DNA of 64,000 nucleotides from an uncultured Bacteroidota bacterium (GCA_902523635.1 CABZAE010000006.1:5623-69622); one strand, 5' to 3'. Counted from the stretch's first letter, positions 1-64,000 are shown. The notes: generated from the sequence alone by a model not told the origin. Made by a program: numbers and translations.

Positions 1-81
1 GTATATAATTAGAAAAGGATTATCATCAATTTCTGCTTTATGTAATGGTTCATGATCAAGAGTTCTAATATCTCTTTTCAT
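1..81 (-). CDS. hypothetical protein, N-terminal fragment running off the left edge
   Basis: ATG at comp(79..81) opens a stop-free frame to position 1 (MKRDIRTLDHEPLHKAEIDDNPFLIIY). It lies 40 nt downstream of, and co-directional with, the Rieske gene. No motif recognised. Confidence 0.25.
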   Translation of the reverse strand, partial: MKRDIRTLDHEPLHKAEIDDNPFLIIY

Positions 82-120
82 CCAAACCAGATTAATCTTT
101 TCTTTATTCACGTTTGTAAT

Positions 121-1215
121 TTATGAATTCATAAAATTTGAAATCAAATTATGGAAGTGATGTACTCCTTGTTCCTTTGTCGGAGAAAAACGACCAGCTT
201 TATAAAAAGATGATCTCAGTCCCATGTGGACATTTTCAACAACAAACTCGTCTTCTAATTCAACCTTGTCCAACTGGTTTCCAGCTCCCCTGTTCAATTT
301 GGATTTATCAAAAACATATGATCTAAAAGAAACTCTTGTCAATGAATCGTTGACAGGTCTTACTAAATTTATTGATAAACCCCAAGGATAGAAATTGAAC
401 ATCATGTTAGGAAATACCCAATAGTAGTAAGCAGCAATATTTTTACCAAAATCTATGTGATCAGTTGGAAGATCAAAAACTTCGGAGTCATCCTCACTAT
501 AACCAATTTGCAAATTACAAAACTCATAAACCTCCGTAGTATAGTTTTGGTAATCCAAAATCTCATTTAGATCTTTATGAACAAATGGAATATGAAACCC
601 CTCTAGATAATTGTCACAATAAAGTGCCCAATGTGCTTTGATTTCATACTCTTTGGATAAAGTTTTATCAAATTTAAATCTTTCAATAGGCATGAAACCG
701 ATTCTTTCACTCATTTTATCAATCACATTTTGAAAATCAAAGCTTGGGTTCAGGCCAATAAAAATTAATTTTCCCCATTTTGTTATTGGAAATTTATGCA
801 AATTATCACATGCACCTGGAAAATCCTTTGCTTCATTAAATTCAGGCATAAATTGATATTTGCCGTCCATATTGAATTTTCTACCATGGTACATACAAAC
901 TAATTTTTTTTGTTTAGCTGGTTCATGCACAACGATATTACCACGGTGAGTACATACGTTTGTCAAACAATGTATTTTGTTATCTTTTGTTCTTGTTACA
1001 ACAACTGGTTCAGATAAATAGTCTTCTAAAACTATTAATGGATAAACACAATTTTTTTCAGGAACCATTTCTGTGTCTCCCACCCATTGCCATGATTTTA
1101 AGAAAATTTTTGATTTTATTTTCTCAAAAACAATTGGGTCTCTGTAAAAAGAGGCTGGTAAGGTATGTGCCTTTGAAATATCAGGATCAATATAATATTT
1201 ATCTTTATTAATCAT
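121..1215 (-). CDS. Rieske [2Fe-2S] non-heme-iron oxygenase alpha subunit (choline-monooxygenase-like ring-hydroxylating family)
   Basis: 364-aa ORF. Rieske motif C-x-H-x16-C-x2-H (CTHRGNIVVHEPAKQKKLVCMYH). Mononuclear Fe motif DNYLEGFHIPFVH (H-x4-H). Confidence 0.85.
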   Translation of the reverse strand: MINKDKYYIDPDISKAHTLPASFYRDPIVFEKIKSKIFLKSWQWVGDTEMVPEKNCVYPLIVLEDYLSEPVVVTRTKDNKIHCLTNVCTHRGNIVVHEPAKQKKLVCMYHGRKFNMDGKYQFMPEFNEAKDFPGACDNLHKFPITKWGKLIFIGLNPSFDFQNVIDKMSERIGFMPIERFKFDKTLSKEYEIKAHWALYCDNYLEGFHIPFVHKDLNEILDYQNYTTEVYEFCNLQIGYSEDDSEVFDLPTDHIDFGKNIAAYYYWVFPNMMFNFYPWGLSINLVRPVNDSLTRVSFRSYVFDKSKLNRGAGNQLDKVELEDEFVVENVHMGLRSSFYKAGRFSPTKEQGVHHFHNLISNFMNS

Positions 1216-1246
1216 TTTTAATGTTTGGTGAAAATAAATTTTTATT

Positions 1247-2536
1247 GTGACTCAACAAAATGAAAAAATTGGATTAGTGGCAACAACATCTCTTGTTGTT
1301 GGAAACATGATAGGTGCTGGAATATATGTACTTCCTGCTAGTCTGGGGAAATTTGGTAGCATAAGTATTTTAGGGTGGTTATTAACTGCTGCAGGTTCTA
1401 TAATACTTGCTTCAATTTTTAGTAATTTTAGTAAACTGTTAAAAGGAAAAAATGGTGGTCCCTATCTATACTCCAAAATAGTTTTTGGAGATTTTATTGG
1501 ATTTTTAGTCGGTTGGGGATACTGGATATCGTGTTGGGTAAATAACGCGGCTATAGCAGTCGCAATTGTGAGTGCACTAAGTTTTTTTGTCCCAGAACTC
1601 GTTACCAACCCCATTTTGGCAGTTTCGACTGGTTTGTTTTTCATATGGCTATTTACTTTTACCACATCAAGAGGAATTAAATCATCAGGAAATATTCAAA
1701 TTTTAACTACAATCGCCAAAATAATTCCTCTATTATTCGTTATTATATATGGGATATTTTTTTTTGATCTTGCCGTTTTTCCTTCTTTCAACATTACAAA
1801 TCAGTCCAATATTGAAATTCTCCCAATAGTATGTGTAATGACTCTATATGCATTTTTGGGAATAGAAAGTGCAAGTATTCCAGCAGGTAATGTCAGTAAA
1901 GCAGAAAAAACCATCCCATTTGCAACAATGTTTGGAACACTGATTTCGACTTTAATCTATGTCTTTGGTACCATAATTCTTTTTGGGATATTGCCAAGCG
2001 AAACTCTGATTAATTCTCCTGCACCTTTTGCAGAAGCTGGAAAGTTAATGGGTGGGAACTTCGTGGGTTACTTAGTGTCAGCAGGTGCAGCAGTTTCAGC
2101 AATAGGAGCTTTGAATGGTTGGATATTGATTACCAGTTATATGCCTATGACAATTTCAAATGATAAACTTTTTCCAAAAATATTTGAGAAAAAAAATAAA
2201 AAAGGTTTTCCTATTGTCAGTCTAATTTTGGGAAGTATTTTAAGTTCAGTTGTAATGACCATGAATTTCAATGATGGTTTAGTCAACAAATTTGAATTTT
2301 TAATATTACTAACAACTCTTTCCACGTTGATTCCATATTTTTTTGTGAGTGTTTCTTTTGTAATATATCATCTAAATAAAAAATTTAAATACCATTCACT
2401 ATTTATTGGACTTTTGGCTACATTATATTCAGTCTGGGCAGTGTTTGGTTCGGGAATAGATTCAATTTATTATGGTACAATATTATTATTGCTCGGTGTA
2501 CCAATTTACTTTTACATGAAATTAAAAAAGCCCTAA
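1247..2536 (+). CDS. APC-superfamily amino acid permease
   Basis: 429-aa polytopic membrane ORF (about 12 hydrophobic segments). N-terminal GNMIGAGIYVLP signature typical of amino acid/polyamine/organocation transporters. Confidence 0.85.
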   Translation: MTQQNEKIGLVATTSLVVGNMIGAGIYVLPASLGKFGSISILGWLLTAAGSIILASIFSNFSKLLKGKNGGPYLYSKIVFGDFIGFLVGWGYWISCWVNNAAIAVAIVSALSFFVPELVTNPILAVSTGLFFIWLFTFTTSRGIKSSGNIQILTTIAKIIPLLFVIIYGIFFFDLAVFPSFNITNQSNIEILPIVCVMTLYAFLGIESASIPAGNVSKAEKTIPFATMFGTLISTLIYVFGTIILFGILPSETLINSPAPFAEAGKLMGGNFVGYLVSAGAAVSAIGALNGWILITSYMPMTISNDKLFPKIFEKKNKKGFPIVSLILGSILSSVVMTMNFNDGLVNKFEFLILLTTLSTLIPYFFVSVSFVIYHLNKKFKYHSLFIGLLATLYSVWAVFGSGIDSIYYGTILLLLGVPIYFYMKLKKP

Positions 2537-2569
2537 AAAGAGCTTTTTTAATAATATAGTTAACACCTG

Positions 2570-3796
2570 TTATTTTGGATCTTGATAATCATAATAACCT
2601 TCAACTGGAATCATTAAGTGTGCATAATCAGTTCCAGCAAACATAACATAAGGTGCACCAGAATTAAAATCTGTGGTTTGTCCGTCAAGAGTGCTTGGAT
2701 CTTTGGGCATCAACATCAAATGTGCTCCCGATTCAATCCATGCCCCTTCAACTGAGTCTTCTTTGTTTAAAACACCTGCCTTTGTATTATCCTCACCCAT
2801 ATCTCCATGAAGCATCCATGCCCAACCATCACTTTCCATAGTTGTCTTTGGTTTTACTCCAGCAAAATAAGCAGAAACCCATGCGAAAGATTGAGCATCC
2901 CCAACCATTGGCATAGCTTCGTGAGCATCTTTCCATCCATTTTCAGGGTCTGCAGGTCCTCTTGGATTAGCAGCCATGGCTGTCCAACCATTTGTACCTT
3001 CTCTCAAAACAATTTGATTTCCATCTGCATCCATATCAACAACTGTACAATTAGCAGCAATAAAGGATGGAGCAGCGGTACTGTACGCCCATATTTTCCA
3101 CTCTGTTGAGGTATGTGGAGCGTCAGGTTCAACATTATAATTTTCAAGATTAGGAATTGTAGGAATAGGATCTTGGTAATCATAATAACCTTCTGTTGGG
3201 ATCATAAGGTGAGCATAATCTGTTCCCTCAAACATAACATAAGGGGCACCCGTATTGAAATCAGTCGTTTGGCCTTCTAAAGTACTGGTGTCTTTCGGCA
3301 TCAACATAAGATGTGGTCCTGATTCTATCCATAAACCATCAGGTGTGTTTGCCTTATCGCCCTCTGAATAAGGTCTAAAGTTATCAACCCCTAGATCTCC
3401 ATGTAACATCCAAATCCATCCATCACCATTCATCTCTGGCTTAGTTTTGTTCATATAAGCGTCCATCCAATTGAATGACTCTGCATCTCCAACCATTGGA
3501 ATCGCTTCATGTCTATCTTCATATCCATTGTCAGGGTCAGCTGGTCCTGCCATATTTCCTGACATAGCAGTCCATCCATTAGTTCCTTCACGAAGGACTG
3601 TTCCATCAACATCAACAACGGTGCAATTGGCTGCAATAAAAGAAGGTGCAGCTGAGCTATATGCCCAAATTTTCCACTCCACAGAGGTGTGTGATCCTTC
3701 AGGTTCGCCATCAACACCAACAGCTTTTGGTTTTGGTACAGTTGTGTTACAACTCAAAAACAAAGCTGAAACGAATAGAATAATAATATTTTTCAT
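2570..3796 (-). CDS. lipoprotein of unknown function made of two tandem ~180-aa repeats (Met/His/Trp-rich)
   Basis: 408-aa ORF with lipobox LFLSC. Residues 36-210 and 228-408 are clear paralogous repeats. Local GC is higher than in neighbours. Last gene of the TBDR/HMA run. Confidence 0.8.
   Translation of the reverse strand: MKNIIILFVSALFLSCNTTVPKPKAVGVDGEPEGSHTSVEWKIWAYSSAAPSFIAANCTVVDVDGTVLREGTNGWTAMSGNMAGPADPDNGYEDRHEAIPMVGDAESFNWMDAYMNKTKPEMNGDGWIWMLHGDLGVDNFRPYSEGDKANTPDGLWIESGPHLMLMPKDTSTLEGQTTDFNTGAPYVMFEGTDYAHLMIPTEGYYDYQDPIPTIPNLENYNVEPDAPHTSTEWKIWAYSTAAPSFIAANCTVVDMDADGNQIVLREGTNGWTAMAANPRGPADPENGWKDAHEAMPMVGDAQSFAWVSAYFAGVKPKTTMESDGWAWMLHGDMGEDNTKAGVLNKEDSVEGAWIESGAHLMLMPKDPSTLDGQTTDFNSGAPYVMFAGTDYAHLMIPVEGYYDYQDPK
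2573..3691 (-). repeat. intragenic tandem duplication (repeat 1 = 3167..3691, repeat 2 = 2573..3115, 17-codon linker)
   Basis: Both halves run from HTS(V/T)EWKIWAYS..AAPSFIAANCTVVD through GWxWMLHGD and HLMLMPKD to YAHLMIPxEGYYDYQDP. Confidence 0.85.
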
Positions 3797-3826
3797 TTTT
3801 TAGTTTTTATTTTAAAATTAGGAAGA

Positions 3827-4246
3827 TTAATTTGACTTAAGTTTCATGTTAGGATCATATTGACAACAAAGTGGTAGTTCGTCGTAATTGTCCATGTTGT
3901 GTTCCACAAGCTCAGTACCATATCCAGAGTTGGCTATTGCCTTGTGAATTGAAATTAACTCTACGACTTGTGGGTCATAAACTAGACTAATTTGCTTAGA
4001 TTGTCCATTCCAATCAGCACTTAATACACCATCTAGTGATAAAGCAGCAGTTTCAATCGTTTTTTTACACATGCCACAATTCCCTTTTACTCCAAAGGAT
4101 GTTTGGTTACCCATTAGTTCAACTATTTTCTCAGGACTTGGAATAGCTGTACTTTGTGTAAATGACTTGTCATTAATAGTCCATAGGAGTAAGACTGTTA
4201 AACCGGATGTAATTAGCACTACTAATAATGTTTTTGATTTTTTCAT
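3827..4246 (-). CDS. exported heavy-metal-associated (HMA) domain protein
   Basis: 139 aa. N-terminal hydrophobic signal/anchor. HMA-type GNCGMCKKTIE (CxxC) motif. C-terminal LPLCCQYDP dicysteine. Confidence 0.75.
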   Translation of the reverse strand: MKKSKTLLVVLITSGLTVLLLWTINDKSFTQSTAIPSPEKIVELMGNQTSFGVKGNCGMCKKTIETAALSLDGVLSADWNGQSKQISLVYDPQVVELISIHKAIANSGYGTELVEHNMDNYDELPLCCQYDPNMKLKSN

Positions 4247-4247
4247 T

Positions 4248-4592
4248 TTAATGTGGTGTATTTGTTTTATAGAAGCAACATTCAGGCAAGCTGTTATAAA
4301 CCGTTTCAGGGGCTTTGTGTTTTTCAGTATCGTGACCTAAAGCGGCAATTTGTTTCTGGATTGAATCCAAATTGATTTTGTTCGAATTATAAATTATAGA
4401 TAGGTTGTTAGATGCTAAATCCCAATTGGCATACTTAACACCCTTAATCTTAACTGATCCAATATCAATTCTCTTTTTACACATATCACAAACACCATTG
4501 ACAATAAATGTTGCTTTTTTATTCTTATCTCCAGAATCCTGACTAAATCCAAAAGAAAAGAATAAAAGAAAAAATATAGAGATATATTTCAC
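4248..4592 (-). CDS. exported heavy-metal-associated (HMA) domain protein, paralog of the downstream gene
   Basis: 114 aa. Signal peptide MKYISIFFLLFFSFGFS. CxxC motif GVCDMCKKRID. C-terminal LPECCFYKTN dicysteine. 1-nt gap to the next gene. Confidence 0.75.
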   Translation of the reverse strand: MKYISIFFLLFFSFGFSQDSGDKNKKATFIVNGVCDMCKKRIDIGSVKIKGVKYANWDLASNNLSIIYNSNKINLDSIQKQIAALGHDTEKHKAPETVYNSLPECCFYKTNTPH

Positions 4593-4601
4593 AATTCAAA
4601 G

Positions 4602-6830
4602 TTACAATTTTAATCTTATTCCAGCATAAATCAATGGAGCATTTATGGGTGCATAAATTAAAGTTCCATCAAAACTTGTTGAAAACGGATTTTCTGAACT
4701 CAAAATTGGAGTTTTTTGAGTATAGTTTCCTAAGTTTTCACCCCCTAAATAAATTTCAAATTTTTCAGAAAAAACTCGTGTAACTTGGGAATTAAATAGT
4801 GAATATGATGGACTCATTCCTAATAAATTAGATAAACCACTATGCTCTGGTAATCTCTGTTTACCAACATTGTTTAAGGTAAAATCAAATTTCCAAAATG
4901 CCCCTTTTTCGTTTGCATCAGAGGAATAGTCTAGATTTATAAAAAATCTATTTTTTGGAGTTAACGGATTCTGTTTTAATCCAGAATTATATTGTTTGTT
5001 CACCTGATAATTCTTGTAGGCAGTTTTCATTTTGATTTTTCTGGTTAACTGGTAGTCGATTTCTAATTGAAAACTCCTTGCATAACTTTTTCCGTTTAGG
5101 TTGTAAAAACTCAATTCACCTTCTGTTTCCCAATCAACCACAATTTGATTTTCGAAATCAGTAACATAGTAATCAAATGTCACATCACCATCATTTCCAT
5201 TCATATTAAAACCTTGACGAAAACTTAAACCATAATTCCATGCTTTCTCAGGATCTAGTCCGTAAAATCTACCATTATTATTAATTATATTGATTTTCCT
5301 TCCAGTTGAAAAAATTTCTTGATTTTCTGCATAAATATTAGAAGGTTTTCTACCAGAACCAACAGAAAATCTCATAACAGTTTTTTCCTTAGGTTGATAT
5401 CTCAAATGAAGCCTAGGAGTAAAAAAAGATCCCAAATTGTTATGTATGTCATATCGCAAACCAGCAGTAAAGCTGAAATTTGTGGTGTTATCATAACTGT
5501 ATTCAAAATAACCTCCAACTGACCTGTCAATTCTTTCTGTTTTGTTTTTATCTATATCTATAAGCTCTTCGTAATCATCATAAGTCAAATTAATACCTGT
5601 TTTAATCTTATTCATTGTATTTCCTATGATCGAATTATAAATTAGATTTGAATATAAACTTCTGTGTATAACATTGTAGTTCCTAATTCCAAAAAAAGAA
5701 TTTTGATCATGATCGGAGTACGCCATTTGGAAGCCCAAAGATTGATACGGAATGTTTGGGTTGACATAACCTAGCTTGAAACTGGCATCCAATCTTTCGG
5801 TTTTCACTTCACTTAACCAAAGTTTATTTAACAAACTGTTGGTATCAAACTTTTCACCACCCTTTTTTTCATTTTTCATAAACTTAATACCAAAAAAACC
5901 AACCAGACCCCTTTCCAGATCTGTTAATTGCCACCTGTTAAATATATTGTATCCCTCAACAAGTGGAGTATCCAAAAAACCATCATTATTTTTATCGTGT
6001 TTTTCATTTCTATGATCAGCGTGAATAAATAATCCAGTACTCAATTTTTCATTTAGTATTCTATTTAAGTGAAAATTCAACTCATTTCTACCCATGTTAT
6101 TTCTAAAAACATTAATGAAGGTAGGAACATCACTAATTGGTTTATTTAATTCTATATTTACCTGCCCAGAAATACTTTCAAATCCATTAACCACACTTCC
6201 AACTCCCTTAGTTACCTGCATACTTTCAACCCACGTTCCAGGGATGAATGATAAACCAAAAACTTGAGACGCACCCCTCACCATAGGGATGTTTTCTTCG
6301 GTTATTAGAAGGTATGGACTTTCTAGACCAAGCATCCTAACTTCCTTTACTCCAGTTATTGCGTTTGAGAAACTAACATCAATTGATGGGTTTGTCTCAA
6401 AACTTTCTGAAACGTTACAACAAGCAGCCTTGAGTAATTCATCACTTGAAACACTTACAATATTCATGGTTTTAAAATATGATTTCTGAATTGTATTTTT
6501 TCTCTTCATCACAACAACTTCATCTAACTCATCCGATTGTTCAGTTAGAAAATGATCATAATTGTATAAATCAACAATCTCAACAAGATCCTCTTTGTAT
6601 CCTAATATTTTAATCACTAGGTCTTTTGATTCATTTGAAATTGGTATGGAATAACTTCCATCATCGTCTGAAACAACTCCTACAGTTGTGCCTTTCCAAA
6701 ATATGTTAACTCCACCAATGCCTTGATAACTTCCATCATCCGAGGGTATGTAAACTTTTCCATTTAGCATTTCTTGACCAGTTGAAATGAAGCAAAAGAA
6801 AAAAATTAAAAATGATAATTTAATTTTCAC
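4602..6830 (-). CDS. TonB-dependent outer-membrane receptor with CarboxypepD_reg-like N-terminal domain
   Basis: 742 aa. Signal peptide. N-terminal GKVY..GIGGVNIF..GVVSDDDGSYSI (carboxypeptidase-regulatory-like fold). Plug-like region. Long Gly/Tyr/Asn-rich beta-barrel with amphipathic C-terminal strand. Confidence 0.85.
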   Translation of the reverse strand: MKIKLSFLIFFFCFISTGQEMLNGKVYIPSDDGSYQGIGGVNIFWKGTTVGVVSDDDGSYSIPISNESKDLVIKILGYKEDLVEIVDLYNYDHFLTEQSDELDEVVVMKRKNTIQKSYFKTMNIVSVSSDELLKAACCNVSESFETNPSIDVSFSNAITGVKEVRMLGLESPYLLITEENIPMVRGASQVFGLSFIPGTWVESMQVTKGVGSVVNGFESISGQVNIELNKPISDVPTFINVFRNNMGRNELNFHLNRILNEKLSTGLFIHADHRNEKHDKNNDGFLDTPLVEGYNIFNRWQLTDLERGLVGFFGIKFMKNEKKGGEKFDTNSLLNKLWLSEVKTERLDASFKLGYVNPNIPYQSLGFQMAYSDHDQNSFFGIRNYNVIHRSLYSNLIYNSIIGNTMNKIKTGINLTYDDYEELIDIDKNKTERIDRSVGGYFEYSYDNTTNFSFTAGLRYDIHNNLGSFFTPRLHLRYQPKEKTVMRFSVGSGRKPSNIYAENQEIFSTGRKINIINNNGRFYGLDPEKAWNYGLSFRQGFNMNGNDGDVTFDYYVTDFENQIVVDWETEGELSFYNLNGKSYARSFQLEIDYQLTRKIKMKTAYKNYQVNKQYNSGLKQNPLTPKNRFFINLDYSSDANEKGAFWKFDFTLNNVGKQRLPEHSGLSNLLGMSPSYSLFNSQVTRVFSEKFEIYLGGENLGNYTQKTPILSSENPFSTSFDGTLIYAPINAPLIYAGIRLKL

Positions 6831-7878
6831 TAAATAAATATTTTTTAGACCGATTAATTGAATTAAGCCTTATATCTTCCCAAAACATATTAATATCTGC
6901 TTTATGGTAATCTCTCACGGTGGATACTGCTATTTTTTTTAATAAATCCATTTTAGGGATATTAACATAAACAGCCTTATCCATATTTTCAATTTTAACA
7001 GACTTTGGATAAACTTTAGAGTTTAAATAAAGAAACCCTTTATGAGAGGAAAACTTTGATTTTTTTTCTAAGTTCCAAGTTATTGGATTAATACAAAGTG
7101 CATCATCGAGATAATCAAAAGGAACAGTAAATGACGTGTTTTGGGTTTTTCTTTTTGACATTTTCCTATGAGTATTCCAGGTTACGAATCCACCTGTTTC
7201 GTCTTTATCAGTCATCAATTTTAGGTTTTTAAAATCCTGATCTGTAATCTTAGTTCCTATTAGATAAGCTGCTATGAGTTTTTTCTGTAAAGGTTTTTCA
7301 TCAAAGAAATCTTGTAAAATTCTTTTTGCATGGCCAGCTCCTTGACTATGGCTAGCTATTATTATGGGTTTATCAGAATTATACTTTTCTAAAAAAGTTA
7401 TAAAAGCATTTTTGACATCTTGATAAGCAATTTCAAAAGCTTGTTTTCCACCATTTTCCCAATAAATATCTTCAAAGACTCTCAAATGAGCCTGTCTGTA
7501 TAGTGGGGCATATAAATCACCAACAGAATACCACGCAGATGACTGATACTTTATAGTTGAGCCAAGAACATAATCACGAATTTTGGGATCAAAAATATCG
7601 GCATTCCATGATTGATCATTCTTATCTGAATGCATAGTTGGATAAATAAAAAAGACATCTACAGGGAGCTTTTCTTTATTGTTTTCAAAATCCGAAAATT
7701 CAGAAACTTGAATTTCTGGGTGGACGGCCCAGCTGTTCAAATTTTGATAATCCGGCTCTTTGGGTGGCTTAACACTTTCAAAATTAGTAGTCTTGTATTC
7801 AACTAATTTTTTGGACTCCGAAAGTAAACCACAAGAGTTTAGAGATATTAGTAATATTATAATAAGAGCTCTGAACAT
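6820..7878 (-). CDS. DUF3089-type alpha/beta hydrolase lipoprotein
   Basis: The track ORF starts at 7944, but Met23 (7878) gives a clean lipoprotein signal (MFRALIIILLISLNSC) and removes the overlap with the upstream gene. Nucleophile elbow ASHSQGAGH. Confidence 0.7.
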   Translation of the reverse strand: MFRALIIILLISLNSCGLLSESKKLVEYKTTNFESVKPPKEPDYQNLNSWAVHPEIQVSEFSDFENNKEKLPVDVFFIYPTMHSDKNDQSWNADIFDPKIRDYVLGSTIKYQSSAWYSVGDLYAPLYRQAHLRVFEDIYWENGGKQAFEIAYQDVKNAFITFLEKYNSDKPIIIASHSQGAGHAKRILQDFFDEKPLQKKLIAAYLIGTKITDQDFKNLKLMTDKDETGGFVTWNTHRKMSKRKTQNTSFTVPFDYLDDALCINPITWNLEKKSKFSSHKGFLYLNSKVYPKSVKIENMDKAVYVNIPKMDLLKKIAVSTVRDYHKADINMFWEDIRLNSINRSKKYLFSEN

Positions 7879-7897
7879 GAAGAAGTAAATTTCTAAT

Positions 7898-8617
7898 CTA
7901 TTCAAGAATAACAGTCCTCTCGGACGGATTAAACGGAGTTTCAATTAAAACTCCGTCATTATTAACTAATTCAAGTTTTATAGAAATCTCTCCCAAGGGC
8001 AATCCCTCAATGTAATAAGGAGTCCACTCATCAATCAAAAAAACAACATCGTTGATTGTAGCTTTTACTTTGTTCCCTGTAGGTGAAATATCAGTGTTGA
8101 CTAAATAAAAATCAAGAAGTAATTTTTTAGTGTCATTACCCTTGTAAGTACCCTTTGGTCTACTGTAAAATAAAAACTCATTAGTCAGATCATAGCTTTG
8201 ATTTTCTCCAAACTGTGTTAAGAAATAAGCATTTGGATTTTTTACAGATTCATGATAAGATCTAGATAAAAAAGCCAATACCACATCACCATCATTCACA
8301 TCAGCAGAAAAGTCCTGATTATAATGCGCAAAATAAGGTCCGTTGTTGACTATAAAATGAATATGTTGACCTTTGGCAGAATTTGCGAGATCATTGTTCA
8401 TGTTGTTTATTGTTTGGGCTCCTAATTCATAATTCTCAATTTCAAAGAAAAAAGAATAAATACTATCATTTTTAATAGCATTAACTGAGGATATTTTTGA
8501 GTTTTCGTATTTGGGAGAACCTTCTAATTTTGTGATTGTTATATTTTCTGAACTTCCACAGGAAATAAAAATACAAGAAATTAAAAGGACATAAATTTTA
8601 TTTAAATTCATTAACAT
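7898..8617 (-). CDS. hypothetical lipoprotein
   Basis: 239-aa ORF with lipobox (LISCIFISCGS). No catalytic motif recognised. Confidence 0.6.
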   Translation of the reverse strand: MLMNLNKIYVLLISCIFISCGSSENITITKLEGSPKYENSKISSVNAIKNDSIYSFFFEIENYELGAQTINNMNNDLANSAKGQHIHFIVNNGPYFAHYNQDFSADVNDGDVVLAFLSRSYHESVKNPNAYFLTQFGENQSYDLTNEFLFYSRPKGTYKGNDTKKLLLDFYLVNTDISPTGNKVKATINDVVFLIDEWTPYYIEGLPLGEISIKLELVNNDGVLIETPFNPSERTVILE

Positions 8618-8655
8618 AAGTTTAATTTTAATCTACAAATTTAATAATATCTTAG

Positions 8656-9453
8656 TCACCATTCTCTATTTTTATTTGTTTCTTCCATTTGATTAATTTC
8701 CTCTTGTGATAAAACTTTCAAAAAGGATGGATGTTGTTCAATTGCATATTCAATTTTTTCAACAATACTTTCAATAGATTCATTTTCATAATCAATTTCT
8801 AATGGCTCCTTAATTTCCATGGACTGCAAAATATTTTTTTTTCTGATTCTGATACCTTTTTTATCAAAAGATCTTCTAAATCCATCAATTACAATTGGAA
8901 TTACAATCGGTTTATACTTTTTTATTATATGTGCTGTTCCTCTTCTAATCGGTTTAAAAGGTGTGGTTGTCCCCTGAGGGAATGTGATTACCCAACCATC
9001 ATTCAATGCAATTCCTATTTTACTTACATCGCTCATTTTCACTTGTCTATTAACATCCTCACCTTTTGATCTCCAAGTACGGTCAATCGGAACGGAACCA
9101 ACATATGCTAATATCTTTGGAAATAAACCGTCATTCATTGTTTCTTTTGCAGCTATGTAATAGATGTTTAATTTGGGTTTCCATAAATACATCAAATTTT
9201 TAATTGAATCATCTCTTCCACTCAAACTGGCGTTGAATACATGAAACATGGCAACAACATCTGCGAAATAGGTTTGATGATTGGATACAAACAATACATT
9301 AGAATCTGGAAGAGACCTAATAATATCTGATCCTTCAATATTAAGCTGATTAAAACCCTTAAATCTTTGATGTGAAAGTACACCTAGAATTCTAATTAAC
9401 CACTTTTTTATCAATAAAATATGACCAAAGGGATTTCTTTTAAAAAATTTCAA
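8656..9453 (-). CDS. lysophospholipid (1-acyl-sn-glycerol-3-phosphate) acyltransferase family protein
   Basis: 265 aa. PlsC-like blocks: VSNHQTYFAD (His/Asp block) and ITFPQGTT (PEG-like block). Confidence 0.7.
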   Translation of the reverse strand: MKFFKRNPFGHILLIKKWLIRILGVLSHQRFKGFNQLNIEGSDIIRSLPDSNVLFVSNHQTYFADVVAMFHVFNASLSGRDDSIKNLMYLWKPKLNIYYIAAKETMNDGLFPKILAYVGSVPIDRTWRSKGEDVNRQVKMSDVSKIGIALNDGWVITFPQGTTTPFKPIRRGTAHIIKKYKPIVIPIVIDGFRRSFDKKGIRIRKKNILQSMEIKEPLEIDYENESIESIVEKIEYAIEQHPSFLKVLSQEEINQMEETNKNREW

Positions 9454-9477
9454 GTAATAGTATTTGTTGTAAAAGTA

Positions 9478-10116
9478 TTAAGAATTAACCACTTCTTTAA
9501 ACAATGAGATGAATTCATTAATAATCATTGCTGTAGCTCCCCAAACAATTTTGTTTTGAATTTTAAAACATGGAACAATTTTTATTTGATCATTAGCTCT
9601 CACCTCTGCTTTTATAATTGGCATGACCATTAATTCCTCAATTGATATTTTATATATTTCTGCAACCTCCTTTAGAGAGGGTCTAAAATTTGGTAATTTA
9701 TTGTAATAACAAACAAATGGTTTCACCACAAAGTTACTCGGGGGTATATAAATGTCTGTTAACTCCTCAACCATAACAATGTGATCCTTAATCAAACCCA
9801 ACTCCTCTACAGTTTCTCTAATCGCAGTTTCTTTTAAATGAATATCTTGATTCTCAAATTTTCCGCCTGGCAACCCAATCTGATTCGAGTGAACACCCTT
9901 ATATTGTTTACGCAGTATCAAAACCATTCTTGCCTGATTGTCTATATCTTTATAAAACAACAAAGAAACTGCTGCTTTAAGTGGATTTGTTGGTATGTAA
10001 CCATCCAAAATCTGCTTTATCCTTTCGGGTGGTGCCATTTGTAAAAACGAATTGATCCCTGGCAGTTCATAGTGTTTGAATTTTGAAATTATTTTTTTGA
10101 ACTTTGAAAAATGCAT
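9478..10116 (-). CDS. NUDIX hydrolase, CoA-pyrophosphatase-like
   Basis: 212 aa. LILRKQYKGVHSNQIGLPGG resembles the CoA-pyrophosphatase signature preceding the Nudix box ..ETAIRETVEELGL. Confidence 0.8.
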   Translation of the reverse strand: MHFSKFKKIISKFKHYELPGINSFLQMAPPERIKQILDGYIPTNPLKAAVSLLFYKDIDNQARMVLILRKQYKGVHSNQIGLPGGKFENQDIHLKETAIRETVEELGLIKDHIVMVEELTDIYIPPSNFVVKPFVCYYNKLPNFRPSLKEVAEIYKISIEELMVMPIIKAEVRANDQIKIVPCFKIQNKIVWGATAMIINEFISLFKEVVNS

Positions 10117-10797
10117 TTAAATGGTTACTTAGTGATGTTTTTGCTAATAATATCCTTGGGCTGCAAAGATAAAAGTAAAAATTACGCTCCAAACAAAGTT
10201 AAATCAGTCAAAAAAACTGAAGTTGAAAAACCAAAAACTGAAAAAGAATTTATATTAAATAATAAAAATGCTATTCCTTTTTTTTATGAATTTGAAAAAA
10301 ATAATAAGGAAAACTTGGTTAGGATCATTACTGATTATGGTAATATTGACATTAGATTATTTGATAATACACCATACCATAGAGCCAACTTTATATATTT
10401 AACAAAGAAAAACTATTTTGAGGGTGAATATTTTCACAGAGTTGTTCAGGGATTTATTATACAAGGTGGCAATTCTGACAATATAAAAACATCACAAAAA
10501 AGAAGAAAAATAGGAAGATATCTTCTACCACCTGATACAAGAAAAGGTCATAGACACCATAGGGGGATTGTTTCAATGCCAAGTAGCGAAATTGAGAATC
10601 CCCACAAGCTAGCATCTCCCTATGAATTCTTTATTGTACAAAAAAAAGATGGTGCATATCATCTTGACGGAAATTATACTGCTTTTGGAAAGGTTGTAAA
10701 GGGAATGAATGTAGTCGATATAATTTCAAATCTAAAGACCGATAAAAGAGACTGGCCAATTGATAATGTTAGATTTAAAACGGTCATTCTAAATTAG
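10111..10797 (+). CDS. cyclophilin-type peptidyl-prolyl cis-trans isomerase, exported/lipoprotein
   Basis: 228 aa. Lipobox LIISLGC. Cyclophilin core YFHRVVQGFIIQGG and YTAFGKVVKGMNVVD. The true start may be Met9 (10135). Confidence 0.85.
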   Translation: MHLNGYLVMFLLIISLGCKDKSKNYAPNKVKSVKKTEVEKPKTEKEFILNNKNAIPFFYEFEKNNKENLVRIITDYGNIDIRLFDNTPYHRANFIYLTKKNYFEGEYFHRVVQGFIIQGGNSDNIKTSQKRRKIGRYLLPPDTRKGHRHHRGIVSMPSSEIENPHKLASPYEFFIVQKKDGAYHLDGNYTAFGKVVKGMNVVDIISNLKTDKRDWPIDNVRFKTVILN

Positions 10798-10848
10798 TAT
10801 TGATTATTCTTATTAATTTATTTAAATTTATAGTTATAATTTATTTTC

Positions 10849-11820
10849 ATGACAATTATACAACTCAAATATGCCATAGCTGTTTCAGAATATAAAAATT
10901 TCACCTTGGCAGCGGAAAAGTGTTTTGTTACTCAACCTACACTTAGTATGCAAATTCAAAAACTAGAAAGTGAACTGGATATTCAAATTTTTGATCGGAC
11001 CAAAAAACCAATTGAAATGACTGAAATCGGATCTAAAATTATAAGTCAATGTAAAAAAATTGTTAGTGAATCTGAAAAAATGCAAGACGTTGTTGATCAA
11101 GATCGGGGAATAATCGGTGGTGATTTTAGAATCGGAATTGTACCAACAGTAATGTCAACTTTACTTCCCATATTTTTAAATGAGTTGGTTAACAAATTTC
11201 CACTTCTAAGGGTTTCTTTTTTTGAACACCCCACAAAAGAATTAATTTCAAAACTAAAAAACAAACACCTTGATCTTATTATTGCTGCTACCCCACTTGA
11301 AGATGATGAACTAATAGAAAAACCGATTTATTATGAACCTTTCGTTGCTTATCTACCAACATCAAACCCCCACTTTGGAAAATCTGAAATCAGTCCATCT
11401 GATCTCTATTCAAATGACTTATTATTGCTAAAGGATGGAAATTGTTTTAGAAATAGCATTGAAAATTTATGTTTTGATTGCAATGAATATAAGGGCAGAT
11501 TTGATCTTAAAAGCGGAAATTTTGAGACACTAATAAACTTGGTTGACAAAGGTCTTGGAATGACTTTCTTACCCTACTTACATACTCTAAGATTAAATGA
11601 ATCACAGAAAAAAATGCTTCACGAATTTAAAAATCCAAAACCCTCCAGAGAAATAAGTGTAGTTTACCATAAAAATGAGGTTAAAATTCACATTATAAAT
11701 GAGATAAAAGATTTATTAAAAAACTTAACAAAAATTAAACTTCAATTTAATGATGTCAATATAATAAGTCCGATCAAAAACAGAGAGGCTGCTCGATTTT
11801 TAGAAAATCAATCCCTGTAG
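10849..11820 (+). CDS. oxyR: LysR-family redox regulator OxyR
   Basis: 323 aa. N-terminal LysR wHTH (FTLAAEKCFVTQPTLSMQIQKLE). Cys pair with OxyR C199/C208 spacing (GNCFRNSIENLC, C-x8-C). Lies near trxB. Confidence 0.8.
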   Translation: MTIIQLKYAIAVSEYKNFTLAAEKCFVTQPTLSMQIQKLESELDIQIFDRTKKPIEMTEIGSKIISQCKKIVSESEKMQDVVDQDRGIIGGDFRIGIVPTVMSTLLPIFLNELVNKFPLLRVSFFEHPTKELISKLKNKHLDLIIAATPLEDDELIEKPIYYEPFVAYLPTSNPHFGKSEISPSDLYSNDLLLLKDGNCFRNSIENLCFDCNEYKGRFDLKSGNFETLINLVDKGLGMTFLPYLHTLRLNESQKKMLHEFKNPKPSREISVVYHKNEVKIHIINEIKDLLKNLTKIKLQFNDVNIISPIKNREAARFLENQSL

Positions 11821-11985
11821 ATTTGGTTTGTTTTGAACATATAATTTAACCCAAATCATTAGTTCATTAAATTCATGTGGCAATAATTTCTTTGAAGCTT
11901 TTTCTACTTCCTTCTTAAATAAATCAGCATTAAAACTAACCTTTTTTAAGATTTTAATTGTGTAACCGTAGACATTTCTGGGCAT
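11800..11985 (-). CDS. small hypothetical protein (61 aa)
   Basis: ORF only. It fills the gap between oxyR and the DUF4442 gene and overlaps the oxyR 3' end by 21 nt. Confidence 0.25.
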   Translation of the reverse strand: MPRNVYGYTIKILKKVSFNADLFKKEVEKASKKLLPHEFNELMIWVKLYVQNKPNLQGLIF

Positions 11986-12041
11986 ATTTTAAAAATATAC
12001 AAATAATAAAAAAAATGGAAATTTAAAATGTTAAAAAAAAT

Positions 12042-12494
12042 TTAAACTTTAGGTTTTAACGTCCATTCAAATTTGAATGAAGAAACAATATGACCATTCG
12101 AGTTTTTACCAATAGAATTTAGCCAAAGAGTTTGTGGCTTATTTAAATGGATGGCCTTTTTAATTGAATCTCTAATTTCTAAACCTTGATTACATTCAAA
12201 AGTAATTATACCTGTAGCTTTTTTGGAAAAATTGGCGTAGTTGTTCAAAACTAACATTGAAAATTTTTTTTGACTCAATGAAATTTCATTCATGATAAGT
12301 ACACCAGTACACAATTCAGCTGCCATACCTTGTACAGCCCAAAACATTGAATTAAAAGGGTTTTGATTAATCCATTTATGTTTTACGTTAACTATACATT
12401 TTTTTTCATCTACTTTTTTTACCCTCACGCCACACCACCAAACTGAGGGCAAATAAAAGAAGTTGTGTAAATTGTATTTGAAAACACTTTTCAT
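12042..12494 (-). CDS. DUF4442 / hotdog-fold thioesterase-like protein
   Basis: 150 aa. Recognised by family-like pattern (NPFNSMFWAVQGMAAELCTG). Its start overlaps the trxB stop by 4 nt (translational coupling). Confidence 0.55.
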   Translation of the reverse strand: MKSVFKYNLHNFFYLPSVWWCGVRVKKVDEKKCIVNVKHKWINQNPFNSMFWAVQGMAAELCTGVLIMNEISLSQKKFSMLVLNNYANFSKKATGIITFECNQGLEIRDSIKKAIHLNKPQTLWLNSIGKNSNGHIVSSFKFEWTLKPKV

Positions 12495-13435
12495 GTTAAG
12501 CTTGCTAAATATCTTTCAGCATCTAAAGCTGCCATACAACCTGTGCCTGCAGCGGTAACTGCTTGCCTGTATTCTTTATCCTGAACATCACCTGATGCAA
12601 AGACACCAGGATAGTTCGTATGTGTTGTTTTGCCTTTAGTGATTATGTATCCAGCATCATCCATATCCAATTGGCCTTTGAAAATTTCTGTATTAGGTTT
12701 ATGTCCGATAGCAATGAACAATCCCGATACTTTAATTACTTCCTTTTCTAAAGTTTTATTATTTATTATTCTAACACCTTCAACAACGGTTTCTCCCAAA
12801 ACTTCTTCAATTTCAGAAAAATATTTTAACACAATATTATCTCTTGCATGGACACGATGTTGCATTGCTTTAGAAGCTCTCATCTCTCCCTTTCTAACAA
12901 TCATTGTAACTCTTGAACAAATATTTGATAGATATGTTGCCTCCTCAGCAGCAGTATCACCACCGCCTACAATGGCAACATCCTGTCCTTTGTAAAAAAA
13001 CCCATCACATACTGCACATGCTGACACACCTCCTCCTTTTAATCTTTCTTCTGAGGGTAAACCCAGGTACTTTGCGGATGCACCTGTTGAAATTATGATT
13101 GTCTCAGCCTCTATTGCTTTATCATTATCAATTTTAACAATATGCTTTCCTCCAATTTTATTATTTAGTTTTACTTCGGAAACCATTCCGATTCTAACAT
13201 CTGTTCCAAAACGCTCTGCTTGTTTTTGCAACTCGACCATCATGGTTGGTCCTTCAACCCCCTCAGGATATCCAGGAAAATTATCAACCTCTGTGGTTGT
13301 AGTGAGTTGGCCACCAGGCTCCATTCCTGTGTACAAAACTGGCTTTAAATCAGCCCTGGATGCATAAATAGCTGCAGTATAACCAGCAGGTCCTGAACCA
13401 ATAATTAGGGTTTTAATTTTTTCTATAGACATCAC
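12491..13435 (-). CDS. trxB: thioredoxin-disulfide reductase
   Basis: 314 aa. FAD motif GSGPAGYTAAIYA. Redox-active CAVCDG. NADPH motif VGGGDTAAEEA. Confidence 0.95.
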   Translation of the reverse strand: MMSIEKIKTLIIGSGPAGYTAAIYASRADLKPVLYTGMEPGGQLTTTTEVDNFPGYPEGVEGPTMMVELQKQAERFGTDVRIGMVSEVKLNNKIGGKHIVKIDNDKAIEAETIIISTGASAKYLGLPSEERLKGGGVSACAVCDGFFYKGQDVAIVGGGDTAAEEATYLSNICSRVTMIVRKGEMRASKAMQHRVHARDNIVLKYFSEIEEVLGETVVEGVRIINNKTLEKEVIKVSGLFIAIGHKPNTEIFKGQLDMDDAGYIITKGKTTHTNYPGVFASGDVQDKEYRQAVTAAGTGCMAALDAERYLASLT

Positions 13436-13519
13436 AAATTTTATATATAAAATTAAAATATTTGATCATTTCGAATAAAAAAAAATCAAAAAGTTATAAA
13501 CTTATATTCCTCATAAAAT

Positions 13520-13549
13520 TTGATGGTTTTTTAAATAATCCTATATTTA
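13520..13549 (+). promoter_or_regulatory. candidate Bacteroidota sigma-A promoter for tRNA-Pro(TGG)
   Basis: TTG (13520-13522), 19-nt spacer, then TATATTTA (13542-13549; 7 of 8 to TAnnTTTG). It ends 11 nt before the tRNA 5' end. Confidence 0.35.
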
Positions 13550-13560
13550 CTCGCTGTTTT

Positions 13561-13635
13561 CGGGGTGTAGCGTAGCCCGGTTATCGCGCCGCGTTTGGGA
13601 CGCGGAGGTCGCAGGTTCGAATCCTGCCACCCCGA
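13561..13635 (+). tRNA. tRNA-Pro: tRNA-Pro (anticodon TGG)
   Basis: GC-rich island. Acceptor stem CGGGGTG/CACCCCG. Anticodon stem CCGCG/CGCGG with loop TTTGGGA. T-arm GCAGG-TTCGAAT-CCTGC. No encoded CCA. Confidence 0.9.
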
Positions 13636-13644
13636 CTTAAAGTT

Positions 13645-13682
13645 AAAACCAATTGAATCTTTTATGTTTAATTGGTTTTTTT
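13645..13682 (+). terminator. candidate intrinsic terminator after tRNA-Pro
   Basis: Perfect 10-bp stem AAAACCAATT (13645-13654) / AATTGGTTTT (13670-13679), 15-nt loop, T-run through 13682. Confidence 0.4.
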
Positions 13683-13715
13683 AAAGTTTGTAAGCAAATA
13701 TTTAAAACTTAAATA

Positions 13716-15002
13716 ATGAAACTCTTGATAAAAATCTTAATACTTCTTCCATTTTTCAACTTTTCACAACTAAACTTTGTTGATCCAGAATCTCAAGGAA
13801 TGTCAAAAGATCGTGTTCAAATGATTTCTGATTTATCTAAAAGGTATGTTGATGATGGCATGGTGGCTAACATTACCACAATGGTTAATAGGAATGGAAA
13901 AATAGTGTACTTTGAATCTTTTGGAAAAAGAGGATTTGACGATAATAAAGAAATAAAAAAAGATGATTTGTATAGGATATATTCCATGACAAAACCGATT
14001 GTTTCTGTGGCTATCATGCAGCTTTACGAAAAAGGTAAATTTCACTTGAATAACCCAGTTGAAAAATTCATTCCTGAATTAAAAAACTTGAAAATAGCGA
14101 TAACAAAAGACTCATTGATTGATGCTAAAAATAAAATTACTATAAAACATCTTTTAACACATACATCTGGTCTTTCTTATGGGTGGTCTAGACATCCAGC
14201 TGATTCTTATTACAGAAAAGCAGGTCTATTTAACTCAAAAAGCAGTGATGATTTTATCGACCGAGTATCCAAATTACCTTTGAGATTCGAGCCTGGTACA
14301 AAATATAATTATTCCATCTCTACTGATATTTTAGGTATTTTGGTTGAAAGAATTTCTGGTTTGAGTTTAAGTGATTATTTAAATAAAAATATTTTTGATC
14401 CACTTGGGATGGTAGATACTTTTTTTGAAGTGCCTAGAAATAAAGCTAAAAGGTTTCTTCCCAACCATACTTATAATCGTTCAACCAACCAAATAAATAC
14501 AATTGATTCAGGAAAATATGAAGATTCAGAAAAAATAGAGGGCTCAACCATGAGAAATTATTATGACGTCAATATGTATTCAGGTGGTGGAGGTCTTGTA
14601 TCTACTGCTTATGATTACATGATTTTTGCCGAATGTCTGCGAAACGGAGGAGAGTTTAATGGAAAAAGAATTATTGGATCTAAAACCATAAAATACATGA
14701 CCAAAGGGCACTTGCCTTCTACAATTCAAGGAATTGGTAGAGGTGAATCTCCTAATGATCCTTCGATTGCTGCCAGAACTTTCGGTTTAGGTTTTGGAAT
14801 AATAAACTCACCTGAAACTTTAGGTGTTATTGGAAGCAAAGGTATATATAGTTGGGGTGGTGCAGCAGGAACAATTTTTTGGATTGACCCCGAAGAAGAA
14901 ATTGTTGTTGTATCCATGATACAACTAATGCAATCACCCTGGAACTTGAGAAATGATTTGAAAGTAGCTACTTACCAGGCAATTGTTGATACATATGAGT
15001 AG
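13716..15002 (+). CDS. beta-lactamase-fold serine hydrolase (class C / DD-peptidase family), exported
   Basis: 428 aa. Signal peptide. S-x-x-K nucleophile motif in YRIYSMTKPIV. Confidence 0.85.
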   Translation: MKLLIKILILLPFFNFSQLNFVDPESQGMSKDRVQMISDLSKRYVDDGMVANITTMVNRNGKIVYFESFGKRGFDDNKEIKKDDLYRIYSMTKPIVSVAIMQLYEKGKFHLNNPVEKFIPELKNLKIAITKDSLIDAKNKITIKHLLTHTSGLSYGWSRHPADSYYRKAGLFNSKSSDDFIDRVSKLPLRFEPGTKYNYSISTDILGILVERISGLSLSDYLNKNIFDPLGMVDTFFEVPRNKAKRFLPNHTYNRSTNQINTIDSGKYEDSEKIEGSTMRNYYDVNMYSGGGGLVSTAYDYMIFAECLRNGGEFNGKRIIGSKTIKYMTKGHLPSTIQGIGRGESPNDPSIAARTFGLGFGIINSPETLGVIGSKGIYSWGGAAGTIFWIDPEEEIVVVSMIQLMQSPWNLRNDLKVATYQAIVDTYE

Positions 15003-15012
15003 TTCATAATTG

Positions 15013-15783
15013 TCACTTATTAGCTTTTGAATTAACTCTTTCTGGATAGTCAGTAATGATTCCGTCAACTTGCAATTTTTTCATTTTTTCAATTAAAGAT
15101 TGATTATTGACGGTGTATGGAAATACTTTAAAACCCTCAGATTTAATTTGTTGAATTTTTTTTTTATTTAATAATTTATAATTGGGATTAATTGAAGTTG
15201 CATTTATTTTTTTTCCCTCAATAATGGCTTTATCAATATTATTGCTTGTCAAAATTGCTATTGGAATATTTTTATTTATTGATCTTAAAATATTTAATTC
15301 ATCCCAATCAAAACTCGAGATTATATAATTTTTCATTTTTGAAGAATTATTACTGATTTTTTTCAATAAAATTTCGTTTACTTTTTTAGCAGTTTCCTTG
15401 CCCTTGAGTTCAATATTTAAAAATATATTTTCAGGAACAATTTCTAGTACTTCCTCCAAAAGTGGTATTTTGTATTGATCATTAATTTTTATTTTATTGA
15501 TGGAATCAATGTCTATATTTTCAATAAATCCCTTTACGCTAGTTAATCTATCAAGTTTTTTATCATGAAATAGAACTATTTCGCCTGACTTACATTTAAA
15601 AACATCAATTTCAATTCCATCAACTCCTAGTTCAATTGCTTTTTGAATTGATGGGATAGTGTTTTCTGTAACATGACCCATAGCTCCTCTATGACCAATT
15701 GTTACAACATTTTTTTCTTCATTAGAACAAGCAAAAAGAAAAAAAATAAAAAATATTCTTAAATAATAATTTATGCTTTTCAA
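15013..15783 (-). CDS. glycerophosphodiester phosphodiesterase (GDPD), lipoprotein
   Basis: 256 aa. TTG start overlapping the upstream stop (TTGA). Lipobox FLFACS. GDPD motif IGHRGAMGHVTENT and E-x-D (GIEIDV). Confidence 0.85.
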   Translation of the reverse strand: MKSINYYLRIFFIFFLFACSNEEKNVVTIGHRGAMGHVTENTIPSIQKAIELGVDGIEIDVFKCKSGEIVLFHDKKLDRLTSVKGFIENIDIDSINKIKINDQYKIPLLEEVLEIVPENIFLNIELKGKETAKKVNEILLKKISNNSSKMKNYIISSFDWDELNILRSINKNIPIAILTSNNIDKAIIEGKKINATSINPNYKLLNKKKIQQIKSEGFKVFPYTVNNQSLIEKMKKLQVDGIITDYPERVNSKANK

Positions 15784-16919
15784 AACGAATCAAGATTATC
15801 CAAATTTCTAATTTTTAATCCAAGGCCAATTAAATTTTTAACATCCTCCTCATGTATTGAACCATCAGCTAATGGTCCAACATTCAAAAGTAAATTGTAA
15901 TTATTTTGGATTGCATTTTTATACATTTGGAAAAGTTCAATACTATTTCTATGTTTTGAGTTTTTATTGTATCCCCAATGTTTAGGCTCGTATTGAGTTG
16001 TTGTACAAATTTCTTTAGGTTTTTTGGCATTTAAAGAATATACTTTTTTTGCTATTTCAAAATTACTACCAACTTTAGCATTTAAGTTGTGCTCTGGCGC
16101 AGAATAATCTTCATCTCCATTAGCACCTTGTTTAAATGAAATTAAGGCATGACTGCTCAAGGATCTTATAAGTTTGTATGTTTCATCGATCGGAAAGATT
16201 TCGCTATTTGAGTAAAAACCCATTATTGGATCCAACCAAATCCCTGCAATATTTGGATATTGTACTAATAACTCGGTTATTTGATTGTGAGTGAAATTTA
16301 TATATTTTTTAAAATCGTCTTTTGTCTCATATAAATATTCGGGTTGTTTTTCTTTATAGTCAGGTCTGGCTGCCCCCCAACCCTCAGATCTTGGATAAAA
16401 AAATGGATGTTTCCAATCTGCAGCATATGAGTAATACAAAAATAGACCCAAGCCCTTTCTTTCACATGATTCGTACAATTCTTTAATTAAATCCCTCGCA
16501 GCCGGTGAATTGTATGAGTTAAAATTATTTTCATTGGTTTTAAACAAAGAAAATCCATCATGATGTTTAGCAGTAATTGTAATGTAATTCATTCCTGAGG
16601 AAATAGCTAGGTCAGTAATTTTTTCAGAATCAAAATTTTTTGGATCAAAACTCTCTTTAAGTTTAGCATATTCTTTTACGGGAATTTTCTCCCAAAGCTG
16701 TACCCATTCACCTCTCTCTAGTTGTGAGTATAAACCATAATGGATAAACAATCCGAATTTTGCATCCTTAAACCACTTCAAATTTGCTTCCCTAGGGTTT
16801 TTATTATACAAAACCTCATAACCGGTAAGATAATTGGGTATTTTCTTTTTATTGCAGCTACCAATGAGGGAAATTAAAGCCAGAGTAAGTATTGAAAAAA
16901 AAATTCTCTTTTGAATCAT
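15780..16919 (-). CDS. alpha-L-fucosidase (GH29-like), lipoprotein
   Basis: 379 aa. Lipobox LIGSC. GH29-type FGLFIHYGLYS and TAKHHDGFSLF blocks. ATGA overlap with the sulfatase gene. Confidence 0.8.
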   Translation of the reverse strand: MIQKRIFFSILTLALISLIGSCNKKKIPNYLTGYEVLYNKNPREANLKWFKDAKFGLFIHYGLYSQLERGEWVQLWEKIPVKEYAKLKESFDPKNFDSEKITDLAISSGMNYITITAKHHDGFSLFKTNENNFNSYNSPAARDLIKELYESCERKGLGLFLYYSYAADWKHPFFYPRSEGWGAARPDYKEKQPEYLYETKDDFKKYINFTHNQITELLVQYPNIAGIWLDPIMGFYSNSEIFPIDETYKLIRSLSSHALISFKQGANGDEDYSAPEHNLNAKVGSNFEIAKKVYSLNAKKPKEICTTTQYEPKHWGYNKNSKHRNSIELFQMYKNAIQNNYNLLLNVGPLADGSIHEEDVKNLIGLGLKIRNLDNLDSF

Positions 16920-18664
16920 GATGTTTTTTTAATGATTAGTCCCCTGAAATCAATCGATTTCTTTCCTACTTTATCTAGGGTTTTTAACTTTAACATTGAT
17001 TTACCTTTATCGAAATTAATTTTACCCATATTAATTTTTTTAAACTCTTTGTTGTAAGATTCACTTCTCACAATAATGTCATAATCTTGTCCAAATAGTT
17101 CTGAATCGTAAGGCTCATTTAGGACTTTTTCAAAAAATTCATTTTGATATTCAATAGCGATTTTTGTCCCTTTACTTTCTTCAGGCAATGTATAATACAA
17201 TTCAACTTCAGCAGAACTTTTCTCCATTACATCAATCTCCCAGAAAATAAAATCATCCATATCTATCCAATTCTCAATAAAAGAATCGTTGGGATGAATT
17301 GAAGATCTTTTTAATTTTCCATTTATTTTAGCATCTCTGGCAGGTAAATGTGTGTCAATTTGTTCAGAATAATTAACCGTAAAAGCTCTTTTATTTTTTT
17401 TCTTTTGGTAATTTATAACAAATGAATCTTCCCATTTTTTTTTGGCACTTTTTAGTTCTGTGTAAATGCTGGAAAAACTATCTAAAGGATTTAATTGTTC
17501 TAAATCAGAATTTAAATTGTATAAATTATCATCGGAATCTAAAATAAAGTCATTATTTCTAACACTGATTTTATTTCCCCAATATGAAAAAATTTTTCTA
17601 TTATCATCAAGAATTTTTGGATTATTGATGTTTTTAACAAAACTTTCACCATCAAATTTTATTTCTGATTTTAAGTTAGTTAGCTCTATTAAAGATGGAA
17701 AAACATCCATTACACTGGTGATTTGATTAACTTTTGTTGCTTTTTTGATACCTTTTGGCCATTGAATTAGAAATGGTACTCGAACACCTCCTTCATCAGT
17801 ACTACCTTTTCTGCCTTTAAGGTCATTATTCCATCGATAGCCATTAGGTCCATTGTCACTAAAAAAAATGACAATTGTATTTTCATATTTTTTATACTTT
17901 TTCAATGAATCTAAAACCCTTCCAACATTATAATCTATATTTTCAACCATCGACAAAGCAGCTTTTGTTTTTAAAACATTCTCTTTGTTCTTATACCTAC
18001 CCTGTTTTATCACTTTTTTATTTTCTAAATATGAACTTGGAACTTGCATAGGAGAATGCGGTGTATTAAATGAAATGAAGGTGAAAAAAGAATCTTTTGA
18101 ATTTTTCATAAATGTTATGGCTTGATTTGTGATATCGTCACTTATATAACCTTTTCCCCTAACAATTTTGCTATTTCTTTCAAGAATGGGAGAAAAATAA
18201 TTACCCCAATGTCCAGACGTAAATCCATAGAACTCATCAAATCCTCTTGTGTTAGGATGATAAGGCGGTTGAGAACCATTGTGCCACTTTCCAAATAAAC
18301 CTGTTTTATACTTATTGTCTTTGAAAAAATCTGACATTAAAGTATGACCTAGATCAATGCGTTCGTAACCTTGTGTAACACCACGTACACCTGAACGAAC
18401 AAAATATTTTCCTGTAAGTAATTCAGCTCTTGTGGGAGAACAAACTGGACTAACATAAAACTTTTCAAAAATGGCTCCATTGACACCTATTCCATCAATA
18501 TTGGGTGTATTCAAATTAGGATTACCATTTAAATTTAGATCACCCCATCCCTGATCATCGGAAAGAAAAATGACAATATTAGGTTTTTCGGCATAATCGT
18601 TTTTGCAGTTTGTAATTAGAAAAAGTAGTAAAAAAATTTTAACAAGTTTAATTTTCATTTTCAT
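16916..18664 (-). CDS. arylsulfatase (formylglycine-dependent sulfatase family) with ~150-aa C-terminal extra domain
   Basis: 582 aa. Signal peptide. DDQGWGD metal site. CxPxR motif (SPVCSPTRAELLTGK). C-terminal region beyond about aa 430 has no motif I recognise. Confidence 0.9.
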   Translation of the reverse strand: MKMKIKLVKIFLLLFLITNCKNDYAEKPNIVIFLSDDQGWGDLNLNGNPNLNTPNIDGIGVNGAIFEKFYVSPVCSPTRAELLTGKYFVRSGVRGVTQGYERIDLGHTLMSDFFKDNKYKTGLFGKWHNGSQPPYHPNTRGFDEFYGFTSGHWGNYFSPILERNSKIVRGKGYISDDITNQAITFMKNSKDSFFTFISFNTPHSPMQVPSSYLENKKVIKQGRYKNKENVLKTKAALSMVENIDYNVGRVLDSLKKYKKYENTIVIFFSDNGPNGYRWNNDLKGRKGSTDEGGVRVPFLIQWPKGIKKATKVNQITSVMDVFPSLIELTNLKSEIKFDGESFVKNINNPKILDDNRKIFSYWGNKISVRNNDFILDSDDNLYNLNSDLEQLNPLDSFSSIYTELKSAKKKWEDSFVINYQKKKNKRAFTVNYSEQIDTHLPARDAKINGKLKRSSIHPNDSFIENWIDMDDFIFWEIDVMEKSSAEVELYYTLPEESKGTKIAIEYQNEFFEKVLNEPYDSELFGQDYDIIVRSESYNKEFKKINMGKINFDKGKSMLKLKTLDKVGKKSIDFRGLIIKKTS

Positions 18665-18707
18665 GATAAATTTGAACTTTAAAATATTTATAAATTAAAA
18701 CAAATTT

Positions 18708-20090
18708 TTAATTTATTTTGGTTAAAGTATTAGAAATAGCATTTTGTAGAATTTGATAACCGTTATCATTTAGATGTAAACCGTCTTGAAGGAAATATTT
18801 TTTTGAAAGTTTTCCATTTTTAAAAAATTTATCAAAAAAATCTAATTGATTAAATTTATTGTTAGATATACTCTCCTCTCGCATTGACTGGTTTATTTTT
18901 TTGATTATTGAAATTTTATTTAGTCTTTCAAAAGAAGGTTTTATTGATAAGTTTATGATTTTAGTTTGTGGGAAAAATAAACTAATTTTTTTAATAAATT
19001 TTAATTGTTGATTGACAATTTCTTTAGATGAATTAAATTTTGATAAATCATTTCCACCCATATAGAGAATAAAGATCTTTGGGTTTAAATTTTTAAAAAT
19101 TAAATTAAAGTTTTTAGAAAGTGAACTAATTAACGCCCCGCCAAAACCGAAATTTTGAACATTGAAATTTGGAAAATCCTTTTTTAAATTAGTCCATAAA
19201 CGTATTGTTGAGCTTCCATAAAAGATAATCTGATCTTTTGTTTTTGTAATGTTTTTAGATTTCAATAATAATTTACTTATCTCGCTTTTAAAGTCTAAAT
19301 CATCATTTACTAAATTTTTAACCCAGAGTTTATACTTGTGATTAAATTCTTTTACAAACAAATTCATCTTAAGATCATCTGAATTTGTAATTCCAAAATC
19401 ACTCATTTTAAATGGTTGCTTGATCTCACACTTAAAATTTCCCTCTGATACTAAATTTTCAAAATTTACATTAACAATTGGGACTATTTTAGGTTCTGGT
19501 TTTATCATTGTTGCAAGTTTAAACACTCCCAACTTAAAATCACCTGGTGAATTGTCAGTATTTAAAGAAAATCCCTCAGGACTAACTATTACACCTTCTC
19601 CTTTCTTTAATGATTTAGCAGAATGACTGTAAAAGTTTTTGTTGAACTTTTTTATTTGTTTGTAGTTAATACCATCGGGGATAAAATTTTGTGCATAAAC
19701 CCTTATGTAATTAAACTTTGAATAATAATTATAATGATTTTTTTCCTCAGGTAATGAACAACGAACAACTCTGTTTCCAGGATTGTTATAATACTTGTAT
19801 AGTATTTTACTACTTATAAAATGACTGTCTAATGTAATTTGAAAATTTCGACCGAGCGTGTAGAATTGATGATTATTAAGGTGGTTGTATACAAATATTG
19901 AATTGCTTTCATATGGAAGATATTCTGAACCCTTAAAAATGTAATCCACATTTGAAAAAAGTTCAGAAAATTTAACGGCACATAAAACTCTTGTATTGGT
20001 ATGATCAAAATTTTGTTCTTTTTTTGAAATGGTTTTGAATAGTTCACCTAAACTATTTTTTATTTGATAGTCAATTATCCGAGGGGTCAT
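18708..20090 (-). CDS. fusion protein: acyltransferase-like N-terminal half plus SGNH/GDSL hydrolase C-terminal half
   Basis: 460 aa. N-half has the PlsC-like block VIVSPEGFS. C-half has SGNH blocks FYGSSTIRLW (I), FGFGGALIS (II), YMGGNDL (III), DGLHLNDNGY (V). Abuts the otsAB stop with no gap. Confidence 0.65.
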   Translation of the reverse strand: MTPRIIDYQIKNSLGELFKTISKKEQNFDHTNTRVLCAVKFSELFSNVDYIFKGSEYLPYESNSIFVYNHLNNHQFYTLGRNFQITLDSHFISSKILYKYYNNPGNRVVRCSLPEEKNHYNYYSKFNYIRVYAQNFIPDGINYKQIKKFNKNFYSHSAKSLKKGEGVIVSPEGFSLNTDNSPGDFKLGVFKLATMIKPEPKIVPIVNVNFENLVSEGNFKCEIKQPFKMSDFGITNSDDLKMNLFVKEFNHKYKLWVKNLVNDDLDFKSEISKLLLKSKNITKTKDQIIFYGSSTIRLWTNLKKDFPNFNVQNFGFGGALISSLSKNFNLIFKNLNPKIFILYMGGNDLSKFNSSKEIVNQQLKFIKKISLFFPQTKIINLSIKPSFERLNKISIIKKINQSMREESISNNKFNQLDFFDKFFKNGKLSKKYFLQDGLHLNDNGYQILQNAISNTLTKIN

Positions 20091-22295
20091 TTAATCTAAT
20101 ATGGATTCTAAAAATTTTAATAATTCATTTGGATTTTTTACATAAAATTCGGCTGAACTCACCCTTTTTCCAACCTTTACTGAGACAGAGTTTTTAGGCA
20201 GTGCTTTAAACATACTTTCATCTGAGACATCATCTCCAGCACATAAAATAAAATCAAAATTGTTATTATTAATTATATTATTAATTATGGTTCCTTTATT
20301 TACATCAGCATTTGTAACTTCAATGGCTTTATCACCATCTAACATCATTAGGTTTTCAGATAGCATACTTTTAATTACAGTTTTTAACTCTACTACTCTT
20401 ATATTGGCTAACTCAGGATCTGATTTTCGATAATGCCAAACTAAACAGTGATTTTTTTCTTCCAAAAAGGTTCCAGGTGTTCTGTCACAAAAATCTTGGA
20501 AAATTGGCAGAAAGTTTTGTTTCCATTTGCTTTCCAAAGTAAATGGCTGTAACCATTTATCATTGGTATCTTTGATAAAATGTCCATGTTCGGCAATTAA
20601 ACCAATAGAGGGAATATTGAAATTTTCATCTAGAAATTTTTTATCTCTTCCACTAACTATATATACTTTGTTTTTATTCTCATCAGACATTTTTTTAAGA
20701 AGACTAATTAGGCTTTTTGTTGGAGTTGCAACTTCGGGTTTGTGATGAAAATTTACTAAGGTTCCATCGTAATCTAAAAGAAACAGTCTGTTCTTTGATT
20801 TTTTAAATTTTTTATTTAAAACATCAATTGTAGATTTAACAACCTTTTTTGCTGATTTTTCAATTACTTCTTTGGATTTATTTTTTAGAGATGAAAAGAA
20901 AGCGTTTGCCCAATACTCTACATTATATCTGCTCAACCTTTTTTGCATTGTTGTATTTCGTCTAATTTGTTCTTCAGCTGACATATTAATAGCCTTATAT
21001 ATTGCATCAGCCATTGAATGTAAATCAAAAGGATTTATGGTGATCGAGTCATATAGTTCTTTTGATGCACCCGCCATTTCACTCAAAATTAAAACCCCTT
21101 TTTTGTCAACTCTTGTTGCAACAAATTCTTTTGCAACTAGATTCATACCGTCTCTAACTGGAGTAATCATTGCTATGTCTGATAACATATATAAATCAAT
21201 CAAATCATCAAAATTCATTTCCCTATAATAATACCAAATTGGTGTCCAATTTACTGTGGCATAGTTTCCATTTATTCTTCCAACTAACTCATCGGTCTCT
21301 TTTTTCAACCTCTTGTATTGCGGAACGTCTGATCTTGAGGGAACAGTTAACATAACAAGCCTTACTTTTTCAATGTATTTGGGATATTTATTAAGGAAAA
21401 TTTCAAAAGATTTTAACCTATTTATAACTCCCTTAGTGTAATCGAGTCTATCAATTGATAAAATAAGTTTACTGTCCTCAGTGTTTTTTTTATGAAGTTC
21501 AAGTTGTTTTTTTAGTTCTGTTTTTTCTGATTTGTTTTGATTTAAGTGGGCATTGGCAGCATTGAAAAATTTTTTAAAATCTATCCCCATTGGGAAAGTG
21601 TTAACAGTAATTTCTCTAGAACCAAATGAAACTTTATTAAACAAAACATCATATCTTAAAATTCTTTGAACTGAACTTAAAAAATGTCTTTGATAATCAA
21701 ACGTATGAAAACCTATCAAATCTGCTCCTAACATTCCCTCAAGAAGATCGACTCTCCAGGGAAAAATTCTAAAAATTTCAAAGGATGGGAAAGGAATGTG
21801 TAGAAAAAAACCAACCGTCAAATCTGGTCGTAAATCCTTGATCATTTTGGGCAGCAAAAGAAGCTGATAATCATGAACCCAAACCGTTCCATTTATTGCA
21901 ATTTTATCAACAATGTGGGAACAAAACTTTTTGTTAATTTTGACATACGAGTCCCACATTGAATTATCAAATTTTGCAAATTCAATAAAATAATGAAATA
22001 GCGGCCATATACATTTGTTTGACATTCCATAATAGAACTCATTAATCTCATCATCATCAAGTCTAACTTGGCTCAACTTTAATTTTTTTAGGTGTTCATC
22101 AATAATTTTATTTTGATTTTGTTCAATTAAATCAGAAGAAACTCCAGCCCATCCAACCCACAAAGTATCACCTCTTTTGTGTATTGAATTGAGTCCTGTA
22201 GCCAGACCACCTGTGGAGGGTTTGAAATCAAACTTATCGTTTGATTTAGTAATTTGGATAGGCAGTCTATTTGAAACAATAATATTACTATCCAT
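20091..22295 (-). CDS. otsA: bifunctional trehalose-6-phosphate synthase (GT20) / trehalose-6-phosphate phosphatase (HAD)
   Basis: 734 aa. OtsA blocks IVSNRLP, LWVGW, VWVHDYQLLLLP. C-terminal HAD motif LFLLDYDGTLV and GDDVSDE. Confidence 0.9.
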   Translation of the reverse strand: MDSNIIVSNRLPIQITKSNDKFDFKPSTGGLATGLNSIHKRGDTLWVGWAGVSSDLIEQNQNKIIDEHLKKLKLSQVRLDDDEINEFYYGMSNKCIWPLFHYFIEFAKFDNSMWDSYVKINKKFCSHIVDKIAINGTVWVHDYQLLLLPKMIKDLRPDLTVGFFLHIPFPSFEIFRIFPWRVDLLEGMLGADLIGFHTFDYQRHFLSSVQRILRYDVLFNKVSFGSREITVNTFPMGIDFKKFFNAANAHLNQNKSEKTELKKQLELHKKNTEDSKLILSIDRLDYTKGVINRLKSFEIFLNKYPKYIEKVRLVMLTVPSRSDVPQYKRLKKETDELVGRINGNYATVNWTPIWYYYREMNFDDLIDLYMLSDIAMITPVRDGMNLVAKEFVATRVDKKGVLILSEMAGASKELYDSITINPFDLHSMADAIYKAINMSAEEQIRRNTTMQKRLSRYNVEYWANAFFSSLKNKSKEVIEKSAKKVVKSTIDVLNKKFKKSKNRLFLLDYDGTLVNFHHKPEVATPTKSLISLLKKMSDENKNKVYIVSGRDKKFLDENFNIPSIGLIAEHGHFIKDTNDKWLQPFTLESKWKQNFLPIFQDFCDRTPGTFLEEKNHCLVWHYRKSDPELANIRVVELKTVIKSMLSENLMMLDGDKAIEVTNADVNKGTIINNIINNNNFDFILCAGDDVSDESMFKALPKNSVSVKVGKRVSSAEFYVKNPNELLKFLESILD

Positions 22296-22298
22296 ATA

Positions 22299-24098
22299 TC
22301 AGCTATTGTCAAATTCTAAATTAAAATTGAGTGCTGTATCAATTAAAGCTAAATGTGAGTAAGCCTGAGGAAAATTTCCCAATAACCGCCTGGTCTTAAA
22401 ATCAATGTCTTCACTAAACAAATTCAAATGATTACTATGTTTTAGTAAATTGTCGAACATATTAAGTGCCTTTTTTTGATAACCAATTTTAAAAAGGCTA
22501 TCAATTAACCAAAAAGAACAAACTGTAAATGAAGAACTTGGTAAACCAAAATCATCAACATTTTTATACCTGTACATTAATCCATCTTCACATAGCTCAT
22601 CCTCAATTGCTTTAACAGTTTTTATGTATTTTTCATTTTTTGCATCAATAAATCCGTATGGTTCCATCAACAATACTGATGCATCCAAATGATTGGAGTT
22701 GTATGACTGGGTGAAAGCTTCTTTTTTTTCGTTCCAAGCATTTTTCATTATGTCGTCATAGATTTCTTTTCTTAATGGTTTCCACTTTTTAGCCGAAGTT
22801 CCATTTTGTATTATTTCGGAAACTTTAATGGCTCTGTCAATTGCTACCCAACACAAAACCTTTGAAAAAGTAAAATGTTTATCCTCATTTCTGTATTCCC
22901 AAATACCCTTATCAGGTAATTTCCAGTTGTTTGCAACAACCCAAACAATTGATTTAACTATCGACCACAATTCTTGGTTTTTGTCATCATCGTTAAATTT
23001 AACTATCTGAAAATGTATCGCATCCATTAAGATACCATATATGTCATTTTGTTTTTGAATGTAGGCTGCGTTTCCAATTCTAACAGGTTTTGAATGCATA
23101 TAGCCTTTTAAATAATCCAATGTTTTTTCAGTAAGATTTTTCTCACCATTAATTCCATACATTATTTGAAGTTTTTCATTTTTTTCAGGTATGAGATTCA
23201 GAATGTATTTGATAAAATCTTTAACAATTTTTTTATGTCCTAACTTTGCAACAACCTTTATAACCATTGAGGCATCTCTTATCCAACAAAATCGGTAATC
23301 CCAATTTCTAACTTCACCAATTGTTTCTGGGATGGAGGTTGTGGCAGCAGCTAATACTGCTCCAGTTTTTTCATATGTCAATAACTTGAGAGTTATAGCG
23401 CTTCTTAATATTTCATCATTGTACAATTTATATTTTGGTGTTTTAGAACACCAATTTCTCCAATATACCTTGGTTTTATCGAATTCAAATAAAGCCTCAT
23501 CAATGTCAAAATATTTAATTTTTTCGTGATATGAAATATTAACAAAATGATTCTTTTCAAGAACTATTTCAGGTTGATCTAAGAATTTTTTTTTATTGAA
23601 ACTTGTGTATAAGTATAAGGTGTCATGATTTTCATGATCAATAACACTGACTATAAACCTTTCTTTTATGTAACTATTGGTAACCCCATTTGAATATTCA
23701 AGTCTTGGATCATATAAAATTTTAAATTTTGGTTTTCCGTTTATGTGTTTAAAAATTCTAATTATCTCCGGAGGCGAATAAAAAGATCCATTTTCTCTTT
23801 GGTATCTGGGCATGAAATCTATGATTTCAAACTCATTTTCATTATTTGAAAAGTTAGTAATTAAAATTGAAGTGTTTTCAGAGTATTTTTGTGTAACAGA
23901 ATATGAATCATCGATTATTATTTTGAATATTCCTCCAATTTCATCATCAAGAACGTGAGCAAAAATTGATGGGGAATCAAAGTTTGGTAAACAGCACCAA
24001 ACAATTGAACCGCAGTGATTAATGAGCGCAGCAGATTTACAATTTCCTACAATACCAAAACTTAGATTATTTTCCAAGGAAACATTTTCACGAAGCAT
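22299..24098 (-). CDS. glycoside hydrolase family 15 (glucoamylase/trehalase-like)
   Basis: 599 aa. N-terminal GIVGNCKSAALINHCGSIVWCCLPNFDSPSIFA pattern and WIRDAS block typical of bacterial GH15. Confidence 0.85.
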   Translation of the reverse strand: MLRENVSLENNLSFGIVGNCKSAALINHCGSIVWCCLPNFDSPSIFAHVLDDEIGGIFKIIIDDSYSVTQKYSENTSILITNFSNNENEFEIIDFMPRYQRENGSFYSPPEIIRIFKHINGKPKFKILYDPRLEYSNGVTNSYIKERFIVSVIDHENHDTLYLYTSFNKKKFLDQPEIVLEKNHFVNISYHEKIKYFDIDEALFEFDKTKVYWRNWCSKTPKYKLYNDEILRSAITLKLLTYEKTGAVLAAATTSIPETIGEVRNWDYRFCWIRDASMVIKVVAKLGHKKIVKDFIKYILNLIPEKNEKLQIMYGINGEKNLTEKTLDYLKGYMHSKPVRIGNAAYIQKQNDIYGILMDAIHFQIVKFNDDDKNQELWSIVKSIVWVVANNWKLPDKGIWEYRNEDKHFTFSKVLCWVAIDRAIKVSEIIQNGTSAKKWKPLRKEIYDDIMKNAWNEKKEAFTQSYNSNHLDASVLLMEPYGFIDAKNEKYIKTVKAIEDELCEDGLMYRYKNVDDFGLPSSSFTVCSFWLIDSLFKIGYQKKALNMFDNLLKHSNHLNLFSEDIDFKTRRLLGNFPQAYSHLALIDTALNFNLEFDNS

Positions 24099-24519
24099 TT
24101 GTCAATGTTCGTTCAACATTGTAAACTTGTTTCCTAAGACCGGAGGATGAAAAACGATGCTCTCTTTTGTTATAATATAGTTCGATTCCTTTTTTAATAC
24201 AATAATCTTTTCCAGTAAAATTTATCTTTTTATACTCTTCTCCGATAATTCTTACATTGATTTTGAAAGATGACAAAATATCTAAAAGATCTTGTTCAGT
24301 AGCGTAAGGGACAATTTCATCAATAAACTTACATGATTTGAGTTGAATATATCTCTCAACAACAGTTTGTATTGGTTTATTTTTCTCTGGCCTATCCAGA
24401 GTTGGATCAACTTGCAACCCAACTATAAGATAATCACATTGTGTTTTGGCCTCCTCCAACATTTTTATATGACCTGCATGAAATAAGTCAAAACAACTAA
24501 AAGTGATACCTGTTTTCAT
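24088..24519 (-). CDS. cytidylyltransferase-family nucleotidyltransferase (glycerol-3-phosphate cytidylyltransferase-like)
   Basis: 143 aa. HxGH motif in FSCFDLFHAGHIKMLEEA. C-terminal R..SSSGLR block. 11-nt overlap with the GH15 gene. Confidence 0.8.
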   Translation of the reverse strand: MKTGITFSCFDLFHAGHIKMLEEAKTQCDYLIVGLQVDPTLDRPEKNKPIQTVVERYIQLKSCKFIDEIVPYATEQDLLDILSSFKINVRIIGEEYKKINFTGKDYCIKKGIELYYNKREHRFSSSGLRKQVYNVERTLTNAS

Positions 24520-24675
24520 AAATACCTTGCAATTTTAGTGATATAATCTGTAATTAAACAGAAATAATCTACTTAATTGTGGAAATTTATATAGTTAATA
24601 ATTTTTAATATTTAATATTAACAATTACATATTAAATTACAATGGAATTTATTAAATAAGGAAAAACAAAGTTTT

Positions 24676-24703
24676 TTGTTTTTAGGATCTTGCTTTATAT
24701 TTG
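24676..24703 (+). promoter_or_regulatory. candidate Bacteroidota promoter for tRNA-Pro(GGG)
   Basis: Perfect -7 box TATATTTG (24696-24703) 6 nt upstream of the tRNA. TTG at 24676-24678 with a 17-nt spacer. Confidence 0.4.
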
Positions 24704-24709
24704 GAAAAT

Positions 24710-24783
24710 CGGGATGTGGCGCAGTCTGGTAGCGTACACGCATGGGGTGCGTGGGGTCGCAGGTTCAAATCCTGTCATCCCGA
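24710..24783 (+). tRNA. tRNA-Pro: tRNA-Pro (anticodon GGG)
   Basis: Acceptor CGGGATG/CATCCCG. Anticodon stem CACGC/GCGTG with loop ATGGGGT. T-arm GCAGG-TTCAAAT-CCTGT. No encoded CCA. Confidence 0.9.
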
Positions 24784-24853
24784 CAATTTTGCATATTTTA
24801 ACGTAATCCAACACACATTATTAAATTTAATTTTGACAGATATTTAAAGAATT

Positions 24854-25534
24854 CTATATTTTTTTAAGTGAAAAATTATATTTTAATATTAATATATGTT
24901 GTGTTAATGGAGAATCAACGTTTACTTCTTTTTGGAATACATAATTTACAGAAATAGAATTCTGTTTTTTTATGTCTAATTTTGTTCCAATAAAAAATCT
25001 GTATTTTTTTAAGTTCTTATCGAAATTTAAATTCTCTTTAGTAAAAAATTCAATTCCAGCTATAGGATCAGCTTTCCAGTCTACGATATCACGTTTAAAC
25101 TCAAATTTGGTTCTTAAGTAATCATTGGAAATCAGATCTTGATTTCCAACTCCATTTTTTTGTTGAAACTGAATTCTGAGTCTAAAATTATATTTTTTAA
25201 AATTATAAGATCCTGACAAAAACGCGTGATATCTTATGAATTTTTTATGTAATTGGCTATTTTCATCATATAATAATTGGTCTATTCCTCTGTATCCAAA
25301 TCCTGAGCTAATGAAATCATTAATTTTAAATTTTAGACCAATCTCATAAAAAGATTGATTGTAGATTTCACCTATTGATTTAATTCTTAATTGACCTGCA
25401 CCATATATTTTAATATTTTTTGCAATTGGGTAATCGACCCCAAAACTAGACCAGTTCTCAAATCTTTCTTCATTTTGACTTAGCGAGGTAAAAAATGAAA
25501 AAAGAGTTACAAATAATGAAAATTTGATTTTCAA
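24854..25534 (-). CDS. outer-membrane beta-barrel protein (DUF2490-like)
   Basis: 226 aa. Signal peptide. Alternating Tyr/Phe/Gly amphipathic strands. Family assignment is by resemblance only. Confidence 0.5.
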   Translation of the reverse strand: MKIKFSLFVTLFSFFTSLSQNEERFENWSSFGVDYPIAKNIKIYGAGQLRIKSIGEIYNQSFYEIGLKFKINDFISSGFGYRGIDQLLYDENSQLHKKFIRYHAFLSGSYNFKKYNFRLRIQFQQKNGVGNQDLISNDYLRTKFEFKRDIVDWKADPIAGIEFFTKENLNFDKNLKKYRFFIGTKLDIKKQNSISVNYVFQKEVNVDSPLTQHILILKYNFSLKKI

Positions 25535-25535
25535 A

Positions 25536-27065
25536 TCAGTTTTGTGTAAATGGGTATAGATCTTTTATAGGACCAAATTTATAGTCAAGCGCGTCTAGCC
25601 TTGTCGTTCCAATAAAATCACCTGGTGCATCAACTACCATAATGGTTTTAGAGTATCCTGTTTCATCAAATCCTCTTCGAAAATGGACCCTTGATTTTAC
25701 TACAATAACATCGAATTTATCAGGATTTAGACCACCAAATCGAAGTGATGAAGGTCTTATTATTTGTTCATATGTAGGTACAATTATTATTACATTACCT
25801 TGACCAAATTCAACAACTGCAACATGTTCATAACCAAATCGAGGTCCAAAATATTTTATTACACCTTTGATTTGTAAAGGTGTACCAGCTTGTTCGCCGG
25901 TGTAGCCTCCCACAACATAATCAAACATATCTCCTTTCTTTGCATTAATTTTTACCAACTCTTCCAAAACATTCTCATCTCTGAGAGTAGCAATTAAGAA
26001 ATTTTTTACTTTGTTTTTAATAAGTTCTGAAGTTATCCAGGTTGCATCTCCTTGACGATCCGAGTAATCTCCAAGTGCCACTGGAGTATCACCATTTTCG
26101 ATAGCTGCCATTGTTTTGATTACCGCTTCATTAGGCATAGGAAATGATCCACCAGCAAACTCCTTTTTTACTCTCAAAAAATAATCATTCATGTCATTTG
26201 CAATCGAATCAGCGAGTTTTTGATTGTCGTTGGTAACTACATGAATTGTTGCCCCGATATCAGGAACATCTGACCAAGGGAATCCATAAAAAACACTAAC
26301 ATATACATCTTGATTTCTATTTTCCCATCTCCTCGCTCTTTCCATGATTTTTGATGCAGGTCCCTCACCAGTCCATTGTAAGACAGTTGGTGTTAGAATG
26401 CCGGGCTTCATTGTAGATGTAGTTGCTTTGAACTTGCTTTTAACAGACCTGTATAAAAAATTTGCAGATCTTTCGCCTTGTAAGGCAGCATCATAATGTG
26501 GAAATCTTTTCGTAACAAATGCAGCATCAGACCATTTTAAAAACTCCTCATCCTCATTTCCATGTAAATCAAATGTTGCCGAGATGGGTACGTTCGGACC
26601 AACAATTTCTCTCACTCTCTTTGCAATCTCAGCTTCTGGTCTTGCAACATCTCTGACTGCCATTGCACCATGAAGAGATAATTGAACACCATCGACAGGA
26701 AGTTTTGATTTTAAATCATCCAAAATTATTTTCATAAAATGTTCAAAACTTTCTTTTGTATTCCAACTTCGAGATGAGCCTCCAAAAACTTGATCTGGGG
26801 AATTTATCCCAATTATTTCAACATCATTAAAAAGGCTAGCTTGGTTAACAAAACCTTTGCTGTAACTACTGGACTCAAGAACATTTTTTCCTTCGACGTA
26901 TGGAACATTTCTAGTCCAATCATTTATATCGGTATCTCCACCAGGACAAAAGGTACATGTTTCATGGAAATATTGAATGACAGCGAATCTATATTTTTTT
27001 TCATCAATGTTACATGAAATTATTGCGAATGAAATAAATAAAAAAATAAAGTGTTTTATATTCAA
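25536..27065 (-). CDS. M81-family metallopeptidase (MlrC/microcystinase-C-like), lipoprotein
   Basis: The track ORF starts at 27113. A TTG at 27065 gives MNIKHFIFLFISFAIISC (lipobox) and removes the 44-nt overlap with the upstream gene. The N-terminal RFAVIQYFHETCTF block is typical of MlrC N-domains. Confidence 0.8.
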   Translation of the reverse strand: MNIKHFIFLFISFAIISCNIDEKKYRFAVIQYFHETCTFCPGGDTDINDWTRNVPYVEGKNVLESSSYSKGFVNQASLFNDVEIIGINSPDQVFGGSSRSWNTKESFEHFMKIILDDLKSKLPVDGVQLSLHGAMAVRDVARPEAEIAKRVREIVGPNVPISATFDLHGNEDEEFLKWSDAAFVTKRFPHYDAALQGERSANFLYRSVKSKFKATTSTMKPGILTPTVLQWTGEGPASKIMERARRWENRNQDVYVSVFYGFPWSDVPDIGATIHVVTNDNQKLADSIANDMNDYFLRVKKEFAGGSFPMPNEAVIKTMAAIENGDTPVALGDYSDRQGDATWITSELIKNKVKNFLIATLRDENVLEELVKINAKKGDMFDYVVGGYTGEQAGTPLQIKGVIKYFGPRFGYEHVAVVEFGQGNVIIIVPTYEQIIRPSSLRFGGLNPDKFDVIVVKSRVHFRRGFDETGYSKTIMVVDAPGDFIGTTRLDALDYKFGPIKDLYPFTQN

Positions 27066-27069
27066 AATT

Positions 27070-28146
27070 TCAATTATTAAAAATTCTAAAAATTTCGAAT
27101 GGTAAATCTCCAAAAGATGCGTTAGATAGATTGGCCATCAAAGAAACTATGTGTCCTGATTCTGATGAGAAGACAAATGTTGTTCCACCAACTGAGCCTC
27201 CAGTGTGTCCTAAAAATTTTTGATTATTTTTTTCTCGAATTGCCCATCCGATACCGTAACTGGTTTTATTTCCATCCATTAGTTCTTGTGGAGATAGCAT
27301 TAAATTTAGTACGTCTGGTCTTAAAAAATCAGAGTTCAAAATATTCCATGTAAATTTAGCCATTTCTTCAGTTGTCGAAATATAACCTCCACCTGCCCAT
27401 TTCCAGCTATTATTAACTGGGTTACTTTCTATAATACTATCAAAATCATTTTTCTCGTAAAATGAAACCTTATTTTCAAAACTCAGATCGTATTGTTCAG
27501 CGTGAGTATTTATTAATTGCATAGGTGAAAAAATTTCTTCATTCATCAAATTAATAAAAGTATCTCCATATGCATTTTCCATTGCCAAACTTAAAAGTGT
27601 CCAAGCATGAGTAGAGTAACTATATTTTTGGCCCGGTTCAAAAAGCAAACTGTCATCTATGAAAATTTCTAATGCATCCAAATTATTTTTATAGTTTTTG
27701 TTAATTTTCATTCCATCGTCTTTATTGTAATGACGAATTCCAGACAGATGACCACTTATTTGTTTCAATGTTATATTTTTTTTGTCAATAGGAATATTAT
27801 CAATGTAATAGGAAACAGAACTGTCTATTTCAATTTGATTGTTTTGATAAAGTTTCATTAGTGCTGTTGCAGTGAGTGTTTTGGAAAAACTTCCTATTCT
27901 AAAAATAGATTGAGAAGGATCTATTTTAGATTTTTTTTTCAGATCAGCAAAACCAAATCCTTTAGAATATCTAATATTACCATCCCTATCAAGCACAGTC
28001 AACGATAATCCAGGAATGCTATTTTCTTTTACAAAATTGATAATTACTTCATCAGCTTTTTTATCCTCAATTTCATAATTATCATTTTTACACGATAGCA
28101 ACAAAAAGGAAGAAAAAATAATGAAATGAATAAAATATTTTTTCAT
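27070..28146 (-). CDS. beta-lactamase-fold serine hydrolase, lipoprotein
   Basis: 358 aa. Lipobox LLLSC. S-x-x-K in FRIGSFSKTLTA. HTGG block near the C-terminus. Confidence 0.85.
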   Translation of the reverse strand: MKKYFIHFIIFSSFLLLSCKNDNYEIEDKKADEVIINFVKENSIPGLSLTVLDRDGNIRYSKGFGFADLKKKSKIDPSQSIFRIGSFSKTLTATALMKLYQNNQIEIDSSVSYYIDNIPIDKKNITLKQISGHLSGIRHYNKDDGMKINKNYKNNLDALEIFIDDSLLFEPGQKYSYSTHAWTLLSLAMENAYGDTFINLMNEEIFSPMQLINTHAEQYDLSFENKVSFYEKNDFDSIIESNPVNNSWKWAGGGYISTTEEMAKFTWNILNSDFLRPDVLNLMLSPQELMDGNKTSYGIGWAIREKNNQKFLGHTGGSVGGTTFVFSSESGHIVSLMANLSNASFGDLPFEIFRIFNN

Positions 28147-28214
28147 ATTAGTAATTTGTAAATTAAACTTTTAAAATATAATAATTTTTTCACTTACAGT
28201 TCCAAATTACAAAT

Positions 28215-29267
28215 ATGAAGTTTTCATTTTATGCTATTGATTTAAAAAAGAAAATTCCTCTGAGAATTAGCCGTGGATTAAAATCTGGATCAAGAAATTT
28301 ATTTTTAAAAATAAGAGATGGCGCTTATTCAGCTTGGGGAGAGTCATCGCCTGGAAAAACTGAGGGAGCGGAAAGCCCTGAAATGATGCAAAACCAATTG
28401 GAAGATTTTATATCTCAAGGAATAAAAGATAATTCTATTTACGAGTTGTATGAGAAATCAAGGGAAATGGGTATTGCTCCATGTGCCTATGCCTCACTTG
28501 ATATGGCGTTATGGGATTTAATTTCAAAAAAAGCAAATATGCCTCTGTACCGCTATTTAGGCTTACCTAAACCGAACAAACCAACTTCAATAACTATTGG
28601 AATAAGCTCAAAAGAAGCTGTTAAACAAAGAATTTCATCCCTTTTGAATGATAATCTATTTAACTCTCTAAAAATTAAATTAGGTAGTTCAAATGGAATT
28701 GATGCTGACAAAGAAATGTTCAGTGAAATTTATAAAAATATTAAAGACAAAAAAATTAATGTAAGAGTTGATGCAAATGGAGGTTGGAATGTAAATCAAT
28801 CAATTGAAATGATAAATTGGTTGAGTAAAAAAGGAGTAGAATATGTAGAACAACCATTAAAAGAAGGAATGGAAAATGATTTAAAATATGTTTTCAAAAA
28901 AAGAAAACTACCAATCTATTTAGATGAATCTTGTAGGTTCTCAAGTCAAATACCAGAATGGGCGGAATTTGTTGATGGTGTGAATTTAAAGCTCATGAAA
29001 TGTGGTGGCATTACTGAGGGTATTAGAATTTTAAACGTGGCCAAAGCCTATGGATTAAAAACAATGATAGGATGCATGTCTGAATCTTCAATCTCAATTG
29101 CAGCATCAGCTTCAATTAGTGGAATTATTGATTATATCGACCTTGATTCTCATTACAATCTAAATCCTGATCCAGCAATAGGAGTTGATCTAATAAATGG
29201 GATAACCTCTATTTCTGAAAAACCTGGACACGGAGCTCAACTAAAGAAGGAATTTTATGCTTCATAA
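28215..29267 (+). CDS. enolase-superfamily dipeptide epimerase (L-Ala-D/L-Glu epimerase-like) or related N-acyl amino acid racemase
   Basis: 350 aa. KxK (SLKIKLG). Metal ligands VDANGGW, EQP, LDES. Second catalytic Lys in NLKLMKCGG. Confidence 0.85.
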   Translation: MKFSFYAIDLKKKIPLRISRGLKSGSRNLFLKIRDGAYSAWGESSPGKTEGAESPEMMQNQLEDFISQGIKDNSIYELYEKSREMGIAPCAYASLDMALWDLISKKANMPLYRYLGLPKPNKPTSITIGISSKEAVKQRISSLLNDNLFNSLKIKLGSSNGIDADKEMFSEIYKNIKDKKINVRVDANGGWNVNQSIEMINWLSKKGVEYVEQPLKEGMENDLKYVFKKRKLPIYLDESCRFSSQIPEWAEFVDGVNLKLMKCGGITEGIRILNVAKAYGLKTMIGCMSESSISIAASASISGIIDYIDLDSHYNLNPDPAIGVDLINGITSISEKPGHGAQLKKEFYAS

Positions 29268-30294
29268 AAAGTACAAAGTGGGTATTTACATGGAAGGCCA
29301 TATCTACAGTGAATATGGAAAAATGGGAATGGGTAGTCTAAGATATCTTGAAAATGAAATTGTTTGTGTGATTGACAGCGAATATCATGGAACAAATATT
29401 AATAACCATCATTCTTCGTTAAAATCAGTCCCAATCGTTAAAAATTTGGATTTGGCGATAGATTTAGGAATGGAAGTGCTGATTTTAGGTATTGCTCCGT
29501 CTGGTGGAAAAATTCCTAGCGGTTGGATTCCTGTAATTAAGAATGCTCTTTCAAAAAAAATTTCAATAGTAAATGGGCTTCATGATCTTTTGGGACAACG
29601 TTTTAAAAAATTGATTATCGACAAAAATCAATGGATTTGGGATGTTAGAGTTCCAAAATTTGAACCACAAATTGCAACTGGAAAAGCTGCAAATCTAGAT
29701 AATACCAGACTATTGATGGTTGGAACTGATATGGCTTGTGGAAAAATGACAACTGCATTAGAAATATACTCAATGGCGAGAAAAAAAAACATTAATTGTG
29801 GGTTTTTGGCAACAGGTCAAATTGGAATTACAATCACAGGTGACGGTATACCACTTGACGCATTTAAAGTTGATCATGCTTGTGGCGCTGTTGAACAAAA
29901 AATTCTTGAAAATTCCGATAAGGATCTAATTGTTATTGAAGGTCAAGGTTCCTTACTTCACCCCGGGAGCACAGCCACACTACCATTAATGAGAGGAAGT
30001 TGCCCTACTCACATTATATTGTGTCATAGAGCTGAAAAAGAAAATCTAAGATATCCCGAAAACATTAAAATTCCAGATCTAGTAAAATTTATCGAGTTGA
30101 ATGAAAACATTGCCAGTGTTTTTGGTACATTTTCGGATGCTAAATGCATTGGAATTTCTCTTAACACATCTAGATTAAATGATAAAATGGCAAAACAAAT
30201 TATTAAAAAAATAGAAAAAAAAACAACTTTACCTGTAACAGATCCAATTCGTTATGGAGTGAAAAAGCTCTGGAAAAATTTAATTATCAATTAA
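29257..30294 (+). CDS. DUF1611-family protein (P-loop-like; DgcN-type candidate)
   Basis: 345 aa. VGTDMACGKMTTALE block characteristic of DUF1611. 11-nt overlap with the epimerase gene. Confidence 0.75.
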   Translation: MLHKKYKVGIYMEGHIYSEYGKMGMGSLRYLENEIVCVIDSEYHGTNINNHHSSLKSVPIVKNLDLAIDLGMEVLILGIAPSGGKIPSGWIPVIKNALSKKISIVNGLHDLLGQRFKKLIIDKNQWIWDVRVPKFEPQIATGKAANLDNTRLLMVGTDMACGKMTTALEIYSMARKKNINCGFLATGQIGITITGDGIPLDAFKVDHACGAVEQKILENSDKDLIVIEGQGSLLHPGSTATLPLMRGSCPTHIILCHRAEKENLRYPENIKIPDLVKFIELNENIASVFGTFSDAKCIGISLNTSRLNDKMAKQIIKKIEKKTTLPVTDPIRYGVKKLWKNLIIN

Positions 30295-30361
30295 AAATCA
30301 TAATGGATATTTAACCAAAACATACTTGTTAGAATCCTTTTGATTAACTATCTTCATTGTA

Positions 30362-30925
30362 ATGAAAATGAAATCAAAAAACTACTTATTAAAAAACGTT
30401 GAGGATTATTGGGAAATTATAAATTATAATTACGATCAGATTCAATATGCAGAGATCAAATCAAGTGTAGTTGTTTCTGTCTACAGTTTATTTTTTACTG
30501 CTGCCTACACAATTGATGTACTTGATGATGAAAATGTTTATAATTTTTCGATGTCATCTTTCGTTGACTACATTCCCATGTTTTTTTTAATTCCAGTTTT
30601 ATATTTTACTATACTTTCATTTGCATCTTGTGTTCGTTGCTTTTTACCAAGACTCAAAGAATCCACACTGAAATCACCATTATTTTTTGGAGATATTTAC
30701 ATGGATTACAAGGACTTTAACGAATACCACCCTAAATTTAAAGAACTCAGAGATAATCCTGAGGATTACCAAAAACACCTAACACACATGGTTTATGTAA
30801 CAGGAAACATTGCATTTACGAAGTTTCTCCATGTTAACAAAGCGATCAAATCTTTAATTAGATCTGTAATTTTTTTTGTTTGTTACATAGCATGTTTTTA
30901 CTTAATTCAATTTATAACCAATTAA
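30362..30925 (+). CDS. DUF5706 / PycTM-like (Pycsar-effector-type transmembrane domain) membrane protein, stand-alone
   Basis: 187 aa, 3-4 TM segments. The pattern YAEIKSS..(TM)..(TM)..FLPR....SPLFFGDIY...F..matches my recollection of DUF5706, which is often fused to HD domains. No cNMP-binding domain. Confidence 0.55.
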   Translation: MKMKSKNYLLKNVEDYWEIINYNYDQIQYAEIKSSVVVSVYSLFFTAAYTIDVLDDENVYNFSMSSFVDYIPMFFLIPVLYFTILSFASCVRCFLPRLKESTLKSPLFFGDIYMDYKDFNEYHPKFKELRDNPEDYQKHLTHMVYVTGNIAFTKFLHVNKAIKSLIRSVIFFVCYIACFYLIQFITN

Positions 30926-30932
30926 AATCAAA

Positions 30933-32501
30933 ATGAAAAAACTATTACTACTTATCACAACAATTACATTAGTTTCATGCTCTGAAACGGTTGAAGCTGA
31001 AAGAATTCCTTGGACCACATCTTCAGAAGAAGCTCACGCTTTATTTGAAGACTTTCTCATCAGAGGCGAAAAAAGACTTTGGGACTCGGAACTTGCCGAA
31101 AAAATGATGGATTCAATCCTGGAACTTGATCCCGAATTTATTTTCGCTAAAACAAGAGACGGTTTCGGAACAAACATTGAAAACAGAGAAAATCTACTTT
31201 ATGCATACGAAAATAGAGAGAAAGTCAGTGATATTGAAAAAAGATTGATTGAATCTTTCTATGAGGTTTGGATTAATGGAAACAGAATCAAAGAAGATGA
31301 GATTATGGATAAATTAGTAGAAGATTATCCACAGTATTATCAACTTAGGATGTGGTCTGGTGACATTAAAAATAGTCTGCAAGATCCAAAGGCTTCACAA
31401 AAAAGATGGGAACAGGCACTTGAAATAAATCCTAAGGCTTTTGGTGCATTCATAAATCTAGCATTCCTACATTTTCCAGTTGACAATACCTTTGTTATGC
31501 TTGCTGCCGAGGAAAGAGATTTAAATGTTGCAATTGATTACCTTACTAAAGGATCTGAAATCTATCCAGAAAGTTCAAGATGGCCTAGATTTCTTGGAAA
31601 TGTATACAGAGCTCAGGGTGATTTAGATAAAGCCTTATCTGCATATGAGAAATCAATTGAACTAATTGAAAAATACGAGGGTAAAAAACCTGGTCCTTAC
31701 GGAAATTCTTTATTAATGGTTGGACATGTCAACACATTCAAGGGTGAATATGACGAAGCTAGAGATGCCTACGATCAAGGTATTGCAGTTTCCAATAATG
31801 GATGGAAAGTGGGAATGGGTAATTTGAAATCTCACACTTATATGTATCAAAAAGATTTTTCATCAGCAATAAGATTATTATCAGAACTACAGGAGGATAT
31901 AAAAGAAATGGACGAGGAAGATAGGTGGATTAATCAGAGACTTTCAGATGTAGAATTCAATAAGTTTTTGGCATTTGGACACAGTCAAAAGGAAGAAGAA
32001 ACATTATTATCAATTCAAAAAATGAAAGAACTTGCTGAAGCTAATCTGAAAATTAATCTTGAAAATGCTTTAAATGATGCTCAAAAAGAAAGAATTAACC
32101 TTGGTTTTAACAAATCTAGTTTATCTGATGTTATTTGGTATAACATTTTGTTTGGTAAATATGAAGAGGCAAGGGAACTTTTAATTGATTTTGAAGAAAT
32201 TTCTGAAAAGCAATTAGCTTACAATCCCAACGCAATGAACGCATTTCACAAATTCTCAGGTTATCTTAACCTCATGGAAGGTGATCCAAATGCTTCTATT
32301 GATTCATATTCTAACTTGACAGATGTTGTTCTAACTGCAGATAACTACCATATGTACTTTTTTGCGCTTGCAAAAAAAGCAGTTGGTGAATCCGAGGAAA
32401 GTGAAAAGATTTTCATCACACTTGCAAATGATAATTTTGCTCAATGGCAAAATGCAATTGTAAAGAACTTAGCAAAAGCACAAATTGAAGTAAATCTTTA
32501 A
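30933..32501 (+). CDS. TPR-repeat lipoprotein
   Basis: 522 aa. Lipobox TLVSCSE. TPR-like helices (ALEINPKAFGAFINLAF; YRAQGDLDKALSAYEKSIEL; GEYDEARDAYDQGIA). Confidence 0.7.
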   Translation: MKKLLLLITTITLVSCSETVEAERIPWTTSSEEAHALFEDFLIRGEKRLWDSELAEKMMDSILELDPEFIFAKTRDGFGTNIENRENLLYAYENREKVSDIEKRLIESFYEVWINGNRIKEDEIMDKLVEDYPQYYQLRMWSGDIKNSLQDPKASQKRWEQALEINPKAFGAFINLAFLHFPVDNTFVMLAAEERDLNVAIDYLTKGSEIYPESSRWPRFLGNVYRAQGDLDKALSAYEKSIELIEKYEGKKPGPYGNSLLMVGHVNTFKGEYDEARDAYDQGIAVSNNGWKVGMGNLKSHTYMYQKDFSSAIRLLSELQEDIKEMDEEDRWINQRLSDVEFNKFLAFGHSQKEEETLLSIQKMKELAEANLKINLENALNDAQKERINLGFNKSSLSDVIWYNILFGKYEEARELLIDFEEISEKQLAYNPNAMNAFHKFSGYLNLMEGDPNASIDSYSNLTDVVLTADNYHMYFFALAKKAVGESEESEKIFITLANDNFAQWQNAIVKNLAKAQIEVNL

Positions 32502-32510
32502 TTCTGAATT

Positions 32511-35500
32511 TTGAATCGACACTTTGCAATATCATTAATATTCCTTTCGTTTAGTTACTTTGGGAGTTCTCAAATTTCTGATCTAGAACTCCCACTAAGC
32601 TCTGAAAATGTTCTTGATATTAAAAAACAAAAAAGTGGACTCTTATGGGCTGCAACAGACGAGGGTTTGAATGTATTTTATGATAATGAAAAATATGTTT
32701 TTTACTCAGACATACAGGACAGTCTAAGTATTCTTAACTCAAAAATTGATAAACTGTTTGTAACATCTAATGACATTTTGATAACCCTTTCACAGGACGG
32801 GCTAAGCGTATTTAATAGTGAGGCATTTAATTTTCAACAAATTAAATTGGAATCTAAACCGATTTTTATAGTTGAAGATCTCATTTCATCAAAATTTTGG
32901 GTTGCAACTGAAAATAGTGGATATTACGTACTCAACGCAAGTTTTAAATTAGATGGTCATTATAAATTTGATCCTCTTAGTCCATTATCAATTTCTACAT
33001 CAAACTTAGTTGGTTCTAAAAAAGAGTCAATTATATTTAATGACGATAAGGTTTTTATTGCCACAAAAAACGGTTTTAATTTATTTGACAAAAACCTAAA
33101 AACATTCAAAAGATTTTTCCGTGGAAAAAAGACACTTTTCACAACAAACAATATCATTGGTATTAGTAAGATCAATGATAAAATTTTAGTAGCTTCTGAA
33201 AAAGAAGTTGTGATTTTTGATCCCAATAAAAATGAATTTGAATCGAGGGTAGAAACATTTGGTGATATCAAATCTTTACATAAATCTGTAGAAAATAAGA
33301 CATACATTCGAACAACCAATACGAATTATGTAATCTCAGATTTAACTAAGAGTGATTACTTAGAGAATGTTAGAAATATAAAAGTTCCGGATGAAGAATA
33401 TGTAATTATTGACGATTTTAAAACTAATTATTTCTGGTCTAAAGGCAGTAATTTAATAACCACAGCTGATATCAACCTAAAAAACATAAAAAAAATTAAA
33501 TTGGATGGGCTCATAAATTCAATTTATTCTGACAATAGTCAGATTTTAATAGGAACAAACAATGGAGCAAAATCTATTAGTCTTGATAACATCGGTGTAA
33601 ATAAAATTGGTGACTTCACATCATCAAATTTTTTTCATGTTTACAATAATAAGCTGGTTAATATAACAGGGAATAGTATACAACTTAAAGAAAAAAATAA
33701 TAGGATAAAAAGTATAACAGTCCCAATCAATCTTGCCCAGATGTCATACTCAGCCAATGATAATTTAATATATTTTGGATCCAAGGATATTCACTTGTTT
33801 GACATAGATAAAGAAGTTTTTTATAAATCAATTGTAAATGGTTCTTCATTTAACGGATATCAAATTAATAATTTGAAAATTGTTGAAAATAAATTATTTG
33901 TGTCACATGATAATGGAATATTTGAAATTTCAAACAAAGAGATTGGCAATTACAAGTCAGAGTTGAATATTCTTTTTTATGATTATAATGAGCTGTTAAA
34001 CAGTAGTATCCCTAAAGGTTTTATTGATATCGAAAAAATTGACTCAAATTATTATGTTACTAATCAACAATCTGGTCTATCATTGTATGAAAATGACTTC
34101 AATTCTTTTGTAAAAAGTTTCACCTTTAATGGAGATCCTACCAAATCATTGGCAAGCTCAACGCCAACAAAATTATTGTACAATGATGATGAAGAAACAC
34201 TCTTCATAGGTTCAATCGGTTCCGGACTATTTAAATACGAAATTGAAAACGAGACTTTTTCAAATTTAAATCTAAATGATGGGATGCTTTCCAATAATGT
34301 ATATGATTTTTTAAAATTTGATAATAAAGTTTTTTTTCAATCAGGAACTGGGATAAATTTTATTGAAAATGGTTTAGTCAAAAATATAACTTATGAAGAT
34401 GGGCTAAATCTGGTTTCTTATCACGACCAATCTCTTCACGCTTTTGGTGATGAATTATTGATCTCTGCAAATGAAATGATTCAAACTTTTTCTTTAGAGT
34501 CAATTGAATCCTCAAATAATAATTTTAACATTAATGCATTTAATGTTACTGGAATTGATGAGTTAAATAATAAGAAAATTGTTCCAGTAAATGAAAACAA
34601 AATTGAAATAGATTACCAAACTAAAACGATTTTATTTGACTTATTTTCTAATAATAGTTATAAGGAAAATCAATTACAGTATTTTGTTGAGAAAATCGAT
34701 TCTGATGAAATTGTAAAAAACGGTTACAATAACCAAATTCAGCTCAGTGGACTCCCCTACTACACATCCGATCTTAGCTTTTATGCTGTAAATGGAAATG
34801 GAGTAAAAAGTAATAATACGATTGAGATCTCCGTATATAATGCTCCCCCTTGGTGGCTTAGAATCGAAACAATTGTTGGTTATGTCATCTTATTAATCGG
34901 TTTTGTATCCTTCTTCGTAAAATACAGGGAAAAGAAAACTAAAGAACGAATGGAAGGTGAAAGAAAATCTGCTGAACTTGAGGAAGCAAAAGAATTACAA
35001 AATAGCCTTCTTCCAAAAGTACTCCCTCAAATTGAGGGTTTTGACATAAGTACTTATCTAAAACCTGCAACAGAAATCGGGGGTGACTACTACGATTTTT
35101 TCTACAAAAAAGGTGAATACTTCTATGCCATATGTGGAGATGCTACCGGTCATGGTGTGATTTCAGGAATAATGGTTTCTGTAACCAAAGCAGGACTACA
35201 CGGAGTTCCCATGGGTGATCCAACAAAAATTTTAGGGCAGCTCAATAGGATTGTAAAGCGAGTTAATTTTGGAAGGCTAAGAATGAGTTTGAGTGTAGCA
35301 AAGTTTAATAAAACTGCTGTCGAATTAAGCTCTGCAGCAATGCCACCTACCTACTTCTTCTCATCTAAATCTAAAAAAGTGGAAGAAGTTTTGGTTCCTA
35401 ATCTACCACTTGGTGGGATTGAAACTGAAAAGTTTGATGGTGTAAAAAAAGAATTTAAAAGTGGTGATGTAATGGTGATGATTTCAGATGGACTTCCTGA

Positions 35501-35681
35501 ACTTCCTAACCCTGCAAATGACTTATTGGATTATGAAAAGGTTCAAAAATGTATCAAAGATAACGCTGAGAAAAGTGCAGATGAAATAAAAGAAGCGCTC
35601 GTCTATCTCTCAGATGAATGGGCAAGTGGTGTGATGAACCCTGATGATATTACCATAGTTGTAATAAAAAAAGCTGCTTAA
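32511..35681 (+). CDS. sensor PP2C (SpoIIE-family) phosphatase: degenerate beta-propeller ectodomain, TM, coiled coil, PP2C
   Basis: 1056 aa. Signal peptide. Long repeat-rich ectodomain. TM (IVGYVILLIGFVSFFV). PP2C motifs GGDYYDFF and CGDATGHGVISG, and DGLPE. Confidence 0.85.
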   Translation: MNRHFAISLIFLSFSYFGSSQISDLELPLSSENVLDIKKQKSGLLWAATDEGLNVFYDNEKYVFYSDIQDSLSILNSKIDKLFVTSNDILITLSQDGLSVFNSEAFNFQQIKLESKPIFIVEDLISSKFWVATENSGYYVLNASFKLDGHYKFDPLSPLSISTSNLVGSKKESIIFNDDKVFIATKNGFNLFDKNLKTFKRFFRGKKTLFTTNNIIGISKINDKILVASEKEVVIFDPNKNEFESRVETFGDIKSLHKSVENKTYIRTTNTNYVISDLTKSDYLENVRNIKVPDEEYVIIDDFKTNYFWSKGSNLITTADINLKNIKKIKLDGLINSIYSDNSQILIGTNNGAKSISLDNIGVNKIGDFTSSNFFHVYNNKLVNITGNSIQLKEKNNRIKSITVPINLAQMSYSANDNLIYFGSKDIHLFDIDKEVFYKSIVNGSSFNGYQINNLKIVENKLFVSHDNGIFEISNKEIGNYKSELNILFYDYNELLNSSIPKGFIDIEKIDSNYYVTNQQSGLSLYENDFNSFVKSFTFNGDPTKSLASSTPTKLLYNDDEETLFIGSIGSGLFKYEIENETFSNLNLNDGMLSNNVYDFLKFDNKVFFQSGTGINFIENGLVKNITYEDGLNLVSYHDQSLHAFGDELLISANEMIQTFSLESIESSNNNFNINAFNVTGIDELNNKKIVPVNENKIEIDYQTKTILFDLFSNNSYKENQLQYFVEKIDSDEIVKNGYNNQIQLSGLPYYTSDLSFYAVNGNGVKSNNTIEISVYNAPPWWLRIETIVGYVILLIGFVSFFVKYREKKTKERMEGERKSAELEEAKELQNSLLPKVLPQIEGFDISTYLKPATEIGGDYYDFFYKKGEYFYAICGDATGHGVISGIMVSVTKAGLHGVPMGDPTKILGQLNRIVKRVNFGRLRMSLSVAKFNKTAVELSSAAMPPTYFFSSKSKKVEEVLVPNLPLGGIETEKFDGVKKEFKSGDVMVMISDGLPELPNPANDLLDYEKVQKCIKDNAEKSADEIKEALVYLSDEWASGVMNPDDITIVVIKKAA
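34974..35681 (+). repeat. 708-nt near-identical paralogous segment, copy A (PP2C effector half)
   Basis: Collinear without indels with 38246..38953 (constant offset 3272). Roughly 90% aa identity by eye, with a 63-aa identical run. Confidence 0.85.
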
Positions 35682-35701
35682 GTACTAAAAGGTTTACATT
35701 A

Positions 35702-38700
35702 ATGGAAAGCATAGCAAAAATCAATTATCTATTTTTTTCTCTTTCTTTACTTATAGTTACCCAATTATCATCACAAGATTTTAAAGATAATTCTGAATAT
35801 GAGTTTGAGAAATACGCAGTCGAGGAAGGAACAGCAATGAATGCCTCTCAGGTTGTATTTGAGGATAGTAATGGTTTCATATGGCTTGGATCTCAAAGTG
35901 GTATAGATAGATTTGATGGTTACGAATTTATTAATTATGCAAATATTTCCTCTGACTCGTTATCAACTAATCTTACTTGGGTTAACACTATTTCCGAAGA
36001 TAGATTTGGAAATATTTGGGCTGCTGATCAATTTGGTAATGTTTCAAATTATAAAAGACTGGAAGATAAATGGTATAATTATTATCCTGAGTATAAAGAT
36101 TTAATTACTAATATTCCCGAGGGCACAAATTTAAATTTTAGCTACCAACCGAGCTCGATTGTAGTTAGTAAAGACGGAAGATACTCTTTTGTTGGTGTTT
36201 TTCGTTTTGGTTTAATCAGAATAGACTCAGAAACAGGTACTCAAAAATACTATCAAGATGATTTTAAGTTTTCTGAATGGTATGACATTAATTCTGCAGA
36301 TAAAATGATTAATGAAATGGAATGGTTAGATGATACAAGAATTTTGATCGCTACTGGAGACGGCCTTAGAGTTTTTGATATTGAAAAAGAGACCTACACA
36401 GATGAATTTTTAAGAACACAAAATAAAGACCAAGGAAACTTTCCTGAAGACAGGGTATGGATCAGAAATTTTGAAATAATCGATGAAAACAATTTGTGGA
36501 TATCAGGTCGGAATGGAGTTATCTACAAAGTAAATTTAAAAGAAAATTCTCTAGAAAATTACAGTGAAAAAACAGATTTATCAAATTCAGAAGCCTCACA
36601 AATTTTATTGGATAAAAAAAATAATCAACTTTGGGTTAATATTCAAAATATTGGAATTGATATTCTTGATATAGAGACAAATCAAGTAAATAACCTCAGA
36701 AATTACAATTCTCCACTTATCGGCAAAGAGTTCAACAATATTATAAAAGATAAACAACAAAATATATGGATTTCAAGTGCTACGGATGGATTATTAAAAT
36801 TTGATCCAAACAAAAAAAAATTTAAAGCTTACTCAAAAGATGAACCTTCTGAATTTAAATTAGATTTTTCTATCGCTTGGGGGGCACACATTGACAGGAA
36901 GGGTGTTGTCTGGGTTGGTACCAGAGACCCAGGGGGTGGTATTGTAGGATTGGACTTCAAAAATAATAGAAGGTATTCGTCAGGAAAGATTAATAATAAC
37001 TCAGCAGGCGGATATAACATTACTGAGGATAATGTCGGAAATATTTGGGCAATACGAGGATCTGACGGTATTTGGTTGAAAAAAAATGATGAGGAACAGT
37101 TTAAATTTCTCGGTTCTTACACTAATCAACTTAGAAACGATAAAAGTTATTTAGACAATCTTGTTCAAGGTCATTTAACATATGACAAAAATCTAATAAT
37201 CCCAAGTGAACGTACGGTTTGGCTAGCTGATAAAAACGGAAATCCTGTTTATGAAGAATACACTAGGTTAACAAATGGGATTAAAAACAGAATAAGAGCA
37301 TTTCACAGAAAAGACTCAATTTCAACCTATGTTGTAGCTGATAAATCAATATGGTTGTGGGACGAAAAAGGCAATAAATTCAAGGATTTGACACCTGATT
37401 TAGATATTCCGATCTTTGAAACACTCGCACAATCTCCAGTAGCTGTTCTCAAAAACAAAATGTATATACCTACCTACGGAAGCGGTATCATTGTTGTGGA
37501 TTTTGAAACTCAAGACTTAAGTTATATAACAACAAATGAGGGACTTCCTAACATGTATTTATATAACATGTTTCTAGACAAGGATAATTTTCTATGGATG
37601 TCCTCTAATCAGGGTATTTTGAAATATGATCCTGAAAAATTAGAATTTAAACAATATACCCCTGTTGATGGAACACAAGAATATGAATATAATGCTGGGA
37701 GTGCATGGCAATCAGATGATGGTTACATAGTGATGGGAGGTTTGAATGGGATTAATTATTTTAATCCTTCTACGCTGAATGAGAACCGATTGCCACCCAA
37801 GGTTCTTATAAAAAACATAAATATAGGTGGAATAAATAAAAAGTTTGAATCTGTATCAAATAATGAATATGTTGATATTGAATTTAAAAATAATTCAATA
37901 TCCTTCGAATATTTAGCACTCAGCTTTAGAAATACTGCTCAAAATCAATATAGGTATAAAATGGAGGGTTATGATTCTAATTGGATCGAAGCTGGAACAA
38001 GAAGATTTGCGAGCTATACCAATTTACCTATTGGAACTTATACATTTAGAGTTATTGGCTCAAACAATGACGGCGTATGGAACGAGATAGGTGCTAGTTA
38101 CAAACTCAACATTCTTCCTCCATGGTATAGAACCTATTTCGCATATGGAGGCTATGTTTTACTATTAATTTTCGGATTTAGATCTTTTGGAAAGTATCAG
38201 GCTAAAAAATCAATTGTTCAAGCTAATAACAAAAGAAGAAATAAAGAACTTCAAGAAGCAAAAGAATTACAAACTAGTTTATTACCAAAAGTTAATCCAA
38301 CAATCCCAGGTTATAAAATCAGTACTTATCTTAAATCAGCCACAGAAGTTGGTGGTGACTACTACGACTTTTTCTACAAAAAAGGTGAATACTTCTATGC
38401 TATATGTGGAGATGCTACCGGTCATGGTGTGATTTCGGGAATGATGGTTTCCGTTACAAAAGCAGGATTACATGGTATTCCCATGGCTGAACCATCAAAA
38501 ATTTTAGGACAATTGAACCAAATTGTTAAAAAAGTTAATTTTGGGAGACTCAGAATGAGTTTAAGTGTAGCAAAATTCAATCCTAATAATGTCGAATTGA
38601 GCTCTGCAGCAATGCCTCCCACCTATTTCTTTTCCTCAAAATCTAAAAAAGTGGAAGAAGTTTTAGTTCCTAATCTGCCACTTGGTGGTATTGAAACAGA

Positions 38701-38953
38701 AAAGTTTGATGGTGTAAAAAAAGAGTTTAAAAGTGGTGATGTAATGGTGATGATTTCGGATGGACTTCCAGAACTTCCAAACCCTGTAAACGACTTATTA
38801 GATTACGAAAAGGTTCAAAAATGTATTAAAGATAATGCTGAGAAAAGTGCAGATGAAATAAAAGATGCACTAGTCAATCTTTCAGATGAATGGGCAAGTG
38901 GTGTGATGAACCCAGATGATATAACTATTATTGTAATAAAAAAAGCTGCTTAA
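35702..38953 (+). CDS. sensor PP2C (SpoIIE-family) phosphatase: Reg_prop beta-propeller plus Y_Y_Y ectodomain, TM, coiled coil, PP2C
   Basis: 1083 aa. Signal peptide. Propeller-type repeats (NGFIWLGSQSGIDRFDG, NLWISGRNGVIYK, NIWISSATDGLLKFD, FLWMSSNQGILKYD). Y_Y_Y block YRYKMEGYDSNWIEAG..YTNLPIGTYTFRV. TM. PP2C motifs as in the paralog. Confidence 0.9.
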   Translation: MESIAKINYLFFSLSLLIVTQLSSQDFKDNSEYEFEKYAVEEGTAMNASQVVFEDSNGFIWLGSQSGIDRFDGYEFINYANISSDSLSTNLTWVNTISEDRFGNIWAADQFGNVSNYKRLEDKWYNYYPEYKDLITNIPEGTNLNFSYQPSSIVVSKDGRYSFVGVFRFGLIRIDSETGTQKYYQDDFKFSEWYDINSADKMINEMEWLDDTRILIATGDGLRVFDIEKETYTDEFLRTQNKDQGNFPEDRVWIRNFEIIDENNLWISGRNGVIYKVNLKENSLENYSEKTDLSNSEASQILLDKKNNQLWVNIQNIGIDILDIETNQVNNLRNYNSPLIGKEFNNIIKDKQQNIWISSATDGLLKFDPNKKKFKAYSKDEPSEFKLDFSIAWGAHIDRKGVVWVGTRDPGGGIVGLDFKNNRRYSSGKINNNSAGGYNITEDNVGNIWAIRGSDGIWLKKNDEEQFKFLGSYTNQLRNDKSYLDNLVQGHLTYDKNLIIPSERTVWLADKNGNPVYEEYTRLTNGIKNRIRAFHRKDSISTYVVADKSIWLWDEKGNKFKDLTPDLDIPIFETLAQSPVAVLKNKMYIPTYGSGIIVVDFETQDLSYITTNEGLPNMYLYNMFLDKDNFLWMSSNQGILKYDPEKLEFKQYTPVDGTQEYEYNAGSAWQSDDGYIVMGGLNGINYFNPSTLNENRLPPKVLIKNINIGGINKKFESVSNNEYVDIEFKNNSISFEYLALSFRNTAQNQYRYKMEGYDSNWIEAGTRRFASYTNLPIGTYTFRVIGSNNDGVWNEIGASYKLNILPPWYRTYFAYGGYVLLLIFGFRSFGKYQAKKSIVQANNKRRNKELQEAKELQTSLLPKVNPTIPGYKISTYLKSATEVGGDYYDFFYKKGEYFYAICGDATGHGVISGMMVSVTKAGLHGIPMAEPSKILGQLNQIVKKVNFGRLRMSLSVAKFNPNNVELSSAAMPPTYFFSSKSKKVEEVLVPNLPLGGIETEKFDGVKKEFKSGDVMVMISDGLPELPNPVNDLLDYEKVQKCIKDNAEKSADEIKDALVNLSDEWASGVMNPDDITIIVIKKAA
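38246..38953 (+). repeat. 708-nt near-identical paralogous segment, copy B (PP2C effector half)
   Basis: See copy A. Long stretches of nucleotide identity, e.g. ggtgaatacttctatgc.atatgtggagatgctaccggtcatggtgtgatttc. Confidence 0.85.
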
Positions 38954-40887
38954 TTGGTATCGAAAATCCAATTACTAATCTCATTTGATTTTCCTTTCAC
39001 TCTGATTGGTTCTTGAGCCTCGAAACTGCTCTTATTGGAAATCTGATTAAAAACACTTTCAGAAATAACAACCTGACCAGATTTTGCATGAGAACATAAT
39101 CTCGCAGCAAGGTTAACCGCATCACCAATTACTGTATAATTCATTTGTTTTTCTGAACCAATATTTCCTGAAACAACTTTACCATAGTTGATACCTATTC
39201 CAATTTTGAGTTCAGGAAGATTTTCTTTACTCATTTTTTTATTAAACTTTTTGAGAGATTTGAACATTTCAATTGCTGTATTGACAGCGTTCTGAGAATC
39301 ATTTTCGCTTTTAATGGGAACTCCATACAATACCATTAACTCATCTCCAATTATTTTATCTAGAGTTCCATTGTGTGAAAAAACTACATCTATCATAGCC
39401 TCAAAATAATTATTTAATAAATAAACTACCTCTGATGGTTTCATTTTTTCGGATAAGCTGGTAAATCCTCTTATGTCACAAAATAAAACACAGACCTCAT
39501 TTTGTGCACCTCCAAGTTCAAGTGAATTTTCATTTTGGAGAAGTTCATCTACAATATTTTCGGAGACATACTTTTTAAATGTGGATTTAATTTTATTTAT
39601 GCCCGAAAGGTCCTCAAATGAAAAAACCAAACCAGATCTTTCATTTTGTTCGCTGTAAACAGCCGATAGAGTCAAGTTAATTTCTCGGCTTAATCCACTT
39701 GAATCAATTATATTAAAATTGTCCTCATAGATTGTTTCATCTTGAGTTTCAGACTTTTCCAATAACTCAATTAGTTTGGGATTGTTTTGAAAAACCATGA
39801 AATAGTGATTATTTATAACACCCTCATCATCAAGAGAAAATATTTTTTTGGCTGATTCATTAACAAATTCGATTTCTCCTAATATGTTTATCATTATAAT
39901 CCCGGTTGTAATGGATGACATTATGTTATCAACAAGTTTATTTGAACTCTTCAATGAATCTATTAAGCGAATGTTATCATAAGCATGACTAACTTTTTTA
40001 CTTAAGCTATCAAACAATCTTAAATCTTGTTGCGTAAATCTAACTAATCCACTTCTACTCTCTTTATCGAAAAGTAATATGGCTCCTTCAAGTGAATTTT
40101 CTGTAATTATTGGACTAATTAAAGCATTTTTTCTCGATAGTTTTAATAGAGAGAATTCTTGAGGATTATCAATTACTTTTGATATTTTTTTATCATTTAA
40201 TTCTTTTAAAATTCCTCTTGTTATTCTTAATATTTTACTAGGTAATTCATCTTTTTGAATATTAAATTGTGAAACAACATTAAAAAAACCTGACTTTTCG
40301 TCTTTCAACAAAACCATTCCCTTGGATGAGTTCAAAATTGAAATTATCGTTATTAACAACCCCTCAAAAAGCTCTTCTTTCAATCCCTGTTGGTTGTCAA
40401 TTAAATCAGTTACATCAATTAGTGATTCAATTTCTAGTAATTTGTTTTTTAACTCGTTGTTAGAAATTGTAAGTTTATTTTCAATCTCCTTAACTTTAAT
40501 TAAATTTTCTAATTGAAATTTAAGACTCAATATTATGCTTTTGAGCTTTTGATTAAAATTAATTTTATCTGAGATGATTATAAATCCCAGGGGTTTATCA
40601 TAAACAGATATTGAAAATATTTTTATTGATTCTATGCAATCTACGTCAATAAAGGTATTTAATAACTTAAACTTTTCTGAAGATTTTAATAATTCTGTTA
40701 GAGTGTCTTGAGAAATAAGATTTAAAGGAAAATCCGATTTGAAATAATTAAATAATCCTAATGATTTTAAAAGTGATTTTTTTGAAAAAAAAACAATCTG
40801 TAAGGTCTCTAGGCCTTTGATTGAATTTACAAAATGAATCTTGTCCTTTGGATTTTTAGTTTCGTCAAGAACTAGAAGAGGCTCCAA
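38950..40887 (-). CDS. GAF-GAF-PAS class III adenylate cyclase
   Basis: 645 aa. Cyclase homology domain with metal Asp residues (VLFCDIRGFT, IIGDELM). Adenine-specifying Lys (DKIIGD) and Asp (VIGDAVNLAARL). Upstream PAS (ITTGIIMINILGEIEFVNESAKKIF) and GAF-like regions. Confidence 0.9.
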   Translation of the reverse strand: MEPLLVLDETKNPKDKIHFVNSIKGLETLQIVFFSKKSLLKSLGLFNYFKSDFPLNLISQDTLTELLKSSEKFKLLNTFIDVDCIESIKIFSISVYDKPLGFIIISDKINFNQKLKSIILSLKFQLENLIKVKEIENKLTISNNELKNKLLEIESLIDVTDLIDNQQGLKEELFEGLLITIISILNSSKGMVLLKDEKSGFFNVVSQFNIQKDELPSKILRITRGILKELNDKKISKVIDNPQEFSLLKLSRKNALISPIITENSLEGAILLFDKESRSGLVRFTQQDLRLFDSLSKKVSHAYDNIRLIDSLKSSNKLVDNIMSSITTGIIMINILGEIEFVNESAKKIFSLDDEGVINNHYFMVFQNNPKLIELLEKSETQDETIYEDNFNIIDSSGLSREINLTLSAVYSEQNERSGLVFSFEDLSGINKIKSTFKKYVSENIVDELLQNENSLELGGAQNEVCVLFCDIRGFTSLSEKMKPSEVVYLLNNYFEAMIDVVFSHNGTLDKIIGDELMVLYGVPIKSENDSQNAVNTAIEMFKSLKKFNKKMSKENLPELKIGIGINYGKVVSGNIGSEKQMNYTVIGDAVNLAARLCSHAKSGQVVISESVFNQISNKSSFEAQEPIRVKGKSNEISNWIFDTN

Positions 40888-40901
40888 TATGAAAAATCGT
40901 G

Positions 40902-41240
40902 TTACATGGCACTAACTGCTTCCTGTTGTGTAGCATAACTTTCACAGTACTTCGTAAGTCCCATTATTTTAAATGTTTTTTCAATAATAGGTGCCAGTCC
41001 ACAAAAAGCCAAAGCACCATCCTTTTCTTGAAGCTGTTCAATTAATTCGATTAGAATTGAGGCTCCAATACTGTTCACAATATTGGATCTTTCTAAATTG
41101 ATTAAAATTTTATTTTTTCCATTTGCTATATGTTCTTGAGCAGAATTCTGAATATCTTCTCCAAGATCTTTATTTAAATAACCTTCAGTTGTTATAACGA
41201 CAACTTCCCCAATTAATTCGACGTTCGTAACTTTATTCAT
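40902..41240 (-). CDS. STAS-domain anti-sigma-factor-antagonist-like protein (SpoIIAA/RsbV family)
   Basis: 112 aa. Candidate phospho-Ser in IVNSIGASILIE (equivalent to the DSSG context). 14 nt upstream of the cyclase gene. Confidence 0.85.
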   Translation of the reverse strand: MNKVTNVELIGEVVVITTEGYLNKDLGEDIQNSAQEHIANGKNKILINLERSNIVNSIGASILIELIEQLQEKDGALAFCGLAPIIEKTFKIMGLTKYCESYATQQEAVSAM

Positions 41241-41661
41241 TTGTAGCTTCCTTTTTTTTAATCATTGTTAGTGTTGTTCCTGTATGATCTGATTCGAAAT
41301 CAACTGAATCCATCAATTCTTTAATTAACATAATCCCCCAGCCTCTTTTTCTTTCATCGCTGTTAAGTTTGGACTCAATTTTTGGGATTTTGACATTGGA
41401 TTGATCAAAACCTTTTCCTTTATCAATAACCTTTATTGTCAACTGATTTTCTTCGATCAAAAAGTCAATATAAACTTCACTTTTAGATTCAGAATGTTCG
41501 AATGCATTGATACATGCTTCAATAAGAGCCATTGATATTTCACCTGTTTTCTCTTCAGAAAGATCCATATGCCTGGCTACTATTTCTGCTGTTTGTGTAG
41601 CAACAAGTTCCATATCCTTTAGAATGGGTAGTTTTAATTCTACACTTGGTTTTTTGCTCAT
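41233..41661 (-). CDS. RsbW/SpoIIAB-like serine protein kinase (HATPase_c, anti-sigma-type)
   Basis: 142 aa. N-box EACINAFEH, G1 DKGKGF, G2 GWGIMLIKEL. 8-nt overlap with the STAS gene. Confidence 0.85.
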   Translation of the reverse strand: MSKKPSVELKLPILKDMELVATQTAEIVARHMDLSEEKTGEISMALIEACINAFEHSESKSEVYIDFLIEENQLTIKVIDKGKGFDQSNVKIPKIESKLNSDERKRGWGIMLIKELMDSVDFESDHTGTTLTMIKKKEATNE

Positions 41662-41701
41662 AAGTATTTTTTTACAGATATATTTTAATTGTATATCTAT
41701 C

Positions 41702-41709
41702 CAAATTTA
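41702..41709 (-). promoter_or_regulatory. candidate -7 box (TAAATTTG) for the kinase-STAS-cyclase operon
   Basis: The reverse complement of caaattta matches TAnnTTTG perfectly, about 40 nt upstream of the ATG at 41661. No clean -33 TTG at the canonical spacing. Confidence 0.3.
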
Positions 41710-41793
41710 TGAAATATTATTTACATTTCTATAAATTAAGGTTATATGAATAAAGTTATTATTCGTAAAATTGTAATAAATTTTATATGATAA

Positions 41794-42942
41794 ATGAAAA
41801 ATAAACTTTTCAAACTTTTAAGTATTCTGTTCATATTTGCAACGAACCTCTCATGTGCGCAATTAGGTGAAACATTCATAAGGGAGGATAAGGATATCGT
41901 ATCTCCCAATGAAATAAATTATGATTTAGAATTAGTTCATGAAAATGATGAAATTATATGGGCTATAGAGTTTTTTGAAGACAACTCCATCTTGGCTACT
42001 GTCAAATCCGGAAAATTAATTCATTATAAAAATAACGGAGATGAAGTTTTAATTAAAGGATTACCCAAAATATATCTCCGTGGACAAGGAGGACTGATGG
42101 ATATTGAATTTCACCCAAATTTTGAAAAAAACAAGCTTTTGTATCTCACTTATGCATATGAAAAAGAGGAAGGTAAAGGTGGAAGCACAAATGTCGCTCG
42201 TGCTAAGCTTGAGAATGATTCGTTGATAGATTTCGAGGTGTTGTATGAAGCTACTGAGGTTTCAAGGAAAGGACAACATTTTGGTGGAAGATTAGAATTT
42301 GATAATGATGGTTTTTTATATTTTTCGATAGGAGACAGAGGAAATAGAGATGTAAATCCTCAAAATTTAGAATTGGATGGGGGTAAAATTTACAGAATAA
42401 ATGATGATGGTTCAATTCCAAAAGACAACCCTTTCTACAATCTACCTAATGCAAAAAAAGCAATCTTTTCCTATGGACACAGAAATCCACAAGGAATGTT
42501 CAAACATCCTACAAGCGGAAAAATATGGACTAATGAACATGGCCCAAAAGGTGGAGATGAGATTAATATAATTAACAAAGGACTAAACTACGGCTGGCCA
42601 AAAATTACCTACGGAATTAATTACAGTGGAACAACTATTACAAAAAATAAATCTCTTCCCAATATGGAACAGCCATTATATTATTGGATTCCCTCAATAG
42701 CTCCAAGTTGTTTCGAATTCATTAATTCTGACAGGTATGGTGATTGGCAAGGTAGCCTTCTAGCTGGAGCTTTAAAATTCAAATATTTAGAAAGAATTGT
42801 TTTGGATAATAATAAGGTTGTTTATCGAGAAAGAATTGCAGAGGATTTGGGTAGACCAAGGGATGTAAAAGAATCCAAAGATGGATATATACATGTGTCC
42901 ATTGAAAACAAAGGTATATACAAAATAGTTCCTAAGTCATGA
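41794..42942 (+). CDS. PQQ-dependent soluble sugar (aldose/sorbosone) dehydrogenase, exported
   Basis: 382 aa. Signal peptide. Blocks GGRLEFDNDGFLYFSIGDRG, GHRNPQG, HGPKGGDEIN, NYGWP. Confidence 0.9.
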   Translation: MKNKLFKLLSILFIFATNLSCAQLGETFIREDKDIVSPNEINYDLELVHENDEIIWAIEFFEDNSILATVKSGKLIHYKNNGDEVLIKGLPKIYLRGQGGLMDIEFHPNFEKNKLLYLTYAYEKEEGKGGSTNVARAKLENDSLIDFEVLYEATEVSRKGQHFGGRLEFDNDGFLYFSIGDRGNRDVNPQNLELDGGKIYRINDDGSIPKDNPFYNLPNAKKAIFSYGHRNPQGMFKHPTSGKIWTNEHGPKGGDEINIINKGLNYGWPKITYGINYSGTTITKNKSLPNMEQPLYYWIPSIAPSCFEFINSDRYGDWQGSLLAGALKFKYLERIVLDNNKVVYRERIAEDLGRPRDVKESKDGYIHVSIENKGIYKIVPKS

Positions 42943-43328
42943 GGGTATTAATTTTGCTACTTTTTCCGCTCTTCGCATTTTCTCAAAAAGATTCTCTATC
43001 AATTTCAATAGAAAATGGAAGGATTTTGTATGATGATTTTTGTATAAGATGTCATTTACCTAATGGCAAAGGTCAAATAGGAATAATTCCTCCACTCGCG
43101 AAATCCGATTTTCTCTATAAACACATGGAAGAAAGCATCAAGGCATTAAAGTTTGGTGGAATTGATGGTGAGATCATAGTAAATGGAGTGAAGTATAATT
43201 CAAGAATGGAAAAAATGGGTCTCTATAACGACGAAATTGCAGATGTTATGAACTACATATTAAATAGTTGGGGTAACAAAAGTGATTTAATGATCACAGA
43301 AGAATACGTTGATAAATTAAAAAAATAA
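42939..43328 (+). CDS. c-type monoheme cytochrome
   Basis: 129 aa. Signal peptide. CIRCH (CxxCH) heme site with distal Met candidates. 4-nt overlap with the dehydrogenase gene. Confidence 0.8.
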   Translation: MRVLILLLFPLFAFSQKDSLSISIENGRILYDDFCIRCHLPNGKGQIGIIPPLAKSDFLYKHMEESIKALKFGGIDGEIIVNGVKYNSRMEKMGLYNDEIADVMNYILNSWGNKSDLMITEEYVDKLKK

Positions 43329-43925
43329 ATGTTTTTGATCGGCATATGTGGAGGATCAGGATCTGGAAAAACAACTTTAGCATTAAAACTAAAAAAGTAT
43401 TTCAAGTCGAGAAAAATTGGACATCTTGATTGTGACTCTTATTATATAGATAATAGCCATCTTCCGATGAAAGAAAGGTCTAAAATCAATTTTGATCATC
43501 CTAGACAAATTGATTTTAATTTGTTGTATAATGATTTAAAATCATTAAAAAACTCAAAGAAAATTTTCATACCCAAGTATTCATACAAATACCACAGAAG
43601 ACTTAGAACAAGAAAAACCATGTATCCTAAAGAAATTATTTTATTGGAGGGTATTCATATTTTACATAAAAAAAATATTTTAGATTTAATTGATTTATCT
43701 ATTTTTCTTGATTTAGATAAAAAAACCAGACTCGAAAGAAGAATTAAAAGAGACAAAAAAGAAAGAGGACGCTCAAAACATGATATAATTCATGCATTTA
43801 ATAATAAAAGCGAGCCAATGTTCAAAGAATTTATTGAACCAAAAAAATCAAAAACAAATCTAATTCTAAGTTCTAAAAATATTAAGCTTGAAAAAATTAT
43901 AACTTTAGTAAATAAACTTTATTAA
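43329..43925 (+). CDS. udk: uridine kinase
   Basis: 198 aa. P-loop GICGGSGSGKTT. FDHP and ILLEGI blocks. Confidence 0.85.
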   Translation: MFLIGICGGSGSGKTTLALKLKKYFKSRKIGHLDCDSYYIDNSHLPMKERSKINFDHPRQIDFNLLYNDLKSLKNSKKIFIPKYSYKYHRRLRTRKTMYPKEIILLEGIHILHKKNILDLIDLSIFLDLDKKTRLERRIKRDKKERGRSKHDIIHAFNNKSEPMFKEFIEPKKSKTNLILSSKNIKLEKIITLVNKLY

Positions 43926-44267
43926 TTGAAATTTTTAAAACGTATTTTGTCAAACCAATATTTAAAATTTATAAAAAACATATATGTAATTATCACATTG
44001 TTTTTTATTATTTGGATGTTATTCATTGATGTAAATTCTTATCTTTTTCACAGGGAATTAAACAGAGAAATTAAAGAATTAGAGATGAGGAAGAAGATTT
44101 TGGAGGAAGACATAAAAAAAGATATCAATCTACTTGAATATTTAAAAAATGATGAAAACTATGAAGCATTTGCGAGGGAGAATTTTTTCATGAGAAAAGA
44201 AAATGAAGATGTATACATAATAGAACTCCAGGACTCTATTGAAAAAGTAGTTGAAAAAAAGAAATAA
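43926..44267 (+). CDS. septum formation initiator (FtsB/DivIC-like) protein
   Basis: 113 aa. TTG start. Single N-terminal TM followed by a coiled coil (REIKELEMRKKILEEDIKK). Confidence 0.6.
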   Translation: MKFLKRILSNQYLKFIKNIYVIITLFFIIWMLFIDVNSYLFHRELNREIKELEMRKKILEEDIKKDINLLEYLKNDENYEAFARENFFMRKENEDVYIIELQDSIEKVVEKKK

Positions 44268-44314
44268 AATTTCCAAAATCAGATATTAAAAATTGTATTT
44301 TTAATTTTTAACGC

Positions 44315-45097
44315 ATGGGTAAGGTAATTGCAATTTCAAATCAAAAAGGAGGTGTTGGAAAAACTACGACTGCACTTAACCTTGCTGCATGTCTTGGTAT
44401 TTTGGAGAAGAAAGTTTTGTTAATAGACTTGGATCCTCAAGCTAACGCAAGTTCTGGAATTGGTGTTAACAACATTAATAAAAACAAAACATCATATCAA
44501 CTAATTGAACATACTGAAAAAGCTAAAAATGTTATTATCAAATCAGAAAGTCCTAATCTTGATGTAATTCCCTCAAGTATTGATCTAGTTGCTATTGAAA
44601 TTGAATTAGTTAACCATCCTAACAGAGAATTTATGTTAAAAAAGGCTATAGCTGAAGTCAAGGATATTTATGATTTCACAATCATTGATTGTGCTCCATC
44701 ACTTGGATTAATTACACTTAATGCATTAACAGCGGCTAATTCCTTAATTATTCCTATTCAATGTGAATATTTTGCACTCGAAGGCCTTGGAAAACTTTTA
44801 AATACAATTAAAAGTGTTCAAAAATTACATAATAAATCTTTAGAAATTGAAGGGCTTTTGTTGACTATGTATGATTCCAGATTAAGATTATCAAACCAGG
44901 TTGTAAATGAGGTCAAAAAACATTTTCAAATGATGGTTTTTAAGACTGTGATCCATAGAAACGTTAAACTAGGTGAAGCACCTAGTCATGGAAAGAACAT
45001 TGTTGATTACGATGCAACAAGCAAAGGGGCTAAGAATTACATTAAATTAGCACAAGAGCTGATAAATAAAAGTTTAGTGAATGGCAAAAGCTTATAA
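44315..45097 (+). CDS. parA: chromosome partitioning ATPase ParA/Soj
   Basis: 260 aa. Deviant Walker A NQKGGVGKTTT. DLDPQ and IIDCAPSLG blocks. Confidence 0.92.
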   Translation: MGKVIAISNQKGGVGKTTTALNLAACLGILEKKVLLIDLDPQANASSGIGVNNINKNKTSYQLIEHTEKAKNVIIKSESPNLDVIPSSIDLVAIEIELVNHPNREFMLKKAIAEVKDIYDFTIIDCAPSLGLITLNALTAANSLIIPIQCEYFALEGLGKLLNTIKSVQKLHNKSLEIEGLLLTMYDSRLRLSNQVVNEVKKHFQMMVFKTVIHRNVKLGEAPSHGKNIVDYDATSKGAKNYIKLAQELINKSLVNGKSL

Positions 45098-45980
45098 AAA
45101 ACAACCTCTTGGGCGGGGATTATCTGCGCTTCTTAGTGATCAGATTGAAGGTGTGGAGTCAGCTAATGATAAAGATGCTGATCAAATTATTGGAAATATA
45201 GTTGAAATTCCCTTAGATCAAATTAAAATTAATCCGTTTCAGCCTAGGACAAATTTTGAGAATGAAAAAATACTTGAATTGGCTAATTCAATTAGTGAAC
45301 TTGGAGTTATACAACCAATTACTGTTAGAAAAAAAGGAGCTAAATCATATGAAATAATTTCGGGAGAGCGAAGACTAAGAGCTCTTCAATTTTTAAAAAT
45401 AAAAGATATTCCAGCTTATGTTCGAATTGCAAACGATCAGCAATCTCTTGAGATGGCACTGGTAGAAAACATTCAGAGGGAAGATTTGGATCCAATTGAA
45501 ATTGCTTTGTGTTACCAAAGATTAATGGACGAAGTGATGCTTACACAAGACGAAATGAGTAGAAGAGTTGGAAAAAAAAGATCAACAATTGCTAATTACA
45601 CAAGATTACTAAAATTAGATCCTATTATACAATCAGGAATAAGAGACAAATTTATTTCAATGGGGCACGGAAGAGCGATACTGTCTGTTGAGAAAAGTGA
45701 AGATCAACTAAAACTATATAAAAAAATATTAAAAAACTCACTTTCCGTTAGAGACGTTGAGCTTTTAGCCAAAAAGCAAGGTAAAACCAATTTGGGTAAC
45801 ATAAAATCAGAAACAAAACTTTCTAAAAACTTAAATGATGAATTAATAAAGTTGAGAAAAGTTTTTAATTCGAAAGTTAATATTAGGTTAAAAGAAAAAG
45901 ATAATGGAACAATACTTTTTCCTTTTACTAATATTACAGAATTCAAAACTCTAATTAAAAAGCTCAATGCAAAAAAATAG
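45081..45980 (+). CDS. parB: chromosome partitioning protein ParB/Spo0J
   Basis: 299 aa. LGRGLSALL, NPFQPR, GERRLRA boxes. HTH region. Confidence 0.92.
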   Translation: MAKAYKKQPLGRGLSALLSDQIEGVESANDKDADQIIGNIVEIPLDQIKINPFQPRTNFENEKILELANSISELGVIQPITVRKKGAKSYEIISGERRLRALQFLKIKDIPAYVRIANDQQSLEMALVENIQREDLDPIEIALCYQRLMDEVMLTQDEMSRRVGKKRSTIANYTRLLKLDPIIQSGIRDKFISMGHGRAILSVEKSEDQLKLYKKILKNSLSVRDVELLAKKQGKTNLGNIKSETKLSKNLNDELIKLRKVFNSKVNIRLKEKDNGTILFPFTNITEFKTLIKKLNAKK

Positions 45981-46503
45981 GTTTATACTAATTATTTTTT
46001 TTCTCATTTCATTTGAAACCTTCGGACAAGAATCAACTTCAAGCTTTCAAGATTCAGACGTTACTGAGCCCTCAAAAGCAGCCTTTTATTCTGCAGTTTT
46101 GCCTGGTGCCGGTCAAGCATTTAATAAGAAATACTGGAAAATACCTATAGTTTATGCCGCGATCGGAACATCAATTTATTCGTATAATTTCAATCAAAAA
46201 AAATATTGGTCTTACAGAAACTCCTACAAATCAAGAAAAGCCGGCTACAGCAATGATGAATATCAAAATTTGATTTTGGACGATGAAAGATTACTTGATG
46301 GCGCAAAATTTCATAAAAAAAATAGGGATTTATCAATGGTCTTTATTGTTGGGTTTTACATCCTTAATATTTTGGATGCTAATATTGATTCACACTTAAA
46401 GCAATACAATGTAAATGAGAACTTAACAATCAAACCTTTCATTGAATCCAGTTCAGAAACCAAAATTAGTTCTGTTGGTTTTTCATTAAATTTAAACTTT
46501 TAA
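45967..46503 (+). CDS. DUF5683-family protein
   Basis: 178 aa. Signal peptide. AAFYSAVLPGAGQAFNKKYWKIPIVYAAIG block typical of DUF5683, located downstream of parB as in many Bacteroidota. Confidence 0.65.
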   Translation: MQKNRFILIIFFLISFETFGQESTSSFQDSDVTEPSKAAFYSAVLPGAGQAFNKKYWKIPIVYAAIGTSIYSYNFNQKKYWSYRNSYKSRKAGYSNDEYQNLILDDERLLDGAKFHKKNRDLSMVFIVGFYILNILDANIDSHLKQYNVNENLTIKPFIESSSETKISSVGFSLNLNF

Positions 46504-46505
46504 TT

Positions 46506-47213
46506 ATGAAAATAGCGATTCTGGGTTACGGTAAAATGGGTAAGGAAATTGAAAAAGTTTCTTTAGAAAAAGGACATGAAATTACCCTAAAAGTTGACAA
46601 AAACTTTATAGGAAAAATTAATTCAGACATTGACGTTGCAATTAATTTTTGTACACCTGAAACAGCTTTTGAAAATATAAGTATGGCTCTAAACAATAGA
46701 ATACCAGTCATTTCTGGTACTACAGGCTGGTTATCAAATTATTCAAAAATCGTAGAATTATCTAAGAAAAAACAAACAAGTTTCCTTTATTCTTCCAATT
46801 TTAGTCTTGGTGTAAATTTATTTTTTGAATTGAATAAAAAGCTAACTAAAATGATGAACAATCATGATGATTATAATCTTGCAATCAAAGAAACTCATCA
46901 CAAAATGAAAAAAGATAATCCTAGTGGAACAGCTCTTAAGTTAGTTGAAGATATTATCCAAAATAGTAAACATACTAGCTGGTCAAATACTAAAAAAAAT
47001 AATTCAATATATGTTGAATCAATCAGAAAGAATTTAATCCCCGGAACTCATGTTGTAAAATATTCATCTGAAATTGATGAAATTAAGATAATTCATAAAG
47101 CTAAAAACAGAAAAGGTTTTGCAACAGGTGCAGTTATTGCGGCAGAATGGATTCAAGATAAAAAAGGTGTTTTTGGAATGAATGATGTAATTAATGATAT
47201 AAAAATGAAGTAA
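46506..47213 (+). CDS. dapB: 4-hydroxy-tetrahydrodipicolinate reductase
   Basis: 235 aa. N-terminal GYGKMG Rossmann motif. ETHHKMKKDNPSGTA signature. Confidence 0.9.
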   Translation: MKIAILGYGKMGKEIEKVSLEKGHEITLKVDKNFIGKINSDIDVAINFCTPETAFENISMALNNRIPVISGTTGWLSNYSKIVELSKKKQTSFLYSSNFSLGVNLFFELNKKLTKMMNNHDDYNLAIKETHHKMKKDNPSGTALKLVEDIIQNSKHTSWSNTKKNNSIYVESIRKNLIPGTHVVKYSSEIDEIKIIHKAKNRKGFATGAVIAAEWIQDKKGVFGMNDVINDIKMK

Positions 47214-48904
47214 TGACTTTTTTTGAGTGGCTTATATTCTTTGTAATTATCCAATTTATTCACGGCCTAGGTACGCTAAAGCTCTATGAAAAATGTGGTT
47301 TCAACAGTTTTTTAGCTTTTGTTCCCGTATATAATGCCATAATATTGATGAAAATTATCAGAAGACCCTGGTGGTGGACCATACTTCTTTTTATTCCTAT
47401 TATTAATTTATTAATTATTCCTGTTATTTGGGTTGAAACAGTTAAAACTTTTGGAAAAATTAAATTGATTGATACAATTTTAGTTATTTTTTCCTTAGGA
47501 TTCTATATCTATTTCATAAACTACTCAAAAAATATCTTATACTTTGATGACAGAACTCAAAATCCTAAAACTGCGCTGGGTGAATGGATCAGTTCTATTA
47601 TTTTTGCTGTAATTTTAGCTACAATTGTTCACACATACTTTATTCAGCCCTACATAATTCCGACTGGTTCTCTTGAAAAATCACTTCTAGTTGGAGATTT
47701 TTTATTTGTAAGTAAATTTCATTATGGGGCAAGAGTTCCACAAACAGCTATTTCATTTCCAATGGTTCACGATACAATTGTAGGTACAGGAATCAGATCT
47801 TATTTGAACAAGCCTCAAATTCCTTATTTGAGACTTCCTGGATTTGAGAAAATTAAAAGAAACGAAATTGTTACATTCAGTTGGCCTGCCGATACAGTAA
47901 GGCAGTTTTTTGTTAAAGAGAAAGGTGTAAAAAAACCCATTGATAAAAAATCAAATTATGTAAAAAGATGTGTTGCCATCCCCGCTGATACACTCGAAAT
48001 AAGAAATGGACAAATATTTATTAATGGAGAAAAAAGTATTATGCCCTACAGAGCAAAACCAATATTTAATTACACATTATACAATGATGAAGGTATTTCT
48101 ATATCCAAATTATCGAAAGCCAATTTAAAAATTGATAGAAAATTTAGAGTTAAAGATATTACTCAAAAAAAGTTTGATATGATTCGTCCATATGTTAAAA
48201 GATTAGTTAGTAACTCTCCTGACAACTTTACAATAATCACAGACCATAATGGAATCCCCTATAATGTGAGATCAAAAGGAAGAATTGTTTTAACTGAAAT
48301 TTCAGGAAGAAATATGGATGTTTTCTTGACCGAAAAAGAAGCAAAAAATATAGAAAATTCAAATTTAGTTGACAGTATAGTTAGAAATTTCAAAAAAATC
48401 AAATCTTACAATACTCAATATTTCCCTAATGATATTAAGTTTAATTGGAATGAAGACAACTTCGGACCAATAATAATACCTATGAGAGGAGAAAAAATAG
48501 TATTAAATAAAAACAATCTTCCTATTTATAAAAAACTAATAAGAGATTACGAAAAAAATTCTTTGGAATTAATTAATGGATCTATAGTCATAAATGGTTT
48601 AAAAACCAACGAATATACATTCAAACAGGACTATTATTGGATGATGGGTGACAACAGATACAGGTCTGAGGATAGTAGGTCTTGGGGTTTTGTTCCCGAG
48701 GATCATATTGTTGGTAAACCAGTATTTATATGGATGAGTATTGATGGGATTAACGACGGAATTAAAAATTGGAAAATAAGATGGGATAGGGTTTTTACAA
48801 CTGTTAATCTAGACGGGGAACCTAAGTCTTACAGATGGCATTTTTTAATACTTGTTTTAATTATTTACATTTTAAGTGAAATTAGAAAAAGAAAAAAAGC
48901 TTGA
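47213..48904 (+). CDS. lepB: signal peptidase I (long Bacteroidota form with N-terminal DUF5684-like membrane domain)
   Basis: 563 aa. Catalytic Ser region IPTGSLEKSLLVGDFLFVSK. Lys region YVKRCVAIPAD. C-terminal GDNRYRSEDSRSWGFVPEDHIVGKP. Confidence 0.88.
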   Translation: MTFFEWLIFFVIIQFIHGLGTLKLYEKCGFNSFLAFVPVYNAIILMKIIRRPWWWTILLFIPIINLLIIPVIWVETVKTFGKIKLIDTILVIFSLGFYIYFINYSKNILYFDDRTQNPKTALGEWISSIIFAVILATIVHTYFIQPYIIPTGSLEKSLLVGDFLFVSKFHYGARVPQTAISFPMVHDTIVGTGIRSYLNKPQIPYLRLPGFEKIKRNEIVTFSWPADTVRQFFVKEKGVKKPIDKKSNYVKRCVAIPADTLEIRNGQIFINGEKSIMPYRAKPIFNYTLYNDEGISISKLSKANLKIDRKFRVKDITQKKFDMIRPYVKRLVSNSPDNFTIITDHNGIPYNVRSKGRIVLTEISGRNMDVFLTEKEAKNIENSNLVDSIVRNFKKIKSYNTQYFPNDIKFNWNEDNFGPIIIPMRGEKIVLNKNNLPIYKKLIRDYEKNSLELINGSIVINGLKTNEYTFKQDYYWMMGDNRYRSEDSRSWGFVPEDHIVGKPVFIWMSIDGINDGIKNWKIRWDRVFTTVNLDGEPKSYRWHFLILVLIIYILSEIRKRKKA

Positions 48905-48932
48905 TATTCAAACTAAAGATTTAACTTTTTTA

Positions 48933-49535
48933 ATGACACCATGCTATTTTGCTCCCATATCACATTGGAGTATAATTAAAGATGGAAATGTCCTGTGGGA
49001 AACTAATGAAAACTATTTGAAACAAAGTTTGAGAAATAGAACCTATATTTTAGGGCCAAATAAAGTTTTGAAGCTAATTATTCCAATCAAACACCTAGAA
49101 CATAAAACACCCTTAAAAAAAACTTTAATTGATAATACATTCAACTGGCAAAAAAATCATATGGCAGCTCTTAAGACATCATATAATTCATCTCCTTTCT
49201 TTGAATACTACAGGGACGAATTATTTAATTTTTATTCTCAAAAGTTTTCTAAATTATTAGATTTTAATTACCAGGCAATGAACTTAATTTTAAATTGGCT
49301 AGATATTAATTTAGTATTGAATGAAACAAAAAACTATTTAAAATCGCCCTCTGGTATTGTAGATAAAAGAAAAATGTCTAATAAAAGTTTCGATGATAAA
49401 TTCATAGTAAAAACATACACTCAAGTATTTTCAAAAAATAAAAAAAATTTCAAAAATAACTTGAGTATTTTGGACCTAATATTTAATATGGGACCTGAAA
49501 GTATAAACTATCTTACAAAAAAAAGCAGGCCATAA
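48933..49535 (+). CDS. WbqC-family protein
   Basis: The track ORF starts at a GTG at 48876, inside lepB. The ATG at 48933 (MTPCYFAPISHW...) fits the usual WbqC N-terminus. The start is uncertain. Confidence 0.7.
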   Translation: MTPCYFAPISHWSIIKDGNVLWETNENYLKQSLRNRTYILGPNKVLKLIIPIKHLEHKTPLKKTLIDNTFNWQKNHMAALKTSYNSSPFFEYYRDELFNFYSQKFSKLLDFNYQAMNLILNWLDINLVLNETKNYLKSPSGIVDKRKMSNKSFDDKFIVKTYTQVFSKNKKNFKNNLSILDLIFNMGPESINYLTKKSRP

Positions 49536-49806
49536 GCCGGATTCTGTCTTGCCTTATCATTTATCTAGACAATTTATTACTAAATTGTTCTTACCGCCTA
49601 CCCTTCAACATTGAACGAGCAATTCTCAAGCGTTGGTTTACATGGCGTTTCACCTTACAGAGTTTACCTGATTTCACTACAGCCTAGCTGTACATTCTTT
49701 CTGTTGCACTTGTCCTATATTTTCATATGACGGGTGTTACCCGCTGTAATGCTCTTTGGTGTCCGGACTTTCCTCTTTTAAAAAAAGCGATAAGGTAGCC
49801 TGCTAT
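49521..49806 (-). ncRNA. rnpB: RNase P RNA, bacterial type A (boundaries +/- 10 nt)
   Basis: The minus strand reads AGCAGGCTACC..GAGGAAAGTCCGGACACC..GGGTAACACCCGTC..AAGTGCAACAGAAAG..GGTGAAACGCC..GGGTAGGCGGTAAG..GACAGAATCCGGCTTATGGCCTGCTTTTTTT. Universal CR-I and CR-V motifs are present and the P1 helix is AGCAGGC/GCCTGCT. It is a GC-rich island with no ORF. Confidence 0.88.
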
Positions 49807-49887
49807 ATCAAAAATATTAAAAAAAAAACATCTCACTTTATTACCCTAAAACGTAGTATTTAAATGCTTAAATTTTATATTAGCACA

Positions 49888-51537
49888 ATGAAAAACTTTG
49901 TAGTTTCAGCTTTAAAATATAGACCGGCTAGCTTCGATGATGTTGTTGGACAAGATGCAGTCACAAAAACTTTGGAGAATGCTATCAAGCATAACCAAGT
50001 TCCTCAAGCAATGTTATTTTGTGGGCCAAGGGGGGTTGGAAAAACGACATGCGCAAGAGTTCTAGCAAAAAAAATTAATTCTAATATTGAGAAAACAAAT
50101 TCATTCTCATATAATATTTTTGAATTGGATGCAGCTTCTAATAATGGAGTTGATGATATAAGAAGTCTAATTGAGCAGGTTCGAGTACCCCCCCAAACGG
50201 GGAACTTCAAAGTTTATATTATTGATGAAGTTCACATGCTTTCAGGCCCAGCTTTTAATGCTTTTTTAAAAACATTAGAGGAACCTCCAAATTATGCTAT
50301 TTTCATTTTGGCAACTACTGAAAAACATAAAGTTATTCCAACTATACTTTCCAGATGTCAAATTTTTGATTTTAAAAAAATTAGTTTTGCTGACATCAAA
50401 AATTTTTTGATTAAGATATCAACAAAGGAAGAAGTAAAGTATGATAATGAAGCTCTTTCACTAGTAGCTAAAAAAAGTGATGGTTCTCTAAGAGATGCCT
50501 TATCAATTTATGATAGACTTGTTAACTACACTGAGGGTAATATTACAAAAGAATTAACATATGAAAACCTCAATGAGGTAAGTTATGAAACACATTTTCA
50601 GATGACAGATATCATAAAAAATGGTGATATACATGAGGCATTGATATTACTGGATCAAATTATCAAAAATGGAAATAATGAGCTAAATTTCATTGATGGT
50701 TTCTCATCTCATTTGAGAGATTTATTAGTGGCAAAAAATATCAATTCTAAAAACTTATTAAACTTAGATGAAAATTTAGAGAAATATTATGAAAAACAAT
50801 CAACAGGTTTCACAACCAATATAATCCTTTCAGCTATTGAAATATGTGATAATTGCATCAATAAATTTAGAAATAGTAAAAATCAAAGACTCTTGGTGGA
50901 AATATCTTTAATGAAATTATGCTCATTGTTCGAAAAAAAAAAAAAAATAAATGATCACAATGAACAAAATTCTATAATTGAGAAATTTGAGAATGAATCA
51001 GAATCTAAAGAACCAGATAATGTTACTACAATAAAAAAAGATAAGAATAAAGTCGATCAAAATTTTAATACAAGAATGGTTTCCGGATTATCCATCTCAA
51101 GTCTAAAAGAAAAGAAAAGGATAGTAAATGAAAATTTATTAAAATCTAAAATTGAAGAAAAACAAATCAATAAAGAAGAAGTCACTCAAGAGTTATTATT
51201 AAAATTTTGGAATAAATTTTCAGAGGATTTGAACAAAAAAGGTGAAAAAAATCTCTCTAGTATTTTACAACTTAGTGAACCAACTTTGAAAAACAATTAT
51301 GAAATTCACTATACTCTTTCAAATAATACCAATAAAATAGAACTTGAAAAGAATAAAAATAAATTATTAAATTTTTTATCAAAAAATTTAAAAAATGACC
51401 TTTTAGAATTAATGCTAAAAGTCAATAAAGAAAAAGAGAAAAAAATTTTGTACTCTGCGAAGGAAAAATTTGAAAGGATGAAAAAAATTAATCCATCAAT
51501 AGAAAAAATGAGAAAAGATTTTAAACTAGGCCTTTAG
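49888..51537 (+). CDS. dnaX: DNA polymerase III subunits tau/gamma
   Basis: Start taken at Met9 of the track ORF (MKNFVVSALKYRP). Walker A GPRGVGKTT. DEVHML. SRC motif (LSRCQIF). Low-complexity Lys/Glu/Asn-rich C-terminal part. Confidence 0.92.
   Translation: MKNFVVSALKYRPASFDDVVGQDAVTKTLENAIKHNQVPQAMLFCGPRGVGKTTCARVLAKKINSNIEKTNSFSYNIFELDAASNNGVDDIRSLIEQVRVPPQTGNFKVYIIDEVHMLSGPAFNAFLKTLEEPPNYAIFILATTEKHKVIPTILSRCQIFDFKKISFADIKNFLIKISTKEEVKYDNEALSLVAKKSDGSLRDALSIYDRLVNYTEGNITKELTYENLNEVSYETHFQMTDIIKNGDIHEALILLDQIIKNGNNELNFIDGFSSHLRDLLVAKNINSKNLLNLDENLEKYYEKQSTGFTTNIILSAIEICDNCINKFRNSKNQRLLVEISLMKLCSLFEKKKKINDHNEQNSIIEKFENESESKEPDNVTTIKKDKNKVDQNFNTRMVSGLSISSLKEKKRIVNENLLKSKIEEKQINKEEVTQELLLKFWNKFSEDLNKKGEKNLSSILQLSEPTLKNNYEIHYTLSNNTNKIELEKNKNKLLNFLSKNLKNDLLELMLKVNKEKEKKILYSAKEKFERMKKINPSIEKMRKDFKLGL
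50933..50947 (+). other. A15 homopolymer in dnaX: candidate slippage site producing a truncated gamma-like product
   Basis: 0 frame reads GAA AAA AAA AAA AAA ATA AAT (EKKKKIN). The +1 frame hits TAA at 50948-50950. The -1 frame reads AAT AAA TGA (stop at 50952-50954). Confidence 0.5.
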
Positions 51538-52421
51538 TCATTTAAAAGTTCATAAACCATTCCATCGGCTAAGCCTAATTTTGGAACCCATATTTCTTTA
51601 GCAGATATCTCTTTAATTATATACTCATATATCCTGCCTGCAGGAACAATAACGTCTAACCTATCGGGGTTTAACTTTAAATCAATTGATTTTTCTTCGA
51701 AATTTAATGATTCAAGTTTATTAAGAGTCAAAGTTATTTTTCTTAATGATAAGGGCTTTTCATTATTATTTCCAGATAACTTGAATATTTTATTAATGTT
51801 CCCACCAAAACCAACTACACTCTCTATATTTAAGTTTTTGAGATTATTTTTCACCCAAAAAGTAAAACCATTCCATACCTTTGTGGATACTAGATTATTC
51901 ATTAATCTAACTCCACCGATTTTAAAAGATTTAGATTTTAAGATGATATTGTTTTTCAATAAGGTTAATTCTGTGCTTCCACCACCTACGTCTATAATAC
52001 AAAAAAGTTTTTCGTTATTTTGAAAGATTTTATTTTTTGCAATCAGCTTAGCTTCCTTATTTCCACTTATAATTTCTAATGAGAGTCCAGTCTTTTTTTT
52101 AATTCTTTCAACAATGAAATGAGAATTTTCTGAGCACCTAAGTGCCGAAGTAGCGTAAGCTAAATACTTTTTAACATCATTAACTTTCATAAGTAAAACA
52201 AAAGATTGTATTACATCAATAAGTTTCTTTATATTTTTTTCTTTAATCTTTCCTAAACCAAAAGCATCTTGTCCAAGTCTTAAAGGAACCCTCACTAATG
52301 AGTTTTTTGTGGCCTCAAAATCTTTGCCATTTTTAATGTAAATATTTGATATCAATAATCTTACAGCGTTTGATCCTATATCTATTGTGGCATACTTTTT
52401 TACTTTTTTTGGGTTTTTCAA
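51534..52421 (-). CDS. ppx: Ppx/GppA-family exopolyphosphatase (short, N-terminal ASKHA domains only)
   Basis: 295 aa. ATIDIGSNAVRLLI phosphate-1 motif. DVGGGSTEL phosphate-2 motif. 4-nt overlap with ppk1. Confidence 0.8.
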   Translation of the reverse strand: MKNPKKVKKYATIDIGSNAVRLLISNIYIKNGKDFEATKNSLVRVPLRLGQDAFGLGKIKEKNIKKLIDVIQSFVLLMKVNDVKKYLAYATSALRCSENSHFIVERIKKKTGLSLEIISGNKEAKLIAKNKIFQNNEKLFCIIDVGGGSTELTLLKNNIILKSKSFKIGGVRLMNNLVSTKVWNGFTFWVKNNLKNLNIESVVGFGGNINKIFKLSGNNNEKPLSLRKITLTLNKLESLNFEEKSIDLKLNPDRLDVIVPAGRIYEYIIKEISAKEIWVPKLGLADGMVYELLND

Positions 52422-54469
52422 TTTTTTTCTTGGTAATATTTATAAACCTCAGATTGAGATCTGTAAACAGGGTTTTTATTTTTTTTATAACTATTTATTT
52501 TTGGACTATTGATAAACCTTGATTTAACATTATCATTCCAATAAATTTTAAAAACATCCATAATCTCGTCTTTGATTTCTTTATCAAAAATTGGACATGT
52601 GACCTCTACCCTATTATCTAAATTTCTGGTCATCCAATCTGCTGAACTTATATAGGTTTTATTATTTCCTCCATCACAAAAAATCATAAATCTTGTATGC
52701 TCTAAAAATCTATCAACTATACTAATTCCTTTAATTGATTCGCTCATCTTTTTTATACCTGGTATTAGGCAACAAACACCTCTTACAATTAATTCGATTT
52801 TTACACCATTTCTGCTAGCATCATAAAGTGCTTTAATCATATTTCTGTTTGTAATGTTATTTATTTTGATTTTTATCCAAGCTGGTTCTCCTTTTTTAGC
52901 ATTTTTGATTTCATTTTTTATCAATTTTTTTAGTCTTGTCGCGGTATTAATTGGTGATATAAAAAGGTTTTTAAAATTGTATTTTTTATAATTAGCGTCA
53001 AAAAAGTTAAAAACTGATTTAACCTCATCTAAAATCTGGTTGTCTGAAGTGAATAATGTCATATCAGTGTAAACCTTTGCAGTTGATTCATTCAGATTTC
53101 CAGTACTAATAAACCCATATTTATCTATTCCGTTTTCTTGTTTTCTTTCAACAACACATATTTTACTATGTACTTTTAGATTTTGTGATCCATAACTAAT
53201 TTTAATGCCATGGGATTGCATTTCTTTTGCATACTTAATATTTGCAGATTCATCAAACCTAGCTTGTAACTCAATAAGAACAAATACTTTTTTTCCATTC
53301 CTGGCAGCATTGATTAATGCACTTGCAACTTTTGATAATTTTGATAATCGATAAATGGTAATAAAAATTTTTTTAACCTTAGGATCAATTGAGGCTTCTA
53401 TTAAAAAATTGATTATGTATAAAAATTTTTGGTATGGTGTGTGTAATAAAAAATCTTTTTCAGCAATTTTTTTAAACATACCTTTGTTTAGATTTAGTCC
53501 ACTAATTTTGAGAGGTATTAAATCATCATATATTAATTTTTTTCTACCTAAACTTGGAAAATTCATGTAGTCACTTCTATTATGATATTTTCCGCCAGGA
53601 ACTATACTGTCATTTTCAACATCGATACTCATTTTACTTATGATGAAATCTAGAGTTTCTTTGGACATCTCAGAATCATAGACAAACCTAACTGGATGTC
53701 CTGAATATCTGTCCAATAAACTTTCAGAAATTTTCTCTAAATAACTTTTAGAGATGTCATCATCAAATTCTAATTCTGCATCCCTACTTATTTTTATCAT
53801 GTGGGCAGAAATTTGTTTTGGTCGAAAAATTTTAAAAATTTTCTTTAAGTAATATCTAATTATATCATCTATCATTACAACGTAGTCATTATCGTCGTTT
53901 GAAGGTAGTTGTATAAATCTTTTTAAATTTTTTGGGAAATGTAAAATCGCATGTTGAGATTGATCATATTTGTTTTTCATCTTTACCAAAATAAAAGAAA
54001 GATTGTCCTCAAATTTTGGCATTTTTTTTATTTTGTCTAAAACAATAATACCAAGTGAGGGACTGATAATATCACTAAAATATGAGGAAATGAATTTTTT
54101 TTGATACTTCATCATTGTATTTTCATTAACAAAGAAAATTTTTTCCCTCTCAAGTTCAATAACAACTTTACTTAAAATTTTAAAACTTTGTTCTTGTAAT
54201 TTAATTGCCTTTGTAGAAATTTCCTTCAATAAATTTTTAGCTGTTACATCCTTATATATAGTTTTTCCGGAATCATTGCTAACCGCAATTCTTTTTACAG
54301 TTGCATATCTAACCCTGTAAAACTCATCAAGATTATTAGAGAAAATTCCTAAAAACCTGACTCTTTCAATCAGAGGAACATTTGTATCATCAGCCTCCTG
54401 TAGCACTCTTTCATTAAATTCTAACCAGCTTATTTCTCTATTTATATATCTGTTAACTTGTCGATTCAT
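52418..54469 (-). CDS. ppk1: polyphosphate kinase 1
   Basis: 683 aa. N-terminal YINREISWLEFNERVLQEA. Two PLD-like HxK regions (KVHSKICVV; FLEHTRF). Confidence 0.95.
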   Translation of the reverse strand: MNRQVNRYINREISWLEFNERVLQEADDTNVPLIERVRFLGIFSNNLDEFYRVRYATVKRIAVSNDSGKTIYKDVTAKNLLKEISTKAIKLQEQSFKILSKVVIELEREKIFFVNENTMMKYQKKFISSYFSDIISPSLGIIVLDKIKKMPKFEDNLSFILVKMKNKYDQSQHAILHFPKNLKRFIQLPSNDDNDYVVMIDDIIRYYLKKIFKIFRPKQISAHMIKISRDAELEFDDDISKSYLEKISESLLDRYSGHPVRFVYDSEMSKETLDFIISKMSIDVENDSIVPGGKYHNRSDYMNFPSLGRKKLIYDDLIPLKISGLNLNKGMFKKIAEKDFLLHTPYQKFLYIINFLIEASIDPKVKKIFITIYRLSKLSKVASALINAARNGKKVFVLIELQARFDESANIKYAKEMQSHGIKISYGSQNLKVHSKICVVERKQENGIDKYGFISTGNLNESTAKVYTDMTLFTSDNQILDEVKSVFNFFDANYKKYNFKNLFISPINTATRLKKLIKNEIKNAKKGEPAWIKIKINNITNRNMIKALYDASRNGVKIELIVRGVCCLIPGIKKMSESIKGISIVDRFLEHTRFMIFCDGGNNKTYISSADWMTRNLDNRVEVTCPIFDKEIKDEIMDVFKIYWNDNVKSRFINSPKINSYKKNKNPVYRSQSEVYKYYQEKN

Positions 54470-54945
54470 TTGAAGTGTTTAGGAAAATAGAAATCACATT
54501 TTCCAGTATCTATTTCATCCCATAAAGATACATCAAAATCAAAAATTAGAATCCCACAAGTTGGCACATGCTTACTCAATCCAGCAAATTTTTCAAGTAA
54601 ATTTGTACAGCTATTGTTGTGAGTAAAAATGATTACTGTATTTAAATTTGATGGTATAGCTCTTATAAAAGACTCAACATTTTCACCCGAAAAATCATAA
54701 AGCCTCTCGTTCTCGCTAATCGGCACTTCATAAAGTTCAAGGTTTTTTATGAAAATTTGAGAGGTTTGTAAAGTTCTTTTTGAATTACTTGTGTAAATGT
54801 GATCAATTTCAATATTTAGACCTTTCAAAAATATTGACATTAGTTTTGCATCACTTAATCCTCTGTTTGAAAGTGGTCTTTCAATATCTTGAACATTGAA
54901 CTCCCAAGATGATTTGGCATGTCGAACTAAAATTAGTTTTTTCAT
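54466..54945 (-). CDS. histidine phosphatase superfamily protein (SixA-like phosphohistidine phosphatase)
   Basis: 159 aa. RHG-type motif LVRHAKS. Downstream His in FTHNNS. ATGA overlaps on both sides. Confidence 0.75.
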   Translation of the reverse strand: MKKLILVRHAKSSWEFNVQDIERPLSNRGLSDAKLMSIFLKGLNIEIDHIYTSNSKRTLQTSQIFIKNLELYEVPISENERLYDFSGENVESFIRAIPSNLNTVIIFTHNNSCTNLLEKFAGLSKHVPTCGILIFDFDVSLWDEIDTGKCDFYFPKHFK

Positions 54946-55580
54946 GGAGACAGTCTTTTATAATTCCAAGATTTACCGTCTCTTTCATAAAGAATACGAT
55001 CATGAAGTCTATTATCCCTTCCCTGCCAAAATTCATATGAAATAGGCTCTACAATGAAACCACCCCAATTTTTTGGCCTTTGAAAATCATTTTTTTGTTT
55101 ACTTAGTTTTTCATATTTGTTCTCAATAAATTTTCTTGATCGGATAATTTTACTCTGATCAGAAATTATTGCACCAATTTTACTTCCGATTGGTCGAGAG
55201 TTAAAATAATCGGTTGATTCTTTTTCGCTGATCTTTGAAGCATCTCCCATTATTATAATTTGTTGTTCTAAACTTGACCAAAAAAAAGATAAACAAACCT
55301 TCGAATTTCTATTAATTGAGACTCCTTTTACGCTTTTATAATTGGTAAAAAAAATTAAGCCTTTTTTTGTTATTTTTTTTAGAAGAACAACCCTTGTCTT
55401 TGGATATCCATCCAAACAAATAGTTGAAAGTGACATAGCGTTAGGCTCAATTTCGCTTTTTTTTGAATCTACATTAGAAAACCATGAGTTAAACAATTCA
55501 AGAGGGTCTAATGGTAAATCTTTTTCGTTTAAAACACCTTTCAAATATGATTTTCTATAATTGCCTAAATCTTTTGACAT
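54942..55580 (-). CDS. pdxH: pyridoxamine 5'-phosphate oxidase
   Basis: 212 aa. C-terminal signature EFWQGRDNRLHDRILY....W...RLSP. RVVLLK block. Confidence 0.92.
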   Translation of the reverse strand: MSKDLGNYRKSYLKGVLNEKDLPLDPLELFNSWFSNVDSKKSEIEPNAMSLSTICLDGYPKTRVVLLKKITKKGLIFFTNYKSVKGVSINRNSKVCLSFFWSSLEQQIIIMGDASKISEKESTDYFNSRPIGSKIGAIISDQSKIIRSRKFIENKYEKLSKQKNDFQRPKNWGGFIVEPISYEFWQGRDNRLHDRILYERDGKSWNYKRLSP

Positions 55581-55602
55581 ACGTTATTAATTTGAAGCTA
55601 AT

Positions 55603-56511
55603 TTATGAAATATCAAATTCCTTACCATCTTCAGCTAACACGACATTTTTAAAAATTCTTTTTGCTTCAATTTCGAAATCTTGAAGATTTTTATATCTAG
55701 ATGAAAAATGTCCCAAAATTAACTGCTTACAGTTTGCTTTTTTTGCAACCATTGCCGCCTGCATCGCGGTTGAATGTTTTGTCTTCTTTGCCAAATTAAT
55801 GTGCTTCTCTAAAAAAGTTGATTCATGGTAAAGCACATTGGAATCTTTTATTAGATCGGTAACTTCATCCGAATAAGCAGTATCAGAGCAATAGGAATAT
55901 AAAATATCTTTTTCTTTCGGATGAGTAATTTCTTTATTATTAATGATTGTACCATTATCAAGTATGACATCCTTTCCCATTACTATGTTGGTATAGAGTG
56001 ATTCGTCAATATTCAATTTTTTTATTTTATCAAGCTTCAACTTTTTCCTTTGGATTTTTTCAGTAAACAAAAATCCATTAGTATAAATTCTATGTTTGAG
56101 TGGAATAGTCGATACGGAAAACAAATCATTTTCTAAAATTTTTACGGTTGTTTTTTCTTTAAGTTCTATATAGTTTATTTCAAAATCTATCCAAGAGTTT
56201 CCCAACTTTAATATTAGGTTCATTACATCTTTGATGCCAGTAGGACCAAAAATATTTAACCTTTTGGTTCTACCCATCAACCTGAAAGTTGATATTAATC
56301 CTGGAAGACCAAAGAAATGATCTCCGTGTAGATGAGATATAAATATATTTTCAATTGATGAAAATTTAACTCCATATCTTCTGATTTGGATTTGGGTACC
56401 TTCTCCACAGTCAATCAAAAGGTTATTTCCGTTTATATTCAAAATTTGAGATGAAGGAAATGAATTTTTTCTTGGAGAAGCAGAATAACATCCAAGGATT
56501 TTTAATTTCAT
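55603..56511 (-). CDS. rnz: ribonuclease Z
   Basis: 302 aa. Metallo-beta-lactamase motif SHLHGDH. N-terminal KILGCYSA..LIDCGEGTQ. Confidence 0.9.
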   Translation of the reverse strand: MKLKILGCYSASPRKNSFPSSQILNINGNNLLIDCGEGTQIQIRRYGVKFSSIENIFISHLHGDHFFGLPGLISTFRLMGRTKRLNIFGPTGIKDVMNLILKLGNSWIDFEINYIELKEKTTVKILENDLFSVSTIPLKHRIYTNGFLFTEKIQRKKLKLDKIKKLNIDESLYTNIVMGKDVILDNGTIINNKEITHPKEKDILYSYCSDTAYSDEVTDLIKDSNVLYHESTFLEKHINLAKKTKHSTAMQAAMVAKKANCKQLILGHFSSRYKNLQDFEIEAKRIFKNVVLAEDGKEFDIS

Positions 56512-56828
56512 ATTTTATTGATTTGTCTTTCAACTTCTTCAATTTCAATAAAATCAATAGCTTCAGTTAATGTTGGGACTACATTGATCTCATAATCAAT
56601 TTTATGTTCTTTGGAGACCAAAACAAATGATTTATTATTAGCTGTCTGTTTTTTTAGTAATATCTCAAAAAACGGTTTATTTAATTCTTTATTGTTACTT
56701 GATAAACTAATTATCAAATTATTTTTTTCTTGACAGAGTTTGTTAATTTTTTTTTCAAGTACTAATTTTTCATCACTTTCTTCAATTTCTACAATCATAA
56801 TTTTTTTTTTTTTTGAAATCCTCATCAT
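56508..56828 (-). CDS. small conserved hypothetical protein
   Basis: 106-aa ORF between pyrB and rnz with 4-nt and 2-nt junctions. The true start may be Met11 (after a Lys run encoded by an A13 tract). No motif recognised. Confidence 0.45.
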   Translation of the reverse strand: MMRISKKKKIMIVEIEESDEKLVLEKKINKLCQEKNNLIISLSSNNKELNKPFFEILLKKQTANNKSFVLVSKEHKIDYEINVVPTLTEAIDFIEIEEVERQINKI

Positions 56829-56829
56829 T

Positions 56830-57753
56830 TTAAATTTTAGATGCTAATAAGTACATAATAGCCATTCTAATTGCAACACCATTTTCCACCTGATCAAGTA
56901 TTATTGCCTGTTCAGAATCTGCAACTTCACTTGTTATTTCAACTCCTCTATTAATTGGGCCAGGATGCATTATAATGATTTCTTTTTCTATCGAATCTAA
57001 TATCTTCTTATTTAGTCCAAATTGTTGTACATATTCTCGAACCGTAGGAAAATAGCTTTCTGACATCCTCTCATTTTGAATTCTAAGCATATTAACCCCA
57101 TCGCACCATTTCAATGCTTTTGTAAGATTGGTTTCAATACTAACATCAAATGACTCAATATATTTTGGTATCAAGGACTTAGGTCCACAAACTTTTACAT
57201 TTGCCCCTAACATTTGATATGCATAAATATTTGACATTGCCACTCTGGAATGTAAAATATCACCAACGATTAAGATATTTTTGTTTTTTAAAGAACCTAT
57301 TTTTTGATTAAGTGAATATGCATCTAGTAGAGCCTGAGTTGGATGCTCATGTGTTCCGTCACCAGCATTTATTATACATGAATTGACATTTTTTGAAAGA
57401 AAAACACTTGCTCCTGGACTAGGATGTCGTAATACAATCATATCAACTTTCATTGATAAAATGTTATTAACAGTATCGATTAGAGTTTCCCCTTTTGATA
57501 CTGAAGATGCTGATGATGAAAGATTTACTACATCAGCAGAGAGTCGTTTTTGAGCAAGTTCAAAAGATATCTTAGTTCTTGTACTGTTTTCAAAAAATAA
57601 ATTTGCAATTGTTAAATCCCTTAAAGATGGAACTTTTTTAATTTTTCGATTAATTACTTCTTTAAAATGGTCAGTTGTCTCAAAGATTTGTTCAATATCT
57701 TTTAAGCTTAAATATTTTATTCCCAATAAATGATTAACACTTAGATTACTCAT
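56830..57753 (-). CDS. pyrB: aspartate carbamoyltransferase catalytic subunit
   Basis: Start moved to Met14 (MSNLSVNHLLG), 2 nt after the pyrR stop. Carbamoyl-phosphate site STRTKISFE. HPTQALLD. HPGP. Confidence 0.93.
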   Translation of the reverse strand: MSNLSVNHLLGIKYLSLKDIEQIFETTDHFKEVINRKIKKVPSLRDLTIANLFFENSTRTKISFELAQKRLSADVVNLSSSASSVSKGETLIDTVNNILSMKVDMIVLRHPSPGASVFLSKNVNSCIINAGDGTHEHPTQALLDAYSLNQKIGSLKNKNILIVGDILHSRVAMSNIYAYQMLGANVKVCGPKSLIPKYIESFDVSIETNLTKALKWCDGVNMLRIQNERMSESYFPTVREYVQQFGLNKKILDSIEKEIIIMHPGPINRGVEITSEVADSEQAIILDQVENGVAIRMAIMYLLASKI

Positions 57754-58288
57754 TATAATTTCTTTCCAGATATACAGAATCCTCATCGTCATCCTCCATC
57801 CATTTAACTACAACTTTTTGATTCAACCTGGAATCTACCTGAATTCCACAATAATCGGGTTGAATTGGTAATTCCCTAGAAAACCTTCTATCAATTAAAT
57901 TTAATAATTGAACAGAGATTGGTCTTCCGTATGACTGTAAAGCATCCAATGCTGCTCTGATGCTCCTTCCAGTAAATAGTACATCATCAACAAGAACAAC
58001 CGTTTTATTTTCGATTGAAAAATTAATATTTGTTTTGTTTGCTTTTAGGGACTTTTCATTTCTTCTGAAATCATCACGAAAAAACGTAATATCTAAGACA
58101 CCTAAATCAACCTTGTAAGATTGCTCAATTAATATTTCAAGAATCCTTTTGGCCAACAAAACACCTCTAGGCTGAATTGCTAATATAACCGTATTGGAAA
58201 AGTCATTGTGCTCTTCTATCAACTGAAATGCGAGTCTTGAAATAATTGAAGAAATTTGCTCAGCGTTCAGTATTTTTTTTAGAGGCAT
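57746..58288 (-). CDS. pyrR: bifunctional pyrimidine operon regulator / uracil phosphoribosyltransferase PyrR
   Basis: 180 aa. PRPP-binding loop VVLVDDVLFTGRSIRAA. Confidence 0.9.
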   Translation of the reverse strand: MPLKKILNAEQISSIISRLAFQLIEEHNDFSNTVILAIQPRGVLLAKRILEILIEQSYKVDLGVLDITFFRDDFRRNEKSLKANKTNINFSIENKTVVLVDDVLFTGRSIRAALDALQSYGRPISVQLLNLIDRRFSRELPIQPDYCGIQVDSRLNQKVVVKWMEDDDEDSVYLERNYNE

Positions 58289-58337
58289 CCCGCTTATTTA
58301 CTCCAAAATTAGTATTTTTTTTTCAGAAATATTTTTT

Positions 58338-59592
58338 TTAGGTGGTAACAGCAATTTTCTGAGCAATTTTTTGGTATGTACCATCTTTAAGCTTAGATCT
58401 GATTTTAGAAAAAGCCTCTAGTGTTTCATTAATATCCTCAATATTGTGCGAGGCTGTAGGAATTAGTCTAAGTAAAATCAATCCTTTAGGAATGACTGGG
58501 TAAACAACAATTGAACAGAAAATTCTATACTTTTCTCTGAGCTCTCTGACCATGACCATGGCTTCATGTATTGAGCCTTTTAAAAAAACAGGAGTAACAC
58601 AACTTTGTGTAGTCCCTAGATCAAAATCCTGTTCTTTTAATCCATTTTGAAGATTATTAACATTTGACCATAAATTTTGCCTTATTTCTGGGTAATTCTT
58701 AATTAAATCTAGGCGTTTTAAAGCTCCTACAACTAATTGCATTTGCAATGATTTAGCAAAAACCTGAGATCTCATGTTATATTTTAAATAGTTAATTATC
58801 ATTTCGTCAGCCGCAATAAATGCTCCAGTTGATGCCATTGATTTAGCAAAGGTTGCAAAATAAACATCAATTTCATTTTGAACTCCTTGTTCCTCACCTG
58901 CACCAGCACCCGTGGGTCCTAATGTACCAAAACCGTGAGCGTCATCGACTAGTAATCTGAATTTATACTTATTTTTTAATTGAACTATTTCTTTAATTTT
59001 TCCTTGTTCACCTCTCATTCCAAAAACACCCTCAGAGATTACCAATATTCCTCCTCCAGTTTTTTCAGCAATTTTAGTTGCCCTGTCTAGATTTTTACAT
59101 AGACTATCAATATCATTATGTTGATATGTGAATCTTTTTCCCATGTGTAATCTTACCCCATCAACAATGCAAGCGTGAGAATCAATGTCATAAACAATAA
59201 CATCATTTTTTTGAAACTAAAGAATCTATTGTCGAGAGGATACCCTGGTAACCAAAGTTTAATACATATGCTTTCTCTTTATTAACAAAATCAGCAAGTT
59301 CATTTTCTAACTTTTCATGTAATTCAGTATGACCTGACATGAGTCTTGCTCCCATTGGATAAGCAGAACCATATTTTTTAGAAGCCTCCACATCCACTCT
59401 TCTAACATCAGGACGATTTGCCAAACCTAAATAGTCATTAACACTCCAAGTTATAACTTTTTTTCCTTTGAAATACATTCTATTTCCAATTGGGCCCTCC
59501 AACTTTGGAAATGCAAAATATCCTTCAGCAACTTCAGCGTATTTACCTAAAGGACCTTTATTATCAACAATTTTATCGAACAAATCTTTCAT
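58338..59592 (-). pseudogene. alpha-oxoamine synthase family PLP enzyme (Kbl/SPT/CapB-like) interrupted by a +1-nt frameshift in an A7 run
   Basis: The N-fragment (59203..59592) ends ..DSLVSKK-TGA. The frame of the C-fragment (58338..59144) is open upstream to 59216 and reads ..KNDVIVYDIDSHACIVDGVRLHMGKRF. Deleting one A from the run at 59206..59212 fuses both into about 417 aa. PLP-Lys context FATFAKS. DDAHGFG. Confidence 0.8.
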
Positions 59593-59619
59593 TAAGTAGA
59601 GTAATTAAGAAATATTAAA

Positions 59620-60660
59620 TCATTTGATGTACTCAATTGGCTTTTCAAGTTCAGACTTTTCGAAATTAAAAAACCCTTGATCATGCATCCATTTATCACT
59701 GTAAATTTTACTCATGTAACGCGATCCATGATCACAGAAAATTAAAACAACATTACTGTTTTCATCGAAATGATTTAATTTTGATAGTTGTTTAACAGCT
59801 TGCATAGCGGCACCGGATGTATAACCGACAAAAAGCCCTTCCTTTAAAGCAATTTCTCTAGAGGAATGAGCACTATCTTCATCAGTAACCTTTTCAAATA
59901 AGTCAATAACATCAAAATCAGTAGCAGTGGGGATTAAATTTTTTCCAAGTCCTTCAATCCTGTAAGGATAAATTTCATCTTCATCAAATTCCTGAGTTTC
60001 GTGATACTTTTTTAAAACAGATCCATATGCGTCAACACCAATGATTTTAACATTAGAATTTTTATTTTTCAAATATCTACCGATTCCTGAAATGGTGCCT
60101 CCTGTACCGCTACTGGCGACAAGATGAGTTATTTTTCCAGAAGTTTGTTGCCATATTTCAGGCCCAGTAGTGTTAAAATGAGCTTCAATATTTAGTTTAT
60201 TAAAGTATTGATTGATGTAAAATGATCCTTTTATTTCTTCATGTAATCTTTTAGCAACTTGATAATAAGATCTTTCATCACTAGAATTTACATGTGCTGG
60301 ACAAACATAAACCTTTGCACCCATTGATTTGAGCATATCAATTTTATCAGGGGAGGATTTAGAGGATACTGCTAAAATACAATTGTAACCCTTGATTATA
60401 CTAACCATGGCCAAACTAAAACCAGTATTACCAGATGTGGTTTCAATAATTGTCGCTCCTGGTTTTAACAACCCTTTTTTTTCTGCAGACTCTAGTATGT
60501 ATAAAGCAATTCTATCCTTGTTAGAATGACCTGGGTTAAAAGCTTCAATTTTTGCATAAAAATTACCTGGAATATTACTAACAATTTTGTTAAGTTTTAC
60601 AAGGGGAGTTTGCCCAATAAGTTCGAGGGCATTTTTGTAAGCTTTAACTTTTTTATTCAT
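59620..60660 (-). CDS. PLP-dependent cysteine synthase / cystathionine-beta-synthase-like enzyme (CapA-type cysteate synthase candidate)
   Basis: 346 aa. PLP-Lys motif [11 protein letters not shown]. Gly loop [10 protein letters not shown]. No CBS pair domains. Confidence 0.85.
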
Positions 60661-60723
60661 TTAAAGTCGAATCTTTAAAGTAGGCAAATTACTTAAAAAA
60701 AGCTGTTACAACCAAATTTATCT

Positions 60724-62784
60724 TTACTTATATATTTTTTCAAGGTCAAACAAGAAACAATATTCTGCAGCTACATCCTTAATAGCTTCATATCTTCCAG
60801 ATGCTCCACCATGACCACTCTTCATATCTATTTTGAATAGTATATGATTTTTTCCCAAGTTATATTCTCTCAATTTGGCTACCCATTTTGCGGGTTCCCA
60901 ATATTGAACTTGAGAGTCGTGGAAACCTGTGGTTACAAGGATGTTAGGACAATTCATTTTTTTTATATTATCGTAGGGCGAATAAGATAAAATATAATCA
61001 TAATATTCTCTTTTATTAGGATTTCCCCATTCATCGTACTCACCAGTTGTTAGAGGAATTGTTTCGTCAAGCATAGTTGTTACAACATCTACAAAGGGGA
61101 CCGCAGCAATTAATCCATTAAACAGTTTTGGATTAATATTAATCACAGCTCCAATCAGTAACCCACCAGCAGACCCACCGTATGCATATAAACTATTTTT
61201 ATCTGTATAATTGTTTGATATTAAAAACTTTGCACAAGAAATGAAATCGTAGAATGTGTTTTTTTTATGTAATAACTTTCCGTTTTCATACCAACTCCTA
61301 CCCATATATTCACTTCCTCTAACATGAGCAATAGCAAATGTAAATCCTCTATCTAAAAGTGATAATCTTGCAATTGAAAAATAAGGATCAACAATATGGC
61401 CATAAGATCCATAACCATACAGTAGTAATGGCTTTTTATTATTATTTCTTCCTTTTTTGAAAACAATTGAAATAGGAATTGACTCACCATCCTCAGCAAC
61501 AGCCCATAGTCTTTTGGATTCATAGTTTTTAAAGTCAAAGTTGTTATCCAAAACTTCTTGTTCTTTCAAAATGGTCTTCTTCCTAGTTGTCATATTAAAG
61601 TCGATAACTTGATTTGGCTGAGTGAATGAACTAAAATTATACCTAAGTATATCGGTATTAAATTCAATATTAGCAACTGTGTTAATGGAATACGTTTCAG
61701 AACTTATTTTCAGATTAAAACTTTCATTATTCTCCCACTTTATTATATTTATTTTTGATAATCCATTTATTCTTTCACTAACAACTAAATAGTTTTTAAA
61801 TATATCTATACCTTCCAACAAAACATTTTTTCTGTGCGGAATAACATCTTTCCAAAATTGGATATTTGTCTTTTTGGTCGATGTTTTCATCAGTTTGTAA
61901 TTTGGGCTATCATCTTTATTTGTTATGATAAAAAAATACTTATCATAGTGATTGATAGTATACTCTAAACCTCTTTTCCTCTTGCTAAATAGCTTAAAAG
62001 CTTTACTTTTTTTATCAGCATCAAGAAACCTGTACTCAGTAGTAAGCGTACTGTATGAAGAGATGATTAAAAACTTATTGGATTTTGATTTTGTTACACT
62101 AGTTGTGAAAGTTGGATCCTTTTCATGAAAAATCAGTTCATCTTTTGATGAATTAGTACCTAATACATGTTTAAATATTTTGTAAGATCTTAAAGTTATA
62201 GGATCTCTAACTGCATATAAAAATGCTGAACTATCATTAGTCCATGCAATTGATCCTGAGCAATTTTCAATTTTTTCATTCAATAAAGAATTCGTTTTTA
62301 GATTTTTTATTTCTATTGTATATAAACGTCTGGATAAGTAATCAATTGCAAAAGCCATGAAATTATTACACTGACTGATTTTAAAGTTTGATAAATCAAA
62401 AAATTTATGTCCTTTAGCAAGTTTATTGCAATCTATTATTAACTCTTTTTTTGCTTTTACAAAATTTTTAGTCCTGTAATATTTTGGATATTGTTTAGAC
62501 TTTTCAAACTTTGTTTGATACCAATAGTCGTTGTATAAATAAGGGACTGACTCATCATCTTCTTTGATTTTAGCTTTTATTTCTTTAAAAACTTTTTTTT
62601 GAAAGTTTTTAGTTAGCCTTGTTTTTTTTAGATAATAATTATTTTCTTTTTTGAGATGTTTTATAACCTTGTCATCATCTCTTTGGTTAAGCCAATAATA
62701 ATTATCTATTCTCTCTGAGTCAAACTTTTGAAGAGTAAATGGAATCTTTTTTGGAACTGGGTATTTATTATTATTTATTTTCAA
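60724..62784 (-). CDS. ptrB: S9A-family serine peptidase, oligopeptidase B (protease II)
   Basis: 686 aa. N-terminal beta-propeller region. Catalytic GGSAGGLLIG (Ser), Asp in HDSQV, His in KSGHGG. Confidence 0.88.
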   Translation of the reverse strand: MKINNNKYPVPKKIPFTLQKFDSERIDNYYWLNQRDDDKVIKHLKKENNYYLKKTRLTKNFQKKVFKEIKAKIKEDDESVPYLYNDYWYQTKFEKSKQYPKYYRTKNFVKAKKELIIDCNKLAKGHKFFDLSNFKISQCNNFMAFAIDYLSRRLYTIEIKNLKTNSLLNEKIENCSGSIAWTNDSSAFLYAVRDPITLRSYKIFKHVLGTNSSKDELIFHEKDPTFTTSVTKSKSNKFLIISSYSTLTTEYRFLDADKKSKAFKLFSKRKRGLEYTINHYDKYFFIITNKDDSPNYKLMKTSTKKTNIQFWKDVIPHRKNVLLEGIDIFKNYLVVSERINGLSKINIIKWENNESFNLKISSETYSINTVANIEFNTDILRYNFSSFTQPNQVIDFNMTTRKKTILKEQEVLDNNFDFKNYESKRLWAVAEDGESIPISIVFKKGRNNNKKPLLLYGYGSYGHIVDPYFSIARLSLLDRGFTFAIAHVRGSEYMGRSWYENGKLLHKKNTFYDFISCAKFLISNNYTDKNSLYAYGGSAGGLLIGAVININPKLFNGLIAAVPFVDVVTTMLDETIPLTTGEYDEWGNPNKREYYDYILSYSPYDNIKKMNCPNILVTTGFHDSQVQYWEPAKWVAKLREYNLGKNHILFKIDMKSGHGGASGRYEAIKDVAAEYCFLFDLEKIYK

Positions 62785-62798
62785 TTAAAAATTTAAAT

Positions 62799-63824
62799 CT
62801 AAAATTTCAATTTTTTTAAAATCCTTAAAAAATTATGATGTAATTCATCGGTGTAATCGAGATGTGTTACTATTCTAAGTTTTGGTCCTCCCATTGAGAT
62901 TATTTTTATACCAAAATCATTTAGTTTATTTAAAAAGTCCTTGGAATCAATTTTCTTTTTTATTTCAAAAATAATAATGTTGGTTTCTACAGGTTCTACT
63001 AGTTCTACATAACTCATTTCGTTTAATGTTTGTTCAATTTGTTTTGCCTTTTTATGATCTTGATCTAATCTTTTAATATTATTTTCAATTGCGTATAAAC
63101 CACAGGCAGCCAGATATCCAACTTGTCTCATTCCACCACCTAAAACTTTTCTTATTCGCAAAGCACTATTAATATGATCCTTACTACCGAGAAGAACAGA
63201 TCCAGATGGGCAACCAAGACCCTTACTTAGACAGACTGATATTGTGTCAAAAATTAAACCATAATCTTTTGGTGTCTGATTTTTTTGAACTAAAGCATTC
63301 CAAATTCTTGCTCCATCCAAATGAATTGAAAGATTGTGTTCTCTGCAAGTTTTTTTTATTTTTTTTAGCTCATTAATTTCCCAACATGCACCACCTCCCT
63401 TATTTGTGGTATTTTCAATACATACCAGCGAACTTTTTGGACTGTGATAAAAATCAGGTGGATTTATGGCATCAACTAATTGATAATTTTTGAACATTCC
63501 TCTTTTACCATCTAATAACTTGCAAGAAACTCCACTATTAAAACTAACCCCACCACCCTCGTAGTTAAAAACATGGGCATATTTATCACATATTAATTGG
63601 TCTCCAGGACTTGTATGAATTTTAATTGCAGTCTGATTTGCCATGGTTCCAGAGGGAAAAAATAAAGCTGATTCCATTCCAAACATGTCTGACAATTTTT
63701 TTTCTAATTTATTGACAGTCGGATCTTCTTTAAAAACATCATCGCCAACTTTTGCATTAATCATGGCTGCAATCATGCTTTCACAAGGTTTTGTTACAGT
63801 ATCGCTTATAAGGTTAATTTCCAT
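62799..63824 (-). CDS. ltaE: low-specificity L-threonine aldolase
   Basis: 341 aa. SGTMANQ block. PLP-Lys context SVCLSKGLG. HLDGAR. Confidence 0.88.
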   Translation of the reverse strand: MEINLISDTVTKPCESMIAAMINAKVGDDVFKEDPTVNKLEKKLSDMFGMESALFFPSGTMANQTAIKIHTSPGDQLICDKYAHVFNYEGGGVSFNSGVSCKLLDGKRGMFKNYQLVDAINPPDFYHSPKSSLVCIENTTNKGGGACWEINELKKIKKTCREHNLSIHLDGARIWNALVQKNQTPKDYGLIFDTISVCLSKGLGCPSGSVLLGSKDHINSALRIRKVLGGGMRQVGYLAACGLYAIENNIKRLDQDHKKAKQIEQTLNEMSYVELVEPVETNIIIFEIKKKIDSKDFLNKLNDFGIKIISMGGPKLRIVTHLDYTDELHHNFLRILKKLKF

Positions 63825-63834
63825 AAACTTAAAT

Positions 63835-63999
63835 TTAATTACAAGATAAATGTCCTATAGGTGATCCATCTGGAATTTTTGGAGAACTTAATCTTTGATA
63901 TTTTTCCGGATTTTTATTGTAATCGTCAATTATATGAATGTACTGATCAAAATTATTACCATTATTTTTAAATTTTAGTGATATTTCCTGTATCCGGTT
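63835..63999 (-). CDS. hypothetical protein, C-terminal fragment entering from the right edge
   Basis: The stop-free minus-strand frame from the window edge to TAA at comp(63835..63837) reads ..NRIQEISLKFKNNGNNFDQYIHIIDDYNKNPEKYQRLSSPKIPDGSPIGHLSCN. It ends 10 nt upstream of ltaE. Not in the supplied track. Confidence 0.3.
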   Translation of the reverse strand, partial: NRIQEISLKFKNNGNNFDQYIHIIDDYNKNPEKYQRLSSPKIPDGSPIGHLSCN

Positions 64000-64000
64000 A

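Follow-up and report, generated by a model that had tools for sequence, protein, structure and literature searches.

Here, we analyzed a seven-gene island of a marine flavobacterium, located within a 64,000-nucleotide stretch of DNA (hereafter, the window), and conclude that it probably represents a self-contained partner switch that lacks a sigma factor and has a class III adenylate cyclase, activated by the STAS protein, as its output. The layout, spacings, domains, and catalytic residues of the island were checked in the sequence. The plus-strand run consists of 4 genes, encoding a PycTM-family membrane protein (30362-30925), a TPR lipoprotein (30933-32501), sensor phosphatase 1 (32511-35681), and sensor phosphatase 2 (35702-38953), with intervening gaps of 7, 9, and 20 nt. 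It is met by a minus-strand run that encodes a serine kinase (41233-41661), a STAS protein (40902-41240), and the cyclase (38950-40887); the kinase and STAS genes overlap by 8 nt, and 14 nt separate the STAS and cyclase genes. The 2 runs share the palindrome TTAA (38950-38953), which is common to the convergent stop codons of phosphatase 2 and the cyclase. These coordinates agree with a preliminary description of this DNA, which had reported the stop-on-stop meeting of the 2 runs as well as the overlap and gap in the minus-strand run, and the Pfam profile search that it proposed yielded matches to SpoIIE, STAS, HATPase_c_2, and Guanylate_cyc.

Conservation of the linkage between the triad and the cyclase, named beforehand as decisive, was examined by anchoring the search both ways. 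A cyclase-anchored set comprised 80 species-level loci from Flavobacteriales, Cytophagales, and Chitinophagales, of which 76 were informative. In 74 of these 76 loci, spanning all 3 orders, the kinase, STAS, and cyclase genes are contiguous and occur in the same order; the remaining 2 contain a PP2C gene inserted between the STAS and cyclase genes, and none of the 76 lacks the kinase or the STAS gene. Conversely, a kinase-anchored survey of 80 metagenome loci provided no counter-example to the cyclase linkage. At least one large membrane PP2C gene is found in 74 of the 80 cyclase-anchored loci, with the other 6 cut by contig ends, so that the link of PP2C genes to the kinase-STAS-cyclase core, also singled out for checking, is seen wherever the contig allows. 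The position of the PP2C gene varies, being either convergent-downstream or co-directional-upstream, as does its orientation, and the genes flanking the cassette are unrelated between clades. Unbiased clustering of neighboring ORFs at 82 loci showed that the only families recurring around the cyclase are STAS, kinase, PP2C, PycTM, TPR, and TMEM175. The carriers of the cassette include abundant marine and freshwater bacterioplankton, namely, Flavobacteriaceae, Marinoscillum, Sediminibacterium, and Aquirufa. The co-operonic position shows a functional link between the switch and the cyclase, without specifying its direction. Judged by genomic context, with the cluster kept in 3 orders of Bacteroidota, what the switch most likely governs is the synthesis of cAMP and not a sigma factor.

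The triad that characterizes partner-switching systems is present, namely, a STAS protein with the conserved Ser, a HATPase_c_2 kinase with its boxes, and linked SpoIIE/RsbU-type PP2C proteins with metal-binding Asp motifs. The 142-aa kinase is of the RsbW/SpoIIAB-type GHKL family (HATPase_c_2, PF13581, 91 bits), and its N, G1, and G2 boxes (EACINAFEHS, DxGxGFD, and RGWG, respectively) are invariant in 72 homologs. The 112-aa, single-domain STAS protein (PF01740, 44.7 bits) carries Ser57 (codon 41070-41072, as checked by translation) opposite Ser58 of SpoIIAA, within the motif VNSIGxSI that is invariant, Ser57 included, in 79 homologs; this residue is the predicted phospho-acceptor. Thus, the kinase boxes reported as intact and the STAS Ser reported as conserved are both invariant. 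Both proteins have their top scores with models and structures of RsbW, SpoIIAB, and SpoIIAA, as could be expected if the island were a canonical anti-sigma switch, in which the kinase holds back a sigma factor from another part of the genome and the cyclase just shares the transcript, serving a parallel or unrelated function. We consider this scenario highly improbable. The scores against the NCBIfam equivalog models of RsbW, SpoIIAB, and SpoIIAA are far below the cut-offs (63 bits for the kinase and RsbW, against a cut-off of 145, and similarly for the others). In the window, which had been described as devoid of sigma genes, no Sigma70 domain was detected by Pfam in any of the 37 ORFs screened (the 7 island genes and 30 other window ORFs, ~100-560 aa, with ~20 larger ORFs outside the screen), and in the ORF clustering across 82 loci, neither a sigma factor nor a transcription factor recurs near the cyclase. 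Furthermore, the trio has not been split by rearrangement in the 3 orders, even though its surroundings change. The conserved linkage and the lack of a recurrent sigma factor together support the earlier proposal that the cyclase is the output of the switch.

The output enzyme itself is a 645-aa class III (IIIb-like) cyclase, as indicated by Pfam matches to Guanylate_cyc (PF00211, 115 bits) and PAS (35.9 bits). The AF2 model consists of a variable N-terminal domain, a long helix, a GAF domain (nt 39982-40377), a PAS domain (nt 39604-39933), another helix, and the catalytic domain (nt 38968-39504). Of the GAF-GAF-PAS architecture proposed previously, the PAS and one GAF are supported, and the second GAF is not; residues 1-110 form a variable N-terminal domain that is not a GAF and that Chitinophagales lack. 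The single GAF is weak in the window cyclase (16.8 bits), with orthologs reaching 35 bits and the AF2 model in agreement. Residues D471, D515, K511, D589, N592, and R596, which comprise the 2 metal-binding Asp, the Lys/Asp adenine-specifying pair, and the Asn/Arg transition-state pair, are invariant in homologs, in line with the initial reading of the metal and adenine-specifying residues as intact. K511 occupies the specificity position of Synechocystis Cya2, where structure 2w01 has Glu and the adenylate-cyclase-converted 6fht has Lys. The best solved relatives of the cyclase are Cya2 and CyaB, its catalytic domain being closest to Cya2 (137-159 bits). The Lys/Asp pair predicts ATP as the substrate, so the product would be cAMP, as also expected from the complete set of catalytic residues. 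In Chitinophagales, a C-terminal HD domain is fused to the cyclase, and a gene for a TMEM175 channel follows the cyclase gene. With GAF and PAS sensors of its own, the cyclase could be regulated without the switch; these domains would provide a second, cytoplasmic input.

The 2 large proteins encoded on the plus strand each contain a signal peptide, an ectodomain, one TM, and a PP2C module, in which the motifs GGDYYDF, CGDATGHG, SDGLPE, and PDDIT are conserved in an alignment of 98 domains. In phosphatase 1 (1056 aa, TTG start), the SpoIIE domain (PF07228) scores 82.7 bits (aa 870-1053; nt 35118-35669), and in phosphatase 2 (1083 aa), 88.6 bits (aa 897-1080; nt 38390-38941). Both ectodomains had been assigned to the propeller/Y_Y_Y type. 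For phosphatase 2 (ECTO2 type, HTCS-like), Pfam bears this out, with matches to Y_Y_Y (62 bits; nt 37925-38113), Reg_prop (51 bits), and the PorZ propeller that are found only in this one of the 2 proteins; over 457 aa, this ectodomain shares 74% identity with a Marinoscillum cassette phosphatase. The divergent propeller/Y_Y_Y-like ectodomain of phosphatase 1 (~780 aa, ECTO1 type), by contrast, yields no match in a Pfam search and is recognizable only by profile-profile comparison, which shows it to be homologous to the ectodomain of phosphatase 2 over the full length (hhalign probability 99.9%, E 4.9e-33, 691 columns). The ancestral phosphatase of the cassette in Flavobacteriaceae and Marinoscillum is of the ECTO1 type. 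An ortholog of the TPR protein is encoded in 29 of the 80 cyclase-anchored loci, nearly always beside an ECTO1-type PP2C gene. In the window, this 522-aa protein has its highest-scoring TPR-family match to TPR_12 (57.7 bits) and a signal peptide, read directly from the N-terminus, that ends in a lipobox-like LVSC with Cys16; it is likely to be a periplasmic co-sensor or scaffold.

The phosphatase genes include a gene-conversion tract, represented by 2 plus-strand copies (34975-35681 in phosphatase 1 and 38247-38953 in phosphatase 2) that show 91% DNA identity over the whole compared stretch. The high-identity tract runs from the juxtamembrane helix to the stop codon and so covers the PP2C module; inside it, the proteins are ~93% identical, and upstream of it, they are diverged. 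The PP2C modules of the 2 phosphatases have been homogenized by gene conversion. Comparable homogenization of tandem PP2C modules is seen at 6 other loci (L008, L044, L058, L076, L079, and L083), whereas non-tandem ECTO1 and ECTO2 modules are only ~52% identical. Repeated homogenization of tandem PP2C modules, with the sensor domains diverged, fits an arrangement in which several sensors act on one substrate.

We propose that the 2 inner-membrane phosphatases sense a periplasmic cue through their large propeller/Y_Y_Y ectodomains, with the TPR lipoprotein as a probable partner. In view of the intact, invariant catalytic motifs, the PP2C modules would remove the phosphate from Ser57 of the STAS protein, the RsbW-type kinase would restore it, and the phosphorylation state of the STAS protein would then set the activity of the cyclase. 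By analogy with SiaC-SiaD, HsbA-HsbD, and BgrV-BgrR, the unphosphorylated STAS protein would activate the cyclase dimer by binding to a helical or regulatory part of it, whereas phosphorylated or kinase-bound STAS would not. Alternatively, the effector could be the kinase itself, holding or activating the cyclase until displaced by the dephosphorylated STAS protein, such that the cyclase stands where the classical partner switch has its sigma factor. Of the components, the kinase evolves most slowly, with 65-70% identity between orders, compared to 55-64% for the catalytic domain, 45-53% for the STAS protein, and 51-58% for PP2C. This suggests more than one constrained interface, as expected of wiring in which a kinase holds its target. 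Moreover, its nearest solved relatives, RsbW (6m36 being the best) and SpoIIAB, are true anti-sigma factors. Strong conservation might have other causes, however, and in characterized switches with an enzyme as the output, it is the STAS-type partner that contacts or controls the enzyme (PMC8457831, PMC13555669). We therefore regard control of the cyclase by the kinase as unlikely and favor its activation by the STAS protein.

The 187-aa PycTM-family (pJV1-spdB3-type) protein encoded by the first gene of the plus-strand run raises the question of what might lie downstream of the cyclase. It matches PF18967 (PycTM) with 36 bits, above the cut-off of 27.2, and its AF2 model is all-helical, with 3 long membrane helices (pLDDT 78). 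PycTM and PucTM proteins are cNMP-linked membrane effectors of Pycsar and Pucsar (bioRxiv 10.64898/2026.08.12.744502), and the island resembles these systems in combining the gene of a PycTM-family 3TM protein with that of a neighboring class III-type cyclase. Hence, the island might be seen as a regulated Pycsar/Pucsar-like anti-phage system, in which a cyclic nucleotide opens the PycTM pore and the phosphatase/kinase/STAS layer arms the system upon an attack on the envelope. In the immune Pycsar/Pucsar clade, this nucleotide is cCMP, cUMP, or cGMP. The PADLOC PycTM models give a full-length match (65 bits; residues 12-184 against profile positions 5-154 of 160), the cyclase domain scores 95 bits against PycC models, and PycTM genes lie next to the core in 34 of the 47 Flavobacteriaceae and Marinoscillum loci, in 3 different arrangements, one of them directly convergent on the cyclase. 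This linkage is at odds with the preliminary treatment of the PycTM-like gene as a bystander. Nevertheless, an anti-phage system of this kind appears very improbable. The generic Pfam cyclase model scores higher than the best PycC model (115 against 95 bits), the adenine-specifying Lys/Asp pair is canonical, and the nearest solved relatives are physiological class III cyclases. The kinase, STAS, and PP2C proteins have no PADLOC match. The PycTM gene was found in none of the 33 Chitinophagales/Cytophagaceae loci, nor in the available flanks of loci L024, L029, and L035, and a 52%-identical homolog stands alone, elsewhere. In the window, the island is flanked by housekeeping genes, with no mobile-element genes seen among the flanking ORFs by Pfam, and the cassette evolves slowly and in accordance with taxonomy, its kinases being ~70% identical across orders, unlike fast-evolving defense genes. 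Unlike Pycsar and Pucsar, with their compact gene pair and defense-island-like context, the island has its 2 genes 8 kb apart within a conserved, chromosomal, housekeeping-like cluster, from which PycTM is dispensable in a whole family branch; its cyclase, furthermore, is multidomain, predicted to be adenine-specific, and placed under the proposed phospho-switch. The PycTM-family protein is probably an accessory or downstream component, outside the invariant core.

A more speculative extension of the STAS-activated switch, which we put forward only tentatively and consider rather doubtful, is a full periplasm-to-membrane circuit, running from the phosphatases through STAS and the kinase to the cyclase, with cAMP acting locally on a dedicated, channel-like membrane protein encoded in the cluster. 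In Flavobacteriaceae and Marinoscillum, the target would be the PycTM-family 3TM pore; in Chitinophagales, it would be the TMEM175-type K+ channel. The signal would be ended by an HD phosphohydrolase, whether a stand-alone protein or a domain fused to the cyclase. If such a circuit exists, it would include the first PycTM-type effector that works with cAMP under a partner switch, serving either normal physiology or an envelope-triggered dormancy or abortive-infection response. More generally, the linkage of PycTM to the core hints that a defense-type effector fold may also have a physiological, cAMP-related role.

To our knowledge, sigma-less partner-switching genes are common in Bacteroidota and their outputs essentially unknown, and cAMP signaling in this phylum is almost unstudied. 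The cassette offers one defined, phylum-wide, and experimentally tractable answer, namely, a switch that would feed into an adenylate cyclase of class III. Its sensors are similar to those with which hybrid two-component systems detect glycans in the periplasm, so the cassette may couple polysaccharide or envelope cues to a second messenger. The island has its 3 switch protein families in common with the RsbU-RsbV-RsbW-SigB and SpoIIE-SpoIIAA-SpoIIAB-SigF modules of Bacillus, including the conserved phospho-Ser and N, G1, and G2 boxes, but, unlike these, has no linked sigma factor, and its co-inherited fourth gene encodes a cyclase. The soluble GAF-PAS-catalytic domain architecture of this enzyme is that of the Anabaena CyaB1/CyaB2-type cyclases, from which it differs in having one supported GAF and either a lineage-specific N-terminal domain or, in Chitinophagales, the C-terminal HD fusion. 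We know of no description of obligate clustering with a kinase-STAS pair for CyaB1.

Direct control of a diguanylate cyclase by the STAS or STAS-like protein of a partner switch has been characterized, and in SiaABCD of Pseudomonas aeruginosa, unphosphorylated SiaC binds the helical stalk of SiaD and activates it, whereas phosphorylation blocks the binding (PMC8457831, PMC7647112). As in the island, a membrane PP2C phosphatase (SiaA), a small Ser/Thr kinase (SiaB), a small phospho-switch partner (SiaC), and a cyclase (SiaD) are encoded together, and the AF2 model of the island cyclase also contains long helical linkers. By contrast, the island output is a class III cyclase, predicted to make cAMP, and SiaD is a GGDEF enzyme producing c-di-GMP; the island switch protein is a true STAS (PF01740) and SiaC a DUF1987 protein; and the island phosphatases carry ~800-aa periplasmic propeller sensors, their match to the NCBIfam SiaA model being negligible (~19 bits against a cut-off of 700). 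In HsbR-HsbA-HsbD of P. aeruginosa and BgrU/BgrW-BgrV-BgrR of Sinorhizobium meliloti, a genuine STAS protein controls the cyclase according to its phosphorylation state (as cited in PMC8457831). These are diguanylate cyclases of Proteobacteria, as opposed to a cAMP cyclase of Bacteroidota, and HsbR is a response-regulator fusion, whereas the input phosphatases of the island are periplasmic sensors. As in all these systems, the island cyclase gene is inherited with those of the kinase and the switch protein. Because its output is PF00211 and not GGDEF, the island would therefore work like the Sia, Hsb, and Bgr systems without being a member of them. The preliminary description omitted these diguanylate cyclase precedents; what is new here is the predicted cAMP output of a cyclase-controlling partner switch, which would extend STAS phospho-switch control of nucleotide cyclases from c-di-GMP to cAMP.

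The seven genes of the island are arranged in two operons that converge on a TTAA at window positions 38950-38953, the common end of both. On the plus strand, the gene for a 187-aa PycTM-family protein (30362-30925) is followed, after 7 nt, by that of a TPR lipoprotein (30933-32501), after 9 nt by that of phosphatase 1 (32511-35681) and after 20 nt by that of phosphatase 2 (35702-38953). The minus-strand operon starts with the kinase gene (41233-41661), which shares 8 nt with the STAS gene (40902-41240); the cyclase gene (38950-40887) begins 14 nt after the latter. The ORF map thus agrees exactly with the gene order, spacings and convergence of the preliminary description, the domain calls of which are also borne out by Pfam (PycTM, TPR, two SpoIIE domains, Reg_prop/Y_Y_Y/propeller, HATPase_c_2, STAS, PAS and Guanylate_cyc). 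The flanks consist of ordinary metabolism and cell-cycle genes, including those for an enolase-superfamily epimerase, DUF1611, a glucose/sorbosone dehydrogenase, cytochrome c and uridine kinase, so that the island is sharply bounded at 30362-41661. We found no sign of mobile elements around it: RNase P RNA (49518-49806, minus strand; 196 bits), two tRNAs (13561-13635 and 24710-24783, plus strand) and a ParA/ParB pair (44315-45980) are chromosomal housekeeping features. The Rfam scan gave no match within the island, and predicted promoters and terminators were no more common there than in shuffled sequences, under a model that is not designed for Bacteroidota promoters. The chromosome has a G+C content of ~30%, and uncultured marine Flavobacteriales and Flavobacteriaceae are its nearest relatives in public data. 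Elsewhere in the window, two adjacent minus-strand ORFs (58338-59144 and 59203-59592) match, respectively, the C-terminal (118-361) and N-terminal (1-86) parts of the profile of a single class I/II aminotransferase, a split that reflects pseudogenization, a frameshift or an assembly error, and a 239-aa ORF without a Pfam match (7898-8617, minus strand) shares 47 nt with the start of its neighbor, ORF 6820-7944.

A scan with an alignment of the cyclase, using one genome per GTDB species, yielded 80 loci, the six-frame ORFs of which were searched with the window proteins. These loci originate from Flavobacteriaceae, from Marinoscillum, Flammeovirgaceae, Cytophagaceae, Aquirufa and Spirosoma, and from Sediminibacterium and Chitinophagaceae. 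Among the 76 informative loci, i.e., those in which 900 bp or more precede the cyclase, none lacks the kinase or STAS gene, and in 74 the kinase, STAS and cyclase genes are contiguous, on one strand and in one order; in the remaining two (L068 and L073), a PP2C gene is placed between STAS and cyclase. The reverse search, in which a kinase alignment was compared with metagenome contigs, produced 80 loci, with kinase-STAS-cyclase found in every locus with sufficient downstream DNA. The proximity of sensor phosphatases to these three genes recurs as well, given that a large membrane PP2C is encoded in 74 of the 80 cyclase-anchored loci and the other six are cut by contig ends. Its placement varies: it lies downstream and convergent in most Flavobacteriaceae and Marinoscillum, and upstream in the same direction in Chitinophagales and in one clade of Flavobacteriaceae; the outer flanks are unrelated between clades. 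An unbiased search for recurrent families, by all-against-all clustering of every ORF from 82 loci, recovered the cyclase (82 loci), STAS (80), kinase (78), PP2C (75), PycTM (36), TPR (33) and TMEM175 (23) families, and no recurrent sigma factor or transcription factor. A Sigma70 domain was likewise detected by Pfam in 0 of the 37 window ORFs screened. The loss of linkage in relatives that the preliminary description named as refuting was thus not observed, and, with neither a recurrent regulator among the neighbors nor a Sigma70 domain among the screened ORFs, functional coupling of the triad to the cyclase is well supported. The same clustering contained an ORF of ~106 aa inside the cyclase gene, antisense to its catalytic part (e.g., L021:11125-11442, minus strand) and "conserved" in 62 loci; it is almost certainly not a gene but a side effect of sense-strand conservation in AT-rich DNA.

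All components of the core retain the residues expected of active proteins. The N box (EISMALIEACINAFEHS), G1 box (VIDxGxGFD) and G2 box (ERKRGWG) of the kinase are fixed among 72 homologs, as is the VNSIGxSI motif among 79 STAS proteins, in which Ser57 is aligned with the phospho-acceptor Ser58 of SpoIIAA, and the metal-binding motifs are retained in 98 PP2C modules. In the cyclase, both metal-binding Asp residues and the base-specifying Lys/Asp pair, previously noted as intact, are invariant, and so is the Asn/Arg pair. Lys511 aligns with the specificity position of Cya2 that is occupied by Glu in this guanylate cyclase and by Lys in its adenylate-cyclase-converted form, and ATP is accordingly the predicted substrate. 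One part of the proposed cyclase architecture found no support, namely, the second GAF domain: Pfam, the orthologs and the AF2 model support just one. The GAF match in the window protein is sub-threshold (16.8 bits) and reaches up to 35 bits in the orthologs, which contain one clear GAF, and the model includes a single GAF-like alpha/beta unit (residues 189-275). The extra N-terminal domain (residues 1-110) is small, variable, poorly conserved and missing from the Chitinophagales proteins. The model further contains long helical linkers at residues 113-185, 282-324 and 428-449.

We regard a sigma-less partner switch with a class III adenylate cyclase as its output as a fairly probable reading of this cassette. 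Judging from the respective protein families, the PP2C phosphatases would dephosphorylate STAS-P and the kinase would re-phosphorylate STAS; by analogy with characterized systems, the phosphorylation state of STAS would control the cyclase. In the version that we favor, unphosphorylated STAS would bind and activate the enzyme. Direct control of a nucleotide cyclase by a phospho-switch protein has been characterized for SiaC-SiaD, HsbA-HsbD and BgrV-BgrR (PMC8457831). SiaC, when unphosphorylated, clamps onto the helical stalk of the SiaD dimer (PMC8457831; PMC7647112), and the modeled helical linkers of the class III cyclase could take the place of this stalk. In Anabaena, an enzyme is reported to be regulated via a phosphorylatable STAS domain (PMC13555669). 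It is on these precedents and on the linkers that the preference for STAS as activator rests, and the assignment of STAS, and not the kinase, as the direct effector is considerably less certain than the sigma-less switch itself. The main alternative is the classical wiring, with the cyclase held by the kinase until STAS displaces the latter. Consistent with this scenario, the kinase is the slowest-evolving component, with 65-70% identity between orders, compared with 55-64% for the catalytic domain of the cyclase, 51-58% for PP2C and 45-53% for STAS.

The two sensor phosphatases appear to have different histories. The ectodomain of phosphatase 1 has zero Pfam matches; profile-profile comparison aligns its family with the Reg_prop/Y_Y_Y family of phosphatase 2 over 691 columns with 99.9% probability, so that the initial assignment of both ectodomains to the propeller/Y_Y_Y type is upheld. 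At the DNA level, the last ~700 nt of the two genes are ~91% identical overall; the tract of high identity begins at the juxtamembrane helix and ends with the stop codon, and the sensor parts are unalignable. The same homogenization is seen in tandem PP2C genes of six other loci, compared with ~52% identity between non-tandem PP2C modules of the ECTO1 type (that of phosphatase 1) and the ECTO2 type (that of phosphatase 2). The ectodomain of phosphatase 2 (window 35702-38100) shares 74% identity over 457 aa with a cassette phosphatase of Marinoscillum, a member of Cytophagales (L045:1-2199), whereas that of phosphatase 1 does not exceed 55% identity with any flavobacterial relative. Given this much closer affinity to Marinoscillum, the second sensor was likely acquired laterally, after which its PP2C module was overwritten by the resident one through gene conversion, in keeping with the action of both phosphatases on one STAS substrate. 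Comparison of the TPR lipoprotein, against a target set contaminated by a truncated sequence, gave only a weak alignment of TPR with TPR, local in extent (98 columns, hhalign probability 71%), to the ectodomain of the ~630-aa phosphatases (signal peptide, TPR, TM, PP2C) that form arrays of two to four in several Chitinophagales/Cytophagaceae loci.

The accessory genes differ between lineages. The 187-aa protein belongs to the PycTM family over its full length (65 bits across the complete PADLOC profile, and above the Pfam cut-off). A 2026 preprint describes this family as 3TM effectors of the pJV1-spdB3 type that serve Pycsar/Pucsar cyclases and assemble into a hexameric channel (bioRxiv 10.64898/2026.08.12.744502). 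This membership and the linkage to the core are additions to the preliminary description. Among Flavobacteriaceae, the PycTM gene adjoins the core in 25 of 34 loci, and among Marinoscillum in 9 of 13, the others being mostly truncated; in Chitinophagales/Cytophagaceae, it does so in 0 of 33. Where present, it heads the phosphatase operon, converges directly on the cyclase or diverges from the kinase. The link is not strict, as indicated by the absence of the gene from the available flanks of three cassette loci (L024, L029 and L035) and by a solitary, 52%-identical homolog (L087:5610-6143) located between OmpA-like and fatty-acid desaturase genes, with no cyclase, kinase or STAS gene in the 5.6 kb upstream and 10 kb downstream covered by this locus. 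The nearest PycTM relatives outside the cassette (P0178 and P0179) are on contigs too short to show their gene context. Foldseek comparison of the PycTM-like model with the PDB returned nothing below E = 2, and a sequence search of the PDB gave no match. In all 33 loci of Chitinophagales/Cytophagaceae (L054-L086), the cyclase ends in a fused HD phosphohydrolase domain at its C-terminus, and it is immediately followed by a gene for a TMEM175-type K+ channel in 24 of these, as in L058, where cyclase-HD (9980-12094), TMEM175 (12099-12767) and a phosphatase array (12803-20352) are consecutive. Marinoscillum loci (L038, L040-L052) encode a homologous, stand-alone HD protein of ~200 aa, the gene of which converges on that of PycTM with an overlap of ~5 bp, the pair lying just upstream of the kinase (e.g., L041:7939-8562 and 8557-9090). 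Fusions of HD and PycTM found no support: a search of 1.8 billion representatives detected 139 relatives, all of them 50-226 aa long. The fused HD domain shows only a marginal partial match to the HD-GYP structure 4mcw (E 0.002), and a role as cNMP phosphodiesterase is a guess. The pattern hints that the channel-like membrane proteins and the HD hydrolase may act downstream in the circuit or terminate its signal. A protein of metallo-beta-lactamase fold (window 55603-56511, minus strand) has a match to the anti-Pycsar cNMP phosphodiesterase Apyc1 that falls short of the threshold (29.8 of the required 50 bits). This enzyme is probably of a generic MBL or RNase Z-like kind, noteworthy just for the nearby PycTM-family gene.

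The cassette is conserved across the phylum Bacteroidota, in which, to our knowledge, sigma-less partner switches and cAMP signaling are both poorly understood. In the portion of the full-text literature covered, we found no account of an adenylate cyclase as the output of a partner switch. With Pycsar/Pucsar, the cassette has the PycTM effector family in common but differs in context and predicted nucleotide. That it is a true defense system is, in our estimate, very improbable: its genomic context is housekeeping, its conservation is slow and tracks taxonomy, the cyclase is adenine-specific by prediction, and the switch proteins match no PADLOC model. From RsbU/RsbV/RsbW, with which it shares the triad, the cassette departs in that no cognate sigma factor was found among the screened window ORFs or the recurrent neighbors. 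In operation, it would resemble SiaABCD, HsbA-HsbD and BgrV-BgrR, of which it is nevertheless not a member, because its output is a class III cyclase, whereas theirs is a GGDEF enzyme.
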